Origin: Cyanidioschyzon merolae
Taxonomy: Eukaryota
Direction: 5' to 3' (one strand)
Length of the DNA stretch: 64,000 bases
Assembly (NCBI GenBank): GCA_000091205.1
Contig: AP006493.2
Part shown: one piece after another, positions 1 to 64,000 of the stretch
Layout: each line of letters opens with the position of its first letter
How positions within the stretch are numbered: position 1 is the stretch's first letter
Notes under the pieces: model-generated
What the model saw: only the letters and a program-made list of their open reading frames with translations
Told to the model about the DNA's origin: nothing
The model's database searches: none
Program-made: the position numbers and the translations under genes

Positions 1-1067
1 TCGCCTCAAAGCGTATTTGCAGCCATTTGCAGGCGGAATGGAAAGCGCATCACACAGCAAAGGTGCCAAAACTAAGAAACCAGTTCGCGCGTGCAATGTG
101 CAGCTCGTCAAGCGACCCACGAGCGCATGCCATTAGGATATTATCACGAATTCTCGTGGCTGGACTTGAGCATTACTTAACAGGAAGGACTGCCCGCTCG
201 TCTACAGAACCGTCTGATCGGCACGCACGCTCTGTAGAAAAGCAACAACAGCACAATGGTGAATTAGAAAACGCTACACGAATAGCACAAGCAAAATATT
301 CTATGGTGCGAGATCGATGAATCTCTACAGGTTACCTAAACCGAGGTAGTTGCTGGCGGCAACCCGAGAAACGCGCACGGAGCTCGTTTGTTTGCCCGTT
401 ACGACGCATTCGCCGCGTGCCCCGCACCAAACATACCCTTTTCTCTTCCTGCCTCCGGTGCAACGAAGAACCTCCCTTTGGGAATTGCTCCCAAGCGACG
501 CTCAACCTGAAAAATGACAAAGGTGCGTCATCCAAAGTCCAAGCGAGACTGCAGTAATAAGGGATCATGCCGAATGACCAAGTCTGGAAGACGTCTTCCG
601 GAACGGAAACCCGTATTCGGTGTGCATGAGACTTTGCGATCTCAAATGCTTGCCACTTCGTGTCTTTCTTTCCAAAATAAGTCACTCCAGGACCAGATGT
701 ATGAGAGGTTGACCATGTAACATCAGATGCAGGTGCAAATCTGCAGGAAGATAATCTGTTATTCAAGTTCAATGGTTTGAACAAGCTTTTCCGCGGATCT
801 ACAAGCGCTACGGGAAAAAATCGAGTCCAGGCGATGCGGCGTTTCGCTGCAGTCGAGCACCGGCCCAGGTGATCTTAAAATTAGCCTCTCGAACGGGCTT
901 CGTAGCGCTCCGTGGCTTCGTCAACGCTGCTTCGTGCTGGAACGGCGCACGAGTCCTTTTTCTTCGTTCTGTCTGCGTTGCGATAGACCGATGCGGGAAT
1001 GTCTCGAGCGCGGTCATAGCTGGCCTGTATTCTCGTCACGCTCAGCGCTGGGCGCGGTTCCAGAAAG

Positions 1068-2783
1068 ATGAGTAACCGCAGCAGAGCAGACACGACAGGC
1101 TGCGTTGCGAGCTGGGTCCTCCAGTTTGCTGTTGCAGAGAGTCACGGTAAACACAACTATTTCGCTGAGTTCGCGCCTTGCGTGGAAAAGTCCGCGACGG
1201 ATCGAAGTTCCGCACAAGTGAGCGCCCAGTGGCAAGCTCGGCATACGGCAGGTGTCGGCGGACATAACGAGCAAAGATTTTTGTTAGCAACCTGTGGAGG
1301 GCCAGGCGCACGAGTATACGCTGCACCCACGGGTGAACCCGCTGTTCAAGATCTTCAGTTGCTCGTTTCATATGCAAGTTCTCTTCCAAGAGCTGATACT
1401 GACGAGTGTTTCTGTTGTACGTGGGCATTCGAGGAAGCGACCAGCGACGTTCTCCTGTGTTTGGGGTATGAAAGCGGTATCATTCGGGTCGTACATTTAT
1501 CCAACGATTCTCTGTGTCACACGTTGCTGGGTCACAGCGGGGCGGTGCACTGCCTCCGGTCCTGTCCGAAACGGCCTTCGTGGCTGCTGTCGGCGAGCAA
1601 GGATGAATCGCTGCGCCTTTGGGACTTGGGGACCGGAAATTGCTTTGCAATTTTTTGCGGACTACAAGGGCATCGTGGAGAAGTTCTTTTTTGCGACTGG
1701 CATCGCAGTGGCGAAAAGTTTGTCTCTTGTGGAATGGACGGCACAGTGCGGGTATGGAATATTGACGCGAAAGTGTTGCAGTCATTCGAAATGCAGAGAA
1801 GAAGAGCTTGCGTTGCGGAGCGCGCTGGAGAGGGCGCCAGGCATTCCGCTGCACTGCCGAAATTTCCGAGCAGTGCGCCCCAAAAAGTCACAGATCCGAC
1901 GCCACAAAAAGTGCTCTTCCGTGGAATACCAGGGGAAGTTGAGACTCCTGTGGCACCTCCTCATCCATCGAAGCGTCATCGTAGAAGAAGGAATGCTGTT
2001 GGTGTTGCACAAGCAGCGCCCCAAACGCTCGATGTGCCCAGAAATCTGGCATGCCCGTCAAGGGAAAATGCGAGCCCCTACGAGACTGAGCGCACCAGTT
2101 CTCCAGCCACAACGCCAAAGAAGATACCGAGCCCACGGCGCCCGAGTGCCTTGCGCCATTTCAATCGGAGCCCGGAAACGAGTGCAGCTGCAGACTTGGA
2201 ACGTATCCCATATACGACCGCGCCATTGGTTGATGGCGTTACGCTGGATGCCCCTGCACGGGGCGTACCTCCTCCGATGACTCTCGGCGATGATGCGGTG
2301 CGACAAGCCGCAGGTTCGCGCACCCGCCGCTATGTCGAGTTTGTTCAGTTTCCAGACCAGGTGTTCCGCTTTGTTCACGGGAACTATGTAGACTGCGTCG
2401 CCTATGTCGGGGATTTGATTCTATCCAAGTCGGTACATAGCAAGATTGTGCTCTGGGCTCCTGGTATGGATGATCGCGGTTTGCTTCCATCATCGAGCGA
2501 GCACCGCGTTCTTATTGAGTACCGATATCGAGGCGGTGATCTCTGGTATATTCGATTTGCGGTGGACCCCATGCAAACTTTGCTTGCCGTAGGCTCAAGA
2601 ATGGGTACTATTTATGTATTCCAGGTGGATGATCCAGGCGGCAAACCTATCGCTTGCCTGACGCATCCGCAAGCCACTGCTGCAGTGCGACATGTCGCGT
2701 TCAGCCCCGACGGGAAGATGATCCTGGCAGTTTGTGATGACAGCACCGTTTGGCGGTGGGATATAGAGTCGTTGACGCGCTGA
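1068..2783 (+). CDS. EED: Polycomb PRC2 WD40 subunit (EED/ESC/FIE family)
   Basis: 571-aa intronless ORF. WD40 repeats with 'LLGHSGAVHCLRSCP..LLSASKDESLRLWDLGTGNCFAIFCGLQGHRGEVLFCDWHRSGEKFVSCGMDGTVRVWNI' aligning to the human EED block '[76 protein letters not shown]'; C-terminal 'ILSKSVHSKIVLWAP' matches EED 'ILSKSCENAIVCWKP'. The N-terminal ~110 aa may be extension, so the true start could be internal. Confidence 0.8.
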   Translation: MSNRSRADTTGCVASWVLQFAVAESHGKHNYFAEFAPCVEKSATDRSSAQVSAQWQARHTAGVGGHNEQRFLLATCGGPGARVYAAPTGEPAVQDLQLLVSYASSLPRADTDECFCCTWAFEEATSDVLLCLGYESGIIRVVHLSNDSLCHTLLGHSGAVHCLRSCPKRPSWLLSASKDESLRLWDLGTGNCFAIFCGLQGHRGEVLFCDWHRSGEKFVSCGMDGTVRVWNIDAKVLQSFEMQRRRACVAERAGEGARHSAALPKFPSSAPQKVTDPTPQKVLFRGIPGEVETPVAPPHPSKRHRRRRNAVGVAQAAPQTLDVPRNLACPSRENASPYETERTSSPATTPKKIPSPRRPSALRHFNRSPETSAAADLERIPYTTAPLVDGVTLDAPARGVPPPMTLGDDAVRQAAGSRTRRYVEFVQFPDQVFRFVHGNYVDCVAYVGDLILSKSVHSKIVLWAPGMDDRGLLPSSSEHRVLIEYRYRGGDLWYIRFAVDPMQTLLAVGSRMGTIYVFQVDDPGGKPIACLTHPQATAAVRHVAFSPDGKMILAVCDDSTVWRWDIESLTR

Positions 2784-3707
2784 AATTTCACACGGCGCTC
2801 GCAGCTGCTTAGCTATGATGACTGTTCTTTAGCCAGTCATCCGTGTTCGTCTGAATCACAATATTCAGGGGCGCTGATGATTTAGTCGAGGGTTCTGTAC
2901 ACTGCTTCGTACAATCATAACGAACGCGAACTCGTATTTCTGTCAGTCAATTTTGAATAGATAGAGCACTGCATGCAGGTTCTGCCGTTGCCACAACGGC
3001 AAGATTGCGCTGCGGTTCGTCGGGATTCTTGATTGCGGCTGCATACTCGACGACCATCGTATCAGCTCCACGCTAGGCAACGTATGGTTCAAGAATGAAG
3101 CAGCGCTCAAGCGCCATAAAATAGCCGACGCCGTGTCTCCGTCCTCAAAGTCGACCGCGATCTCGCATCCGACAGACTCTGATTACATGCTTCAGATCGA
3201 TGCCGTTTAAATCACAGGCAGCGCACCTGCAGCACAATCTCCACACAGACACAGCCATTGTGTTCGTATTCCACTGCGATGCATTTAAATCGAGTAATAG
3301 GTTCTATGAGGGACAGCTAGCTGGATGAGAAAATCAAAAGTCTAGAACCTCTCAGTACCCCACTGAGCTTCAAACAGTATCTAGAAGCTTCTGGGGCATT
3401 TTGGATCGGTTCTGAGACCGTATCCATAAACGCATTCGCGTCGCCGAGGTCGACGCACTCGACATGCTAAGCTCTCCCATTACTCGAAATATGCATAAAG
3501 TATTAATATCTTTCGTAGAAAGCGCTCGCACTGCATCTTCATGCTCCCAGTAGCGATCAAAACTGATCTCATGAGCGCTGCACGCGATGCCTGCCGTCCC
3601 TTTTAAATAGAGCAATTCATCCACTTGATGCATTAAATGGCTGCCATTCTGAGAATCCATAGTTAGCGTGAATATTCGCGCAGTGAAAAATCCTGATCAC
3701 GTGTGCT

Positions 3708-4664
3708 TCAAATATAATGTATGTGCTGCGGATCCTCAGGTTCGCTCAAGAATGACGCGTCCGCATTACGAGCCAGGCGCCAGACATCGGAAGTTCGTTC
3801 CTCATCAGCGTCTCTCGAAGCGCCCGTATCCGCAATACGAGCATCCAAGACACATTCACACACGGCGCAATATCCTACCCAGTTCACCTTGGTGTGCTTG
3901 CCGCATAGGCCCTTGGTCATGAGCTCAACAGAAATGCCGTGACCGACAACAAGGATGTCACCCTCTTTGTACCTTTCCGTGATCAACTGGATGGCTTTTC
4001 TGCAACGCTGCGTTATCTGGTGAATATCCTCTGGAAACTCAGCCACGACGAGAGACCGATGCGACTCCAGGTCAAGCCGCGGCAGCTGGGCTTTCCACTC
4101 AGCTAAGGGCGTGAGCTCTGGGGCACGTTCCCCGAACCACTCGGCGTGCAACCACTCACTCGCCCCGTGCTCAACGTACAAAGGCAGCTCGAGCTCTTCC
4201 GCAACAACATGTGCTGTCTCCAGCGTTCGCGCAAACGGCGAGCTCAGAATCGTACGAATGTTGCCCGCAGACCGGAGGAAAACACCCAGCTCGCGTGCTT
4301 GACGGCGACCTCGGTCCGTAAGCGGTGGGTCTTGCGGATATGTCGCTCGCTCACCCCACGTGCGATCCACATGGTCTATGCGCTCGCCATGTCGTGCGAT
4401 GAAAACACGACGGAAGACGCTAGTTGCGTTCTCCATGGAAACGCCCGCAAAAGGCACCTCGAAAAGCGGCACTCTGAGCGCCTGCGCGGCAATGCACGCA
4501 CTGAACACTGCCCCGCCGCCGAAGATGACGATGACACTCCAACGCGATGCTTGCAATCGATGCAGATGCATTGAGGCGTTCGATGCGCGTAGCTTGTGGA
4601 GGCGCCTGGGTAGCGCTCTACATCCCTGGAACAGTGGTGGTAGCAACCCAGATAACGATTGCAT
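3708..4664 (-). CDS. histidine phosphatase superfamily protein (phosphoglycerate mutase-like branch)
   Basis: 'VFIARHGERIDHVDRTW' RHG catalytic motif, 'LTDRGRRQARELG', and second His motif 'ILVVGHGISVEL'. The likely real start is the internal 'MENATS' near 4436; the upstream 76 aa may be 5' leader read-through. Confidence 0.65.
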   Translation of the reverse strand: MQSLSGLLPPLFQGCRALPRRLHKLRASNASMHLHRLQASRWSVIVIFGGGAVFSACIAAQALRVPLFEVPFAGVSMENATSVFRRVFIARHGERIDHVDRTWGERATYPQDPPLTDRGRRQARELGVFLRSAGNIRTILSSPFARTLETAHVVAEELELPLYVEHGASEWLHAEWFGERAPELTPLAEWKAQLPRLDLESHRSLVVAEFPEDIHQITQRCRKAIQLITERYKEGDILVVGHGISVELMTKGLCGKHTKVNWVGYCAVCECVLDARIADTGASRDADEERTSDVWRLARNADASFLSEPEDPQHIHYI

Positions 4665-5651
4665 GTCTCACGCAATATGCAGGAGCTGCCTACGTTCGTC
4701 ACGAGAAGGAATAAGCATGCGACCGGGTGCTGGTGGCTGCAGGTTCTGGAGCCTGTTCGGGCGCAGCGCCACAGACGTTGGGTGACGCTCTGCGTGCTCT
4801 GCGCGGCTGTTATGCTGGGGGTGCTCGCAACATTTGGGCTTGTTCGCGACTTGCTGGCGGCTAGGCTCGAGAATCCGTCAGCGCATGCCCGAGGCAGTGA
4901 GGCGGCTGCGTCCTCACCTCTTTCACAGCTGAAACACCTCATCATTGTTGCGGGCAACGCCGTGTACACTGGGTCCAACTTTGCTTCTGCCAGTGATGAC
5001 CATCAGTGGTACCTTGAAGACTACCAGAAAGGTCAAGGTCTCGTGTTCCTTCAGCATCTACGCAGAGGTATTGAAATAGCACAGGCGGATCCACAGGCTT
5101 TGCTGTTGTTTTCGGGGGGAAAGACAAGGTTGGAAGCTGGGCCGCTGAGTGAAGCTGAGAGCTACTGGCGTCTGGCCAGTGCTCAAGCGTGGTGTGGCCA
5201 CGCGGAAGGCGTTTCCGGCAGGGTACTCACCGAAGACTTTGCTCGAGACTCGTTCGAGAACCTCCTTTTTTCAATATGCCGCTTTCGCCAGCTCACTGGA
5301 AACTACCCTCGCAACATCACGATGATCTCGCTCGAGCTGAAGCGCAAACGCATAGAGACGCAGCACCGAACAGCAATACGCTACCCAGCGGCTCAGTTTC
5401 GCTTCATTAGTACAGAAGAAGCATTACATTTTGGCGGGCCAGTGCCGGATTCGATGCCCGCCGATAGGGCGCTTGCGGCCTTCGCTACAGATCCATACGG
5501 ATGCCTGCACGAGGAGTTGCTGGAAAAGCGAAGGAAACGAAATCCCTTTCATGTGGTGATTCCGTACCCGTCCGGCTGTCCGGAAATCGCCCGCCTCATT
5601 CGATACTGTGGACGGAATATTTTCAAAGGGCGATTGCCGTGGGATCCCTGA
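4659..5651 (+). CDS. DUF218 (YdcF/SanA-like) domain protein
   Basis: 'LIIVAGNAVYTG..GIEIAQADPQALLLFSGGKTR..SEAESYWRLASAQ' resembles the DUF218 core (VLGgg...R...a..L......ivSGG). N-terminal hydrophobic segment 'VMLGVLATFGLV'. The start may be an internal Met. Confidence 0.45.
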   Translation: MHVSRNMQELPTFVTRRNKHATGCWWLQVLEPVRAQRHRRWVTLCVLCAAVMLGVLATFGLVRDLLAARLENPSAHARGSEAAASSPLSQLKHLIIVAGNAVYTGSNFASASDDHQWYLEDYQKGQGLVFLQHLRRGIEIAQADPQALLLFSGGKTRLEAGPLSEAESYWRLASAQAWCGHAEGVSGRVLTEDFARDSFENLLFSICRFRQLTGNYPRNITMISLELKRKRIETQHRTAIRYPAAQFRFISTEEALHFGGPVPDSMPADRALAAFATDPYGCLHEELLEKRRKRNPFHVVIPYPSGCPEIARLIRYCGRNIFKGRLPWDP

Positions 5652-6305
5652 GCTAGCAGGTGCACTTCTATCCGCTCATTCGGCTCTTAAAAGCGAAAGA
5701 GGTGCCTTCAGCTTGTGCAGCTTGCCCGCTTTCCACAGCGTTTTTTTGTAAAGTGTTTCGGAAAGGTCTGTGCCGCACGCATGGTAATGGCGAGCTGCGT
5801 GATTCGTCTCCCGCAACCATGCATCCTGAATTCGAAATTCGCTAGACTTGTATGTGGAGCCTTTCGCGCCCCGAAAACCCACCAAGCGAAGGCGCGCCGG
5901 TGGTGCTCCACGCACGTATCCGACAACCGCAATATGCGAAAGTGACCGTGACTGCAAACTTCAGGCACGAAAGCACCGCATCCATTTATCCTTGCAGTAT
6001 TTTGTTCTTTAACAGGCATAAGATCTGGAAAAATGTTTCGTTGTGTTCTCCAGCTCCGATTGGGCATATTCCGTCGACAAGTGCTGACACGTCTACGCTT
6101 CATGTCGCGGAGAGTCCTCGGCCCAGCCGCGCGCGCTGTACCTCGCGCACCGATGCATCGCGTCGCACCGCTGTGCCATTCTGGTCTTTTTTGCAATCCC
6201 AGGCGGAAACCGCTTTTGCGCTGAGAGTTTCGACCATATTCTCAACAGTGCCGTTGTAGAATAACTGGGCAACGTAATCGTTGGGGGAGCGTACACTCTA
6301 CGAAC

Positions 6306-6896
6306 ATGATCAAAACGCGTGTCACAGCTTTCGTGCAACTCCCGGTTAGCGCTCAGTCGGGGCGTGCTGCCAGAGTGAACGCGCCGCGCAAGCACCGGCT
6401 GCAATCTCGAAAGTTCGTGCTCCATAGCGAGCTTCGTGTGGACCGTCGTGTTTTTCTGCGAAATAGTCTTGCGGTGTTTCTCGGGAGCCTCACCGCTGCT
6501 TTCTCTGCTTCGCGCACCGACTGGGGCGCGCAACCTGCAAACGCAGAAGTACTACGTCACGCAGCGCCGGGCTACGAGCTGCACGGCGACTACCACGAAG
6601 ACGCAACGCAGGTTGTGCAGTCGATGCGAACAGTAACTAGGTTGGAGCGGGGGACTCCTGGAATGAAAGAGAAAGTAGACGCAACTCGGAAGCAAATGAA
6701 CGATTTTGTCGCGCTTTACAGGAGGAACCCAAACGTTGCAGGGGCCGTGTCTTTCTCAACGCTGTATACTGCGATAAATACGCTGGCGGGTCATTTTGCA
6801 AGCTATGGCAGTACGTATCCTGTGCCGGAGAAAAGGAAAAAGCGCTTGGAGCAACAGCTCAATGACGTGGAGAGGGCCCTTAGTCGAGGTCGCTAG
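6306..6896 (+). CDS. psb27: Photosystem II assembly lipoprotein Psb27, thylakoid-lumen targeted
   Basis: 'HGDYHEDATQVVQSMR..MNDFVALYRRNPNVAGAVSFSTLYTAINTLAGHFASYGSTYPVPEKRKKRLEQQLNDVERALSRGR' matches the cyanobacterial/plastid Psb27 C-terminal signature (GDYxxDT..., INDYISRYRR...SFTTMQTALNSLAGYY.SYG...PEKLKKRL). A bipartite presequence ends in twin-arginine 'DRRVFLRNSLAVFLGSLTAAFSA' (RR at about 6444-6449), a Tat-type lumenal signal. Confidence 0.8.
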   Translation: MIKTRVTAFVQLPVSAQSGRAARVNAPRKHRLQSRKFVLHSELRVDRRVFLRNSLAVFLGSLTAAFSASRTDWGAQPANAEVLRHAAPGYELHGDYHEDATQVVQSMRTVTRLERGTPGMKEKVDATRKQMNDFVALYRRNPNVAGAVSFSTLYTAINTLAGHFASYGSTYPVPEKRKKRLEQQLNDVERALSRGR

Positions 6897-8235
6897 ACAG
6901 ATTTAGTTCGTGAGCTATTATCCGCTACGGACTGGTGGTAAACGGGAGCATCTAATCGCGTTAAACATGTATGCATAACTGGAATTCCATTCTAGCAGCC
7001 CATCGAAGACGAGGCAGAGAGATAGAAACGAATGCAGTCCTTGTGCGCGCACGAAGCGCTGCATAACCAACGTCCACTGCCCTGGCTATCTACAAACCCA
7101 TGTTCGAGGGCGTTTTCTTTGATGCTTCTACCAACAACCATAAAGGTATGGAGATGGGTGCGCATGTCGTAGTTCAATTTTGCAGATCTCTAGAAACCTA
7201 TATCTAACTGTTTAGGAGCCAAAGCGTGCATAGGATCTCTGCTTTGGAACTGCAACGTAACGTCCTGCTGTGCATGGAGCATCGTATGCGCTGTGTGGCG
7301 AGCCGCATACTACGATATTCTTTAGTTTGCGGATATGGAGCACGTAGCAGCGGTGTCGGGGAACTCGTTGCGTTGTCAGCGTTTCAAGTGCAAGACCCTG
7401 GATCATATGGACCGCGAGTTGTGGTTAGCACCCTATCAGATGCGTCTCATGGGAACCAGCGCATTTTCCACTGCCTGCGTGAGCAAGCAGAAACGTGCAA
7501 AGACGCCATATGCACATTTTTCGGCTTTCGACACGAAGCACGCACTTGAAGCGAGTTGCTACACATCGTGCCTCCCTGGAACAAGCATACTTCCATGAGC
7601 AGCTGCATGTTTTCTTTATGGACGATCCGCGCAGCGCAACGATTTGATCACAAAACCTCCTTCATCTTTTTAACATCGCATCGTTCGTGGATTCACATAG
7701 CAGGCGCGCTCTTTCCAGTTAACGCGTTACAGTCCAGGTTCCCTTTTGCCTGTTCCCCAGTCGAAGTTATCGTTCCGCTGTGTGTCGTGGTTGATGAAGG
7801 GCATAATCAGCAGCGCCCGTGCACATGCAAGATTCAGTTCCCATTTCGACAGCACTCGTCCAGCATGTTCTGAAAAGTTTCTCCGCAGACAGTTTCCGCA
7901 CGTACTGCGCAGCACCGAGTGCACCTGCGCTGGCACAACGCGTTCCCGCATATCGTTCGGCAGCTAGTCGGGCGCCCCATCGCATTAATTCCTACTTAGT
8001 CAGTAAGACACGCCTCAATTTGCAACTTTAAAAAAAGGGACAGCAACCTGAGTTCCATATTGCCCGCGGGTAAGCACACGGCCTACACGCCACATCCGCT
8101 CCTATCGGCATTCTGCAGACGTGCGTCTATGCGCCGCAGAGCCATTCCATCTTCCGAGCAACGACCGCGGCAGCAGCGGCCATTCGCATTTCAGGCGTTT
8201 CCAGTCGGACTCGTTGGCATCGTTAAGAGGGTCCC

Positions 8236-8826
8236 ATGCAGCGCCTAAAGTCTCTGCTAACCGCATCACTATATCCCAGGTCGATCGATTCGGGGCAAGT
8301 CTCCAGATATGGCCGACGAGCTTTCAGCACGGAGCTTGAAAAGGGAGGAGCTGGTGAAGTGGCGCCGTTGGACTTGAAATCCCTCGCAGAGAACGCTGAC
8401 CCGGAGACTTTGGCTGAAATCAACCGGCTTCGTCAGGCAATCAATGAACTTCACGCCCAGTTCACTGTGCCAAGCAACGCTGAAAATCTTGACTGGGCCC
8501 AGTGGGAGGGCAGACTCCTCTCAAAAGGTCTCGTTACTTCGATGCGCAAAGCGTTCGAGTCCCTGCAACCGCCGGAACTCGAGAAGGAGCGCCAGGAGCT
8601 CTTGCGACAGATTGACTCCAGTTTTGAGCCGCTGATAAAGCAAGCACAAGAGCTAGCGAAAGATGCAGAGGCTCGTTTAAAAGCTCTTGACGATATGCTT
8701 AAAGAGCTCGACGGACTCCAAAAGAATCTACCACGCCTTACGGTTGATGAGCTCATGGCGAAACGGCCCGACTTGGCGAGCGAAGTTGAGTCCGATTTGA
8801 AGCAGTCGAAATGGTTCAGGCTGTAA
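8236..8826 (+). CDS. mitochondrial F1Fo-ATP synthase subunit d (plant ATPQ-like)
   Basis: 196 aa with N-terminal presequence 'MQRLKSLLTASLYPRS..RRAFS'. 'LDWAQWEGRL..', 'LTVDELMAKRPDLASEV' and C-terminal 'DLKQSKWFRL' parallel plant subunit d 'IDWDYYRKGI..', 'MTADEYFEKHPELKKKF', '..RNDNWGY'. Confidence 0.5.
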   Translation: MQRLKSLLTASLYPRSIDSGQVSRYGRRAFSTELEKGGAGEVAPLDLKSLAENADPETLAEINRLRQAINELHAQFTVPSNAENLDWAQWEGRLLSKGLVTSMRKAFESLQPPELEKERQELLRQIDSSFEPLIKQAQELAKDAEARLKALDDMLKELDGLQKNLPRLTVDELMAKRPDLASEVESDLKQSKWFRL

Positions 8827-11800
8827 GTTTCGAGTCCGCAGGATATGCTTTCGTGCTGCCGAGCATGCCCCTCTGTCAGACTCTGGTCCAGGCGCAAGAC
8901 CCGGAAGCATGCGAGCGAGGTGCTCGTTATCCGTCGCTTGGAGACGAGGTCATCAATGGTGATTCAAGCTGCCTATGCAGCGAGATCGAGAGCGGTCTGT
9001 TTGCGCACTACACGGCTATGTAATCCAGGTATCAAAAGGAGGCACGTGAATAAATCCATGGAGCTGGCGTGGTTTGTTATCCGTACACTGCTTCGTCTTC
9101 ACGGCATCTGTCGGGCCACTGTATTCGTCCATACTCGCCACAACAGTGCGTTTCATCTCTTGGAAGAATTTGGCAAACCTCAGCATCGGTGGTAGGATCC
9201 AGATTCTTGTGACTCCAGCTCAATGACGTGGAATGTTCAGCGGGCTCGAGGGTCGCACCGCAGATGGTGTTGAGAATTGAGGATAAGCGGCGGTTTCGAG
9301 GCCGCGGAGCCCATTGTTTCTGACGGCAACGATACAGGAAAACTCTCTAACGCTCTGGATGACCTAGTAAAAGATATGAGTGAAACGCAACTTTTGTAGA
9401 AGCTTCAACGGCGGCAACGCAATTGGCCTCAGTGAATTCCCCATGCATCCCTGTTTACTTGCAATTCCATACGGAATATCGCCAGGATGTTTCGAAATCG
9501 AATGTCTGCACTCGGACTGCATCTTTCGATGCGCTATATGTTTCGCGACATGCGTTCTTGGCACCGTGCCTGCATCCGATACGAATATCGATCCACATTT
9601 TCCAATGCCTCAGACACCACTCCGTGAGCAATGCTTTGATTTAATCGTAGTCGCTCCGGGGAACTAGATGTCTATACAACTATGTCCTTGATTTTGCTCC
9701 ATGAACGCGTGCAACTCTATTTGCCCACCTAATAATGAACAGCGGGAGCTGCAGGCATGGAAATCTGCAGGTTCGGCTATGCTTCCGTCGTGAGCGCCAC
9801 GGCGACGTATATCCGTACGCGCTCTTCATGTTGACGTGATGTACAGTGCCACCTTCGCCAAGGAATACTCCATGGGTTCCACAGCGCGCCTGAAAGCATC
9901 AGAGACCCATTCATCGCGGTATGAATCAGAAGACTTTCCGAATTTTCCTCTTTCCAACGGGATCGAGCACTCGATCTCCTACCGATGGTGGACGCCTCGC
10001 GTCTAAAGCGAGCTTCAGATCCAACTATTGAGAAAGGATCGGCGAGCTCGAGATGCAATCTCAGAATTTCATTGGCACTGAATCATATCACATATACGAA
10101 TCAAACACCAGAAAAGGTGTCGAGAACCGAGCTTTCGGGAAAAAAGCTGATCAAGCTGCAGCGGCACGGCCGACCTCCGTTGTCGCGGTGATACCACTCA
10201 TATCCAGAGGCGAGCGTTGCTCGACGACATGAGATAACCCTTTCATTCCTAGCCTTGTTTCAAAATACGTCAAGCCTTTAAGCAGTATCACGAAGTGTTC
10301 ATCGAAATGCGTCTCGATGGAAGCGTCTGAGTACGGCTCGGAGCGGTCTCGCACGGAGCACGCAACAACCGCGTCGTATATTCTATTTCATAGAAAAGTG
10401 CAGCTCGATAATCGTTCACCAGTGACCAAGGGCGCGTGCTGCTAGTGTATATATGCGGTGCTGTAGCCTTGCTGGATCGCTGAACCGTACCATACCCGTG
10501 CTTTGCTCCTGGTGAGAGCTCAATCTCTTCTTTGCTGGCGACAGATATTTTTCATCGCAAGTCGACAGCCTTTCAGTAAAAAACCCACGTTGAGCACGAA
10601 ACAATTACCTCAAAATTTTGCTATAGATAAATCCACTGGACGCTGCGGAACCACGATCCAGATTCGAGTGTTGACCGAGGTGTCAGCTCTCGATGGAGAA
10701 ACTCCGTGCGAGCATGGTTGTTCGTGGAGTCACACAATGGAGCAAGGCTTTCGGCATCGATTGCCGCACCATCTGACTTTCGGTCAGCTTCTCGGACACT
10801 ATCTTATGCATCCGTCTTTTTTCTCACGCTGTCACTGTCCAGCAGTTTCAGCGCGCACTCGATCTCTTGACGCATGTACATTGTCATGAACGCTTCCGGG
10901 GGAATCGTGCAGAATCGATTGCTACTCTCTCATACTATCTCGTCGAAGGAATAAGGAGCCCAGAGTATACGCGCTTCTTGACGTCCAGCGACATGCACTA
11001 TCACTGAACGACGCGACTTACCCGTCAATTCTTTCTTCAGCTTTTTGAACAAGTTCGCGAACGCCCGCTTCTTGCTCGAGTACAACCAAAATCGTCAGGC
11101 GCTCAGCGTGATCTCAGATATTCCGACGAAAGCTCGTCCCCATGAGGCATTTTGACGCTGGTTTTGCGCTCTGAATGAAGCGTCCAGAGTATCCTACTCC
11201 TCAGCTCGCTGCGATGAGTCGAGCGTTGAGATGGGCTCTCACACCGTCTCTGCGTTCCTCGGTATGCTCCCTGGCGCCCTTCATGCATTACTTCCAATGA
11301 TAGTCGGCCCTGGCAAATCTGAACAGCTCCATCTGCGTCCCATTCAGGTTTTTGAAGCCGTCTTCTTGATTTAGCGGCATGGTGCCGTAGATCATGCCGT
11401 ATACCCGGGATCTAGGCAATATCTTTCCTTGCATCTGCTTTGAACGTTCGGAGACGAATCTCGTTGTCCGACCTGGGCCAAGGTTACGCGGAGTGCATGT
11501 GTGCCGATATTCTTTAAATCTTCGTCGTCCTCGTAAACTCTTTTTCATTTCCTCTCAGTAAACGAGAATCCCTGAATATGCTTCTCCTGTGCACTTCGCG
11601 TGGGTGCTCGAATACTTCCCAGTTGCTCGCAGGGACCGGCTCCTTCCTCGCCCTTTCTATCACTTAACGGGGCGGGATCGAAGAATGAACTATTTTCTAT
11701 TACCATTTTTTATCAAGAATTGGGCGGAATGGGTTGGTCGTGGGCCCGGGGCTTTCGCTCTTCATGCACGTACCCGTGATTCCCCAAAATGCCTCATCAT

Positions 11801-11920
11801 CAACTTGTTCGTCGCAAGCACGCCCACGGAACGAAGCGCGTCTTTACATTCCCTCCTGGTGACGAGCAGAGACGCAATAGACCAGTGCAGGGCTGGTGAG
11901 GGTAGCGGATGACTTGTCGG

Positions 11921-12232
11921 TTAACGGTCGGCGAAGAATGATATCACTGGTGCGAAGAACTCGTCCTTAGATCCGAGCACGTACGCCATGCGTTTGGCAA
12001 CAGACAATTCGCCTTCGACTGGGTTCAACCAGGAAGAATAGGCACGTACGAAGAGCACTTCGACGCCACTCTTGTCCGCGTATGCCTTGCCCGCTTTTGC
12101 CGAATGGAAGGCGACTTTGTCTAAGAGCAAAACAGAAGACTGTGCGAAGAAGCATACACGAGAAGTGCGTAGACGAAGGGCGCTGTGTTCTGCAGTCCTG
12201 TTCATTTGACCAGTTATAGACAATCTCTCCAT
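11921..12232 (-). mobile_element. decayed DDE transposase fragment (Tc1/IS630-like C-terminal region), copy 1
   Basis: Translation 'LLLDKVAFHSAKAGKAYADKSGVEVLFVRAYSSWLNPVEGELSVAKR' resembles the Tc1/IS630 C-terminal block (LDNAxxHxxKxVxxWL...xFLPPYSPDLNPIExxW). Not part of an intact ORF. Paralogous to 53810-54169. Confidence 0.55.
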
Positions 12233-14493
12233 GGAATCGCCTTTAGGGCTACACTCAACAGATTGGTCGCTTGTCTCTTCTTCATGAACAGCATTTCGCT
12301 ATTATATGCGTGGCAACAGGCAGGCCAACGATTGCTCCCGAATGAGATCTAATCGAGTCAGACGAGCCCCTGTCGCTCCTGTACTGAGCATTCGCGTTTC
12401 AATATAGAATCGTTAGTGTATTCTTCAATGCACGACGGTCCCTGATGGAAGCAGGTATTTTCGTTTTACAGGCATTCTGTAAATCTCTGTTCTAATTATA
12501 AAAGAAGCACCTCGCTGCGGGAATGGATGAATGCGACCAAGCTGCATGGACGCTCCATGTCGACTGATGGTTCGCTGAAGACAGATAGGGAGCCTCTTCG
12601 TGCCCTCTACAGCACAGACTGCAACTTACAGCCATGTGCTGTATTTTCGGTGTACCAGACTACGAGGCACAGCGCCCTGGATCCCTGGTCGATGCGTCCG
12701 AGCAGCGCCTGCTCAACAGCTCCGTACCCGTGCGAAACCTGGCTTGCTAGCACGTCCTGTGCTGCCCAAACTAGACGCTAGCCGAGCGGTGCTGAACACT
12801 TCAAGGAGCACTCGTTGCCTCGCAGGAAGCATGCGCTCGGACAGCAACGGTGATGGAATACGAGCTACTCGGACTCGTTCGCGGGCTTGGATCTAGAGCC
12901 CTGCACGTCGAAGAGTAGCAACCCATGCGGCCTTCTCATGTGGAAACCAAACTCCTGGAGCGGTGATTTCGTTTCCGTCTATAGAGACGGAACTTGGAAG
13001 AGGTCTGTGTTTCCCGGCGCAGTGATTATGGCATGGTGGAACCAAGAGAAGCGACAACTACTCCACTTCCCGATTAAAATCAAACACTGGATTGCGCGCT
13101 ATGCTCATGCCTTTGTGCTTTTTTTCGAACCGTTTCTAGATGCGAACTCTCTGTGCAGTCGAAGGAGAGTAACATGGTCTGGCTGTCTCATACATAGTTG
13201 CAGCATTCCCGGTTGTATTTTCGGAGTGGCACCTTCGGAGCTGTGCCCTTGAAATTCGATACGTCACCGGATTCAAGATCATTCGCGAGGCTGTCGAAAC
13301 AGGGATCGTCAAACAAGCGACTTGATCATTCAGTTCATACGGATAACGCTCCGTTCTTTTCCTTGCCTTACTTGAGGCACGCTCCAATCACCCACTCTTC
13401 AACTTCACTAACTTTCTGTTTTAAACCGATTCGTGGGCATAGCAAGTGGCGCCGTTGGGCACTCAACGAAGACTACTTGACGTCATTTATTGAGGACCTA
13501 TTCTCACGCCCGTGCCGAACGTGTATTGAATTTCTAATTTCAGATCATCAATTTCGTTCTAAAGGAAAATTCGTCTCTCTTTATGGTCATGGATAATGCG
13601 GCATTCGACGGCAGCCTGATTCCTCTCCTGGGGGCATGCGCTCACAGACTCCCGTCGCTTCTGTTTGCATGAAAATGGGCCTTGGACTCGGAATCGAGTA
13701 GTCGCAGCGATCGCATCGAGCGGAGATAGTGTCAGCAATTGCACGAAGAGCGCGTAGACGGGTCTGCATTGCCTCGACTTATTCCCCAGCCTGGAGTTTC
13801 CATCTGGTAGTGATTCATTATGGACGAAATCTCGTTCCACACACACGCTATCGAATGGAACAGCGTGCGCTTGCGTGTGCAGCGGACAGAGCGCTTGCCA
13901 CGGCGATCGACTAGAAAAAGTCCGTGATCGTAGTGTACGCGGCCAGGCGCAGAAACGGAAGAGGCATCCACCGGAGCCTTCTGTACTCGTCAAGAGCGTC
14001 TACAAAGCAATGAAGCAATCCTTCATGCACCTCAAGACGGCCCTCGATTGATGAGTTGTGTTGAATGCATACGGGAACACCTGGCCTATGCCAAATGTCA
14101 TCCCTGGGAAGGACGTTCTGAGGCCGTCCATAAACAAGGTGAAAATGTTAAGTGAATCGTAGATCGCAACTTTCGCCTGCGTATGAAGTGCTTCGACTGC
14201 AGCCGGAAGCTGTGTAAACAGGTCTTGTACGCTGCCACCGACATCCTTCTGCTACTGACAATGGAGCTGGACGGAGACACTGGTGTACTCAAGGCCGAAG
14301 ATGAGGGAAAGGGAGAGCAAAAAAGTCGCAGCCAGAGCCTCCAAACGCTGTTTTTGATGGCAATGGAAACAGACCCAAACTTTAGCTTGTATGCCCGTGT
14401 TCTGTGACCTGCCCTATATTTTTCTGACATGCGGTTTAGATGCAAAGGGCCAATGTTCGGTGTGTACGAATCGCTGTACTGCAAATGTGACTG

Positions 14494-14640
14494 AAAGAAA
14501 AACCAAGCGCGCTTCGAATGCGTTCTAACACGTGCTCATAGTCTCTGGTATGTATCCCCTCAACCGTGGACACTGTTCACTACTTGAGCATGGAAGAAAA
14601 ACCAAGCGCGCTTAGAATGCGTTCTCGCACATGTTCGCGA
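14494..14640. repeat. two copies of a ~47-bp direct repeat spaced ~98 bp (GAAAAACCAAGCGCGCTT[C/A]GAATGCGTTCT..)
   Basis: Copy at 14494-14540 is downstream of the ORF; copy at 14592-14640 covers the last codons of the 14580-15962 ORF. Confidence 0.7.
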
Positions 14641-15962
14641 ACTCTCTGGAGCGCATTCCTCATCACGCTGAGGATCACAACGAGAAATTTCGAAACGATC
14701 ACGCTGATAACGAGAGCGTAAAAGCCAACTAGCACGGAACGAGCTGGATTCACAGCGGTGCGACAACGCTCTGGGATGTGAAAATATCGGTGTAGGAACA
14801 CGTCTGCAACGGTATCAAACGCGAATTCGGTCACCAGACCACATATGAAAGATAGCAAAAAGCACACGGCAACTGACGCGGTGATCACCAGCGCGCGTAG
14901 TGCAATGTGCACCGCCCAAGACAAAGCGTGAAACTGAGCCTGCTCATCAACAGGATCTGTGAACCCGATTCGGTGTCGCGTGGCGTGCACGTCAACGACC
15001 GTGTCTATCAGTCCGAGTCGGGTCGCAGAGCGTTCATCACGCGTGCGCGCTGCCTGATCTGCATGATTCCGAACGATATTGCTTGAAAGCAGCGTCCTTT
15101 CGGTTCGTTGCACGACCCGTCGCATGAGCTGCTCATGCATTCGCATCGCAGCATTCGCTACCGCGACCAAGACGTGCCGAGGCTCGGCGTCAGCAAAGTC
15201 CGGATATGCGCAATCCAAAAGCAACCATTTTTCTCCTTCAACTCGGTCTATAACCGTGGACATACGTGGATCGTGCGGTGTCTGGGACCCTTCCTCCACT
15301 GCAGTGTTCGCCCATGGATCGGTCCATCGAAAATCAAAGCAAGCATTATCCTGGGTTTCCATACCCAACCATATCCATATAACCGCCTCCATACACTCGG
15401 TAGAATACATGTTTCCGCAGAGTTCGCATCGGAGCCTCTGCGCGCACCAATAGCTCCGGACGAAACTCGGACAACTGCTCACCAGTAACACACGTGGACT
15501 ACACAAAACAACCAACCATTCCGCTATAAACGCATAAAGCATCAGGTTCAATCGGTGCATGTGATTCCGACTCTCCTGAGTGGTGTGCGAAACCGAGCTC
15601 CACAGAGTCCGCGGAATGCCCGCACTGAAACCGCTGCAGCTGCCCTGGTCCTGCTCTGCTGTCCACAACGTGCAGTGCTTCTGGACTCGGCCACTATCGT
15701 CAGCATGCTCTTCCCACAGTGGCATTCTTCTCGTTGCGTCACAGTCACGATTCCGAGTCGCACTCTCCAGAACCCGCTGGGCTGCGGCGAGAACCCAGGG
15801 ATTCGGCCAAACACCCGTCGCGTAGCCCTGCTTGCGCAACCATAAAGCGAGACACTCGGCGTGGACGTGTGCAAGCGTCCCTCGACAACCACAGGCGCGG
15901 AATAGACGCTGCGTGCCTTCGTGAACCCCGCAAAGACACAGCCGGCAACTTGCTGCGTACAT
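14580..15962 (-). CDS. membrane protein with N-terminal degenerate RING-CH (MARCH-type) zinc finger
   Basis: N-terminus 'C-RL-C...C-G-C-RGTLAHV-H-AE-C-LALW' fits C-x2-C-x14-C-x-C-x7-H-x2-C of RING-CH, but the final C-x2-C pair is absent. Two predicted TM segments near the C-terminus ('VITASVAVCFLLSFICGLV', 'VLVGFYALVISVIVSKFLVVILSV'). The ORF is long (460 aa) but function is uncertain. Confidence 0.35.
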   Translation of the reverse strand: MYAASCRLCLCGVHEGTQRLFRACGCRGTLAHVHAECLALWLRKQGYATGVWPNPWVLAAAQRVLESATRNRDCDATRRMPLWEEHADDSGRVQKHCTLWTAEQDQGSCSGFSAGIPRTLWSSVSHTTQESRNHMHRLNLMLYAFIAEWLVVLCSPRVLLVSSCPSFVRSYWCAQRLRCELCGNMYSTECMEAVIWIWLGMETQDNACFDFRWTDPWANTAVEEGSQTPHDPRMSTVIDRVEGEKWLLLDCAYPDFADAEPRHVLVAVANAAMRMHEQLMRRVVQRTERTLLSSNIVRNHADQAARTRDERSATRLGLIDTVVDVHATRHRIGFTDPVDEQAQFHALSWAVHIALRALVITASVAVCFLLSFICGLVTEFAFDTVADVFLHRYFHIPERCRTAVNPARSVLVGFYALVISVIVSKFLVVILSVMRNALQRVREHVRERILSALGFSSMLK

Positions 15963-17746
15963 GGAGCGTCCGGTCGGCGACTGCCCTGCTGCAGCGGCTG
16001 CGCCCTGTGCGTTTCGAACCCCACCAGAGTCAGCACAAGAGCCTCCGCCGCTACTCTACTATCAACAGACACTTTTAGTCCTGCACCGGCACCCTACAAA
16101 AACTGCCTCAACTTGCAAAGTTACAATGATATGGAAAATGGTGAACATGATGATGCATGCGACGTGCACGAGATGCGTGCAGCACGCACGCACGCTGCAA
16201 CGTCGTAAACAGATCATCGCGATGACGGGCTCGATCTCTGTGCGCGACGTCGCATCGACGGTGTGCGTGCAGATGTCCACGTGGCAGCGGTGTGGTGCAG
16301 GGCACGGCATCCGCTGGATCGTACGCATCAGCGACGATCCACGAAGGGAAGTCCGGCAGGCGCACAGACCGCTAGCACTGCACTCTTGGGAGGTGGGAAT
16401 GGTGTGTTGTGGTTGACGCTTACCTCGGTGACGAGAGCGATTACGTACTGGGGAGCCCCGGCTAGACTCGACGATCCTTCACACAAAAGAAGAGGTTTTG
16501 GGTATAGGCTCGAACGGTGCGTTGAAGCGCACGAGCCGGAACGTGTCTATGCCAGTAGGAAGCAGTGAAAAGCGTTTAGCTGTGCGGCGGACGCCTCCAC
16601 TCTCCTGAAACTCGTTATAGTCCAGTAGATCCGTTCAGGAATAGCGGATCGATCGGTTTGACGCCCCGACCAGTGGCGTGCCCATTGTCATCGCTGTACC
16701 GAGGCAAGGCAGCTTGGAGAAGTCTTCAGAGATGTCTGCACGAGATGCGGGTAAGCTGGGACGGACCCGAGACGCGTCGCACATATGGACACTGACAAGC
16801 TGCGTAGGCAGGCTTGTCGGCATGACACAACGGATGCACGTGCGTGCGGCGACACTGCTGAATGGAGGGGTATCGCACCCGCCGCACGGGCGCGCCGCTG
16901 CAGTGCGAACCTCTTGCGAGAACTGAAGCGCGGAGGTTTCCAGATGTCCGCGAGTCTCAGGCAGCAGAGCGGGTTGCGTTGTATTGACCGCAACACGCAG
17001 TTGCTTCAAAAATCGCACTGTGGTTCTCAATTACTCCAGAACGTTCTCGTAACATCTGCGTATATGGAAAGACCTGTGAGCGCGTCTTGAAATCTTGCTG
17101 ATTCGCGACGAAGCGTTTGAGATCTCATTCATCACTCTTGGATGCCGTACAGGCTAGATCGCTGTACCAAGAAGTGACCTCAGCGCTGGTAGTGTTTCGC
17201 GGCCCGTGCTGAGATAACGAGAAGCTCGGGGCTGATCTCTAGCGAGCGAAGCTGCCTCTGCTGCGTCATTTCCGAAGCAACCCAGCTCATCCTCGTAAAC
17301 AACATGCATCAACTGTGGTTTCAGAACACACGAGTGCCGTTACTAAAGGCAAAGGTATGCACTTTGGCCACGGTCGACAAGCATCTCTCTCACTCTCTTA
17401 ACCTCGAATGGCAGTCCGAGGATGCCTTATCCGATGTTTGCCCGCGTGCCTAGTCCAGTGAATACGCAAGCAGGCTACCAACGACATCATTGTGTTTCAG
17501 CAGACGCTGCAGCACGCTTGACCCGGGAATGACGGCATGGCATCCGCTGAACTGTGCGAATGCAACCTTCGTCGGGCTAGCAACCCCCTTTGCCGCAGCA
17601 GGGCGTAACGTGCACTCCGAGGTAGCCTCAAGCGGACTCGGCGAGCCACCAGCGTCGAAGCTCAGAAAGAGGCCCGCACCTACGCATGGCATTGTTACCT
17701 TGAATAGTATCCGTCGCCGAGACTCCAGCAAAGTATCTCTCGCTAC

Positions 17747-18871
17747 TTATTCGCTCTTTGCGGTGCGTGGTGCCGCAGCGGAACCAGCCCCGAATCGGCT
17801 CAGTTGTGGATCCTCGAGCCCCAGCTCTCGAAATGCAGTATGCCTGATACGACAGGCGTCGCAGCGTCGGCACGGTTTCCCCGACTCATCTAACGGATCG
17901 TAACAGCTGTGCGTGATGGAGTAGTCCACACCGAGCGCCAGGCCTGTGCGAATGATCTCGGTCTTCGGCATCTGCAACAGTGGTGCATGGATTCGAAAGC
18001 GCCTTGCATCGGAAGGCGCCACACCAGCGCGGGTGCCCAGCTCGGCAACCCGCTCAAAAGCGTGAAAGAATTCCGGCCGACAGTCGGGGTACCCTGAGTA
18101 ATCCACAGCGTTTGCGCCGATGAAAATATCGTAAGAGCCCTGAACCTCGGCGAGGGCGAGCGCATACGCGAGAAATATCGTATTCCTCGCTGGCACATAG
18201 GTCAGCGGGATTGTTTCTGGGGTATGTTCCCAGACATCGTCGACGTTCGCTGCTTTGGGAACGGGTATATCGGGAGCTGTCAATGCTGATCCGCCAATAC
18301 TTCCGAGGTCAAGGCGGATCCAGTGCTGTCCAGTGACTTGCTGCGCTCGCGCTACGCGCCGTGCCGCTTCGAGTTCGCAGCGGTGCCGTTGCCCGTAATC
18401 GAAACTCAGGGCCTTGCAGATGAACCCTTGCGAGCGTGCAATCGCCAGCGTCGTTGCTGAGTCCAGACCACCGCTGAGCAGAACGATAGCGACGGCACCG
18501 TTTTGAACTCCAGCCTGTCCCTGAGCGAGACCTCTAGAAGCAGACCGTGGAGGTGTAAGGCTGCTCGCACCGCGAACAGACCCAAACCTCGAGTGCAGCG
18601 CCGAGCTGGCACGATCGGCGGTGAAGCGCGTGTTCAGGCCGGCCTGCAATGATAACACGTCGCCTGTGAAGCACACCGATGGGTGCTGATCACCGTTATT
18701 CCAAGTGCTTGTACAGCGTTTACCCAGCTGGTAAAGAGATACGTTCTGCAACTTGTGGCAGCGTTCGGCGTTTGCGGAACGGTATCGAGACGCCTCAGCC
18801 CATGGTCCCGTGCACTGCGTCGACCGCAACCACAGCCGACAAGCGGAGCGCAGTGCAACTGCACCGAACAT
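17747..18871 (-). CDS. queC: 7-cyano-7-deazaguanine synthase QueC (bacterial-type) with ~125-aa N-terminal extension
   Basis: '[19 protein letters not shown]' PP-loop, '[16 protein letters not shown]', '[10 protein letters not shown]', '[12 protein letters not shown]', and C-terminal zinc ligands '[22 protein letters not shown]'. This is collinear with E. coli QueC (SGGQDST...FDYGQRH...PGRN...SGYPDCRDEF...C..G..C.C..C..R). The extension is S/R/A-rich, presequence-like. Confidence 0.85.
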
Positions 18872-19134
18872 GTTCTCGATAGCTTCAGTGCACTACTACA
18901 AGCGTCACCAAAACCATTACCTTCAGAAGAAGCAACAACGTCACCAGAGGCTTCTGCCGTTTCTGCTGCACACCTTGCGTCCACGAACGCCTATAAAGCT
19001 ATTGCGGAGCGCGCGATCGTTAGATCAGGGCGCTGTGGAAGCGCACGAGCTCGAAGCCACTGCTTCGAAGCCGAGTTGTTGCTAGACCTCTCGGGTTTTG
19101 CTACCGCTGGACTCGGTTTGCGTCAACAGGCACA

Positions 19135-20238
19135 GTGAGGAAGCTGGTGCTAGATCACCTACCTCCTGGCGGTATGTGGACAGGATTGGTTGTTCCTGGT
19201 CAACAGTGGAAGAACACTGGAACAAGACGACGTTGCCGCAGGTGCTTAACTGGGTCGACACGAGCGGCTCTCGCGCAACCCTGGCAACGCCTCGTGCAGT
19301 GCCCGGTGCTGAAGCAACCCGCCAGGAACGCTCTGGCGGTGACTGCGACGCATCCGGCGCTTCGACGTGCGCTTGTCTCTGTGCTACTCGTGGGGCTATG
19401 TTTCACCAACGACAGCCGGGTGTACGCAGTTCCCGCTCACGAACCTGTGGAACAAACGGACTCGACCGAACGGAGCCAGGCTATCGAACGTGAGCTCGAA
19501 GCAAAGTTTACGCAAGCGCTACGCCTCACCGAACAAGCTTCCTGGGAAGAAGCGGACAAGGCATGGAGTGCAGTGTTGGCCTTGGACCCGGACAACGGAG
19601 CCGCGCTCTCGAACCGAGGTCTCGTTCGCTTGTCGTTGCATCGCCTGGACGCAGCGCTCGCAGACCTCCAGCAGGCCGTCGAACGCTCACCCGCTGAGCC
19701 GGTCCTTCACGAGAACCTCGGTCTCGTCTATGAAGCCCGTGGTGAATGGGAACCAGCGCTCGAAGAGTATACAAAAGTTTTACAGAGCGTTCCAGCAAGC
19801 GCGACGGCCTTGATAAACAGGGGAAACGTGCAGGTCTCGCGCGGAGCGTACGCTGAAGCGCTTGCAGACTACCAGGCGGCTGCAGACGCGGAAACTGGTC
19901 TGGCTGCTCCACGCGAAAAAATGGCCCTGGTTATGGCACAGCTGGGACGTTCTGACGACAGTATTCAGATCCTGCGTCAGGTGGTACGCAAGTATCCAAC
20001 ATATGCCGAAGCGCATGCAGCGCTTGCAGCGGTGCTCTGGGGCGCAAAACATGACTTTCTCAGTGCCGAGGATCAATGGGCCCGTATTTCGAACAACGAA
20101 TTACGGGAGGAGATGTCGGAACTCGAAAACCTGCGCATCTACTCCCGATGGCCACCGCGTATGATTGAATACCTGCGCGAATTCTTGAACTTGGAGACCG
20201 CAAATCAGGAGATCGAGTCTGCCGGTTTTGTGCTCTAG
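19135..20238 (+). CDS. TPR-repeat protein with N-terminal presequence and hydrophobic segment (cyanobacterial-type)
   Basis: Consecutive TPR units ('AWSAVLALDPDNGAALSNRGLVRLSLHRLDAALADLQQAVERSP', 'HENLGLVYEARGEWEPALEEYTKVLQSVP', 'ALINRGNVQVSRGAYAEALADYQAA', 'AEAHAALAAVLWG'). Preceding hydrophobic 'LVSVLLVGLCF' and a basic N-terminus. Confidence 0.6.
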   Translation: MRKLVLDHLPPGGMWTGLVVPGQQWKNTGTRRRCRRCLTGSTRAALAQPWQRLVQCPVLKQPARNALAVTATHPALRRALVSVLLVGLCFTNDSRVYAVPAHEPVEQTDSTERSQAIERELEAKFTQALRLTEQASWEEADKAWSAVLALDPDNGAALSNRGLVRLSLHRLDAALADLQQAVERSPAEPVLHENLGLVYEARGEWEPALEEYTKVLQSVPASATALINRGNVQVSRGAYAEALADYQAAADAETGLAAPREKMALVMAQLGRSDDSIQILRQVVRKYPTYAEAHAALAAVLWGAKHDFLSAEDQWARISNNELREEMSELENLRIYSRWPPRMIEYLREFLNLETANQEIESAGFVL

Positions 20239-20277
20239 GTATCGCGAATGCACGAGTGCGTTCTAGACAGAACGCCG

Positions 20278-22974
20278 TCAGAGACATCCCGCAGACTGTC
20301 GGCCAAGTGACGAACACCGCTTATCAAATATGGTCTGTGATGGTGCGTAGTTCGAATGTTGCCGCACAGCAAGTCGCTGGCGAAGGGATTCCGGCGTGCG
20401 CCGCTCTGCAGCTTCTGGCGAGGTGATGCTTCCGCGAGAGCTCGACGCAGCGGAAGACGGGCCCAGGTCCAATGCTGAAGACACGTTGACAGCGAGTTGC
20501 GTAACACGTTGTTCAGTGATTGCAGCGGCAGCAGCACTGTCGTTTCCATCTGCGGACTTGTTCTGCGTTTCAGGAGATATGCTGCTCGTGTGCGTCGTCG
20601 CCGTTACCGCCAATGCTGCGCACATTCCCTGCCGAGCTGCGCCTGCGTAAACGTCAGAGAGCCACGGGTGCTGCAGACACTGGGCCGCAGTTGCGCGCTG
20701 CATTGGCTCGAGCCTTAGCATCGGCTCCAGGAACATTGCAATTTCCTCCGCCTCGTGTCGCGAAAACTTGTACTTTTCTCGAAGCAAGTCCGAGAGGCTC
20801 CAAAAGTGTAAGCTCTTAATTTTCCGCAGCGCCCCGTCTTTTGTGAAATACTCACCAGAATACTTGCCTCGATCCAGCAGCGACCTGGGAAACGGACCCA
20901 GCAGCTCCATCATGAGTGCCAAATGGTCGTCGTCTCGGGAAAAGCTTCGGCCAGAGTGCGGATCGAAAAGAAAATCTCCCGTCAAAAGCTCGAAGAGCAC
21001 ACAAGCGCATGACCAGATATCCGCTGATGCATCGAAGCCTGCACCCAGAATGACCTCTGGAGAACGGTATTGGCGGGTCTGGATATCCTCCGTGAAATGC
21101 TTGTCAGTCCAGCACGCGTTCCCGAAATCGACCAGTTTAACCCGGCTGTTGGTCTCCCAGCCGTGCCATGCCAGCGGGCGTGTCGGCTCTACGTTGAACG
21201 TACACCCGCTGAGCGCCGCGACGCCGTTCTCGGTGCGAGCTCCCCCTGGGTGCTTCACGGTCGCCAACTGTTGTGCTGCACTTGGTTTCATTCGATCCGC
21301 CGCTGCCGTTGTTGTCATCGTGGAAAGTGCCCCATATCCCGAATCAACGCTGCAAGCTGTTGCCGCATCGTCCGCCTGCTGCATCCGCATGGGATCTTTC
21401 TCTTTCAGGTAGGCCAAGCGCGACACGACGCCCCCGTGCGCATCCTTGGTGAACTTCATAGACGCGTTTGAAGATGAAGCCTGTGACTGTTCAGATATCG
21501 ATGAGAGACTTGCCGATGTGAGCGTAGGCCCTTCACCCGAGAATTGGGTTCTGGCGTGGATCAGCTCAGTCGATTGACTTTGCAAGTCCCGCTGAGACGC
21601 GACTTCAGCGTCCACAGTGTTCAGCGCTGCACGGAGAGCATTATAGGTCTTGCGTATACGAGCAGGATCCGAGTCCTCGTTGCACGTGATCAGTTCCTCC
21701 GTAAGACCGGACTGCACTTGATCAGATATCTGAGTCTGAAGCCGGTCCGCGACTGCAGCACACGCTCGAAACGGAGGCATGCCCTCGCTTTTCGGTTTGC
21801 AAGCTCGCTCCGGTTCAGCAAACGTTGGTGCGCACAGTGCATCGGGCTCGGACTGTGGGCGCTTCGCGTTTGGTGTATCCAGCACGAGCTTTGGCTTGGA
21901 ATTGGATGCCACATCCGAGAGATCCACTTGCGCGTTCGAGGATCGCTGGCCCTCAAACGAATGCAGTATAGGTCCATATCGTTGTTCGAACATAGACAAA
22001 GCCTCCGAAATTGCTTGTCCGGCTAGCTCTACCGTTGCTTCACGTGGAGGCACAAATAAGCAGTTCTCTGGTTTGACGTCGGTGTGGATAATCCCGCAAT
22101 CACGATGGCAAAAATCGAGCGCTTCAAGTAAATGCACGATAACGCGTTTGGCGATGGGGAGCGGCACCCCACGATAGCCGTGATACCGAATAAGCGAGAG
22201 AAGACTGCGTCCCAGAACCTCGAACACCAAACATATATGTCGCCCATTCGGCCCGATCAACTCAAAGTGATCCAGGAAAGTGACAACAGGTGTTCCGCGC
22301 AAGGGCGCCTTCTCTCTAATGGTTGCCAACAGAGCGATCTCATCCCGTGCCGCGTCGGTGTAGTGTCGGGCTGATTTTTGGATCTTGAGCGCAACCAGCC
22401 CAGATCGCTCCTCATCCCAGCATAGCCAGACGGTGGAGAAATGGCCCCAGCCAAGTTTGCGAAGCACAATATACCGTCCGTTTTTCAGTGCGTCTCCGAT
22501 CTGGATCGGATGGTAGCCTCCGCTGCGGTAGTCTGCAGCATCTTCAGTGTCCGAATACTCCATGGCGTCCTCGGTGAGATACCAATTCCCCGTATCGCTT
22601 CGTGACGTCTCACTCCGCCCATGCGTTTGCACCGCCTCGCGTTGTGTCCTGTTTTGAGACGCCACGCTCTCATGATCCGCATCTGGTGCTTGTTCACTAA
22701 AGCTCAAAGCGGTCGTCTCCTTGTTGCGCTGCTGGTATTCCCAGTCGCGGGGAAGGTAGCCACCACCGGTACCCGGAGGCTCAGGACTCGCTCCTCTCCC
22801 CGCTGATGGACCTTCTACAGAATACGAAGACTCATAGCTTGGAGAGAGCGACTCGCTCGGTGTTTTGGCTACTGGGTAAGCAGGTACTTGCTCCATGACA
22901 GGCTCGACGTGTCGTAGTGGTGAGCGCGCCGGTCCGCCCGCCAGAGCAACGAACATGAAATCGAACACGATCAC
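20278..22974 (-). CDS. SRPK: SR-protein-specific kinase (SRPK family) with long spacer insert
   Basis: 'YIVLRKLGWGHFSTVWLCWDEERSGLVALKIQKSARHYTDAARDEIALL', the SRPK hallmark (LGWGHFSTVWL.WD). 'HRDCGIIHTDVKPEN' catalytic loop. The kinase domain is split by a >300-aa low-complexity spacer before 'VKLVDFGNACW..TEDIQTRQYRSPEVILG'. Confidence 0.8.
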   Translation of the reverse strand: MIVFDFMFVALAGGPARSPLRHVEPVMEQVPAYPVAKTPSESLSPSYESSYSVEGPSAGRGASPEPPGTGGGYLPRDWEYQQRNKETTALSFSEQAPDADHESVASQNRTQREAVQTHGRSETSRSDTGNWYLTEDAMEYSDTEDAADYRSGGYHPIQIGDALKNGRYIVLRKLGWGHFSTVWLCWDEERSGLVALKIQKSARHYTDAARDEIALLATIREKAPLRGTPVVTFLDHFELIGPNGRHICLVFEVLGRSLLSLIRYHGYRGVPLPIAKRVIVHLLEALDFCHRDCGIIHTDVKPENCLFVPPREATVELAGQAISEALSMFEQRYGPILHSFEGQRSSNAQVDLSDVASNSKPKLVLDTPNAKRPQSEPDALCAPTFAEPERACKPKSEGMPPFRACAAVADRLQTQISDQVQSGLTEELITCNEDSDPARIRKTYNALRAALNTVDAEVASQRDLQSQSTELIHARTQFSGEGPTLTSASLSSISEQSQASSSNASMKFTKDAHGGVVSRLAYLKEKDPMRMQQADDAATACSVDSGYGALSTMTTTAAADRMKPSAAQQLATVKHPGGARTENGVAALSGCTFNVEPTRPLAWHGWETNSRVKLVDFGNACWTDKHFTEDIQTRQYRSPEVILGAGFDASADIWSCACVLFELLTGDFLFDPHSGRSFSRDDDHLALMMELLGPFPRSLLDRGKYSGEYFTKDGALRKIKSLHFWSLSDLLREKYKFSRHEAEEIAMFLEPMLRLEPMQRATAAQCLQHPWLSDVYAGAARQGMCAALAVTATTHTSSISPETQNKSADGNDSAAAAAITEQRVTQLAVNVSSALDLGPSSAASSSRGSITSPEAAERRTPESLRQRLAVRQHSNYAPSQTIFDKRCSSLGRQSAGCL

Positions 22975-24338
22975 TTTGCGCTGTAACCACTACCTCGTAA
23001 GAACGCTCTCAATCAAAAAATCCACCGAGTAAGCGTCCGCCGCTCTCAAGCTATGCGTCTGAGGTCTGCTTGACTCCCTGACGAACTGTCTTCACGAGAG
23101 AAGTCACGGCGGTTCCTGTTCCAGTGGTCAGATCTTCGGAAACGGCGGTACTGCGTTCCTCACTAAACAAGACCGAGCATAGCGTTAAACACGACTCACC
23201 GTTCGCACAGAGTGCTCTGCTTTTAATCGGACCGTCGCTGAACCTCAGCAAGCAGATACGAGCCAGACGCTCTCTCCACTCCTTCGTGAATAGCTCTTGC
23301 GTTGGAAGAAATGCTCTACAGTCGACGTGGACGCTGGCAGATCTGCGATGCCGCCGCCGAACTCATGCCACACACCGGTCAACGCCGGTAAGCCTGGTGC
23401 CGCGAACGTTTTCGCGAGCTTGGAGGCGTATCTCCAGCACAAGATCGGGGCTCGTACCCGCGACACGCTTCGCGGCAGAGACACGTGTCCAGGTGGGCAG
23501 TTCCACTTCTGGCTTGAAGTCGCAGGATCTCACCGTACGCAAGTCACGTGACGTGTCGACGCGGGTGCTGGCCGATTGCGCGACGCTGCCGCCGTCGACG
23601 CATCGATCGCCGGGGTCGGGCAGCGTCACTTGCCGCGCAGCGCATGCATCACGCTGCCAGTGCATCCGAGTGGAGGTATGCGTGATGGACGGTATCCGAA
23701 ATGCGAATGTGTATCATGGGATCAAAGATCCATGATCTATGGGAACTTTTTGTTGAACACAAAATGAACCATACTGCATCATGTGTTGCTGTTGCGGAAT
23801 GACGGATACACGCCCTAATGGCGTTATCCATCGCGTATCGCGGGCGGTGATCCCCGGCTTATACACGAAATCGTACGCCAGAGCGCACTGCACCGTACCG
23901 CTGGTGGCTACGGGTGCAGGCACTGGATCGATCGATCGAACGAGTTCGGTTCTGGTGCAAAGATCTCACTGAATGATAATGGCGATTCAGAGACAGGACT
24001 CTCTGCCGTACAAAGGGCGAAAAGCCGTCCCCGATGCAGATGTTTCGGAAACTGCGTTTGCCCTTCACGTTCATGACTTTATCATGTTCCCGATAAAGTT
24101 GAGACGTGCTGTTTTCGCTATGCTCCATCAGGGCGTTGGATCACAGCTTCGGGGGACTGACTGTGGTCAACGGGCCCTGCACCCGCCTTCGAAAGTACAA
24201 GGCTCCGGTAGCGCGCTATCAGTTGGTTCTGGAGGGCATAACGAGGCGGGTTCGGATACGTTGCGGTAAGTCTCAGGTATATCCGCGTCGCCGGAAAGTG
24301 TGCCGCCGCGCTACGTACCAAGCATTGCATGCGGCTAG

Positions 24339-25628
24339 ATGCCATTATCGGTTATTCTGTTTCACTGCTCTGGTTCCTTCAACAGCTCGGAGCGTTATCG
24401 GGGACAACTGGCCCGGAACCCCGTGTGTGTGTGTGAAAGAGCGGTGTCGCAGCGCTGGAGCCGAACACCGATTGTTCTTGTTGCTGCCGCTGGTGCTGCT
24501 GAGCAGCGCGCGCCCTTGAAAGAGTGCGCTTGTACCTTGGACTGCACGGATATGTGTGTCTTCGTGCGAGTGCCTGGCAGGCCGGCGGCACTACGGAGTG
24601 TGGTTTGGAAGCGCAGCGCTCTTCTGTGCCAGTGGTCACCGGTCGCCTGGTGGTCGCGTCCTCGCCTCGCGCTTGGTTGCCGTGGAACGCGTCGAAGTGC
24701 CGCGGAGAGCACACCAGCGACGCTCGGACGAGTTATTTGCACAGCGCTTTCGTCCAGTCTACGAGTACGGGTCAACAAGGCGCTTCGAGAGCGCTTCTCT
24801 CGACGACAAGCGGATGAGCTGGTGCGTTCTGGCCGGGTCACGATTAACGGAAACCCGGCAACGCTCGGAGCGCGCGTCTCCGTGGACGACGTGATCGCTG
24901 TCGACGGAGAGCTGGTTTCCCTGTCGCAGAGCGCGTTCATTGCAGAAACTGACTTGGCTGCTATTGATTCGTGCTTTGTATATTTCAAGTACTGGAAACC
25001 GGTTGGTGTCGAGTGTACTACCGCCCCAGCCGTACCCGGCAACGTGCTAGAGGCGTCGGGGCTCGGTGCCTGGGCGGACCAGCACCATCTTCGTTTGTTC
25101 AACGTCGGACGTCTAGATAAAGACTCAACGGGCGTGTTGCTACTGACGAATGATGGACGCGTCGGGAACGCGCTTCTAGGAAGGAACAGTGGTTTTGTGA
25201 AAAGCTATCTGGTCACGCTGGACAAACCGATAGCTGACGAGGATATCGAGGCCATTCAGCAAGGCTTTGTGGTCGAAACCGAATACCGGCACGACAAGAA
25301 AGTGAAAACGATTCGCTTGCCAACCTTACCGTGTGCAGTGCGACGGCGCCCGCAACTCAACGAGATCGAAATCGATATTCATGAGGGCCGTAACCGTCAG
25401 ATTCGGCGAATGCTCATTTCACTTGGGTACCAAGTACGACGGCTGCATCGATTTGCCTTTTGCGGTATTGAACTGGGGCCAGAGCTAGATAAAGAGGGTT
25501 CCTGGGCGCCACTGAACGAACGTGAACTTGGAATCATTGCGGAGGCGCTGCGTATGCATGCGGAGCACAAAAGCATGCCCAGTCACAAGCGGCCTACCCA
25601 GTTTCGCATTCTCGATACAAGATCATGA
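24339..25628 (+). CDS. RsuA/RluB-family pseudouridine synthase with S4 domain, presequence-bearing (organellar)
   Basis: S4 'RADELVRSGRVTINGNPATLGARVSVDDVIAVDG'. Catalytic 'FNVGRLDKDSTGVLLLTNDGRVGNALL' (RLD..S.GLLL.TNDG), '..KSYLVTLDKP', 'IHEGRNRQIRRM'. ~150-aa Cys/Arg/Ser-rich N-terminal leader. Confidence 0.8.
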   Translation: MPLSVILFHCSGSFNSSERYRGQLARNPVCVCERAVSQRWSRTPIVLVAAAGAAEQRAPLKECACTLDCTDMCVFVRVPGRPAALRSVVWKRSALLCQWSPVAWWSRPRLALGCRGTRRSAAESTPATLGRVICTALSSSLRVRVNKALRERFSRRQADELVRSGRVTINGNPATLGARVSVDDVIAVDGELVSLSQSAFIAETDLAAIDSCFVYFKYWKPVGVECTTAPAVPGNVLEASGLGAWADQHHLRLFNVGRLDKDSTGVLLLTNDGRVGNALLGRNSGFVKSYLVTLDKPIADEDIEAIQQGFVVETEYRHDKKVKTIRLPTLPCAVRRRPQLNEIEIDIHEGRNRQIRRMLISLGYQVRRLHRFAFCGIELGPELDKEGSWAPLNERELGIIAEALRMHAEHKSMPSHKRPTQFRILDTRS

Positions 25629-26285
25629 CGAATGCGCCTGACTTGGCCTCGTACAACATTCATTGTCTGCACGGCGGGTTCACGGGCGTGAGTCGTCTGT
25701 CGCTAGACGCATTGGTTCCGGTCTCGTTGAAGCTGGCTACATGGCCGTGTTTCATTGCGATATGACACGTACGGGGCACCACATGGCGTGCAGCCACTGC
25801 ACGATCCGGTGCGAGTGTGTCTCCGTTGAGCCGCTGAATCCAAAAAGTTGTTTCTGATACCTGAGTTGACAGGGCGATGTTGTCGCGCTCATGAGCGCTC
25901 GCGGCTGTCGGGAAACCGCCGTCGCCCGGTAAAGACGCTCTAATGTTTCGAGCATTACCTGTAATCCCGTCATTCTAGACGCATCTTTTGGTGCTGTGCT
26001 GCGGAGCATGCGCGAAGACTGGACGAAAGTCGCGCCCAATCGGACCAAACTAGCCCTGGTGTCGCCGTGGCTCCGGTTGCACCACCTGCGAGGCAATGTT
26101 GCACTTCAGAACGTTTGGGATCTGGGGCTGCATGCTCCAGTAGAACGTGGACGCGTGGCGTTCCGTTGCAACATGTGCAGTCAGCGCTGCGCGCCGTCGC
26201 GACAACAACAACGTCACCCTGTGGTATTCGTTTTATAAAGTGATCATTTTTCGCCCGCTGTTACCAGCAGCATTCTTCCTAGGGA

Positions 26286-27032
26286 TCAGTCAGATGGCTT
26301 CTCTTTGGTATAATTGCTTCTTTTGCGCGCTTCCTCGCTTACTCTTTGCATGATAAACGTATACGTCTTATCAAAGTCAGGAACTGCTCGAAGCTCCAGC
26401 CTCGCTCCGCCCTTGAGCAGAATCACGTAGTCTGCGGAGATACCGCCGAACCTTCGAACGTATCGTACTTCCTCAATATCACGATAAACTACTTCGGTTT
26501 CATCACGACCCATGAATCCTGCCCGAACGTATATGCTGCGGTTCGAAATACGGTAACGAACCCAGTACTGTCGCGCTAGCGCTGCCGCGAAAGGTATCAC
26601 GCCGATAACCGTGAGAATCGAAAGCCCCGGCAGAAGCAACTCCGTCCAGGAAGGCGGTCCATCATAGAACGTCTGTTCAGGCTCTAGCGATGATGGTTTG
26701 CGAATTGCTTCTTCCTCCTCGTCCACGGACTTTTTGCGAACCTTCATCACCGGAGACGGAAGTCTGCGAAGCGGCGGCCTCTGCGTGCGCCGTCCCACAC
26801 GCCGTTTCACGCTGGTGGGCGTCACAAGCGGTTGCACCACGCGTGCCGACACAACAGCTGGTAGCGCTACGAACATGTTTGAGACGTATGACGTTCCAAC
26901 TTGGACTGCTGTGGGAAGCGCTGTTCGCCAGCGTCTCAGTGAATGCCGGGCGTTCTGGTTGCCAACGCCCAGCTCAGTTCCAGAGCACGAGTAGCACACT
27001 AGTGTACCTCTGTGAACACCTTGAAAAACCAC
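26286..27032 (-). CDS. membrane protein with bacterial-type PH-like domain (cyanobacterial-type), presequence-bearing
   Basis: Presequence, then 'YDGPPSWTELLLPGLSILTVIGVIPFAAALARQYWVRYRISNRSIYVRAGFMGRDETEVVYRDIEEVRYVRRFGG..ADYVILLKGGARLELRAVPDF': a TM hairpin followed by a bPH-like fold. The assignment is tentative. Confidence 0.35.
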   Translation of the reverse strand: MVFQGVHRGTLVCYSCSGTELGVGNQNARHSLRRWRTALPTAVQVGTSYVSNMFVALPAVVSARVVQPLVTPTSVKRRVGRRTQRPPLRRLPSPVMKVRKKSVDEEEEAIRKPSSLEPEQTFYDGPPSWTELLLPGLSILTVIGVIPFAAALARQYWVRYRISNRSIYVRAGFMGRDETEVVYRDIEEVRYVRRFGGISADYVILLKGGARLELRAVPDFDKTYTFIMQRVSEEARKRSNYTKEKPSD

Positions 27033-27471
27033 GCAACCCTTTCCTCTGAGAGTCCTGAAAGCTCAAATGTCTCTAGAGCAGCGTACAGCAATGCGCTTTC
27101 TAGTACGCCAAACCGACTGACATAAACAAGGATACGCTTGTGCCTGGTGTGTGCGGCGCTGCACGCCCTGGATGCGGACACGCGGACGCCAGCGTTAGCG
27201 ATCGACAAACGTCGCTGTGATTTTGTTTTTCGATGACGAAACCACGAACATGGACCATAGATCCCAGATTGCCGGATGGATACTGACTTTCGGGAAAGCG
27301 TCCATCATGATGCGGCACTCTACCTCCAAGTTCCATTACTGATACTTCCTTTCGGATGCACTGGTCGTTTTTTACGTACTGTCGAGCGTCAAGCGCCGGT
27401 GCGTCACGGTGCATGGGCGAGGCAGCGAGTCCGTGTTCGGTGTGAGAGGCATGCTCATCCGGGGTTTCGCG

Positions 27472-29520
27472 TCATATGGGGTTTTCCTGGGCAAAGTCTA
27501 AGACAGCAAGTTTGTAGATACATAAATCGACCGCAGGATATGCGTGCAGGGGGCGTCGTTTTGTACTCGGCTTGTCCAAATGCTCCGCATATTTGCGCTC
27601 GTTACCGATCTGCGCAAAGTGCACGCGAACGATCGAGAGCGGCTCCACACAAACTTGTGGATCGACTCGGAGCGACACTCGGCAGAATCTTGTCTCACTG
27701 TTGCCGAAACAGTCATTTGGTGTCGATGTACCCTGGAGCGTGAACATCGCTGGCGAACGAAACGACAAAAGCGCTTCGTAGCGGACCTGCACGGATGGAG
27801 TTTCGTTTTGGAAGGATGCGTGCGCAGACGCACGACTCGTTGAAAAGAGCAGCATGATTGTTGCCGGACAGATCGGCTCCGACAGCTGGACTATCACTGA
27901 GGCAGAGCCACGGGGAACGTGCCAACACCGACCGCGTGAAAGCGGCGCATGAAGACCCTGCGACTGCAGCATAATGGCTGGCGCAAAAGGCAACGGGCGA
28001 TGGCAGTTGCGTGCAGCTCGCGATCCGAAAGCAGCCCTCAAGACGCAGCGCACGCGGTTGCTCCAGTAGCTGACAAATGTCCTTGTCCAGGAAGGCTGGG
28101 CGCGAATGATTCGTGCTCCAGCCGAGGCGAGCGCATAATCCGATGCTGCTGTCGACATCCACTGCGAGTTGTGCATGTGCGCACGCTGTCGACGCAGCAT
28201 GCCTTCGAGGCGCTCAAATCGAGTTTCCAAGTTGCGTACCAGTTGCATAGCGTCCGTGCGAACTGTTGCTAATGACTCGCGAAGCTCCCGTAGCTCTGTC
28301 GAGATTGCGGATGCCTGTTGTACATGTACATGTTGGAGATTATCGAGATCCACAAGCGCGCCTGCCTTGTTGTCACGCAAATATCCAAGCAATGTCTCCA
28401 CATCCGGCTGTGATTGAGAATCATCCCCGCGCCATGGGGACGAGGACGTATTCTCCATTCGAGTCAGTTGTTCGGAGAGGAGCGCTTCAATCCGATCAAT
28501 TCGATGGACGAGCTCATTCCAGTGGGAATCAGCGCGAGCAGGAGCGCGATGACGTAGCCACTCGGAATACCAGTGCATTCCAGGCAAAACATGATACGAG
28601 GCGATCGAAGCGCTCCACAGAGCTCTCCACGTGGATCTCTGGAACACGGATAAATGCCTAGCCCAGTCGAGTCCAGATCCAAAGTTCGATATCGCGCGTG
28701 GCCTCGTAGTTTGTATTGTTTCCCCTTTCATAGACGCTTTTGCATGGTGAGAGAATTGACGCAACCACACAGGCACACTACCTAATCGTGCAATGAGTTG
28801 GCCGCTCCGTTGAAAGCCGCTATAAAAGACGCTCACCAATTTTCGCGGCATCAGGTTCCCGGAGAATACTCTTCCCCGATCAGGGATCGAAAGCAATGCG
28901 GAGAAGGCTTTTCGATACGCTGGTGCGCCGGGCTTGAGACACCCTGTCAGAACACAGAGCAAACCGATAAGCACGAACATAGCTAGCTTGAAGGAACGAC
29001 GACGACGACGGGGTCGTGCTGCAAGGCTGGTCGTTTCCCAGCGGCGCCCGCGGCCGCCAGACGCAAGTCGCCCGTGTATGCTTGACCAGCGTTCGTGAAT
29101 TCGCGACACCGCCCATGCCAGAGAATAACTAACCAGATTCAAACTCCATACGAAGCGCAGTGCATCTGAAATCCGCTGAGAAGGCGCGTCTCGATCAGTG
29201 GCCTCGAAATGCACGCGCCTTGGGGTATGATTTGCCGGTAAGCGCGTTGCCCGCCCTGACGGGGTGCCAACAAGTTGGACATTGCCCGTTGTGCAACCAT
29301 CATCGTCAACTGGAGGTCGACACCTGCGGATCTTCTCACTGTGCCGAGTTGAATAATGATGCGCAAGCTTAGGTTCACTTCTGGGCGCGTCACCGCGCTC
29401 TGGGCTCTCCACAGAGAAGGAAAGACGCCGTCGCGTGCGTGGCGTTGCTTTCGGCTCTATAGCGGTTGGCGTATTGTTCCGCATGAAGCAACTCGTTACT
29501 ATTGTGCAGTGCTGCCCCAA
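27472..29520 (-). CDS. SUN-domain (Sad1/UNC-84) nuclear-envelope protein
   Basis: Single TM 'FKLAMFVLIGLLCVLTGCL'. Long coiled coil ('RIDRIEALLSEQLTRMEN..LRELRESLATVRTDAMQLVRNLETRFERLEGMLRRQ'). C-terminal domain 'ASDYALASAGARIIRAQPS.T...GRCWHVPRGSASVIVQLSEPICPATIML' follows the SUN-domain pattern (DYAL.S.GA.I...S.TY...GNCW.F.G..G...+.L...I..T.VT.EH). Confidence 0.55.
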   Translation of the reverse strand: MGQHCTIVTSCFMRNNTPTAIEPKATPRTRRRLSFSVESPERGDAPRSEPKLAHHYSTRHSEKIRRCRPPVDDDGCTTGNVQLVGTPSGRATRLPANHTPRRVHFEATDRDAPSQRISDALRFVWSLNLVSYSLAWAVSRIHERWSSIHGRLASGGRGRRWETTSLAARPRRRRRSFKLAMFVLIGLLCVLTGCLKPGAPAYRKAFSALLSIPDRGRVFSGNLMPRKLVSVFYSGFQRSGQLIARLGSVPVWLRQFSHHAKASMKGETIQTTRPRAISNFGSGLDWARHLSVFQRSTWRALWSASIASYHVLPGMHWYSEWLRHRAPARADSHWNELVHRIDRIEALLSEQLTRMENTSSSPWRGDDSQSQPDVETLLGYLRDNKAGALVDLDNLQHVHVQQASAISTELRELRESLATVRTDAMQLVRNLETRFERLEGMLRRQRAHMHNSQWMSTAASDYALASAGARIIRAQPSWTRTFVSYWSNRVRCVLRAAFGSRAARNCHRPLPFAPAIMLQSQGLHAPLSRGRCWHVPRGSASVIVQLSEPICPATIMLLFSTSRASAHASFQNETPSVQVRYEALLSFRSPAMFTLQGTSTPNDCFGNSETRFCRVSLRVDPQVCVEPLSIVRVHFAQIGNERKYAEHLDKPSTKRRPLHAYPAVDLCIYKLAVLDFAQENPI

Positions 29521-30062
29521 ATCTAGCCAACTGGGTCCCGAAGACGCTCTCTTTCTCTCGCGAAAGCGCGTGGAAACTGTTTCGATCCGAGGCCAGGCCC
29601 CAACAAGCTGACTTGATGGAAGCTCAGATTTCGCTCCTCCAAACTGCTCTACGCCTCAAAGAGGTCGTGTTCGGTCTATCCACGGCGTGTCGAGACGGGC
29701 TGCACGGTCCCTCGGTGAGAGTCGAAACACCAGCGGCTTCGAGGCACTTCGCGTCCCCGCTCAGCGTCGTTCGCACTAGTGAGCGCCACGCACTCGTCGG
29801 CTCTGCGCTCACCAAAGGTGCGACGCGCTAGCCCCCCTGAAACACCGGAATACCTGAACCAATACCGTTGCTGAGGACAGCTGTGGATGAAGCGACAAGC
29901 CTCGCGCGGCTCTTGGTAAGAAAGTTTTTCGCGTGCAGCGCTGCGCCCGGCGTCCCCGAGCCAGAACGCTACGTGTGATCTTGGCGCCGAATCGCACCGA
30001 TCGGCACTGGACCTCAGAGCAACTGCCACAGCTGCCTGCTACACGAGTCCTCGACCAGGATC

Positions 30063-30236
30063 GATGCAGCGTAGGCGATCAGCAGTGTGTGTATTTGATT
30101 GTTTGCCTGCTTGCGATATCATTGGGTGGTGGTATGATTCCTGAATAGTACTGACTTCCAGAATCGGTAATCAAGCTAGATGCAGCATAGACGATCAGCA
30201 GTAGCTGTATGGTTGCTTGCCGGCTTGCTTGCCTGG
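30063..30236. repeat. two ~55-bp imperfect direct repeats (GATGCAGC[G/A]TAG[G/A]CGATCAGCAGT..TTGCTTGC) spaced ~116 bp
   Basis: Copy at 30063-30115 and copy at 30179-30236, in a 2.9-kb ORF-free interval. Confidence 0.7.
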
Positions 30237-32410
30237 AACACCATGGAACGCGGCATACTTCCGGTTCGATCATGAAGAATTGTCCTCGTAAATGTTCAGA
30301 GCATGCAATCGTTTCGCGATCACGAATTTTGCTGCGCAAGGGCTTCAGAGGATGTCGGCGTGCTCGCGATATCAGCGCGGTATCGGACGCTCGTGTGGGA
30401 TGCGAACTGCTTTGGCGCATCTCTTGGCCAACAATTTCAGATTGGCGCCTCTGACGCAAGCCAGCAGCGCATGGGTAAGTAGAAAAGATGCTTCAGATAC
30501 GGGGTATTTTCGGACAATGCCAGTGCGACACTTTTCACAGAGGTCTGGTTTGGCGTGCGAATGAAACGAGTTTCGGGTGTTCCGTCATCAAGCAGGCGCC
30601 TGCAGACCGCCATTGACACTGTATTCGAGTGCGCGTTTTCAGGTACTGCAAGCCGCACGAATGCTACGTGAGACGCGCCGCTGCGTCGAGCCGCACCGTC
30701 TCCCCCGACACAGCGCCCTGAATACAGCGAGTCGTATCGTAGGAAGCGGCGAATAGTTGCAGTGGATGCTACATCGCTTCAGATCAAACGTTCCAGATCA
30801 TCGAGGCAGCGTGGTGCACAGCTGGATTCCTGTAAACAGGGAAGAAACCTCCACAACGCGTTCGGGTATGGGATGCGCTTCTGGCGTGCGCTATGGACAG
30901 TTCAGGCAGGCCATGGAAAAGGGCTTGGCATCACGCGCACCCAGCAGCGTCAATTCACAACGACGCAGTTTGTCACGAGATGGCTGCTATGTTGACACTC
31001 GGCGCTGCGACGATATCGCTTCCATTTCATTTGCCATGCGGGGAATCGAGCAATGAGCGTCGCACTTGGCGGCGTGCTTCGCCGTCCGCAACGCGCAGCT
31101 ACCGCAGCTCGAGCGCCCAAGCACACCGCAGACCAAAATGGAGCACTGAACTGCTCGATGTGCTTTAGCAGTTCGATTTCTTGGACATTTTTGAGGTGCA
31201 CAGCCTCGAAGTACAAAATTTCGCACTAGGGGCTTACAGGTTCATACTCCATTCAAGCATTCTCGGGCGTCTTGTCGATGCGGATGCTTCGATACATCGG
31301 CGATGGCATTCGTGATGCCGAGGAAGGCAAGACGATTCGCAAAGCCCTCGAACACGGCATCGTACAATAACTGAGATCGTTATCCAGTTCATGGCTGCAA
31401 GCTCTCGCGCTTCCCTTTCGCTACTTGAAGCATGCTCAACTCATGTAGTCTTCATGCGTAAGATCTTCCTGCCTCAAGGCAAATATTTCGTACAACAAAG
31501 CTCGTAGCTAGGTTTAAGAGGAAAAATACTCGAGGCTGTCCATTGAAGATATCTTCACAAGTTCATGCTGAAAGCGCGCTGAGCTTTTTCACTAAATAAC
31601 GATGATTCCGGTTGAAGAACACATCCGCTTTTCTCTGTGGCCATTGACGAGCATGCATGCAGTATCTGCTTGATTTACCTCATGAGATGCGCCGTCGGAG
31701 GCGTGCATCCATTCTGTTTGCGTGGAGAAGGGGTTTTTGGACTCGGACTGGAGTCATTGCAGCGATTGCCCCTGGTGGAGCGTGCTTCACGCCATTGCGC
31801 GAAGAAAGTACAGACAGATCGAAGTTTCTCGACTTGAACTCCAGTCTGGGTTTTCCTTCTGGTACTTGTTTCGTCATCAACAACATTGCGCTAAAGAAAT
31901 TGCTCTATAAAAAATGGAACAGCGCGCGCTTGCGATGCGGCAGACAAGGCACTCGCCGAGGGCACCGCCCAGAATAAGATCGTCGTCCTAGATGCCACAT
32001 GCATCGCGGAAACCGAGGAAGCCATCGAGAAGCACCTGCAGTACCCGTCAAGGACCTGTACCCAGCACTGAAGCAAACCTGCACATACGCCCCAGGGCTG
32101 CCCTCGGAGCGGATTCCCCCAGCCAGATAGAAGCACCAGACCGCAGTCGAGTCGCACCGGTTCCAGGGAGGTACCGAGAGTGTATGCAAAGCAGATGCGC
32201 GCCTCAAGCGAACTGTAAGTCACAACCTCCGCTTGTCTATTCATTGTGTCGACAACGCAAGCAATTGGCGAAAGCGCGGATCTAGCACTGCCATCGACCT
32301 CTTTCGACTGCCTACAAGTAAAGCTGGAGCGAACGAAGAGACGCATATAATGAAAACCTTATATAAATTGGAAGGAAAAAAGGAAAGCAGTCGGAAAAAG
32401 GAAAAGCCTG

Positions 32411-34009
32411 GTGTTGATGACCCTAGGAAGCGGCCTGAACGTTGCTGTTGTTTACGCCCAACTGAGGTACATAGATCCTGCCTCCGTAAACCCGCTAGGT
32501 GCGTCGCGCTATCAGGAGCTACGGCGCCGACGCGCGCACAAGTCGTCGTTGCAGCACCGGCATCTGTGCGCACCAGCGCCACTTTTTTTCCTCTCTGCTA
32601 CTACGACTGCTGTTGCTGTTACTGCGTTTACTGTTGCTGCGCTACCGTTCGATACCAGCGTTCTGATCCGAAGTGCGTACACTTCGGTGTGCGGTTCGTT
32701 TCATCGAGCGAGGACTTGCGGCATGCAGACCCACGGTGTGCCATTTGCGCCAGACCCTACGCGTCAGTCTGCGAATCGACTACGGGTACCGACGGTGGCG
32801 ACGAACCCCGCAGCGCAGGTGCCGCCACCGGCCCCACCGCAGGGCCCGCACCACGACACCACGGTGTACCAGGAAGCACGACCCGCTGGCGACTTGCGCG
32901 TGCCGCGGGAAACCTGGAACTTGCAGGCTGGGAGCCTCGAGAACACCTTCAATGCTGGGGGCGCTTGGCAACCTCTGCAAAGTGAGGCAGTTGGTGCCCC
33001 CGGCGCGTTCTTCGAGCCGGTGTCATCGGCGGCGGCCCGTGATATTGGCTTCAGTAACGTAAGACTGCGTTCGGATAGCGCTGCTTACCAGCAACACGGG
33101 AAGAACATTTACGGACAGCAGTATTGGAACCAAATGTTTGGCAGTGGTCAAGCCCTGACTTCCATGGTGAGTCAGTTTGCTCGCGTGGCATGGATGAACA
33201 TGAGCGGCACATCGCCGCAGGCAACCCAGGGAGCCAGCGTGTCTCCGGATGCCGGCATCTGTCCACAGAGTTGGGCGTTTTACGGAATCCCAAAAGTTTA
33301 TTTTCAGGTCGATGTGGGATACGTCATGCGAAAGCTGTTGATTCTGTTTTTCCCTTTCTACCACCGGTCCTGGTCTCGAAAACGAAAACCGATCGATCCG
33401 TTTGTGAACCCGATGGACCCGGATGCAGCTATCCAGCATACGACGCAGCGCTTGCTTCCACCGAGCGAGGACCCGAATGCACCCGATCTATACATTCCAG
33501 CGATGTCGTTCGTAACCTATGTGCTGCTTGTCGGCTTGCTGCGTGGAGCGGAGGGCAAGTTTACGCCTCAAGCTATGGGCGAATGGGCATCGATGGGCCT
33601 AATTGTCATCGTTTTGGAGGTGTTGCTCATCCGTGTGGCGCTCTTCCTAGCGCAGGGTCCGTCGGTGCCATGGTTCGATCTGATCGCATATTCGGGGTAC
33701 AAGTTCGCGGGGCTCGCCTTTGCGACCGCGTCTACGCTTTTGGCTTCACGGCTCACGCATGGTCGAACTTATGTGTCATTAGCAGTGTTGCTCTATGTCT
33801 CCCTGATGATGGGTCTATTCTTACTTCGCTCATTCAGAAGACTGCTCCGTTCGGAGAATCCAAGCGGGGATATGTCAACGATGGCGGCATACGATCCGAC
33901 ATCATGGGACACTCAGCAAGCTCGACGCAACTATGTGCTGCTCTTCATCGCGCTGTTGCAAATCCCCATCTATTTGCTTCTTGGCGTGCAAACCTGGCGT
34001 CATTTATAG
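32411..34009 (+). CDS. YIF1: YIF1 (Yip1-interacting factor) ER/Golgi membrane protein, with long low-complexity N-terminal region
   Basis: '[25 protein letters not shown]', '[26 protein letters not shown]', '[23 protein letters not shown]' match the YIF1 core ([22 protein letters not shown]...[22 protein letters not shown]...LLAYSGYKYVGMI). The true start is possibly internal (e.g. Met near 32723). Confidence 0.8.
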   Translation: [532 protein letters not shown]

Positions 34010-35054
34010 TTGGGGCGTTCGCGCGACAGAGCGCACAGGCCTCGTTGACGCAAGTGCACATTCGCGGTGGCGGCATCCATGAAGGCCGCCAGCGCGGCCT
34101 ACGAACTCCATGTGCTCTGCTCCAACAAGCGGTACACGTGCACCCGTCACACTGGAAATTCCGAGTCGTTACGCTCGAGAATTTCGACTTTTTGGAGCAC
34201 CATACTCGTTCATCCACTGCCACGGAACCGGTCCCAGGTGTGTAGATGCGGCGCCCCGGCCTTGCTGACTCGCTGAACCGTCCCATACCAGTGGCGTACC
34301 CCACGCGAGAATCCAAGCCTATCTCTCATGGCCACTGATATGTTTTCATCGAAAATCATCAGCGTTTCACGACGATGCCGCCGCTGAGTCCTAAAAGACT
34401 CGATCGACACTTCGCTTGACACAAAGCCGCTCACCGCTCCAAAAGCACCAACCGTTCCCAAATGTTGATCGCGGCATTCAGGGGTCGGAGCAGATGGTGC
34501 TGGCGCGCACGGTCGCTGGTGGAATCAAACCATGGCAAGTCGCTCGCCTTCGACTACCCAAGAATCTGTCCTTCGGTAACCCGTGCGGCACATAAAATCG
34601 TGCATCCATCTGTGTTTCATCCTCATCTTTTCTACATGTTTCAGCGTGAACCGGTGCTCATGGTGCGTGCGTGTTGTCCTCGACTCATCGTTGTGTATCC
34701 ACTGAATCGATTCCTGCAGTCACTCGATGCCAACGTCGAAGGATCAGTAGTACAGCGCGCCCGGCGCCATGGGCTATCACCAAAGGAAGCGACTTTTCTG
34801 TGATTTGTCTGTCTACAATGATTGAATTGATTGCCAAGTGCACGCATCGCGCCTCTATAGAGCCGAAACTGTTGGCGACCACAGCTGATGTCTTTCGCTC
34901 CTTCCAAAAATCGTCCGAATGAGCCGTTTGGGGCACTGGTGTACTCGTCGAACGAAGCGTTCACAGCATCCCGATCAGTTCAATACAATGGTCAGCATGT
35001 CGAAACGGACAAAGAAGCAGTCACTCGTCTTCTTGGTATACCTCCGGGTGTCCA

Positions 35055-35537
35055 TCAAGACTGACGTCCGGTGATGACCAACCCTGCAACGTTGAGCCGC
35101 TTCACCTGCTTTTCGTTCAGGCTTTTCGCTCCGTCCGCTGGATAGAGTCGTATGGTGACGTCCATGGCGCCTTTCCACCCGGGATCCGCGCCAGCCCCGA
35201 AGTGTTTCTCTGCATCTACTCTGAACGGCTGGAATCGAGTGTCGTCGCTCGACTGAGGCCTAGATCTCACGAAGCGCATGCCAACTGATATACTCTCTGC
35301 CTCTACCGCCACTGTGAACATCTCTCCATTTCCATGCTGCAAACGAGAAACCCTCGAGCGAGCCTCGTTAGTGCTCTTCGCGAAGCGGTTCGAATGCAGG
35401 ATGCGTAGTCGCAGAGACGAGCCGCAGCACATTGATAACGCCCTCAGTACACTATACGAGTGTCTGCCATGAAAGAATGGGTCATGGTCCGACATATACG
35501 AGCCGCGTCCTATCGAGGCTTGCGAATTCGTGAGCAC
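35055..35537 (-). CDS. hypothetical protein (unassigned)
   Basis: 160-aa ORF in an ORF-poor interval; no recognisable motif. Kept only as a candidate. Confidence 0.15.
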   Translation of the reverse strand: MLTNSQASIGRGSYMSDHDPFFHGRHSYSVLRALSMCCGSSLRLRILHSNRFAKSTNEARSRVSRLQHGNGEMFTVAVEAESISVGMRFVRSRPQSSDDTRFQPFRVDAEKHFGAGADPGWKGAMDVTIRLYPADGAKSLNEKQVKRLNVAGLVITGRQS

Positions 35538-37130
35538 AAAAATGCCCGTAAGGCACGTGCATTGCTCTGAAGGGCTCTGCTTATGAAAATCTAGCTACAC
35601 GAGATTCAAGAAAGCCGGGAATCACACTCAAAGAATCCTTTGGATACGACTTGGGTGGTCGTGGCGCTCTAAGCGACACGATGAGGCTGGGCGGTCTGCA
35701 GCGACTCCTGACCTCGCAGCAGCATCTCCTCCGAACTCGAACCAGATTCGATCGCTTCCGTCACCAGCTCGTCGTTTGCCTCTATCGAAACCGCAGGAAA
35801 TCCTTCCACCAGTCACCGTGTCTCGGGTCCAGTGTTTTGAGGGTATAACGCTCTTGGCGTGCGCCTCATAAAACGCTCCACAAGGACAGACACATGCGTT
35901 TGGTCATTGAGACTGGTTTCATTCTTAATTGCATATGGACCGCAGATTTCCTTCGATCCCGGATGGAGTGCGGCGATGCGTCAGGGTATTCGAGGAGGCG
36001 AATGTTGAAACCTCGTTTCCGATGATCAGGCTTTAGTGCTTCCTTTGCTCTCGCGTTAGGTGTCACGCGAAGGTATGATCGAGGAATACGGAAGGAACAT
36101 GGACAGCGGGCAGCCTTGCGTACATAGCTCGTACAAAGCGTTGGTTGACGAAGTGCGTCAACACAATCGAAGCTCAGCGAGCCTTCCTCGAGTAACAAGC
36201 GACGCGATCCCCAATGGCGACCTGCGTCTCACGTTTTGGAAGATTCCCCCAGTTGATGTATACTGGCAGGGACAGCCCGTTGACGGATTCAGAAGGATTT
36301 CTCAGCCTCGGCAATGCTTCCATCCTACAGGACCTGGTCCACCTGCCGGGAGGATCCTTTACTGATTCATCAGGTGGTTGCCTCTCCTCTTCGTTTACTT
36401 GCCTGGGCAGCATTCAAATGTTCGCGGCACTCTATATCAGGTTTTGCTGTGGATGCAGACACACTCCATGGAAGGTGAGGCTGAAACGCGCTCACTGTCT
36501 GTACGGATCCCCGATTCCTATAACGCAGCTGTTCGTCACTTCAAAGTCGCGTGCGTGCCGACGGACCAAAGCGCATTTCTCAGCGCTCTCGACCCGAGAC
36601 GCAGTAGTGCGGTGCAGAGCTGATGAAAGTAGAGAACGACTCGACGAGCAACTGTTTCATGGATGCGAGCGACTCGCCTAGAAATCTGTGAGCGTGAAAA
36701 TGGCGTTTGCCAATACAAAAGACGCCTTGGAATGGATGGAACTGTGGCGGATAGGCTCGAACGAAGAGCAGCTCAACGTCGCTGGAAGCCGTTTACATTT
36801 TCGCGGCTTTTGAGTGAATTTATAATAAACCAGGACAGGAGAATGCGTCAACGATCGATGAGCTGTTGAAAGACGCCGTCCGCTTGGCGAGTTGTTGGCG
36901 ACAACGTGACAGCATCGCTGCTAGAGCCATCGCTGCTAGAGCTGACGTTCACAGCATGCTCGCGTATCGCGTTTTACGATCAGTGTTTTGTCCCTCTTTG
37001 AATGCCCATAGGCAGGCCTGTCACTTCCCCTGAATCATGGTTCGTCGAATGTGACAAACCCGTGTTCATCGTGTAATTAGCGTTCAGATAAAAGCACGAA
37101 ACCCGTTTGGAGAGGTTCAGCGAGCGTCCG

Positions 37131-37475
37131 TCAACCATTGATGCCGGTGTTTTTCTTCATCCATCCAATGCCCTTCATCACCGTTCGTATCAACAGTACG
37201 GAAAATAAAACTTTTGTGGCTTTTTTCATTCCATTTCGTAGAGAACGTCTAGAATGGGAATGGAATGCCGAAGAAACATTTGTCCAGCTAAACTTGGCGA
37301 GGTTCTCTTTTGTTGCATGACGTTCACCATAAAATCTCCGAGGAGGGTGCTCCATCCACCTGCTGACCGCAGAATGACTGACTTGGATTATGAAGCTAGT
37401 TGTTTCATCAGGTACTGGAGGTGTTTTTACGTCTTTTCGCGAAGTTTCTTCAATCTCCCGGACACAATCCTTCAA
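37131..37475 (-). mobile_element. decayed transposon fragment, copy 3 of the repeat family (N-terminal-proximal segment)
   Basis: Nucleotide similarity to 54400-54500 ('CATCCAATGCCCTTCATCACCGTTCGTATCAACAGTACGGAAA' vs 'CATCCAATGCTCTTCATCGTCGTTCGAATCAAAGGCACGGAAA', and 'AGAATGGGAATGGAATGCC' vs 'ATGGAGTGGAATGGATTACC'). Plus-strand peptides 'FFFIHPMPFITVRINSTENK' and 'FFDHPMLFIVVRIKGTETSH' correspond. Confidence 0.5.
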
Positions 37476-39559
37476 TGGAGTACTGGTGATGAAAACGTTC
37501 GCGCCGGAAAAAGTATTCCAGAATTCACTGTTATGAGTCTAGAGCCCCGGGCCTGCTATGTTGCATACGGCAAACGCTGTATCTTACGGGCGCTCGTAGT
37601 CGAGAGAACGTTCTTTGCGCTGTGGCAAACCATCGTATACGGCATCTTGTCTATGCAGTCTCTGTGGGTATATGTTCCAGACTCGAAAAGACGTGCCCGC
37701 ATAGCTTTTGCATCTATTGCTCCTTAATTCGGAGGGGGACGCTCCCACGCTGTATCCAATGCAGGTTCATTCTAGGCGTTTTATCGTGTCACGAGTCGGG
37801 GTACCAATGCAACTCCAGAGTCACGGTGTCGCGTTACACCCGGGTCATTCTTAAATCCAACAGGTCCTCTAATGATGGCGTATGCAGCTCGTTTCTGGGC
37901 CTCGCCGCATTGTCATCAACACCAGCTCCTTAGAGCTTTCCCTTAACTGCTCCCATTTTCTCTCTGTTAACTGCGGTTTTCCATCCGCCAGTCCGTCCGC
38001 CCTCTTCAGTTCCGTTACCAACAGCCGAAGAATGTTGATGGCAGCACTCAAGTCCGGATTTCGCTGATTCCGGCTAGAGTCGATTCAGTGGATGCACACC
38101 GTTGCGATCTACGCTTCGCTTGCATGTTCATCTGGTTTGTACGCAGCGTCGATGAACGGCCTTCGCAGCAGCGACACTCGATTGCGGTCAGGTGTCCCCA
38201 TGAGTCCATTATATATCCTTTTCCCATGGCTGCACTGCAACGCATGAGCGCATGCTTCATAGATCGATGCATGTCCTTGACGGCTACAGAGCGCTGGTCT
38301 TGATGCGCTCCTCCGTTTCCGCGCCCTGTGCCGTACCCTACGATCACGAGCTTGCAGCGGGCAAGGCCCTGGTCGAATACTCTGTCCGCTGCAAGTGCAA
38401 GCACAATCTTCTCGATTTCGATTGAGGATTTCCGCGACGCAATCTTGCTCGTGATGAACTGAGTAGCGGAAGGAAAATCCGGGCTGAAGAACAAGTCCAG
38501 CCAATGTCGACACGTCTACATTCCCTTCGTCAGAGGCATTGACAAAGTCTCCAATGCAAGCGACCGCTCCGATGAATACAGACTGGGTCCAAGACCCTTT
38601 TGCGTGAAACAGGAGTGACGGGAACCTATGGGAGCATTCCCGAAAACAGTAACATGCTGCTGATGTCGAATGCCTTGTCATCAAAGGCCACCAGGAGAGG
38701 CGGATTTTTCTTCCGCACAGAGTCGATTACTTGAAGTTACAAAGTCAGTGAACTTTCCGCTTGGGCTTGCGAACAAGTCATCACAAGCCGACGTCAAGAA
38801 ATGTGACTCGTCTACCTAGCGGCACGAAATGCTCCATTCACGAGTTACGTTGAAACGGAAAGATGCAGAAAGGTAAGAACGCTCGATCTGAACACACTTC
38901 AAATAAGCAAAGAAGAAGCTTGCGAGCACTTCAGTGTTCCATTTTAAGCTGACAATACATCTAGCACCCAGAACGTCACTGAGTCCGATCTCCAACCATA
39001 AGTCGCGGTCCGAAAAGCGATGCTGAACGAGGAGCTTGTACGCTGTACGGGGATTCACGCAGCGCGAATGCTTCACGCTCGGGGTTCGGTCCCCGATCCA
39101 GTTGGTTTCAAGGCTCCATCAGCATCCCGTTTCATTCACCGTTCATCATCTAGTGTACGGACGGGCACCCGCATTGCGTCAGCTGCTCACGAGACACCAG
39201 CAACTTCACCATCGCTATCGATAGGCGCAGCGCCCCCGGTGCTGCCTCATGCATCTGAGCGCTGATCCCATCGAGCGTACGGATCCAAAGCTCATGGAAC
39301 GTCGTCACATTCGGAAAAGTGCCACGACCTCCTTCCCTGATGCCGATACCCATTGCGAACCCGACAGGCCCCATTCCATGCATCAATAGAGAAAAACGTT
39401 CTTCGATCAACGAAACATCAACAGTTTACCGTGATCCCGGATTCGAGGCACCAGCGTTGACGCGCTGGCGGGCGCAACGTCGATGCAGTCGCCGTCGCAG
39501 GTGTGCATCGTTACGAAGCGCCTCCTACGGCGACGTCCTGACTGACCCTGCGACCTCAT

Positions 39560-40348
39560 ATGATGCGTCACGTGCCGTGCTTCTTGTATTCCTTTCTAGG
39601 TAACAGCTCCACCGCGCGTCGGACTGATGTACAGCGTGCTCGGCACTTGCAGGCACAGCTGAGCACTGCTTGCTGGCGACGGGCACAGCGAACGCGCACA
39701 GCACAAGGCCTCGGTGACGGCTGCAGGGTGGCGTTCTGGCGAGGCGTCCCCAGGAGGCCAGTCGCAGAGCGATGGTGGAGTCCTCGAATGGACGTCAACT
39801 CGAATGACTTTCGCGTAGGCTTGACGATAGAAGTGGATGGTTCACCGTTTAAAGTGATCGAGCACTTGCACGTCAAGCCGGGCAAAGGGGCTGCTTTTGT
39901 GCGCACCAAACTGAAGAATCTGCTCACCGGAAATACGATGGAACGAACGTTTCGAGCTGGTGAAACAGTTCCAGAAGCACAAGTAGAAAAGTTTGAGGCC
40001 CAGTATACGTATTCAGCCGAAAATGAATACGTGTTCATGAACATGGCGACTTTCGAGGAGGAGCACGTGCCCAACGAAGTGGTCGGTGATACGGCCAAGT
40101 ATCTGCGCGTGGGGCAAGACGTCTCAGTCACGAAATGGAACGGGAAGCCCATTGAAGTCGAGGTTCCAGCGACGCTGACCTTGGAAGTTGTTGAGACGGA
40201 TCCAGGCGTGCGCGGAAATACGGCTCAAGGCGGATCCAAGCCAGCGAAACTGGAGACCGGCGTCGTCGTCCAGGTGCCGTTGTTTATCGAGGTTGGCGAG
40301 AAAATCAAAGTGGACACGAGAACTGGCTCCTATCTATCGCGGGGATAG
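39560..40348 (+). CDS. efp: bacterial-type translation elongation factor P (EF-P) with ~76-aa N-terminal transit-peptide-like extension
   Basis: From Met at ~39788: 'MDVNSNDFRVGLTIEVDGSPFKVIEHLHVKPGKGAAFVRTKLKNLLTGNTMERTFRAGE...' is collinear with bacterial EF-P over its full length, including the KPGKG modification loop. C-terminal 'GEKIKVDTRTGSYLSRG'. Confidence 0.9.
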   Translation: MMRHVPCFLYSFLGNSSTARRTDVQRARHLQAQLSTACWRRAQRTRTAQGLGDGCRVAFWRGVPRRPVAERWWSPRMDVNSNDFRVGLTIEVDGSPFKVIEHLHVKPGKGAAFVRTKLKNLLTGNTMERTFRAGETVPEAQVEKFEAQYTYSAENEYVFMNMATFEEEHVPNEVVGDTAKYLRVGQDVSVTKWNGKPIEVEVPATLTLEVVETDPGVRGNTAQGGSKPAKLETGVVVQVPLFIEVGEKIKVDTRTGSYLSRG

Positions 40349-40361
40349 CACACGATGCCCT

Positions 40362-40561
40362 GCAGCAGCAGCAGCAGCAGCCGTCACAGAATGACGCGTT
40401 GACGCCGGCTGCCTCGCCAGCGACAAGTGCCCGGCTGCAGATATCGGCATCGAATCGAAAGGAACTGTAGGGTTACGATTCCTCAGTGAGGCATGCTTGG
40501 GCACGGAGCTGCATCGTTGAGGCGCGCTCAACAGTATGCACTGGCAGCAGCAGCAGCAGCA
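40362..40561. repeat. two (CAG)n tracts ((CAG)6 at 40362-40381; (CAG)5-6 at 40544-40561) in direct orientation
   Basis: Direct reading; they lie in the convergent 3' intergenic region between efp (+) and the iPGM gene (-). Confidence 0.8.
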
Positions 40562-41513
40562 CGCGGAAAGGTCGTGGAACGGCGCCTCTTGGACTACATG
40601 TCGCATGCACGAGGCGGGTGCTCGGCCTACTCATGACTAGCGAGAGCGTTTGCATATATCCGTGCGGAACGCGCATCCAAAGGCCCGCGCTTGTTTCCTT
40701 TCTAACCAGGTGGCATCGGTGATGTGCACGAGTCGTTGCCCTGCTATGTGGTCAATGTTCATGCACGGCGATGCGCTCCTCACGCGCTTCATTTGCCGAA
40801 CAGATGCGTATTCTCCACTCTGCTGGGTACTTTGCCTCAGGAGGGACGCATGGGGAAAGCAAGTGATCGGTGCAGGCTGGTAGGTACCTCTTGCAGTGTG
40901 TGAATCTCCAAAAGCGATTTGTGGGGCAATGCACAGGCGGTATCGTCCACGCACACCGTATTTCGAACACATGCGGACTGGAGTTCGTCTGCGCCCCGAA
41001 TGGAACTGCTGCACCACGGAACGAGGCATGGAAAGGGCGTTGGTGCCGGCGAGCAGGGTCTCAAACAAACGAGTTTGCTCCGGTTACAACCTGTTATGGG
41101 GATGTGCGTCCTGCCGTCTCTGCAAGACGATTCGACACAAGCCATCCCATCGCTGCGCAAATACGGCTTGATGCAGTAGGGAATCATCGGCAATGTTGCG
41201 CAGCGCGCGCTCTAGGAACGTCGTTTAAACTGCTCCTGAGGGACCTGTTTCGTTTTACACACTACATGCGAGGTACGGCGCCTGGAAGGCAGCCATACCG
41301 CTGCTGTGCCTGCCGCAACGGCACGGGACGCAGGTGCTGCAGAGCCAGCAACTACATTGCCCTGCGGATTCCCGTCGACGGGTCGTGCAGCGGCGCCTGT
41401 CCCTGTCAGCAACGGCGTGCATGCTCGCGGAGCGGCTGCTCAATGCACCAGGCAAACGAAGAACAAACGGCATGCATCCGGGTAACACCAGTTCTCGTGC
41501 ATTTTGCTGCTGC

Positions 41514-43145
41514 TCAGAGAACGCGCCCTTTCATCTCCTTGGGAATCGGGAGCCCCATGACTGAGAGGATCGTCGGTGCCACGTCGGCAAGGGTACCTTT
41601 CGAGCTCTCTTCTTTGAAATGCAGCTTGCCATCTGGATCCGCGAGGATGAACGGAACAAAATTCGTCGTATGCGAGGTAATAGGCCGACCGTCCTCGGTG
41701 AGCATGCATTCCGCGTTACCGTGGTCCGCTGTCACGCAGAGTACGTAGCCGAGCTCTTGACAGCTTTTCCATATCTGACCAATAACCTTGTCACAATGGG
41801 TACATGCTTCAACAGTGGCCTCGTAGACACCGGTATGACCGACCATGTCAGGCGCAGCGAGATTGCACATGATGAAAGCATACTTGCCAGACTTCATTGC
41901 CTCTATCAGCGCCTCACCGACTTGGTACATTGACATTTTCGGTTCCAGATCGTAGGTCGGTACCTTTGGAGAGGGAATCAGCTTCCGGTCCTCGCCTTTG
42001 TATGCTTTCTCGACGCCTCCGTTGAAAAAGAATGTCACGTGGGCGTATTTTTCGGTTTCCGCCGTATGAAACTGAAAAAGATCATGATTTCCAATCCACT
42101 CGGCCAGAACATTCTTCATCTCAACTGGCGGAAACAGCACTGGAAACGGAAACCGAATATCGTACTGAGACATGCAGAAGATGCCCAGGTCTTTGGGGAC
42201 CTGAACCTTGGTTTCGTAGGGCGCAGGCTGTCCCAGGGTCTGAACGATCTCGCGCATACGATCCGACCGAAAGTCGAAGAAAAGAAGCGTATCCTTGGAT
42301 GTAATACACCCTTTTTTGCATACAATGATGGGTTTCAGGAATTCATCGGTCTCGCCACCGTCGTAGCGTTTCTGGATCGTGTCCAAGACGTCAGCGGTTT
42401 CCTCGCCATCGCCATTCACGAGCCCGCGCAAGGCCAGGTCGATCCGGTCCCAGCGCTTATCACGATCCATGGCATAGTACCGACCAGTACAGGTAGCGAG
42501 TTGCATATGTTCTCCGAGTTGCCGCATATGCTTCAGAAGCTTCTCGATAAAGCCCTTGCCGCTATGCGGATCCGTATCGCGCCCGTCCGTGAACGCGTGA
42601 ACGTAGACTTCCGGCACATTTGCATCCTTGAGAATCTCAAGCAGCTTGTGCAAATGTCGTTCATGCGAGTGCACGCCGCCATCCGATACGAGTCCCAGGA
42701 GATGCATCCGCCCATTCGACACTGTTTTCGCTCGGTCGATCGCCTCGAGCAGGGTCTCGTTTTTCGCCAGACTCCCTTCTTTCACAGCCAAATCGATGCG
42801 AACCAGATCCTGGTACTGGGGACGACCTGAGCCGATCGTGAGGTGGCCCACTTCACTGTTCCCCATGACGCCCTCGGGGAGGCCCACCGCCAGTCCAGAC
42901 GCATCCAACTCGGCAAAGTTCCGTCGTTTGCTGTAGAACTCGTCCATGACTGGCGTATCAGCAGCGAGGATCGCGTTTCCATAATCACTCTGGTTGATTC
43001 CCCAACCATCAATACAAATCAAAACCACAGGGCGCTTCACTTTCTGATTCATGGCTATCGCGCAACGTCTTTTGCAGCAAGTACGCCAAAACGTTGAACT
43101 TAAGTCGTTCCAGCGGTGATGGCGTGTGCTACTGGGTACCGCCAC
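41514..43145 (-). CDS. gpmI: 2,3-bisphosphoglycerate-independent phosphoglycerate mutase (iPGM)
   Basis: 543 aa. 'VVLICIDGWGI', 'GNSEVGHLTIGSGR', 'HLLGLVSDGGVHSH', 'TDGRDTDP', 'VTADHGNAE' are metal-binding motifs of the iPGM/alkaline-phosphatase superfamily; collinear over full length. Confidence 0.9.
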   Translation of the reverse strand: MAVPSSTRHHRWNDLSSTFWRTCCKRRCAIAMNQKVKRPVVLICIDGWGINQSDYGNAILAADTPVMDEFYSKRRNFAELDASGLAVGLPEGVMGNSEVGHLTIGSGRPQYQDLVRIDLAVKEGSLAKNETLLEAIDRAKTVSNGRMHLLGLVSDGGVHSHERHLHKLLEILKDANVPEVYVHAFTDGRDTDPHSGKGFIEKLLKHMRQLGEHMQLATCTGRYYAMDRDKRWDRIDLALRGLVNGDGEETADVLDTIQKRYDGGETDEFLKPIIVCKKGCITSKDTLLFFDFRSDRMREIVQTLGQPAPYETKVQVPKDLGIFCMSQYDIRFPFPVLFPPVEMKNVLAEWIGNHDLFQFHTAETEKYAHVTFFFNGGVEKAYKGEDRKLIPSPKVPTYDLEPKMSMYQVGEALIEAMKSGKYAFIMCNLAAPDMVGHTGVYEATVEACTHCDKVIGQIWKSCQELGYVLCVTADHGNAECMLTEDGRPITSHTTNFVPFILADPDGKLHFKEESSKGTLADVAPTILSVMGLPIPKEMKGRVL

Positions 43146-44367
43146 CGCCGCTGCCGCTGCCGCCTCACACCGATCGACGGCGTGCGTTGCACCGGAGGAT
43201 CAGCGGCACGCGGTGCGGCGAGAGGTCGCCTGGTGGGGATGCGGCGAGCCTCGACGACTGCCTTCGAGACGCATCGCCTGCTGAGCGGCAGCCGCGCTGG
43301 CGCCGCAGTGCGGGATAACCCACGCATAGGTATAAAATGAACATTTATGTATTTTTTGGGTCGAAAGGATACAGCCACTGCGGAGCCCTGATGCGCCACC
43401 TGCACGGAGGCGCCGTGTGCGTGCGATGCACACGTCACCGTGCCAGCGTCGAAGCGAGGTCGCCCTACGAGGCGGACCTGCTACACGGCCGTGCTCGTGC
43501 AAGCTGAAGCGATCGACGATCTGTCTTGCTCACTGATTGGTGGAAAGGCATTGAACACCGCAGGACGCTGCTTTGTAGACCTCGGAGGAACAGGAGAACG
43601 GCGCGTTTTGCTGGATGACTCGGGAACGCGTCGCGCACGCATCACGAAAAGTGGTGCTGGTACGCTGACAGGCACGAAACACACGCGCTCAGTTCCCCAG
43701 TTTGCGTACTGCATGAGCTATTCGCAAGCGGGGTGGTGGGATTTAGCGCTTTTACTGGATGGAATAAACAGCTGTTCGAATACGCATGCCTGCCTATTCA
43801 CATGGTCCGGTTCGGGGCTGCCTGTATCAAAGGTACCCAGGCGCCTGTACACATGCTTCCTGCAAGCAATTACCGTACAGGATCCGGCGTCAGCGGCACA
43901 GCAATGCATGTAAAGGGTGTTTGGTTGCCTCGGTGCCGAGACCAACCCCTGGTCATGGCTACGGTGTTGCCTGGCGTCGGTCTCGCCCCGAGAGCCGTGG
44001 CACCCTAGCAGCGGCTGCGGTATGCCACGGACAACACACCTGCGTAACAGAATCAGAGCGCTAACTCTTCACAGATTCGCATCTGTAACGCGGATACCGA
44101 TCACAATCCGACACAACTGTATAAAGGAATGCGTTGCGTCGGGCTTCTCGCACGGCAGGTTTGCGCCGGTGCATAGCGTGCACCGGGCATCGACACCGGA
44201 CCCACAGCGCCTCGGCACGCCACTGCACTTGCCACGAGCACTCGCGATGCTGGCACAGCGCTCGTGCGGGCAATCTCACATGAACTGCACGGGGTTGGCG
44301 ACTCGCCTGGCAGCGCGTCTTTCCTTGAACCGCCAGTTCGTCAACAACAATCCCAGACAAGACACGG

Positions 44368-45774
44368 TCAGCGTGTCCAGTACTGGGGACCGTAAATCGC
44401 GAGCCCCAGCGTCAGACAGATCGTCACACTGATACCTGCGTATGCGTAAGCGTACTCAATGTTTCGCTCGCGGTAGAGCTCGCCTACAAAAGTCGATACT
44501 GTACTCAGGCAGCCATTGAACCCGAGGACGAACGCTTTCATCATGACGACGACCCAAAAAGAGCTCACCCGCAAGAGTACACCATCTGCAACCGCATCAA
44601 AGCAACAAGCCAGCACATTTGCGGCAAGCGTCCCGAGCGGGAGCCACGGATGTCGCCCATTGAGATGCACCGAGAGTTGCCATCGTAGGATCACGCCGAA
44701 CGGTGCAAAAATGCACGCCATCCAGTAAGATTTGCGGGTCTGGTCGGGATCCAAGCCAACACCGACAGCTGCTAAGGTCAGCAGGATTGCACTCAGGACA
44801 CCGCATATCACAAAAGCATAGAAACGTCGGCGGTGGTATGCAATATCCTCATGGGATCCGATGGGGATCTTGGGGCGACGACGGCCCCAACGATCGTGGC
44901 CACCGGTGAGCGCCGCTGCTGCGCGAGCGACCTCATCCACAGCCGACAGCGAGCGTCGCGGTTGCCTTGCCCGCGAGCGCAGCTCCCGATATCGGAGGTA
45001 GAGTTGGGCAAGCTCCTCGTCTCGACGGGCGTAGACATGCGATATGAGGAAAAATCGAATGGATCGTTCAGTGTGCAAACCGAGCGTGAACGAGAAGATC
45101 GGGATCTCCAGCCCAATGACCAGAGCGAATAGCGCGCGGAGCCACTGATTCGATGGGCTCTTGCCGCGTGCAAACATCGCAACTAGCTGCTGATTCCAGC
45201 TCGAAAACGTTGTTAGGGAACCGCAGAGACCTGTCGCCAGTCCAGTATGTATGTACGGCATGTGCGGTTGGAAAGCATCATCGCTACCAATCAAAAAGCC
45301 TATGAGAAACGAGCCCAGCGCATTCGGTGGTAGCACTTTGAAAACCGCGCTGTATTCAGAGGTCACTGCCCCGACCGAGGGCCCGAACACGAGGTCGAGT
45401 CCGGTGCGGGCGAGCGTTCCTCCGATGCCGAAGAGAGCCATATGAAAAACGTCGTTCAGGAGGAACGCGAACTTGCTTCCCAGGAAACCGGTGTTATACG
45501 GGTTGTGCACCTCTGCGCGGGAGGCAACGTTCTGCTGGGTGCTCACGCGTTTCGCCAACGAAACCCGCGGCGAAGGTGCACCGCCTTCGTCTCCCTCGGG
45601 CCCTACGAGACCATTCTCCAAGTTTGATAAGCCATTGGAATCAACCGCGCCCAATTCATCTGGCGCCACTGGAAAAGCTCTCAAGAAGCTCTTTTCTGCG
45701 AACACTCGTTCGAGCGAAGCCGGGCCCGACTCGTCCGGGGTCATGGAAAAATCACAGCCACGAGGGCGCTTCAC
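44368..45774 (-). CDS. FEX: fluoride export protein (eukaryotic FEX; tandem CrcB/Fluc domains)
   Basis: Two CrcB-like repeats each with the 'G..TTFS(T/S)' signature ('GLCGSLTTFSSWNQQ' and 'GCLSTVSTFVGE') and multiple TM helices, preceded by a ~100-aa soluble N-terminus. Confidence 0.75.
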   Translation of the reverse strand: MKRPRGCDFSMTPDESGPASLERVFAEKSFLRAFPVAPDELGAVDSNGLSNLENGLVGPEGDEGGAPSPRVSLAKRVSTQQNVASRAEVHNPYNTGFLGSKFAFLLNDVFHMALFGIGGTLARTGLDLVFGPSVGAVTSEYSAVFKVLPPNALGSFLIGFLIGSDDAFQPHMPYIHTGLATGLCGSLTTFSSWNQQLVAMFARGKSPSNQWLRALFALVIGLEIPIFSFTLGLHTERSIRFFLISHVYARRDEELAQLYLRYRELRSRARQPRRSLSAVDEVARAAAALTGGHDRWGRRRPKIPIGSHEDIAYHRRRFYAFVICGVLSAILLTLAAVGVGLDPDQTRKSYWMACIFAPFGVILRWQLSVHLNGRHPWLPLGTLAANVLACCFDAVADGVLLRVSSFWVVVMMKAFVLGFNGCLSTVSTFVGELYRERNIEYAYAYAGISVTICLTLGLAIYGPQYWTR

Positions 45775-47161
45775 TTATCCGTTCGTTCCCGAGGACGAGT
45801 CAGACTAGAATAAACCACCAACACCTGGTGTCGCGGAAACGGTGGTCAAATGAATGGAACGTCGTCGCACTCGTTTCTGTCGCTTCCGCGAAAATGCAAC
45901 CGAGTATCCGGTTTGTGGAGTACTGGCTTCGTGTACCTGCGGCCGGGACGTCGTGGCACGCGACTGCTCTGGATGCCTATCCATCCGCTGAAGAATATGG
46001 TTTCCAGTATGTGTGCTTGTTAGTAGGAGGAGGATGCGTACCTAAAATGGCGAGTGCAGGCGATTCGCATCGAAAAAGGGACCAGACTCCTAGAATGTGT
46101 TTGTCTTTGGGAGTTTGCGTGCGTCCGAAGGGGTACGTCTCCGGGTGACGCTATCACAAGGACAAGTGCTGGAGCGGTTGCTTGCCCCCGGGTGGTCGTT
46201 ACCTGCGTTTGGTTGTGCGTGCTCGTGATCAACGTGCCTGGGGATAAACGTCAGCGGGGTATGTGCAAGCAGCTGACGCAGGACCTGCAATGGTATACCT
46301 GCAGGATACCTTGCGGGTGCGTGAGCTGTCTGCGTGCTTGCCCCGGGCAAACCAGCTAATGGACGCGTCGTCTTGGGCACTAGTGCGTGCCGCACTGCGG
46401 AACTGGCTGAGCTCTGAACGCACTTGAGCTTACGTCACGTATTGATTTTAGGAAATGTTTTCGCAAAAGCGCCTTGCACTCCGCACACCCGCAAAACGAT
46501 CACCGGCGTGCGTGATGCGCGTTCGGCAAGCGGGTTCACTTTAGCAGCTCGCGTTCGCCGAGGTACCTGTTTGGCTGGGAAACGCATACTCGACGGATTC
46601 TTCCCAGACAGGTTCGCAGCTCGGCAAGATTAACGGACATCTTTTAAGCGCTGAACTGTGCGGATACGAGCGCAGCATTGCACGACGCTCGTTCCGGTAC
46701 TTGCCAGTTCAGCGTTTCGCTTGGTGTCGACAGGCTTCCGAACGCACCACAAGCCTCGTTTCCAAGACGGAGGCTTGTGGAGGCAATGAATTCGCTGTGC
46801 GAACGTCTTGCTGCAAACCGACTGTCCAGACATGATCCATGTAGTGAGGATGCGTTCAAGGAGCAGGCCGTATGCGCCCGAGCATGCCGTCGCGTGCACC
46901 GACGAGCGCGTTCATCAAAGCCTCGCGTCCACGGAGGAAGACCATCGCTCGTATTTACTGACGGACTGCGTATTGGCATCTCGAGTAGTTTTGCCGTTCA
47001 CGGCCATTGAATGTTCACCATGACATCTCCGTCAGTCGACATTCGATGCTCGACGGAGGCGATTGCCGGGACGGGTTCACTCGGGATGCGAGTGGCGGCG
47101 CGTTCGTCTTGGCAAGAACGATACCTTGAGGCAGGAAATATGAACTTACCCAACGCTTTAC

Positions 47162-49594
47162 CTAAAATTCGTCCCAGAATGTCATGAGCGCCTCGGCCAA
47201 CCGGTAGTACGTCTCGCGAAGATGCCGGAGTTGGCGGCCGACATGCCGTGCTCCGCGCACGTGCTCGTCGTACACCCGGGGATCAATGCCGGACTTGTTC
47301 GTGGCCCGCAAAACTGCGTTATGCTCCGCCAAGCGTGTGTGTCGCACTTGGATCTGCTGAAACACATTCTGCATGGCGAGCAGACACACACGAACGACGT
47401 TGCGCTGGATCGCATCAAGGTCGACGTGCCAGCCGCCTTCGAGATCCAGCCAAGATGCACCGGTTGGCGTGTCGCTCTGTGTCATGGAGTTTCGGTAGCT
47501 GTCCTCGAGGTCAGGTGCGTATGCACCATCTGGAGACAAACACAGTGTCGACGTTGGGTCTGGGGATCCAGAATCTAACGCGCTCGGCGTTACGTCGATA
47601 CCTGAACGTGAAGAAGCGAATCCAGGTCCGATCGCACGCTCCGTTTTCTGCCTGAGCTCCAAGTCCGGCTCATGATCTGCAGCAGACGACTGAGCTCCGT
47701 TACGCCAAGAGCCGGGAAACGGTTCTCGTGGCAGAGAGATTGGTACCGCGGTTACAGCACTGGTTAGGTGGTCTCCGAGGGAAATCCAGCCGTCCTGAAA
47801 AAGATAAAAAAGATAAGCTCGAACTGCGCGTGCCGGTAGAAGCGCGTGCTCCTCGCATGACCTGGTGGATAGAGGCCCGTACTCCAAGACCATCCGCCAT
47901 ACGCGATGCAAGTACAGATCGCCCATGGCCAAGAGCATGCCTTCCAGCACGTGTGTGCGATACTGGTCGAGGATGTATGCGTACGCAGGTGCGTACAGCT
48001 TTGTACCGTGCCGTTCGTGAATCGTCAGAAAGCCGACGCGATCGTCGGCGAGCTCTTCCAGTATGCGTTCAGCATCGAGCGCGCTCACTGTTTCCATGCA
48101 TTGATCACTGGGAAAACGATAGCGATATCGGATCACATAGAGGATCTGATCGAGAGAGAAGCCCTTCTGCGCACCAGCCAGACTTGTCAGCGACGGATCC
48201 GAGCATCGGGCTGGCAATACGTGCACAAGTGAACCATGCTGTACAACTCGCCGCAGATAAAGCATTGCATTCAACAGCACTGCTGTACGCTGTACCATGA
48301 GCCGATGCGGCATCGACGTTGCCGCGTCACCAGCATGACTGTCGTCGCAGCTGTGAAGCTGCTCTGCGGCCCAGGCCGCCATATGGATATCGCGGATCGC
48401 GTCCCGTATGAAACGTTCATTCACGCGCAGGTACGTCCCCAGGGCAAGCATCGTGCTTTCGCCCTTCTGACTGGAGTCCGCTGTCTCTGGAGCGGGTGCT
48501 GGTGCGGCTTGCATCTCCCTATTGCTCACCGATGGCTGTGGCGTTGCGGCGTATGGCTGATCCACCGCTTCGTCATCAGCACCTGTATCCAGTTTCCGTA
48601 ATCGTAAGCGCCGTCGTGCTCGCAACCTCGTTTGGGGCTCATGATCGGCGCTTTGCGGTGATGGCTTTTCATCGTTTGCAGCAGAGCGATTCGCCAACAA
48701 CGCAGGTGCAGGTACCTGTCTTGTCGAGTCTATTTCGCTCAGCGTGCACGCTTCCTGATCCATCGTGTCTCCCGGTTTGGAGTGCTCGCGAGCTTCGGGA
48801 TGCTCATCATCGAGCTCTAGACTGAGAAGCTCGGCGAGCACGCGTCTGGCTGTGCACTGCTCCAGGAGACCGATTCCGACCAGCCGCTGAAGCGTGCTCC
48901 TGATAAGCTTCGATTGGTTGTCGCTATCTGGCGTAGCGGTGAGCAGCCAGTCCATGGGCACTTTTCTAAACGGTGTCAGATAGTTGCACAAGCTCACTAT
49001 TGTGCTGGTTTCTAGTTGCGTTTCATGATGATCGGCGCGTGGACTCGGGAGGATCGTCTCTCCTGCGTCATTTGAATGCAGCACCAAGTCCTGGTCCTTC
49101 CGCCAGTGCCTACAATGAAGCTCGGTGATGTAGCGCTGGAGAAACGGAAAGCCGTAGAGCCATAGCGCTCCACGCCTCGAAAGCGTGTACTGGCACGAGG
49201 CGGGTGCCTGATCCAGTCGGCTGTATGAGTACTGCACAACGCCGCGCTCGAGGAGCTTCACCAAAGCCACACGCAAAGATGTTCGAAGCTTTGAGTGGCT
49301 AAGTAAGTGTGCGTTTGAGCAGCGTGCACTCGTACGTAGCTGCTTTCGGAGAGAGCGCTCGAGCTCTCGCAAGCTCGCCGACGAGCGACAACTCAGACAT
49401 CGAACGACCGCTGCAGCGACAGGTCCAAGTAGGTGCTCCACTACCAGCACGTTCAGCGCATCTAGTTCACGCCACATTCGCACCGAGCCTGCTTCGCAGG
49501 ACGAGCACAGCGCGAATTGTAGGAAGCAGCCACTTGTCCGGAGGAACCATACGGGGAGACCTCGAAAGCTCGGCGTTCCGCGGCCGACGGCCAC
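47162..49594 (-). CDS. large hypothetical protein; weak resemblance to RNA polymerase III subunit RPC3/RPC82 (winged-helix repeats)
   Basis: 810-aa ORF with clean coding periodicity. N-terminal 'LLGPVAAAVVRCL..LRELERSL..LRVALVKLLERGVVQY' and C-terminal 'LRHLRETYYRLAEALMTFWDEF' loosely recall Rpc82 winged-helix and C-terminal helix segments. Acidic/Ser-rich inserts. The assignment is tentative. Confidence 0.25.
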   Translation of the reverse strand: MAVGRGTPSFRGLPVWFLRTSGCFLQFALCSSCEAGSVRMWRELDALNVLVVEHLLGPVAAAVVRCLSCRSSASLRELERSLRKQLRTSARCSNAHLLSHSKLRTSLRVALVKLLERGVVQYSYSRLDQAPASCQYTLSRRGALWLYGFPFLQRYITELHCRHWRKDQDLVLHSNDAGETILPSPRADHHETQLETSTIVSLCNYLTPFRKVPMDWLLTATPDSDNQSKLIRSTLQRLVGIGLLEQCTARRVLAELLSLELDDEHPEAREHSKPGDTMDQEACTLSEIDSTRQVPAPALLANRSAANDEKPSPQSADHEPQTRLRARRRLRLRKLDTGADDEAVDQPYAATPQPSVSNREMQAAPAPAPETADSSQKGESTMLALGTYLRVNERFIRDAIRDIHMAAWAAEQLHSCDDSHAGDAATSMPHRLMVQRTAVLLNAMLYLRRVVQHGSLVHVLPARCSDPSLTSLAGAQKGFSLDQILYVIRYRYRFPSDQCMETVSALDAERILEELADDRVGFLTIHERHGTKLYAPAYAYILDQYRTHVLEGMLLAMGDLYLHRVWRMVLEYGPLSTRSCEEHALLPARAVRAYLFYLFQDGWISLGDHLTSAVTAVPISLPREPFPGSWRNGAQSSAADHEPDLELRQKTERAIGPGFASSRSGIDVTPSALDSGSPDPTSTLCLSPDGAYAPDLEDSYRNSMTQSDTPTGASWLDLEGGWHVDLDAIQRNVVRVCLLAMQNVFQQIQVRHTRLAEHNAVLRATNKSGIDPRVYDEHVRGARHVGRQLRHLRETYYRLAEALMTFWDEF

Positions 49595-49921
49595 CGGAGT
49601 CGGCGAGGCCGGATGCCCGTCGTCACGACGTTATGTTCGTTTCGTAAGAAGCACCACGCACCGACGCGCTAGTGACTTTCAGTACCTCGACTTGGAATGG
49701 TATCCGATCGTCTGATCCTTTCTACAGCAACGAAGCAGTCAAGCTGAAAGTCCGAGTTGCGAGCTTGCGGAACGGCTGGCGTTCGCGTGAGAAACGCCCA
49801 TCACTCGCTGCGTGTAGACGGTGAAGCAACGAACGCCAGCGCTGCCTCGCTACAGCTCATTCGGGCTACCTCGCAAGGCAAAGCTTATTTGTGCGCGCAA
49901 AGGCGCCTTTGGTGCTCGTAT

Positions 49922-51349
49922 TTATTCGAAAAATGCTAGCGGACTGGAGCCGTTCTGGGTCTCCTTAGCCAAAGCAGCCGAGTACTCGTAGATAATAGTG
50001 ACGGCCAAAAGGATACCGGTACCGCTGCCGATGGCACCGGTTAGGTCCGCCACCACTGTGAGTAAGCCAACTAGAACACCGCCAAACGCAGCCGCAACTG
50101 GAATATAGCGGTTCAGTTCCTTCACGAGCGAGGTGTCACGGTGCCCTTTGATGGTCAACTCTTGATCGCGCAGCTGCTTTGCAACGTCGCGAGCGCTCTT
50201 GCCCGATACCTCGATATAGAGATACGACATGATCGCACACGAGACCAGCATGAAAACAACGTAGCATAGCGCACGAACCGGATCCACCAGCATATCTCCC
50301 AGGTTGCGCGGCTTGCTGATGTAGTACGCGAGGCCACCAATTGGCACAAACTGGCCGGTATCGCGATACTGTGCCCATTTCCCAAATACCTGCACAATGA
50401 ACATGTTAGGGTATCGCTTCCAAAGAATTTGCGAGAAGAAGTACAGGTTCGTTACCAGCGTCGACTGCAAAATGATTGGCGTATTGCTTGTGTAGAAAAG
50501 CTGGATGGGGTACGACGAGACGTGTCCGCGAACTTTCACCGACTTGATAGGTAAATCGATCCGCAGTCCCTGCAGGTAGATAACAACCATGAACACCACC
50601 ACCGTCGCCAGTAGGTTGCTGAGGTTCGGTAGCTCCTGGCGATAGAACGCCTCGTAGAGTGCGCGGGTCTTGTCCGTGCGCGTCAGCAGCAAATGAAAGA
50701 GGGCGATGATAGCGCCCTCGAACTCCAAACCACGACCGATGTTGATCGTCATCGGCGAGAACGCAGACCACACAATCGTCTCCGCTATATTCGTTGCGAT
50801 GAAGAGACTAATTCCCGAGCCCAGCCCATACCCTTTCTGCAAGAGTTCGTCCAAAAGCATCACGACAACGCTAGCGCAGAAGAGCTGCCCAATGAGAAGC
50901 GCTGCCCGCACGTGGCCCAGCGAAGATACCGGACCATACATTCCCGAGTATACATAGACGATCGCTTCAAAGAGTGCGAAACATATTCCAACCAGCTTCT
51001 GAGCAGCTTCAAAGAGCATACGATCGAGCTTGTTCGAGTAGTCTACCTCGATGATACGCGCGCCCGCTAGCAGTTGTATGATCATGCCCGAAGTCACGAT
51101 CGGCGAAAAACCGAGCTCCATAATGGTGCCTCTCGAACTCGCACCCAATACCAAACGCATCAAGTAAAACGGATCAGAGCCCCCAGTGTTCAAAAAGCCG
51201 TACAGAGGTATCTGGCAGGCGATCAGGTAAACGGCGAGTGCCACGAGACTCCATATGAGCCGCTCCTTGATAGGCACCCGTCGCGCTGGTGTTTGTACTT
51301 CCGGTAAATACGGAAGAAAAGGGCGAACCAAGTCCAAAACTCTGGTCAT
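49922..51349 (-). CDS. SEC61A: protein translocon subunit Sec61 alpha
   Basis: 475 aa. '[94 protein letters not shown]' is collinear with eukaryotic Sec61alpha (plug, TM2/TM3), 10 TM helices through '[26 protein letters not shown]'. Confidence 0.9.
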
Positions 51350-51615
51350 TGTCGGTTTCCGTCGATAGCGTCTCCGAGCCTACAAAGTACGACCAAGTTG
51401 GTGACAAAAACTGGAACCCCCGTTACAACAGCGAACCTGTCTCCTTGACCCCAGACAAGTTCCAGACGACGCTTTTGACGGAGACTTGTTGCAGAGCGTA
51501 TAGCCTGGCGGAAACCTTCACCTCCCAGATGAGACACTCTAACGCACAACTTGCGCGAAACAGTTGTCTCTGAGCAGTCTGACTCGTACCATGATGTAGA
51601 TGAGGATTCGAGTAC

Positions 51616-51660
51616 GCGCCGCCACCGCCGCCGCCACCGCCGCCGCCGCCGCCGCCGCCG
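51616..51660. repeat. (GCC)n / GCCACC microsatellite (~45 bp)
   Basis: 'CGCCGCCACCGCCGCCGCCACCGCCGCCGCCGCCGCCGCCGCCG', ~270 bp upstream of the SEC61A start on the minus strand. It creates spurious Arg-rich/Ala-rich ORFs on both strands. Confidence 0.9.
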
Positions 51661-53809
51661 AAACGGTCGGTGCGTCAACGCATCGAGGCGGGGTGACGCT
51701 GGCGCGCCGTGCCGACTCACGTCATCTAGGGGCGATTCGCAAGCATGAGACTGACTCCCTCAGAGGCAGCGTGTGGAGGCGATGAGGTTAACCTGCCCTG
51801 GCGTCCGCGAAGGTCACGTTGTTCTCTCGAACCCCGATGGGATGAGCGATCCCGTACCGCAGAAAAGGGCTAGGTATTTCTCGTTGCAGCAGAGCCGCTT
51901 GATGAGCGGTGAAATCCACAAGCAGGGTGCGCGTCGGACACGGGGAGAGACGGTGAGGGAAACGCTCCCGAGTGTTTTCGGGAGACGCACTGATACGCGA
52001 TCCTTCGATGCTTGAGCAGCGACAGTGAAACCTGGTGGGAATTGCGTTTTCCAGATACAGCATCTGTCAGCAGCATGGCACCTGCAAAGCATGTGTGCGT
52101 TTTCTCTGCTTCTGGTGGAGATCGCATTACGCGACGCGTCCCATACGCCGCACCATTGCCGATGCGTGCTGATGCGTTGACGTGCTGCGTGCCGGCGCGT
52201 GACGCATGTTGACTTTCCCGCCTAACTGAGCGTTCCTCTCAGGAATGCTGCTGTGAAGATGAAGAACGGTGTCTCAGTGATGTCTTGTTCCCTTGATGAT
52301 AGTGGCTCAGACGGGGCGCTGCGGCAGTCGATACGGAGAGGGGCGTCCCCGTCTAGGAACGGCAAGCGTCCGATGACCCGTTTCTGTGCAGTCATAGAAA
52401 GTCATGGAAAATTCGTATCATTTACCAGTTCCCGTGAAAATCGTTGACACTACACAGACACAGCGTTTCATCTTTGCGTAATTGCTAAACTTTCTGTAAC
52501 TGTGCCTTGTTCTCTGCGGCAATTTTTTTAAATTGACAAAACGTTTACATCGGCCAGCGTTCTCCGATTATGCGCGTTTTCCTTTCTTTTTGGGGTTTTT
52601 CAGTGCGCGGCAAAGTATCCATCAAACTCCCTACTTCCAAGTTACATAACCTATGCTTCTTCTGGGATATTCTGGTCATTCCATACGTTCTATCGTGTGT
52701 GCCTACTGCCTGCCGAAAGCGACAGCAATGGCGCCTGTAGCGCCGGTGCGGTCGCTGCACGGAGACAGAACGGCGTTGCCGTACCACACAGAGAGGGCAT
52801 CGGCTCGCGGTTCTGTCCGGGAATGCAATGCCGTGTGTGTCGCGGTCACTGATTCCCTTTCATTGCAAGTCTTTGGTACTTCGGCACAACGCTCACGCTG
52901 AGAATTAGACGATGCTCTGGAAAGCTGACTCGATTCGTAGCCGCTGAACGCTCGGGGCCACGAGAATCTACCAGATGTCAATTGAGACGTTCGCGTTTCA
53001 GTGCGGAACGTGCATGCGCGCAATATCGTGGACGCAATCACACGACAGCAGGCCGCTCGCCCCCGGTGGCGTCGCCAGTCGACGTTCGGTCAGCTTGTCG
53101 TACACCATCGCATACATCAGAATCTGTTTCACGCAATTGTTCTCTATGTGTTTCAGCGCGCATCCGTGCTCGTGATTCGTACATGTAAAATTGAACTCTT
53201 CCATGGGCATTTCACAGTGTTTATTTACGTCTTTCGTGGGACGCTGTCGCTGGAGAACGCTTGCAGCTTGTGCGCAACACAGCAGCACGCGCACCCGCCG
53301 TTGGCTACCACCCATCGCAGCGAACGATTCGTCATTTCCTTTTTTGCAACTCCTTGAACAAGCTGTAGAGTCCAAGCTTCCCGCCTCTGTATGAACAGAA
53401 CTATTGGCGGCGCCAGCGCGGTCTCATGCGCTCTCTGGGGCATCGCATCGTGTGCATAAGTACTCGCGTTTCTGGGACAACTAGCTGAGGCAAGAACGCC
53501 CACAGAAAGCGCGCCAAGAAGCACTCGCCATTTGCCCACACGGTCTCGCTCGTTGGGGCTGGTTTGAAATTTTTCTGGGCATCGTAGCTGTAGATACCCG
53601 AATCACTGACGTGCCGCGGAGACTCGTCCCCGGATTCTAAGAGGCGTCTGTGCACACCTCCGATCCAACGATTAGGCCGAAGTGCATCTTCGGCATCGGA
53701 CATTTGTTGTATTGCCGCTTACAGATTGGATTGAATCGTTTCAATGGAAAGTGGACAAATGGTAGCCCTGCGTCGGTGACTCCTATAAACGGGTGCTCGA
53801 CGAGATGCG

Positions 53810-54539
53810 TCAAAGCGAGAAAAGGGTGGCGAAGGTATACAACGACTCGTCTGAGAACAGTTTGAAAAACAGCTTCTGTGACCGGGATTCGAACAACTTC
53901 TCCATGCATCCGCGAACGTTAAAATCGAGTTCGACTACAGAGAAGATGCGTTCTACTGGATGAAACCAGTGAGCATAGGCTGACACGAGGAACAGCTCAA
54001 CGCCAACCTCAGTTGCGTAGACTTGTTCCTGAGCCTTTGCGTTGCAGAAAGCAGCTCTGTCTAAGAGCAGGCCAGAAGAATGAGATAAGGAGAAGTCACC
54101 GTGACTGCAGCGATGAGGCATGAGCTGTTGAACGACCGTGTCGATTTGGCGATTTCGAGCCAGCTCCAAGATTCAATTGCCGCGAGTGGTGGTGTCTTTC
54201 GGAATACTCGCTGATCTCTTCTCTCCGAATAAAAATTCGCCCATCGTTGAGTATCCATATGCAGGTCTAGCATTTCTCCTCAACAAAATCTCATCCAGTG
54301 CGACAAACACCTAGCTCTCGTGTAATGAGCGTTCGCATGGCAGTATGGAATCCATTGGTCGTTGGTCAGCGAACATCTATCTGTCAATGAAGCACACGGT
54401 TTTCTTTGACCATCCAATGCTCTTCATCGTCGTTCGAATCAAAGGCACGGAAACTTCACATCCCGTCACGTCTTTGATAGTACTTCATAGGAAACGTATG
54501 GAGTGGAATGGATTACCCAGGAGACAGTCGTGGAGATAG
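53810..54539 (-). mobile_element. decayed DDE transposase element (Tc1/IS630-like), copy 2: C-terminal block at 53810-54169 plus upstream segment at 54345-54539
   Basis: 'LLLDRAAFCNAKAQEQVYATEVGVELFLVSAYAHWFHPVERIFSVVE' is paralogous to copy 1 ('LLLDKVAFHSAKAGKAYADKSGVEVLFVRAYSSWLNPVEGELSVAK') and resembles the Tc1/IS630 C-terminal block (FLPPYSPDLNPIE). 54345-54539 is nucleotide-similar to copy 3 (37131-37320). Reading frames are broken. Confidence 0.55.
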
Positions 54540-55431
54540 ACGATGATGAATTTTGTTCAGGGTGCACTAGGTTCCGGGAAAAGACTACGAATCAGTGATT
54601 CATGAAAATACTGACCGTCGACAGACTGACCGACAGATTACGCTATGATTTCCATTGCATTGAGGACAACATCAAGTATTTCCGCCATGGTACGCGAATC
54701 TAAAGAAGGTATTCCTTTGATGGAATACAAGCGAGAAAAACAAACAATACCAAAATGGGACTACTGGCGCAAATATTCCAAGATATGCTGCTCTGCCTAG
54801 AACGGTTTCGCGTCACCATTATTCCCGGGGAGGCAATTATTGTTGCACCACGCGTACGCGACAGGCACATCTCGACCTGCTCGTTGACGCTGTCTCATGC
54901 ACGGCTACGGCTCAATGCAAGCCTCGCTGGATCCTGATTAGTGAGTCGGAGCATGTACTGCTTGCGATATGAAGCGTGCTCCAAGGAATTTGGACGACAG
55001 GGTTATAATGTTCGCCATGAACATCTCTATTTTTCCTCGGTTACCTATAAGCAGCGTATACTTTGGCTGATCGCGTCCGCTACTGGTAAACGCACGAAGA
55101 AAAGCCAGCGTTCTTTACGATCGCGGGTGCGCCAGCGCTGTGCGACCCGTGCGCGCGCTCGAGGAACGCGCTGCAGTGCGATGGCTTTGCTTATGCATGT
55201 TGAGGCTGCTCTACCAACGCCACTGTTTCGCACGCTTATACAGCAGAAAGCGGTACTGAAAGTGGAATCGTGCTCTCTAATCAATTCGAGGCTCCACTTT
55301 CAGTGTAATCATACATAGGGAAACGTTCGCTGTATCTTGACTCGTGTCAGGTCGAAGCGTCTGTCCGTTCGAGTTGCGACTCCGGATAACAGCGCGCTAT
55401 AGCCACGCGAGTAGCCGCTGTTTCCGCTGAA

Positions 55432-55950
55432 ATGTCCTCGCTGGCTTTGACACGTCTACAGCAGGAGCGGAAGAACTGGCGCAAAGATCGACCATTTGGT
55501 TTCTCGGCGAAACCTGTCGTCACGGAGAACGGCCAACTGAACCTGCTCCACTGGTCGTGCACGATCCCGGGGCCTGCTGGGACGCCTTACGAAGGCGGAC
55601 TCTTCCGACTCGATATGTTCTTTCCACCGGAATATCCAGGAAAGCCGCCCTTGTGCAAGTTCATTCCACCGCTTTTCCACCCGAACGTGTTCCCCTCTGG
55701 TACAGTTTGTTTGTCGATCCTGAACGAGCAAAAGGGCTGGAGACCTTCGATTTCCGTGAAAGCGATTCTGCTGGGGATTTACGAGTTGCTCAAGGAGCCG
55801 AACCCTGCAGACCCCGCCGCTGAGGAGCCGTACAAGTTATTCGTGCGTAACAGAGCGGGTTTTGATGCCCGAGTCCGTCAAGAGGTGGCTCGCTTGAACG
55901 TTCTCGCGGACGCCCAAGTATGCATAGCAGAGAAGCCCGCTGCCCCGTAA
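55432..55950 (+). CDS. UBC9: SUMO-conjugating enzyme UBC9 (E2)
   Basis: '[23 protein letters not shown]', '[92 protein letters not shown]' is near-collinear with human UBC9, including active-site Cys in 'GTVCLSIL' and the 'HPN' motif. Confidence 0.9.
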
Positions 55951-57930
55951 ATGCGTGGCTATGTTCACTGCATAGCACGGCACTGTGCAAGCAAATTTGC
56001 TCTACCACAAGCGACATTCGTGCACGTCTATTCTGAATACATCCGCCGATAATTTACGAGACTGACTGCGCTGGTCGTTGTCTTGGGCGCACGCGCTCCA
56101 TAGTCGTAGACTCTAACGGAACGGCATGCTCTGGCATCCGCACGATGTTCGAAGGCGCGAACGTTCAGGTGACGCGACGTTGTTTCATGGGCGTGTCTCT
56201 GGGATAGCCATGGATCGCTTCATATAGCATGACAAGTCGTTGTGTGCTGCTGCCGCGGTGCGACGGGAGAGCAGCCCCATGCAGCGCACGGCAGAGCGAA
56301 CTTCGCATGCGACTCCCCGCCGGGTCATCGGCAGCGCTGGCGCATCCAGAGGTATCTGTTGATATTCCTGGATTTTACAGGAGTAAGCGATTGACGAAAT
56401 AGAGTCTCTTCGCTGATCAATGGAAACGCTCGCGCATCCATGGGCATCTGGTCTGCTTCATCGATTCTTCATTATAGGCATGTCAGACAAGAATGGAACG
56501 GGCAGCTTTGCTGACTCGGGCGAAGAACGTAAAGTAACGGTCTCTTCCGATCGTGATGAATATAGGCCTTTTGTGGGATTTCTCTGCGACGGATAACCTG
56601 TCCGTACGCTAAACCTCCAGCATAAAATATGCGAATATCTGTTCTGCCTTCATCTCCATCTTCGCAAGCAGATGAATACTGATGGCAGCGTTCGTGTCCC
56701 GATTGCGCCGCTTCCCGCCTTTGTCGACGCTATTCATGCAGAGGCGCAAGTTGCGATCCGAGCTTCGCTTGCAATTTTCACTGTCTTTCTGTGCAGCCTC
56801 CAGACGCACTTCGCAGCGTTCATACACGAATGCAGACAGATGTGCCAGCGAGTGTCCACAGCAGCTCCTCGTCTGGCGGTCGGTCTTCCTTGGATGACCG
56901 TTTGAATCATCGCTCGGTACCAGCCATTGGCGGTTGCAGGAGGCATCCTGCGATACGCTGCTCCAAATCCGTGTCCGGTGCGGTGCACGACCAGTGAGGG
57001 TTGCTTCCGACTGGTCTAACCCCGATAAGCACACCGCTCCATTCCACAGAGGATATATGGAACGCCTCGTGCTCCACGGGGAAACGTGCAGCTGGAGCGA
57101 AATCTACGACGGAGAACACTTGGAGAGATTTCGCTTCGCCTCACTCATTCTTGTACAAACCGGTGATGCAGTTTTCACTCGAAGGAATCTCTGCGATGAC
57201 TGAAGACAGAGCCCAGCACTCTTGTCCATGCGAATACAAGCGACGGGAGCCTCTGCGAGCTAATGACGTGAGAGCTACGAGTGTACTGTCGAATTACGAA
57301 CCCTCGTCGACGGCTGCAAAGCCTGGAGCATACGTCGTTCGAGCGGAATCGAGCATCGGACGTGAAGAGTTCAGTGTGGCTTCCGCACACGCTCGGGAAC
57401 AAATCGTCAACGCGCGACATCGCGTACGTTACCTCAGCAGTCCAGCAGCGCGAATAGCTGCGCCCCAGTCCACTCTTGCATCCGAAAAATCGAACACATG
57501 AACCGTGCGCGATGTGCGGACACCTCGCCAACGGAAAGCAGAAGCGTCGAGGCTCGTACCTCTGAGTCACGTAATGATCTCACTTGTTGTACGAACCGTT
57601 GTTTGAGTGCGTCTCGTACGCCTTTGATTCCGATACCGTTGCGAGTTCCAGCGCCGATGCGTCGAAAGAGCCACGCTGATCAAGAGACACCCGAGAATCC
57701 CAAAACGAATCATGAAACCGGAATCCATGAATCCCGCACACGCAACGTCGAATCTATACACCTATGAAAATGGTTCGGAAAATACATCGAAGTCGAGGAA
57801 GAATGGAAGCGGTTCAGTGTTCCATGTTGATTCAACACTTGTATACAAGACCTGAACTGGATCTGAGGTCTTGGACAATCGCTAGGGCTCATCGCCTCGC
57901 CGCGGCCGACGACCGTGCTTCATCCCGCAG

Positions 57931-59073
57931 TTGCTTCTTCTCCTTCGGGAGAGAGGCTTGCCTTCACCGCACAAGTGGCACGTTCTATTTTCGCAGCGCT
58001 CCGCTTGGATCAAGTGCATCGATTTTTCTGTGAGTGTAACGCTCACGTTCATGGCCGGTTTCGTGTACCGCTCACCTGGTGGCGTCGTGGCGTTCGTAAA
58101 CCTCCCAGGGCGAACAGGCGCCGTCGTTCGACCTGTGCCGCGTTGGGGGCTCGCTTCTCGTAGCGCACCCTTTCCACGTGTGCGACTACGATACGCATGC
58201 CACGACACGAGACGCCGAAGACAAGTTCTAGCAGCGACGGAACTGCTGCCCCGCGACAAGGTTCTCAAGACGTTGCAAACCGTTCAAGTTGCCGAGGAGG
58301 TCGCGGTGCGGCTCGTAGACTTGGCGATAAAGGCCACGAAGAACTATCAGGTTGTCGCCACTGACTTCTTTTTGCGTCCAAACGAGCTCCATGGTATGAA
58401 ACAAGCGTTGGAAAGTCTCGCATTTGTAGGTGTGACCTCGTCTGGCGGCTATGCAGCAGCAGAGCGGCAAATTGCAGCTTTTTATCCCAAGGATTTCGCG
58501 CCAACACCTGAACAAGAACAGCAAGTAGCAACTACGCACTGCGAAAGTCAGCTACTGGCTCTTGAACTCGCCGGAAACTTCATTTTCGATCGAGCGAGCC
58601 ACAGCGACTTTCTCGGTGCCCTGATAGGATGCTCTGGACTTCGCCGAGAGCGCTTCGGTGACATCATCATTCTTGGCGATCGAGGTGCCCAGGTGGTAGT
58701 CCTCAAGAATGATGCCGAAACCATCCGGAGCTCCGTCAAGATGGTGCGGTCTGTAACGGTTCGTACTCGGCAACTGGGAAGCCTTGCGGAGCTAGAGGTG
58801 CAACCACCGCGAACCAAGACGCTTACGAGTGTGGAGGCCTCGCTGCGTCTGGATGCAGTTGGAAGTGCGGGCTTTGGAATGAGCCGCACGAAGATGGTAG
58901 AAATGATCAAAAACGGGGATGTGCACGTGAACTGGGTCCCTGTCAAGTCTGCGTCCCGGAATGTCGCTGAAGGTGACACGATCACCGCACGAGGGCGTGG
59001 TCGCCTACAAGTCATCTCCATTGCCATTACCTCACGAGGTCGCTTCCGTGTGGAATTAAAACGCTACATATGA
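57931..59073 (+). CDS. YlmH-like S4-domain RNA-binding protein (cyanobacterial/plastid type), presequence-bearing
   Basis: N-terminal ~110 aa Arg/Ser-rich leader. 'ATDFFLRPNELHGMKQALESLAFVGVTSSGGYAAAERQIAAFYP' (YlmH N-domain-like) and C-terminal S4 fold 'GFGMSRTKMVEMIKNGDVHVNWVPVKSASRNVAEGDTITARGRGRLQVISI'. Confidence 0.55.
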   Translation: MLLLLRERGLPSPHKWHVLFSQRSAWIKCIDFSVSVTLTFMAGFVYRSPGGVVAFVNLPGRTGAVVRPVPRWGLASRSAPFPRVRLRYACHDTRRRRQVLAATELLPRDKVLKTLQTVQVAEEVAVRLVDLAIKATKNYQVVATDFFLRPNELHGMKQALESLAFVGVTSSGGYAAAERQIAAFYPKDFAPTPEQEQQVATTHCESQLLALELAGNFIFDRASHSDFLGALIGCSGLRRERFGDIIILGDRGAQVVVLKNDAETIRSSVKMVRSVTVRTRQLGSLAELEVQPPRTKTLTSVEASLRLDAVGSAGFGMSRTKMVEMIKNGDVHVNWVPVKSASRNVAEGDTITARGRGRLQVISIAITSRGRFRVELKRYI

Positions 59074-59806
59074 GTCGCAGAGACCGATGAAGCCCAAGCG
59101 AATGATGCTGCGCGTTCGATGTCATCAGGTGCTGGTTTAGCAAATGCGCAAACTCCAGTGGATACCGTTGTCTTTCACATTCATGACTACCGTTGGTACA
59201 TGCTCTTGTTTCTGTGTTTGCACCTTCGACGGGAAAGCCGCGGAGGCATCACGGAGCTATCAGGCTGGCATGGAGAGATTCTTGTCTCTTTGCCAGACAC
59301 TGGAAGCGAGTGCGAGCTTTCGCTGGACCCATGATTAACGCGCTGCACCGTGTGGTGCGGTCACCGACGCGTCACCTGAGCAGCGCTTTCGGGTACGGGA
59401 GCGTCTCTGCAGACCGCGCTCCACACGCCGCACCGCAGCCGAGTTCCCGGTACGTAACGCGCAAGACTCGGCGCGTCACGCGAAACCAGCCACGTCATAT
59501 GAACATGGCGCATGCTGGCACTTACCAGCATTGGAGTTTCCGAATCATGTACTTTGTGCTGAGACGCAGTCTCTTTCATTGCGAGCACCCTGCCCTGAAC
59601 TGCTACTCACTGTTATCGACAGGCTGCGGCAAGCAGAGGCCTGCACCATGGCTGCTGCGATCGCCGGATGGGCGCTTTTATTCAGGTTGCTGTACTTGCG
59701 TTTGTGGACAAAAGATCTGTACTTTCTTATGAGCTGGTAGCGTACAAAAGGTCCTGTTTTTCAGATATACGGCAAACGTTCTACGAGCAAGTCTGTACCG
59801 CCACCG

Positions 59807-61441
59807 TTGCCCAGTTGTGTGCTGTTGAAACGCATCGCTCAGTGTAAAGGGGTCGTTTATGAGCGAGACACGAACGTTGCCCGCACGATGAACGTACCGG
59901 CGTTTGCCTGGAGTACCTTGCTTCCACCGGAACCAGAGGTTGACCCCCAGCTCTACGATGACTTGGTATCTATATGGTGTCAGGCGCTCGTAGAGGCGAG
60001 TCTAGTTCCAGAATGCGAGCTCGTTGCAAGTGCATCAGCGCTCTTTCGACGAGTCGCGTCTCGGAGCAGCGACGCAGGAGGGAACTCCAGACGACCCGCG
60101 CCTGCGTGTGCACCACAGATTCTTTCAGCACTGGTTTCCAAGGGCAAGTGCTTTTTTATGCCGAGAACGTGGCCTGAGGACGTACTGCGCACTGCGCTTG
60201 CGGGGGGTCCACTCTTTGAGCCACCCGTGCAGCTCGGAGAGGCGCCAGCGAACGCGCTCAATGCCCGTCAGCCTGCCGCTGGGCGTTTCAGCGGAGTACC
60301 CCGTTTATGGCGTCGACTGCGAACCAGGAAACAGGATGCTCTTGTTCAAGCGTTTCCCACGGCATCCATCGAGCCCGAGCAAATGTTATCGGAAACATAT
60401 CGCATCGTCATGGTAGACGCATTGGCGTCTCGATGCAAAGACGTTTGTGCCCGCCTCGAAGAGGATCGAGAACGAAATCCGCGAGGACTCTATATTCTGG
60501 ATGAGTTTTGCGACCGGTTCTGCGGCAGATTCGTAGAGGATGCTCTGGCCGTGCTCATCGCGCTATCGGTTCAGGGATCGGGGCGACTCTGTGCAGTGCG
60601 GTACGCCACCGATCCACCGGTTATCGGGTTCCAGTATCGTGCAAGGTCGATCTCCGAGACAGATCGCAGCATTTTGGCCCTTGATGCAGTGCGTTCGAAG
60701 CTAGCCAAGCGCTCTAATGCCTGGAAACGAGTTGCTGTAGAGAGCGAGGCCCAGGCGCGAGATATTTTGGCGGGGTTCCGCGGTCGACTGACAGCGAACG
60801 CTATAGGCGACGGTGCCGCTGGGCACGTAATCGTTACCCGCTCGCTGGCGCATGCACGTGAGCGAGCGGCGCCTCATGTGCGACGTAAGCTCCTCGCAGA
60901 GCATCGCATACGACAACTACAAGCCGCAATAGAGCAATTGGAACGAACGATCTGGGCCATGGAGCAGGCACAGGATAACGCGAACGTCAGTCGCGCGTTG
61001 GGCCATGGCGTGCGTCACGTGAAATCCATCCAAGAGCGGGACACTTCGGTGGATACGCTCTCGGGAACGCTGGACGATTTGGCGGAGGTTTTGGAAACCA
61101 ACGCTGACTTTACGCAGGCTGTATTGGATGAAGCGCAGCTCGAAGGCCTTGACAGAGACAATGACGATGAGCTCGACAAACAGCTAGCGCATCTACTGGA
61201 CGCATCTGGTGAAACTCGGGTATCCGAGCAGAAACAGCTGAAAGAGGTAGGCACTCGGAGTCTTTCCATGCGATGTGCTGCTCGGGAAGCGCCTGCGGGA
61301 GCTGACGCTCGACCGCCTCTCGAGAAGATGCGATCGACCGGGCCAGAATCACCGCGACGTGAATTGCGTCCAACAATGACAGAGGATGAACAAGTCGAGG
61401 ATCTGGAAGGCACGCTTCGAAGTGTAGATCTCTCTCAATAA
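59807..61441 (+). CDS. Snf7-domain (ESCRT-III-like) protein with long N-terminal domain, CHMP7-like architecture
   Basis: C-terminal half 'RKLLAEHRIRQLQAAIEQLERTIWAMEQAQDNANVSRALGHGVRHVKSIQERDTSVDTLSGTLDDLAEVLETNADFTQAVLDE' fits the Snf7 helical hairpin/alpha3-4 pattern, followed by an acidic tail. The ~300-aa N-terminal region is unassigned. Domain order resembles CHMP7 but this is tentative. Confidence 0.35.
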   Translation: MPSCVLLKRIAQCKGVVYERDTNVARTMNVPAFAWSTLLPPEPEVDPQLYDDLVSIWCQALVEASLVPECELVASASALFRRVASRSSDAGGNSRRPAPACAPQILSALVSKGKCFFMPRTWPEDVLRTALAGGPLFEPPVQLGEAPANALNARQPAAGRFSGVPRLWRRLRTRKQDALVQAFPTASIEPEQMLSETYRIVMVDALASRCKDVCARLEEDRERNPRGLYILDEFCDRFCGRFVEDALAVLIALSVQGSGRLCAVRYATDPPVIGFQYRARSISETDRSILALDAVRSKLAKRSNAWKRVAVESEAQARDILAGFRGRLTANAIGDGAAGHVIVTRSLAHARERAAPHVRRKLLAEHRIRQLQAAIEQLERTIWAMEQAQDNANVSRALGHGVRHVKSIQERDTSVDTLSGTLDDLAEVLETNADFTQAVLDEAQLEGLDRDNDDELDKQLAHLLDASGETRVSEQKQLKEVGTRSLSMRCAAREAPAGADARPPLEKMRSTGPESPRRELRPTMTEDEQVEDLEGTLRSVDLSQ

Positions 61442-62510
61442 ACGCGTTGTCGGTGGACATGCCGCACCGGACGCTCGGGCTGGCACCGATGGTGATCGGC
61501 GAAGCGCACCTGCTCATCGACGATGTCGAGATATATGTTGAGTGAATGCGCTACCCGGAACGAAAGAGCAGGAACATAGAGGCTGTGCTCTGGGTTACAC
61601 TACGCGAGCGGCAAGCGCGAATGGGTCTCTCTGGCGTCATTGATCCTGGAAAAGTTGAACGTTTACAGCGGTATTCCGAGATTCATCCTGACCAGAGTTT
61701 GTCTCGCTTCAACTGCGAGTTATTTTCGCGCGGTTGTTTCGAAATAGGAGGTTCGCGTGCATGCACCTATGTCCTTCACGATGCACTCGAAATGGCCCAG
61801 CGGATCGATCACTCGAACCAATTGCTCTGCATTCCGATACATATACCCTTTACAGCACATACCTGAGATGGAATGCTAGGTACTGGAAGCCGTGCGGAGG
61901 CATCCGACGCACCTGCCCTGTAAACTTATGTCCATCACCGAGATTTCGTTCTCCCAAATCGGATTCCGGTCGGTTATGTGCTTGGATCTGTCGTCAGGGA
62001 CGGCAATCTCGGCTCGTGCTCTGCGGCAGAACGTGCACGAAGGGGTCTGCCGAAAGCAGCCCACTCGCGATGAACGAAGCACACGTCCATACATTCGAAG
62101 CGTGCGTTCAAGTGAACGTTGCATCGTAGCGCCATCGTCCCGCTGGTGTCTACATGAGCGCACCTTGCACACGCGTTTGCAACCTGCAAAGCGTGCCAGC
62201 AGTTCCCGGTATCGCCCGGAAAGCTACCGCACACGCGCGCCTTCTCACCGCATATGAAGCGTGGCGCCCTTGCGAGGCATCGGGGCGAGGTCCAGAAGCG
62301 TCGCCAGGATCCGGGTGCGCCTCGCGTTCGCGGGCCATCCGTCGTAGCTTCGAGTCGACTCCGGCCAACTACCTGCGTATGGTAGCAGGTCTGATGTGAG
62401 CTTGCCCGTCGTAGACCTCTTCTTCGTTCAATTTTCTGTGAAACATCAGATAACAGGCTGTTTTTTTCGTGCTCCCGGTTTCGAAATAATCGAACACCAT
62501 AGCTCGTTAT

Positions 62511-63623
62511 CTAGGCATACTCGATCCGCCATACGCCTAGAAAATACCGTACTCTCATCCGCAAAATATCTAGCGCCATATTGACGATCGCCCGCACCAC
62601 ACGCACTTTGCTCCCGGGAATTTCGGTCCAGTTGACCCCAACTTCAGCGATCGGTATCCGCAGGCGTTGCGCGAGATACAGCAGCTCAACATCGAATGCC
62701 CATCGTTTCAGGTGCTGTGTCAGAAAAAGCGTTCGCGCTGACTCTCTCGCAAACAATTTAAACCCACATTGCGTGTCACGAATATCGTGAACCCCGCCCA
62801 AGTACTTGACGAGCAAGTTAAAGCCCTTGCCGAGCAGTTTCCGACGCCAGTCGCGCAACGCATGGATCTGGGGCACCGATCCACCACCAGCGCTCGACTC
62901 CGCACGTTCACTGGAGGATGCGTTGCTTGCGCCCAGTGGCGACACATATCGACTACCGACGACGACCGCGCCGAGCTCGTGATCCCAGTCGGCAATGTCG
63001 TGCATCTTCCGTTCCAGGTATTCGAAATCCCTGAAACGCGTTGCACCGTCCGCATCCGCCATCAAGAGCAGTTTCCCACGCGCAACCAGCATGCCCTCTT
63101 TCACTGCAGCGCCCTTGCCCGAGTTCTGTGGAAGGACAAGGACACGCACTTTATCGCTTCCGTATCGATCAGTGAACCGGTGTGCGAGGCGAACCGTCGC
63201 GTCCCTGCTACCATCATCGACGATGATCAGCTCATAGGTGAAGGGATCAGGGCTGTAGCCAGTGGTGTCCGTGGACCGCCTCTCCAGGTACTGCAGGGCC
63301 TCCTGCAGCGTGTGCTCCAGACGCGCTTCCTCGTTATACGCTGGTATAATCACGCTCAGGTACACTGAGGCAGGTTCGAAGATCGTCGGAAAAGACGATT
63401 TTTTCTCTTTTCCCGCCTTGGGATCGTAGAAAAACTTTCCAGAACCGCGTGCGGCTCGTGCCGCTGTTTTGAAGCGAATCGCTGCTCTGGACAGCGGCCG
63501 CGGCCGTAGCGCCGTTGCGAGAAGGCCCCAGCCCACCGCAACCATGACCGCAGCAACCACCACAGAGAAAAAAGTCATCGGCGGGAACGGCGTCCACGAC
63601 CATATCACGCTGACGTGAAGCAT
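62511..63623 (-). CDS. ALG5: dolichyl-phosphate beta-glucosyltransferase ALG5 (GT2)
   Basis: N-terminal TM, then 'LSVIIPAYNEEARLEHTLQEALQYLERR..YELIIVDDGSRDAT..YGSDKVRVLVLPQNSGKGAAVKEGMLVARGKLLLMADADGATRF..IRDTQCGFKLFARESARTLF..RWAFDVELLYLAQRLRIPIAEVGVNWTEIPGSK' is collinear with human ALG5. Confidence 0.9.
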   Translation of the reverse strand: MLHVSVIWSWTPFPPMTFFSVVVAAVMVAVGWGLLATALRPRPLSRAAIRFKTAARAARGSGKFFYDPKAGKEKKSSFPTIFEPASVYLSVIIPAYNEEARLEHTLQEALQYLERRSTDTTGYSPDPFTYELIIVDDGSRDATVRLAHRFTDRYGSDKVRVLVLPQNSGKGAAVKEGMLVARGKLLLMADADGATRFRDFEYLERKMHDIADWDHELGAVVVGSRYVSPLGASNASSSERAESSAGGGSVPQIHALRDWRRKLLGKGFNLLVKYLGGVHDIRDTQCGFKLFARESARTLFLTQHLKRWAFDVELLYLAQRLRIPIAEVGVNWTEIPGSKVRVVRAIVNMALDILRMRVRYFLGVWRIEYA

Positions 63624-64000
63624 AGCGAAAAGAGCGCACCCGGAACGCTCAACAGCACCACGCCCACTCCACCACGTCTCGCGCTGTGTCCAGTCGGAAG
63701 GTGCTTATTCTGGCAGATGCCGCGGATTTCAGCACTGCTGATCTCTGGCGAGGCGGGAGTAACGCGCGCGCTGTTGCCAGCTGCCGCCAGCAGCACCATC
63801 GAGGCGCGATCTTTCAGTGTATGCCCGGCGATTGACAAACGCCGCGCCGTTTTCTTTCGATGACAAAACGTTTAGTTGGACCATGGATCCCTGATTGCGG
63901 GGTGGATAATTGTTTTCGGGAACTCGTCGACCACGATGCACCCTACATTCAATTTCCATTACTTGTATTTCCTTTTTCCGATGTATTCGTGGTTTTGTAG

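Follow-up and report, generated by a model that had tools for sequence, protein, structure and literature searches.

Gene-free intervals of the window and their repeats

The window, the whole 64-kb stretch of Cyanidioschyzon merolae DNA analysed here, is eukaryotic, has a GC content of ~55% and is tightly packed with genes that each read as one unbroken open reading frame (ORF). They include genes for WD40, RING, kinase, YIF1, iPGM, CrcB and Sec61 proteins. The Sec61 protein (49922-51349, minus strand) was found as an exact occurrence on JGI metagenome contigs, which match the window at 99.0-99.6% identity across 5.4 kb of genic and intergenic DNA; the metagenomes are presumably hot-spring samples. 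Two long ORFs stayed without a clear assignment: ORF 27472-29520 (minus strand, 682 aa) has no significant Pfam domain, and ORF 47162-49594 (minus strand, 810 aa) showed only a sub-threshold match to the RPC82 HTH domain in Pfam.

Three intervals (8.9-14.5, 34-39.5 and 51.4-55.4 kb) had been described as gene-free in an initial annotation of the sequence. They contain no long ORFs, and the Pfam-supported genes tested lie elsewhere in the window. Two more gene-poor intervals (29.5-32.4 and 56.0-57.9 kb) carry related remnants. A sensitive self-comparison revealed a repeat X with 2-3.4 kb per copy, all copies lying on the minus strand of the window and sharing 55-62% nucleotide identity. Besides X, the comparison showed a repeat Y of ~1.35 kb with four copies. 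The remains comprise one full-length X, two internally deleted X and four copies of the short derivative Y, and these seven wrecks fill the gene-free gaps of the window. A further metagenome contig from the same organism holds a fourth X copy with the same layout, here called D (L004:4675-7194). The features are as follows.

10377..12496, minus strand: X_A, internally deleted; aligns with X_B, X_C and the metagenome copy D at 55-62%
11924..12459, minus strand: transposase remnant of X_A; contains ORF 11921-12232; DDE_3 34.7 bits
10687..11350, minus strand: Fanzor1 remnant of X_A, C-terminal half; from tblastn and Fanzor profile
13073..14440, plus strand: Y_A, from the four-copy alignment; N-terminal two-thirds of the transposase joined to the Fanzor C-terminus
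31134..32443, plus strand: Y_2, alone in the 29.5-32.4 kb gap; blastn 13076-14383 vs 31135-32443, 59%, E 5e-68
34181..37560, minus strand: X_B, the sole roughly full-length copy, ~3.4 kb; 5' limit approximate
36634..37400, minus strand: transposase remnant of X_B; HTH part plus first D in one frame, C-terminus in a second frame
34407..36377, minus strand: Fanzor1 remnant of X_B, nearly full length; colinear profile matches
37908..38927, minus strand: Y_B, 5'-truncated, beside X_B; blastn 13356-14365 vs 38918-37908, 63%, E 2e-90
52534..52810, plus strand: 5'-end fragment of the published repeat CMe-1A/TE-N2_CMe, abutting the 3' end of X_C; blastn to consensus positions 4-256, 70%, E 7e-35
52818..54795, minus strand: X_C, Fanzor gene with a different internal deletion; blastn to X_A, X_B and D
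53813..54684, minus strand: transposase remnant of X_C, one frame with six in-frame stops; holds ORF 53810-54169 and the 54345-54539 module
56470..57831, minus strand: Y_C; blastn 13073-14432 vs 57831-56478, E 5e-49

X, Y and the one CMe-1A fragment, summed, make up these fractions of the gene-free intervals.

8.9-14.5 kb: ~62%
29.5-32.4 kb: ~45%
34.2-39.5 kb: ~83%
51.4-55.4 kb: ~57%
56.0-57.9 kb: ~71%

The proposal that such intervals are old insertion graveyards in a compact genome holds, as remnants account for 45-83% of each of them.

Transposase and Fanzor1 remnants in the X repeat

The peptides from 11921-12232 in X_A and 53810-54169 in X_C had been read as paralogous C-terminal fragments of a Tc1/IS630-like DDE transposase. 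Both were found at these positions on the minus strand, and an alignment confirmed their relationship (BLASTP 40% identity over 57 aa, E 5e-11). The class assignment is borne out by significant matches to the DDE_3 and IS630 profiles and by the D..D..E triad, which is kept in both copies. The X_A fragment alone passed the Pfam DDE_3 cut-off of 28.6 bits (E 2e-8), and its 103-aa ORF matched the NCBIfam IS630 model with E 5.5e-9; a word-indexed protein search with the same ORF returned only the ORF itself. X_C alone was weak in Pfam (13.8 bits) and reached 87.7 bits (E 3e-28, profile positions 52-286) against a profile of intact relatives, built locally from eight of the proteins described below. 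The triad reads LD.., LLLDKV and NPVEG in X_A and LDE, LLLDRA and HPVER in X_C. The spacing from the second D to the E, counted by hand, is 34 residues in X_A ('LLLDKVAF...NPVEG') and 35 in X_C. In X_B the second-D region is lost and Q replaces E.

A second module of the same element, placed at 54345-54539 and 37131-37320, is also shared (blastn 36992-37204 vs 54241-54453, 68% over 214 nt, E 3e-13). An 18-mer quoted for this module occurs exactly twice, at 37162 and 54411, against a chance expectation of 0, and codes for the stretch of this transposase that links the HTH to the DDE domain ('LIRTVMKGIGWMKK' and 'LIRTTMKSIGWSKK'). X_B, the third copy (36.6-37.4 kb), contains the C-terminal module too (36634-36816, 27 bits), which reads 'DVELLFVRAYPPQFHPFQGVF' with the motif 'DVELLFVRAYPPQFHPFQ'.

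Alignment with the local profile showed how far each copy has decayed. X_A matched at positions 209-271 (43 bits) and, in another frame, at 106-202 (11 bits); X_B matched at positions 23-169 (46.5 bits, E 1e-15) and 224-284 (27 bits, E 8e-10). In X_A the first D aligns at 'LV*LD*ISFGSN', hence a frameshift in this copy. The description of all copies as frame-broken stands for X_A and X_B, both frameshifted, and has to be dropped for X_C, which is unshifted over ~235 codons and contains in-frame stops only. The custom profile alignment covers the HTH region at positions 23-105 in X_B and 52-105 in X_C; none of the Pfam HTH models fired on the remnants. Judged by these sequence features, the fragments are those of an IS630-like, DD34E-type transposase, decayed by stops in X_C and by stops and frameshifts in X_A and X_B.

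Two candidate readings were rejected. One placed the upstream half of X_A in the frame of the ORF, with 'NAVHEEETS' as the first D; the profile match lies in the other frame. The second was an OrfB_IS605 match of Pfam in X_B (E 0.008), which we regard as spurious: it overlaps the C-terminal part of the transposase but is read in a different frame, and the real Fanzor remnants are found elsewhere.

Downstream of the transposase, colinear and on the same strand, X_A, X_B, X_C and D all carry Fanzor1 remnants. In X_A, tblastn with aa 536-673 of the CMe-1 Fanzor1 protein (translated from the consensus published by Bao & Jurka 2013) aligned to 11094-10684 with E 9e-10. Fanzor profile matches covered positions 475-608 (E 3e-10) and 396-448 (E 5e-4), so that ~390-608 is all that was detected in this copy. 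X_B showed matches at positions 18-109, 141-290 and 323-618 of a second Fanzor model and at 19-119 and 475-633 of the first. Its limits were set where identity drops to background, beyond ~37560 and ~34200, and blastn chains connect it to X_A, X_C and D. The X_C matches (positions 119-193, 467-500 and 539-613) are individually weak (i-Evalue 0.01-0.4) but colinear, and they are backed by tblastn with CMe-1 (E 0.002); within the limits of such weak individual matches, X_C is without the segment ~194-466. Copy D lacks profile positions ~119-415. As X_A and D align in one unbroken stretch, X_A probably shares this deletion.

In a six-frame scan of the 64 kb the first Fanzor model matched the X tails only, colinearly and on the transposase strand, plus one weak match in Y_C. 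The second model added one insignificant match (42627-42911, i-Evalue 0.89). Pfam detected nothing in X tails and Y (six-frame searches of the X_B tail and Y_A), and likewise nothing in seven reference Fanzor1 proteins, namely the six ORF2s of intact relatives and the CMe-1 consensus. The Fanzor assignment is based on custom profiles and on matches to CMe-1 and to PDB structures. A search for a guide RNA gave no Rfam match at gathering thresholds; the 3' 200 nt of X are marginally better conserved than the other parts (0.62-0.64 vs 0.55-0.60).

The transposase of copy D contains an ORF of 243 codons without stops (L004:4876-5607), with 17 near-identical protein variants in metagenomes. This would fit a family of domesticated or host genes of which some copies still function. 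We consider this extremely unlikely: in the ORF of copy D two of the three triad residues, the second D and the E, are replaced ('YLGKLALHH', 'FNSAAS') and there is no Pfam match, the window copies contain 5-6 in-frame stops and/or frameshifts, and nucleotide identity is alike across the transposase, Fanzor and 3' parts of X (about 55-64%). Stops, frameshifts and large internal deletions suit dead copies of a repeat better, as the initial annotation had assumed. Its decayed family at three loci is supported, and the self-comparison extends the homology to 2-3.4 kb per copy. That reading was incomplete rather than wrong; it did not include the Fanzor1 partner, the four deletion derivatives and the CMe-1A/TE-N2_CMe fragments.

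The Y derivative, arrangement and age of the copies

Single Y copies are not recognisable alone (best match E 0.002). A majority consensus of the four copies revealed one frame of 200 codons that matches the transposase profile at positions 26-227 (81 bits, E 2e-26) and, ~50 nt after it, a second frame that matches Fanzor positions 501-616 (E 3e-5) and reads 'PVIVVYGTG...WEHLTAVECHRCEG...RLCMNCV..RKRRNRDLNAAIDI'. Y is an internal-deletion derivative from which the C-terminal part of the transposase and ~500 Fanzor codons are missing. The junction is common to all four copies, so the deletion is older than their spread, and Y was probably mobilised in trans after it had arisen.

An E before a CxxC zinc finger followed by RD.NAA.NI is a hallmark of Fanzor proteins (2026 review, PMC13565253). 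The Y consensus contains the RuvC motifs 'WEHLTAVECHRCEG' and 'NRDLNAAIDI', with an E six residues ahead of the CxxC zinc finger, and Y_C retains 'RNRDTNAAISIH', a RuvC-III-like motif. In X_B the only RuvC trace is 'LRPLNAAINI', the D being lost. These motifs are surviving fossils only. The Fanzor of X has no CxxC, as in CMe-1, and that of Y has CxxC...CxxC, which makes X and Y two lineages of one element type.

Two local observations involve Y copies. Directly beside the RING-variant gene (14580-15962), at the 3' end of Y_A, lies a degenerate copy of the gene's 3' end (14439-14576 vs 14583-14660). The two stretches share 46 nt at 87% identity and encode the peptides '...HVLERIRSALGFS' and '...HVRERILSALGFS'; the duplicate may be an insertion or repair scar. 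A 22-nt inverted match, 91% complementary, connects 34692-34713 in the Fanzor C-terminal region of X_B with 38077-38098 in the zinc-finger region of Y_B. It holds the palindrome GAATCGATTC; by a hand estimate, about 1e-3 such matches would be expected by chance.

In three of three islands X adjoins a Y copy, at a distance of 0.3-1.7 kb, and simple independent insertion does not explain this. Together with the common orientation of the X copies and the equal divergence of X and Y, the arrangement would suit segmental duplication of a host block containing X plus Y, rather than transposition of separate elements. Such a duplication is very unlikely for several reasons. The spacers between X and Y share no homology, and Y in island A has the opposite orientation to Y in islands B and C. 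A non-repeat ORF, 55432-55950, by eye a putative ubiquitin-conjugating-enzyme-like gene, lies between X_C and Y_C. The 4.6 kb upstream and the 6.4 kb downstream of copy D contain no Y, and Y_2 has no adjoining X (X_B starts 1.7 kb away, past the YIF1-domain gene). The internal deletions also differ among the X copies.

Transposition of separate elements, the reading preferred here, agrees with the divergence pattern. Pairwise identity in X and Y is about 53-62%. For every pair within either family the Jukes-Cantor distance is 0.54-0.75, and transitions and transversions are about equally frequent. The copies, all of them dead, have diverged from their ancestors by ~0.3 substitutions per site per lineage through neutral decay. 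Such star-like divergence is expected from a burst of insertions followed by independent neutral decay.

Inverted-repeat searches and alignments of the ends, which are too decayed, revealed no credible terminal inverted repeats or TA duplications at any window copy; a terminal repeat of 20-30 nt may be beyond recovery at ~40% divergence. With such termini, transposition of the window copies has to be inferred from relatives. In the intact relative L008, TACACTC[T/A]ACC was read by eye, on a single contig, at both ends of the element, with TA outside each. Other relatives start with TTAYACTCTGTC and have a subterminal motif AATGTTACAC, which the shared start of Y, ATCAAAATGGAACACTG, resembles.

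Intact relatives and known IS630-Fanzor1 elements

A search profile made from the three C-terminal fragments and the single-frame copy of X_C was run against 1.84 billion representative proteins and revealed 227 relatives at E<=1e-3. The best intact relatives (P0005-P0012) are 293-302 aa long and matched profile positions ~47-283 with E 1e-17 to 1e-23. They passed Pfam DDE_3, scored 110-141 bits with the NCBIfam IS630 model (cut-off 100) and matched HTH models weakly. They are known solely from metagenome and raw-read assemblies, and a look-up of the ten closest cluster representatives in NCBI and UniRef found none of them present.

All seven contigs examined for intact relatives contain an ORF of 618-648 aa on the same strand, 10-115 nt downstream of the transposase. 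The contigs represent six distinct elements, as L009 is 100% identical to L008 over its whole length. Alignments of the downstream ORFs with the C. merolae CMe-1 Fanzor1 showed 28-41% identity over ~640-700 aa (E 1e-58 to 1e-155). A profile of these ORFs matched the solved Fanzor1 structures of Parasitella (9cf0, E 2e-18), Spizellomyces (8gkh, E 8e-13) and Guillardia (9cer, E 5e-4). Single-sequence PDB searches with the Fanzor ORF or the transposase gave no match; the profile alone succeeded. The six elements (L008, L010, L012, L013, L014 and L016) come from assemblies of 25-60% GC, on contigs of 2.8-4.2 kb, and in L009, L012, L013 and L016 the contig ends at a putative element terminus. The data on intact relatives suggest multi-copy, active elements in several hosts.

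That the intact relatives pass NCBI's bacterial IS630 model would also be expected if a bacterial IS630 had been acquired by horizontal transfer and had come to nest by chance beside unrelated Fanzor repeats. Gene order, strand and short spacing are repeated in four decayed copies and in all seven contigs examined for intact relatives (six distinct elements), the contigs span 25 to 60% GC, and the second gene matches solved Fanzor1 structures of fungi and a cryptophyte alga, which makes chance nesting very unlikely. X and Y are most probably the remains of extinct two-gene DNA transposons of the IS630/Tc1-mariner type that coded for a transposase and a Fanzor1.

The active element would have been ~3.3 kb long and would have expressed two proteins from one strand. 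The first gene would encode a transposase of ~296 aa that combines two HTH motifs with a DD34E catalytic domain. Directly after it, the second would encode a Fanzor1 of ~620-650 aa, a TnpB-like RuvC nuclease. Transposases of the IS630/Tc1-mariner type move elements by cut-and-paste at TA; as the relatives imply, the one encoded here would have cut out the element and inserted it anew at TA dinucleotides. Fanzor1 proteins are DNA endonucleases that use a guide RNA transcribed from the 3' end of their element, and, judging from them and from TnpB, such an RNA may have guided the Fanzor1 of this element. TnpB cuts the emptied donor site, and repair restores the element (review PMC13565253); Fanzor1 could likewise have cut the donor site and led to restoration by repair. 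Two lineages would have been active, X with a CMe-1-like Fanzor without CxxC zinc finger and Y with CxxC...CxxC. Neutral decay would have followed their activity, the remains now forming most of the gene-free intervals.

IS630 elements contain a single gene and are about 1.1-1.2 kb long. ISY100 of Synechocystis (PMC2170065), a member of the IS630 family, shares the profile family NF033545, a small transposase and the DDE triad with the window copies. Its N-terminal HTH motifs are known (PMC2170065), whereas the HTH of the window copies is covered only by homology to the custom profile. In prokaryotes a TnpB partner of IS630 has only rarely been reported (review PMC13565253).

Closer counterparts are the Mariner-type Fanzor1 elements PUl-1, PUl-2 and PUl-4 of Pythium ultimum (Bao & Jurka 2013, PMC3627910). 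Like X, they have a Tc1/mariner/IS630-type DDE transposase first and a Fanzor1 second on one strand. They are 3.4-3.8 kb in total, with terminal repeats of 24-33 bp and TA duplications (PMC3627910); in the window, by contrast, every copy is dead and neither termini nor duplications can be recovered, the transposase belongs to a short (~296 aa) IS630-like lineage, and the host is a red alga.

Eight class II 'transposase-related elements' have been described for C. merolae 10D, whose genome is almost free of transposons (Nozaki et al. 2007, PMC1955436); their nearest matches were bacterial transposases, with weak similarity (E 0.07 to 6e-7). The same study reported 253 copies of a 3.2-kb repeat with a truncated, WSV486-like ORF, and WSV486-like proteins are Fanzor1 (Bao & Jurka 2013, PMC3627910). 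The eight elements are very likely the same kind of remnant as the window copies; no family, no link to the Fanzor repeat and no deletion derivatives were given for them (PMC1955436). Seven remnants in one 64-kb window suggest that the count of eight is too low or that the region is exceptional. In the literature searched we found no paper linking the C. merolae transposase remnants to Fanzor repeats; a Repbase entry is possible. Mariner/IS630-plus-Fanzor1 elements and C. merolae transposase remnants have each been published before, and what is added here is the two-gene IS630-Fanzor1 element of C. merolae with its deletion derivatives.

C. merolae is the textbook case of the 'simplest' free-living eukaryotic genome, said to contain only eight class II elements and one enigmatic Fanzor-bearing repeat family. 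The window presents the transposase remnants and the Fanzor kind of repeat as halves of one old two-gene transposon. This gives the unclassified Fanzor repeats of C. merolae a plausible transposase and suggests that its transposon content has been undercounted. The finding leaves knowledge of how Fanzor or IS630 elements work unchanged; the multiple copies could allow an ancestral IS630-Fanzor1 pair to be reconstructed.

The published repeat CMe-1A has about 150 copies that are about 80% identical to their consensus, no terminal repeats and unknown class (Bao & Jurka 2013, PMC3627910). We infer that CMe-1A and TE-N2_CMe, the repeat of 2007, are one and the same, and by our reading of PMC3627910 and PMC1955436 they occupy about 5% of the C. 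merolae genome. CMe-1A and X belong to the same host lineage. The Fanzor remnant of X has its closest match in the CMe-1 protein (E 9e-10), and the two share a degenerate zinc-finger region. In contrast to X and Y, CMe-1A lacks a transposase, and its consensus contained no trace of one. Compared with the ~80% similarity that defines CMe-1A, X gave a 44-nt match in X_B and a 112-nt match at 66% in X_A, and Y gave nothing significant against the CMe-1A consensus. X and Y are families separate from CMe-1A. The ~0.3 substitutions per site per lineage of X and Y are roughly comparable to the ~80% consensus identity of CMe-1A.

On two grounds, namely its CMe-1-like Fanzor and a broadly similar age, an X-type element may conceivably have been the autonomous partner on which CMe-1A and TE-N2_CMe depended before it was lost; we offer this tentatively. 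If true, the main repeat family of C. merolae would consist of non-autonomous IS630/Tc1-mariner derivatives, and the amplification of CMe-1A would have ended with the death of the last IS630-like transposase. A less probable reading is that Fanzor suffices for the spread of CMe-1A, whose Fanzor1 genes stayed intact for that reason.

In addition to the fragment beside X_C, the window contains CMe-1A fragments at 27231-27397, 63858-63999 and 23680-23753. For all four (74-279 nt) the match is confined to the initial 160-256 nt of the published consensus, with 70-83% identity. At least those at 27.2 kb and 52.5 kb are intergenic, lying between ORFs, and the fragments at 27.2 kb and 63.9 kb are reciprocal best matches with 73% identity.

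Follow-up and report, generated by a model that had tools for sequence, protein, structure and literature searches.

The 64,000-nucleotide stretch of Cyanidioschyzon merolae DNA that was analysed here (assembly GCA_000091205.1, contig AP006493.2; the window) contains on its minus strand, at 17747..18871, the complete coding sequence of CMK180C, an intronless gene of 374 codons plus a stop codon that starts with ATG and encodes a leader followed by a QueC enzyme. The 374-amino-acid product is an exact match to BAM80547.1, XP_005536583.1 and UniProt M1VCZ6 of C. merolae 10D; its locus tag and expression value were taken from a published RNA-seq table. The gene is already annotated as 'exsB' / QueC and labelled QueC in UniProt and RefSeq, and the literature searched for queuosine, deazaguanine, exsB or QueC in Cyanidioschyzon, Galdieria and taxa with names beginning in Cyanidi- nowhere treats CMK180C. 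Its neighbours in the window are eukaryotic and include genes for RINGv, TPR, split-kinase (SRPK-like), WD40, Sec61/SecY, UBC enzyme, YIF1 and Snf7 proteins. A previous sequence-only reading had described an intronless nuclear gene with all QueC hallmarks, flanked by ordinary eukaryotic genes, and this description held: CMK180C is a single ORF amid eukaryotic neighbours, the RINGv, TPR and SRPK-like kinase genes were confirmed, and the family cut-offs were passed with the motifs in the expected places, as detailed below. Further bacterial-type, organelle-style genes in the window encode EF-P and Psb27. Scans of the window for tRNA and Rfam families gave no matches. QueC and the TPR gene are arranged head-to-head, and the intergenic region between them (18872..19146) is presumed to be a bidirectional promoter; the divergent arrangement is kept in C. 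merolae and at loci L010, L011, L001 and L009.

The catalytic domain (aa 128-350; 17822..18490, minus strand) has the adenine-nucleotide alpha-hydrolase fold, as judged from matches to PF06508, TIGR00364 and PDB entries and from an AF2 model compared with Foldseek. CMK180C matched Pfam PF06508 with E=3e-68 and 229.8 bits (cut-off 22) over aa 128-350 and profile positions 2-209 of 210, and it matched the NCBIfam QueC equivalog TIGR00364 over profile positions 1-201 of 201 with 177.8 bits (cut-off 150.3). The score against the E. coli-type model NF008317 was 108, below its cut-off of 378, and because this cut-off was missed CMK180C is, on its sequence, a QueC of the general rather than the enterobacterial type. 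Its best PDB sequence matches were solved QueC structures (2pg3, E=1e-24; 3bl5, E=1e-22). The PP-loop ATP-pyrophosphatase motif SGGLDS (aa 133-138; 18458..18475, minus strand) and the DYGQRH motif (aa 158-163; 18383..18400, minus strand) were located by position and by an alignment of 60 sequences, in which S133, G134, G135, D137 and S138 of the former are invariant and L136 nearly so, while Y159 and Q161 of the latter are invariant and G160, R162 and H163 are at least 90% conserved. The zinc-site cluster C323-x10-C334-x2-C337-x2-C340 (17852..17905, minus strand) aligns with the clustered cysteines in the solved structures 3bl5 and 2pg3, and all four cysteines are invariant in the same alignment. 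Loss of conservation at catalytic residues, which the earlier reading had named as grounds for giving up its observation, is thus not what the alignment shows. In the AF2 model the core has a pLDDT of ~80-98, and Foldseek superposed it on B. subtilis QueC (3bl5) with TM(target) 0.81-0.83 and E=8e-13. CMK180C is a QueC by family score, PP-loop, four-Cys zinc site and fold, and by homology it would have QueC catalytic activity. A Cap9/QatC/DpdC-type QueC-like identity was considered and rejected, since the TIGR00364 cut-off was passed and Cap9 was matched with E=3e-5 compared with E=1e-24 for QueC.

Ahead of the domain lies an N-terminal leader (aa 1-125; 18497..18871, minus strand), which is basic, acid-poor, rich in Ser, Ala and Arg and predicted to be disordered, and which we presume to be an organelle-targeting presequence plus a spacer. 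Ala makes up 12% of it, Arg 10.4% and Ser 12.8%, it has 15 basic (R+K) as against 5 acidic (D+E) residues, and in the AF2 model residues 2-106 have pLDDT <50 and no secondary structure. M1 is the sole Met ahead of M301, and in-frame stop codons lie just upstream of M1; therefore an AUG-initiated CMK180C protein must include the leader. N-terminal extensions of 34-129 aa were found in all five algal homologues of the 60-sequence alignment and in none of the other 55 sequences. Between genera the leader has ~21% amino acid identity but its length is held at 126, 126 and 129 aa, so that it diverges freely in sequence while keeping its length. An extension missing in prokaryotic homologues and presequence-like in composition is what an import signal would look like, and the presequence-like leader of ~125 aa rich in S, R and A that had been proposed earlier was borne out in composition and in its absence from bacterial homologues. 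We consider that the leader most likely directs import into an organelle. The start of the Cyanidium QueC, MLLRRLSRAGHLHPSLQRLLPRCYARV, and an internal stretch of the algal homologue P0111, MALRAAALVRLAQRAAHYRARRG, resemble mitochondrial presequences by look. CMK180C itself begins with 'MF', and plastid transit peptides of red algae typically have a Phe near their start, but this residue is not kept in the QueC of Cyanidiococcus, Cyanidium, P0132 and P0111. In a crude hydrophobic-moment (amphipathicity) test of the leaders against shuffled sequences, p ranged from 0.13 to 0.79 and was not significant, and because of this the compartment is a guess; from how the N-termini of the Cyanidium and P0111 proteins look and from published predictions for TGT, QueA and QueG, we would guess the mitochondrion in preference to the plastid.

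CMK180C lies on a chromosome record of 852,849 bp, and its GC content of 0.59 is similar to that of the surrounding window. Four Cyanidiales genomes (C. merolae, GCA_041825655.1, Cyanidiococcus yangmingshanensis and Cyanidium caldarium) share the gene order bPH_2 - pseudouridine synthase - kinase - TPR - QueC - RINGv - ATP synthase d - Psb27, the TPR-QueC pair is retained on a fifth contig, and synteny of the QueC locus was also seen in several metagenomes. In published RNA-seq data the gene is expressed at ~120 expression units, comparable to the ~20 and ~186 of its neighbours, which disposes of the concern, raised with the original proposal, that the ORF might be unexpressed. The QueC core has pN of 0.10-0.12 as against pS of 0.72-0.82, with dN/dS of ~0.04 where it could be computed, and is under strong purifying selection, its function having been retained. 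In this hot-spring red alga the nuclear gene CMK180C is genuine and expressed, and it encodes a QueC of bacterial type.

Two homologue searches were read down to their best 120 matches; the named ones came from Phycisphaerae/Planctomycetota, Armatimonadota and Deferrisoma, with identities of 58-66%, and in neither search was a named one cyanobacterial. In a scan of genome contigs the C. merolae QueC core matched at least 3 loci, in Nitrosomonas and two archaea, and its named matches in a plasmid collection, at no more than 57% identity, were QueCs of Proteobacteria, Deinococcus and haloarchaea, with no cyanobacterial QueC. The ranking of matches did not yield the cyanobacterial nearest relative that endosymbiotic gene transfer would suggest; the non-cyanobacterial origin is read from this ranking, the NJ tree having contained no cyanobacterial QueC. 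In that tree the five algal QueCs were monophyletic with a bootstrap value of only 46%, and a single acquisition is therefore argued from synteny. QueC appears to have been acquired from a bacterium by the ancestor of the Cyanidiales and then inherited vertically, and the donor was apparently not a cyanobacterium. No QueC of Galdieria was among the best 120 matches, nor any of a red alga outside the Cyanidiales; that QueC and the downstream module coexist in one species is presumed.

It has been stated in reviews and primary papers that queuosine is synthesized by bacteria only and that eukaryotes salvage queuine, and according to the authors of PMC12301720 every eukaryote studied relies on salvage. 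In this context the gene had been called a 'lone' queC. This stands for the window, where no other que, folE or tgt gene was found among the scanned ORFs, but not for the genome, as its annotation lists CMF055C as a GTP cyclohydrolase I (FolE) and CMG095C as PTPS/QueD-like, and red algae have been reported to possess bacterial-type TGT, QueA and QueG. The partner genes were looked up in the annotation given in supplements of C. merolae RNA-seq papers, which reach ~CMG and ~CML100 and yielded these two genes and CMK180C only; in the gene tables to ~CML100, about half of the genome, none of the annotated names queuine, queuosine, transglycosylase, 'radical', exsD or nitrile reductase occurs. The reported enzymes of red algae, notably Galdieria, are a bacterial-like TGT, QueA and QueG with predicted mitochondrial targeting (PMC12301720), and the red algal TGT is of the chlamydia type (PMC2376095); these reports name Galdieria and 'red algae' rather than C. 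merolae explicitly. TGT goes unmentioned in Huang & Gogarten (2007).

Taken together, we propose, with a probability of roughly 0.6, that CMK180C is an organelle-targeted preQ0 synthase which would feed a bacterial-type organellar queuosine pathway. A bacterial queC would have been captured by the Cyanidiales ancestor and would have gained its N-terminal extension of 40-130 aa afterward. The leader would import the enzyme into an organelle, the mitochondrion being preferred to the plastid, where the core, by homology, would use its PP-loop and structural zinc site in converting 7-carboxy-7-deazaguanine (CDG), with ATP and ammonia, through an amide intermediate to the nitrile 7-cyano-7-deazaguanine (preQ0). 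CMF055C, the PTPS/QueD-like CMG095C, a presumed QueE as the source of CDG and CMK180C may jointly yield preQ0, a presumed QueF would reduce this to preQ1, and preQ1 could feed the bacterial-type TGT-QueA-QueG module of red algae. Queuosine would then be placed in organellar tRNA(Asp/Asn/His/Tyr) with no dietary source, in an obligate autotroph of inorganic acid water. A larger claim, which we hold more tentatively and at a little short of even odds, is that de novo synthesis of queuosine precursors, and possibly of queuosine, would be shown in the Cyanidiales for the first time in eukaryotes, by a nuclear-encoded, organelle-targeted pathway of FolE, CMG095C, QueE, CMK180C, QueF, bacterial-type TGT, QueA and QueG whose genes have several bacterial origins.

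Several other explanations have to be weighed against this proposal. Since CMK180C is bacterial-like, with 60-66% identity to bacterial QueC, it might be an artefact, either bacterial contamination or a decaying pseudogene of a recent transfer. We regard the probability of this as negligible, and both forms were rejected: eukaryotic genes lie on either side of the gene on a chromosome-sized record, its GC content is like that of the window, synteny at the locus is shared by four independent Cyanidiales assemblies and by several metagenomes, and the ORF is intact, expressed and under purifying selection, with pN far under pS. In particular, a bacterial contaminant scaffold, which the sequence-only reading had recognized as a threat to its interpretation, is ruled out by the gene order shared among the four genomes. 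The same reading had also offered a plastid-targeted remnant of the queuosine pathway of the cyanobacterial endosymbiont, in which the leader would be a transit peptide and the enzyme would provide preQ0/preQ1 for plastid tRNAs. The presence of an N-terminal extension, its 'MF' start and the bacterial-type, organelle-style EF-P and Psb27 genes in the same window would fit such an origin, but it was not favoured and we consider it unlikely. Cyanobacterial genomes are very numerous in public databases, yet in neither search did any of them provide a named match among the best 120; the early Phe is absent from the four other algal proteins examined for it; and the restriction of algal QueC to the Cyanidiales among the best 120 matches would be odd for an ancient plastid gene. 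Moreover, a mitochondrial location is predicted for the downstream enzymes reported from red and green algae (PMC12301720), and the TGT is chlamydial, not cyanobacterial (PMC2376095).

It is also conceivable, if similarly unlikely, that CMK180C is a stand-alone QueC in an organism that has neither QueE nor a de novo pathway, and that it acts in salvage of imported CDG or on another carboxylic acid, i.e., as a repurposed ATP-dependent amidotransferase or nitrile synthase. This would agree with the finding of no QueE-like annotation in the gene list to ~CML100 (about half of the genome). It would also agree with the nearest bacterial relatives, which keep queC apart from a queD/queE operon (no que genes were found adjoining queC in the closest ones, P0018 and P0033), so that co-transfer of the whole pathway is not implied. 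However, CMK180C has kept every residue that does not vary among bacterial QueCs, and its core is tightly constrained and 60-66% identical to orthodox bacterial enzymes, which argues against a change of substrate. Furthermore, FolE and a PTPS/QueD-like gene are present, and we know of no CDG salvage route. An explanation that seems quite improbable to us is that CMK180C is a true QueC whose preQ0 is diverted from tRNA queuosine to a DNA 7-deazaguanine (Dpd-like) or to a deazapurine metabolite. In bacteria, according to published accounts (including PMC12301720), preQ0 is a branch point that serves tRNA, DNA and secondary-metabolite pathways, and no names of QueF or of tRNA enzymes occur in the C. 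merolae gene tables to ~CML100. In contrast, no DpdA/TGT-like, Cap10, CD-NTase or biosynthetic-cluster partner was found within the window or within the flanking 20 kb at four orthologous loci, CMK180C is orthodox (above the equivalog cut-off) rather than a divergent QueC-like protein, its sequence match to Cap9 is the weak one noted above, and an organelle leader better suits a role in organellar tRNA.

The following known systems are closest to CMK180C. With bacterial QueC (B. subtilis YkvJ, 3BL5; Pectobacterium ECA1155, 2PG3; TIGR00364) it shares the domain over its whole length, including the PP-loop, the DYGQRH motif and the four-Cys site, a sequence 58-66% identical to that of many bacterial QueCs and a fold with TM 0.81-0.83. 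Unlike these, its gene lies in a eukaryotic nucleus and outside any operon with queD, queE or queF, and the protein carries an obligatory disordered leader of ~125 aa and a C-terminal tail of ~15 aa. The algal organellar module of BL-TGT together with QueA and QueG, whether or not YhhQ is included (Chloropicon, Galdieria; PMC12301720), resembles CMK180C in being of bacterial origin, nuclear-encoded and equipped with organelle presequences, and this module, together with the chlamydia-derived red algal TGT (PMC2376095), would be the logical consumer of QueC-derived preQ0/preQ1. The module was read as one of salvage, with preQ1 import via YhhQ, and no QueC, QueD, QueE or QueF was reported (PMC12301720); CMK180C would add an upstream de novo step. 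The top Foldseek match was Cap9 of type IV CBASS (PDB 9NTO), which has the same fold (TM 0.81), but its sequence similarity is weak and confined to residues 249-344 (E=3e-5), and unlike the Cap9, DpdC and QatC systems, CMK180C has no TGT-like, CD-NTase or Dpd partners in the window or at the orthologous loci.

The enzyme itself is orthodox and already labelled, and the novelty lies in its biological implication, not in the molecule. A conserved, expressed and selectively maintained QueC in a eukaryotic nucleus is difficult to square with the view that eukaryotes only salvage, except if 7-deazaguanine precursors are made or processed by the alga itself. CMK180C moves the bacterial-type queuosine enzymes of algal mitochondria (PMC12301720) from salvage towards synthesis. 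The genome of C. merolae is very small, with 4,775 nucleus-encoded proteins according to its published description. The organism is a good system for asking whether any eukaryote makes queuosine de novo, and where. It can be cultured axenically in a medium that is wholly inorganic, and homologous recombination can be used to modify it. If true, a de novo pathway would make this obligate autotroph of inorganic acid springs independent of queuine, the 'vitamin' thought to be required by all other eukaryotes.

The ORF at 17747-18871 on the minus strand has 374 codons with an ATG start, and its product is identical to that of CMK180C in C. merolae 10D (BAM80547.1 / XP_005536583.1 / UniProt M1VCZ6), encoded on an 852,849-bp record. 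This QueC gene is already annotated: the genome project labels it 'probable transcription regulator exsB', exsB being the former name of QueC, and both UniRef and JGI name it 7-cyano-7-deazaguanine synthase. The QueC hallmarks claimed in the sequence-only reading were all located, namely SGGLDS (aa 133-138), DYGQRH (aa 158-163) and a four-Cys cluster (C323-x10-C334-x2-C337-x2-C340), within a complete QueC domain at residues 128-350 (Pfam, E=3e-68), and the protein passes TIGR00364, the NCBIfam QueC equivalog, across the entire model (177.8 bits; cut-off 150.3). In an alignment of 60 sequences most motif residues, including 4/4 Cys, are invariant and the remainder are at least 90% conserved, and the concern that the catalytic residues might prove non-conserved was not borne out. 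The solved structures closest to it by sequence are the QueC crystals 2PG3 (E=1.7e-24) and 3BL5 (E=8e-23), and the core of the AlphaFold2 model, which is confident (pLDDT ~80-98), superposes on B. subtilis QueC with TM 0.81-0.83. As a molecule CMK180C is an ordinary QueC family member, and it is its host and its leader that are unusual. By homology, it would catalyze the ATP-dependent conversion of CDG via the amide to the nitrile preQ0.

That CMK180C is an artefact, whether a contaminant, a pseudogene or a silent gene, was refuted by gene order, substitution pattern and expression. The block bPH_2 - pseudouridine synthase - kinase - TPR - QueC - RINGv - ATP synthase d - Psb27 is repeated around the orthologues in the NCBI Cyanidioschyzon-like assembly GCA_041825655.1 (L010), in Cyanidiococcus yangmingshanensis (L011) and in Cyanidium caldarium (L001), which disposes of the suspicion of contamination, and it also occurs on metagenomic contigs with a QueC identical to CMK180C. 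The divergent TPR-QueC pair is kept at P0111, a fifth homologue. Between genera, pN of the QueC core (0.10-0.12) is far below pS (0.72-0.82, with synonymous sites saturated), and dN/dS is ~0.04 where computable. Furthermore, transcription, which the sequence-only reading had left to be confirmed, was found in 8/8 RNA-seq samples of a published table at ~105-129 units, with the neighbouring genes at ~20 and ~186. CMK180C resides in the nucleus, has been inherited vertically, is transcribed and is under constraint.

The TPR gene and QueC are arranged head-to-head (window 18872-20238), with ~220-275 bp between them in each of the five algal lineages (also L001, L009, L010 and L011), and this pair, including that on the very GC-rich P0111 contig, has persisted while other parts of the block were rearranged; a shared bidirectional promoter or some functional connection may lie behind it. 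On the other side of QueC, the gap between the ATP synthase d and RINGv genes in C. merolae is 5.7 kb (window 8827-14579) and contains a DDE_3 transposase fragment of 103 aa (11921-12232, minus strand; Pfam E=2e-8). The same spacing is ~300 bp in L010 and ~1.7 kb in L011, and a DDE_3 gene was called there in neither; the fragment appears to be what is left of a lineage-specific transposon, immediately downstream of QueC and its neighbours.

The window is typical C. merolae nuclear DNA, with a GC content of 0.51-0.59 and genes for WD40, histidine phosphatase, mitochondrial ATP synthase subunit d, RING-variant, TPR, split kinase (SRPK-like), YIF1, iPGM, CrcB, Sec61 alpha, UBC enzyme, Snf7 and GT2 glycosyltransferase proteins. 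Neither tRNA genes nor Rfam matches were found in the window, and QueC is indeed alone there, as had been claimed, with no further que, folE or tgt gene among the ORFs scanned. Bacterial-type, apparently organelle-directed genes are common in the window, namely those for Psb27 (6306-6896, plus strand), an RluA-type pseudouridine synthase with an S4 domain (24339-25628, plus), a bPH_2 protein (26286-27032, minus), EF-P with an N-terminal extension of ~80 aa (39560-40348, plus) and a YlmH-like S4 RNA-binding protein (57931-59073, plus); therefore, QueC is not an isolated oddity as a bacterial-derived organelle gene. A 468-aa protein (44368-45774, minus) with two CrcB matches is interpreted as a eukaryotic fluoride channel of the double-domain FEX type, which would be plausible for an alga of acidic volcanic springs. 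Two long ORFs, 27472-29520 (minus, 682 aa) and 47162-49594 (minus, 810 aa), have absent or sub-threshold Pfam domains; the former seems to be conserved, since it appears to correspond to a 669/670-aa gene at the matching edge of the C. merolae metagenomic contigs L005 and L006 and of L010.

Two database searches, with the whole CMK180C protein and with a profile of four Cyanidiales cores, returned the algal proteins first and then a flat field of bacterial QueCs with 58-66% identity among the best 120 matches of each search. The named bacterial matches among these belonged to Phycisphaerae/Planctomycetota, Fimbriimonadaceae/Armatimonadota and Deferrisoma; no cyanobacterial QueC was among the named matches, and no QueC of Galdieria or of any further red alga was among the best 120 of either search. 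In a neighbour-joining tree of 164 QueCs, which included no cyanobacterial sequence, the five algal proteins formed a clade (bootstrap 46% for all five, 100% for the three from Cyanidioschyzon/Cyanidiococcus) sister to a large bacterial group including Phycisphaerae. The match ranking, on which the verdict on origin itself rests, together with the tree and the synteny, points to a single acquisition, in the Cyanidiales ancestor, from a non-cyanobacterial bacterium. The proposal that QueC is a plastid-targeted remnant, transferred endosymbiotically from a cyanobacterium, is disfavoured by the match ranking without Cyanobacteria, by the confinement of QueC to Cyanidiales among the best matches and by an early Phe of the leader that is not conserved. 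The only other 'eukaryotic' match, P0038 from the brown alga Nemacystus decipiens (EukProt EP00752; 231 aa, without a leader), was placed among bacterial sequences in the tree and probably reflects a bacterial contaminant in the EukProt proteome, not another eukaryotic QueC.

The leader (aa 1-125) is without a counterpart in bacteria. It is present on every AUG-initiated product, because M1 and M301 are the only Met residues and in-frame stop codons lie just upstream of the start. Residues 2-106 have pLDDT <50 and no secondary structure in the AlphaFold2 model, and the leader is therefore an unstructured extension and not an additional domain. Targeting peptides usually diverge in sequence while staying open at similar length; the leaders of three genera are open over 126, 126 and 129 aa and essentially unalignable (~21% identity). 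The description of this N-terminus as presequence-like is upheld by its Ser/Ala/Arg-rich, basic composition (15 basic and 5 acidic residues), its disorder and its retained length; the sole quantitative test, of leader amphipathicity, was not significant. From this context, CMK180C would be imported into an organelle. We favour the mitochondrion, with the plastid possible, because the N-termini of the Cyanidium protein ('MLLRRLSRAGHLHPSLQRLLPRCYARV') and of P0111 from its internal start ('MALRAAALVRLAQRAAHYRARRG') have the look of classical presequences and because TGT, QueA and QueG, the consumers reported in algae, are predicted to be mitochondrial. Leader length in Cyanidium (L001 10001-10843) depends on the model, which is 280 aa in NCBI ('MLLRRLS' start), 352 aa in EukProt, with 72 additional N-terminal residues, and 244 aa in ENA. 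P0111 (L009 3324-4562; Logan SRR31152685), a Cyanidiales-like QueC whose source genome has 72% GC, carries Ala/Ser-rich tails and a core insertion with a His run ('RNHHHHHEDD'); its called start is GTG, and a more plausible eukaryotic start is the internal Met that precedes 'ALRAAALVRLAQRAAHYRARRG'.

Among possible fates of preQ0, DNA or metabolite chemistry is unlikely, since partner genes are absent from the window and from the 20-kb flanks of four orthologous loci and CMK180C is an orthodox QueC, unlike Cap9 and DpdC. It is also unlikely that CMK180C is a repurposed or salvage enzyme working without QueE, given the tight conservation of QueC-invariant residues. For queuosine (Q), the literature consulted repeats that it is made by bacteria alone and that eukaryotes salvage queuine. 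A 2025 Chloropicon paper describes bacterial-like, mitochondrion-targeted TGT, QueA, QueG and YhhQ (PMC12301720), with TGT, QueA and QueG of this kind also reported from red algae, notably Galdieria, and an earlier phylogenomic study describes for red algae a putatively mitochondrial TGT of chlamydial type (PMC2376095); therefore, on these accounts, this algal class has the downstream part of the bacterial pathway, the half that acts on tRNA. In C. merolae RNA-seq tables, CMF055C (annotated GTP cyclohydrolase I) and CMG095C (annotated PTPS/QueD-like) are both expressed, and no name suggestive of QueE or QueF occurs among the annotated genes listed, up to ~CML100. The physiological rationale would be that this obligate photoautotroph is cultured axenically on inorganic medium, so that any Q in it must be self-made. 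In the literature searched, we found no link of Cyanidiales to QueC, preQ0 or de novo Q, and the newest paper on algal Q metabolism still states that all eukaryotes depend on salvage (PMC12301720). We tentatively put the probability that QueE and QueF are present and that Q is made in axenic C. merolae culture at roughly 0.4; if so, a textbook generalisation would be overturned, and in an experimentally tractable organism.
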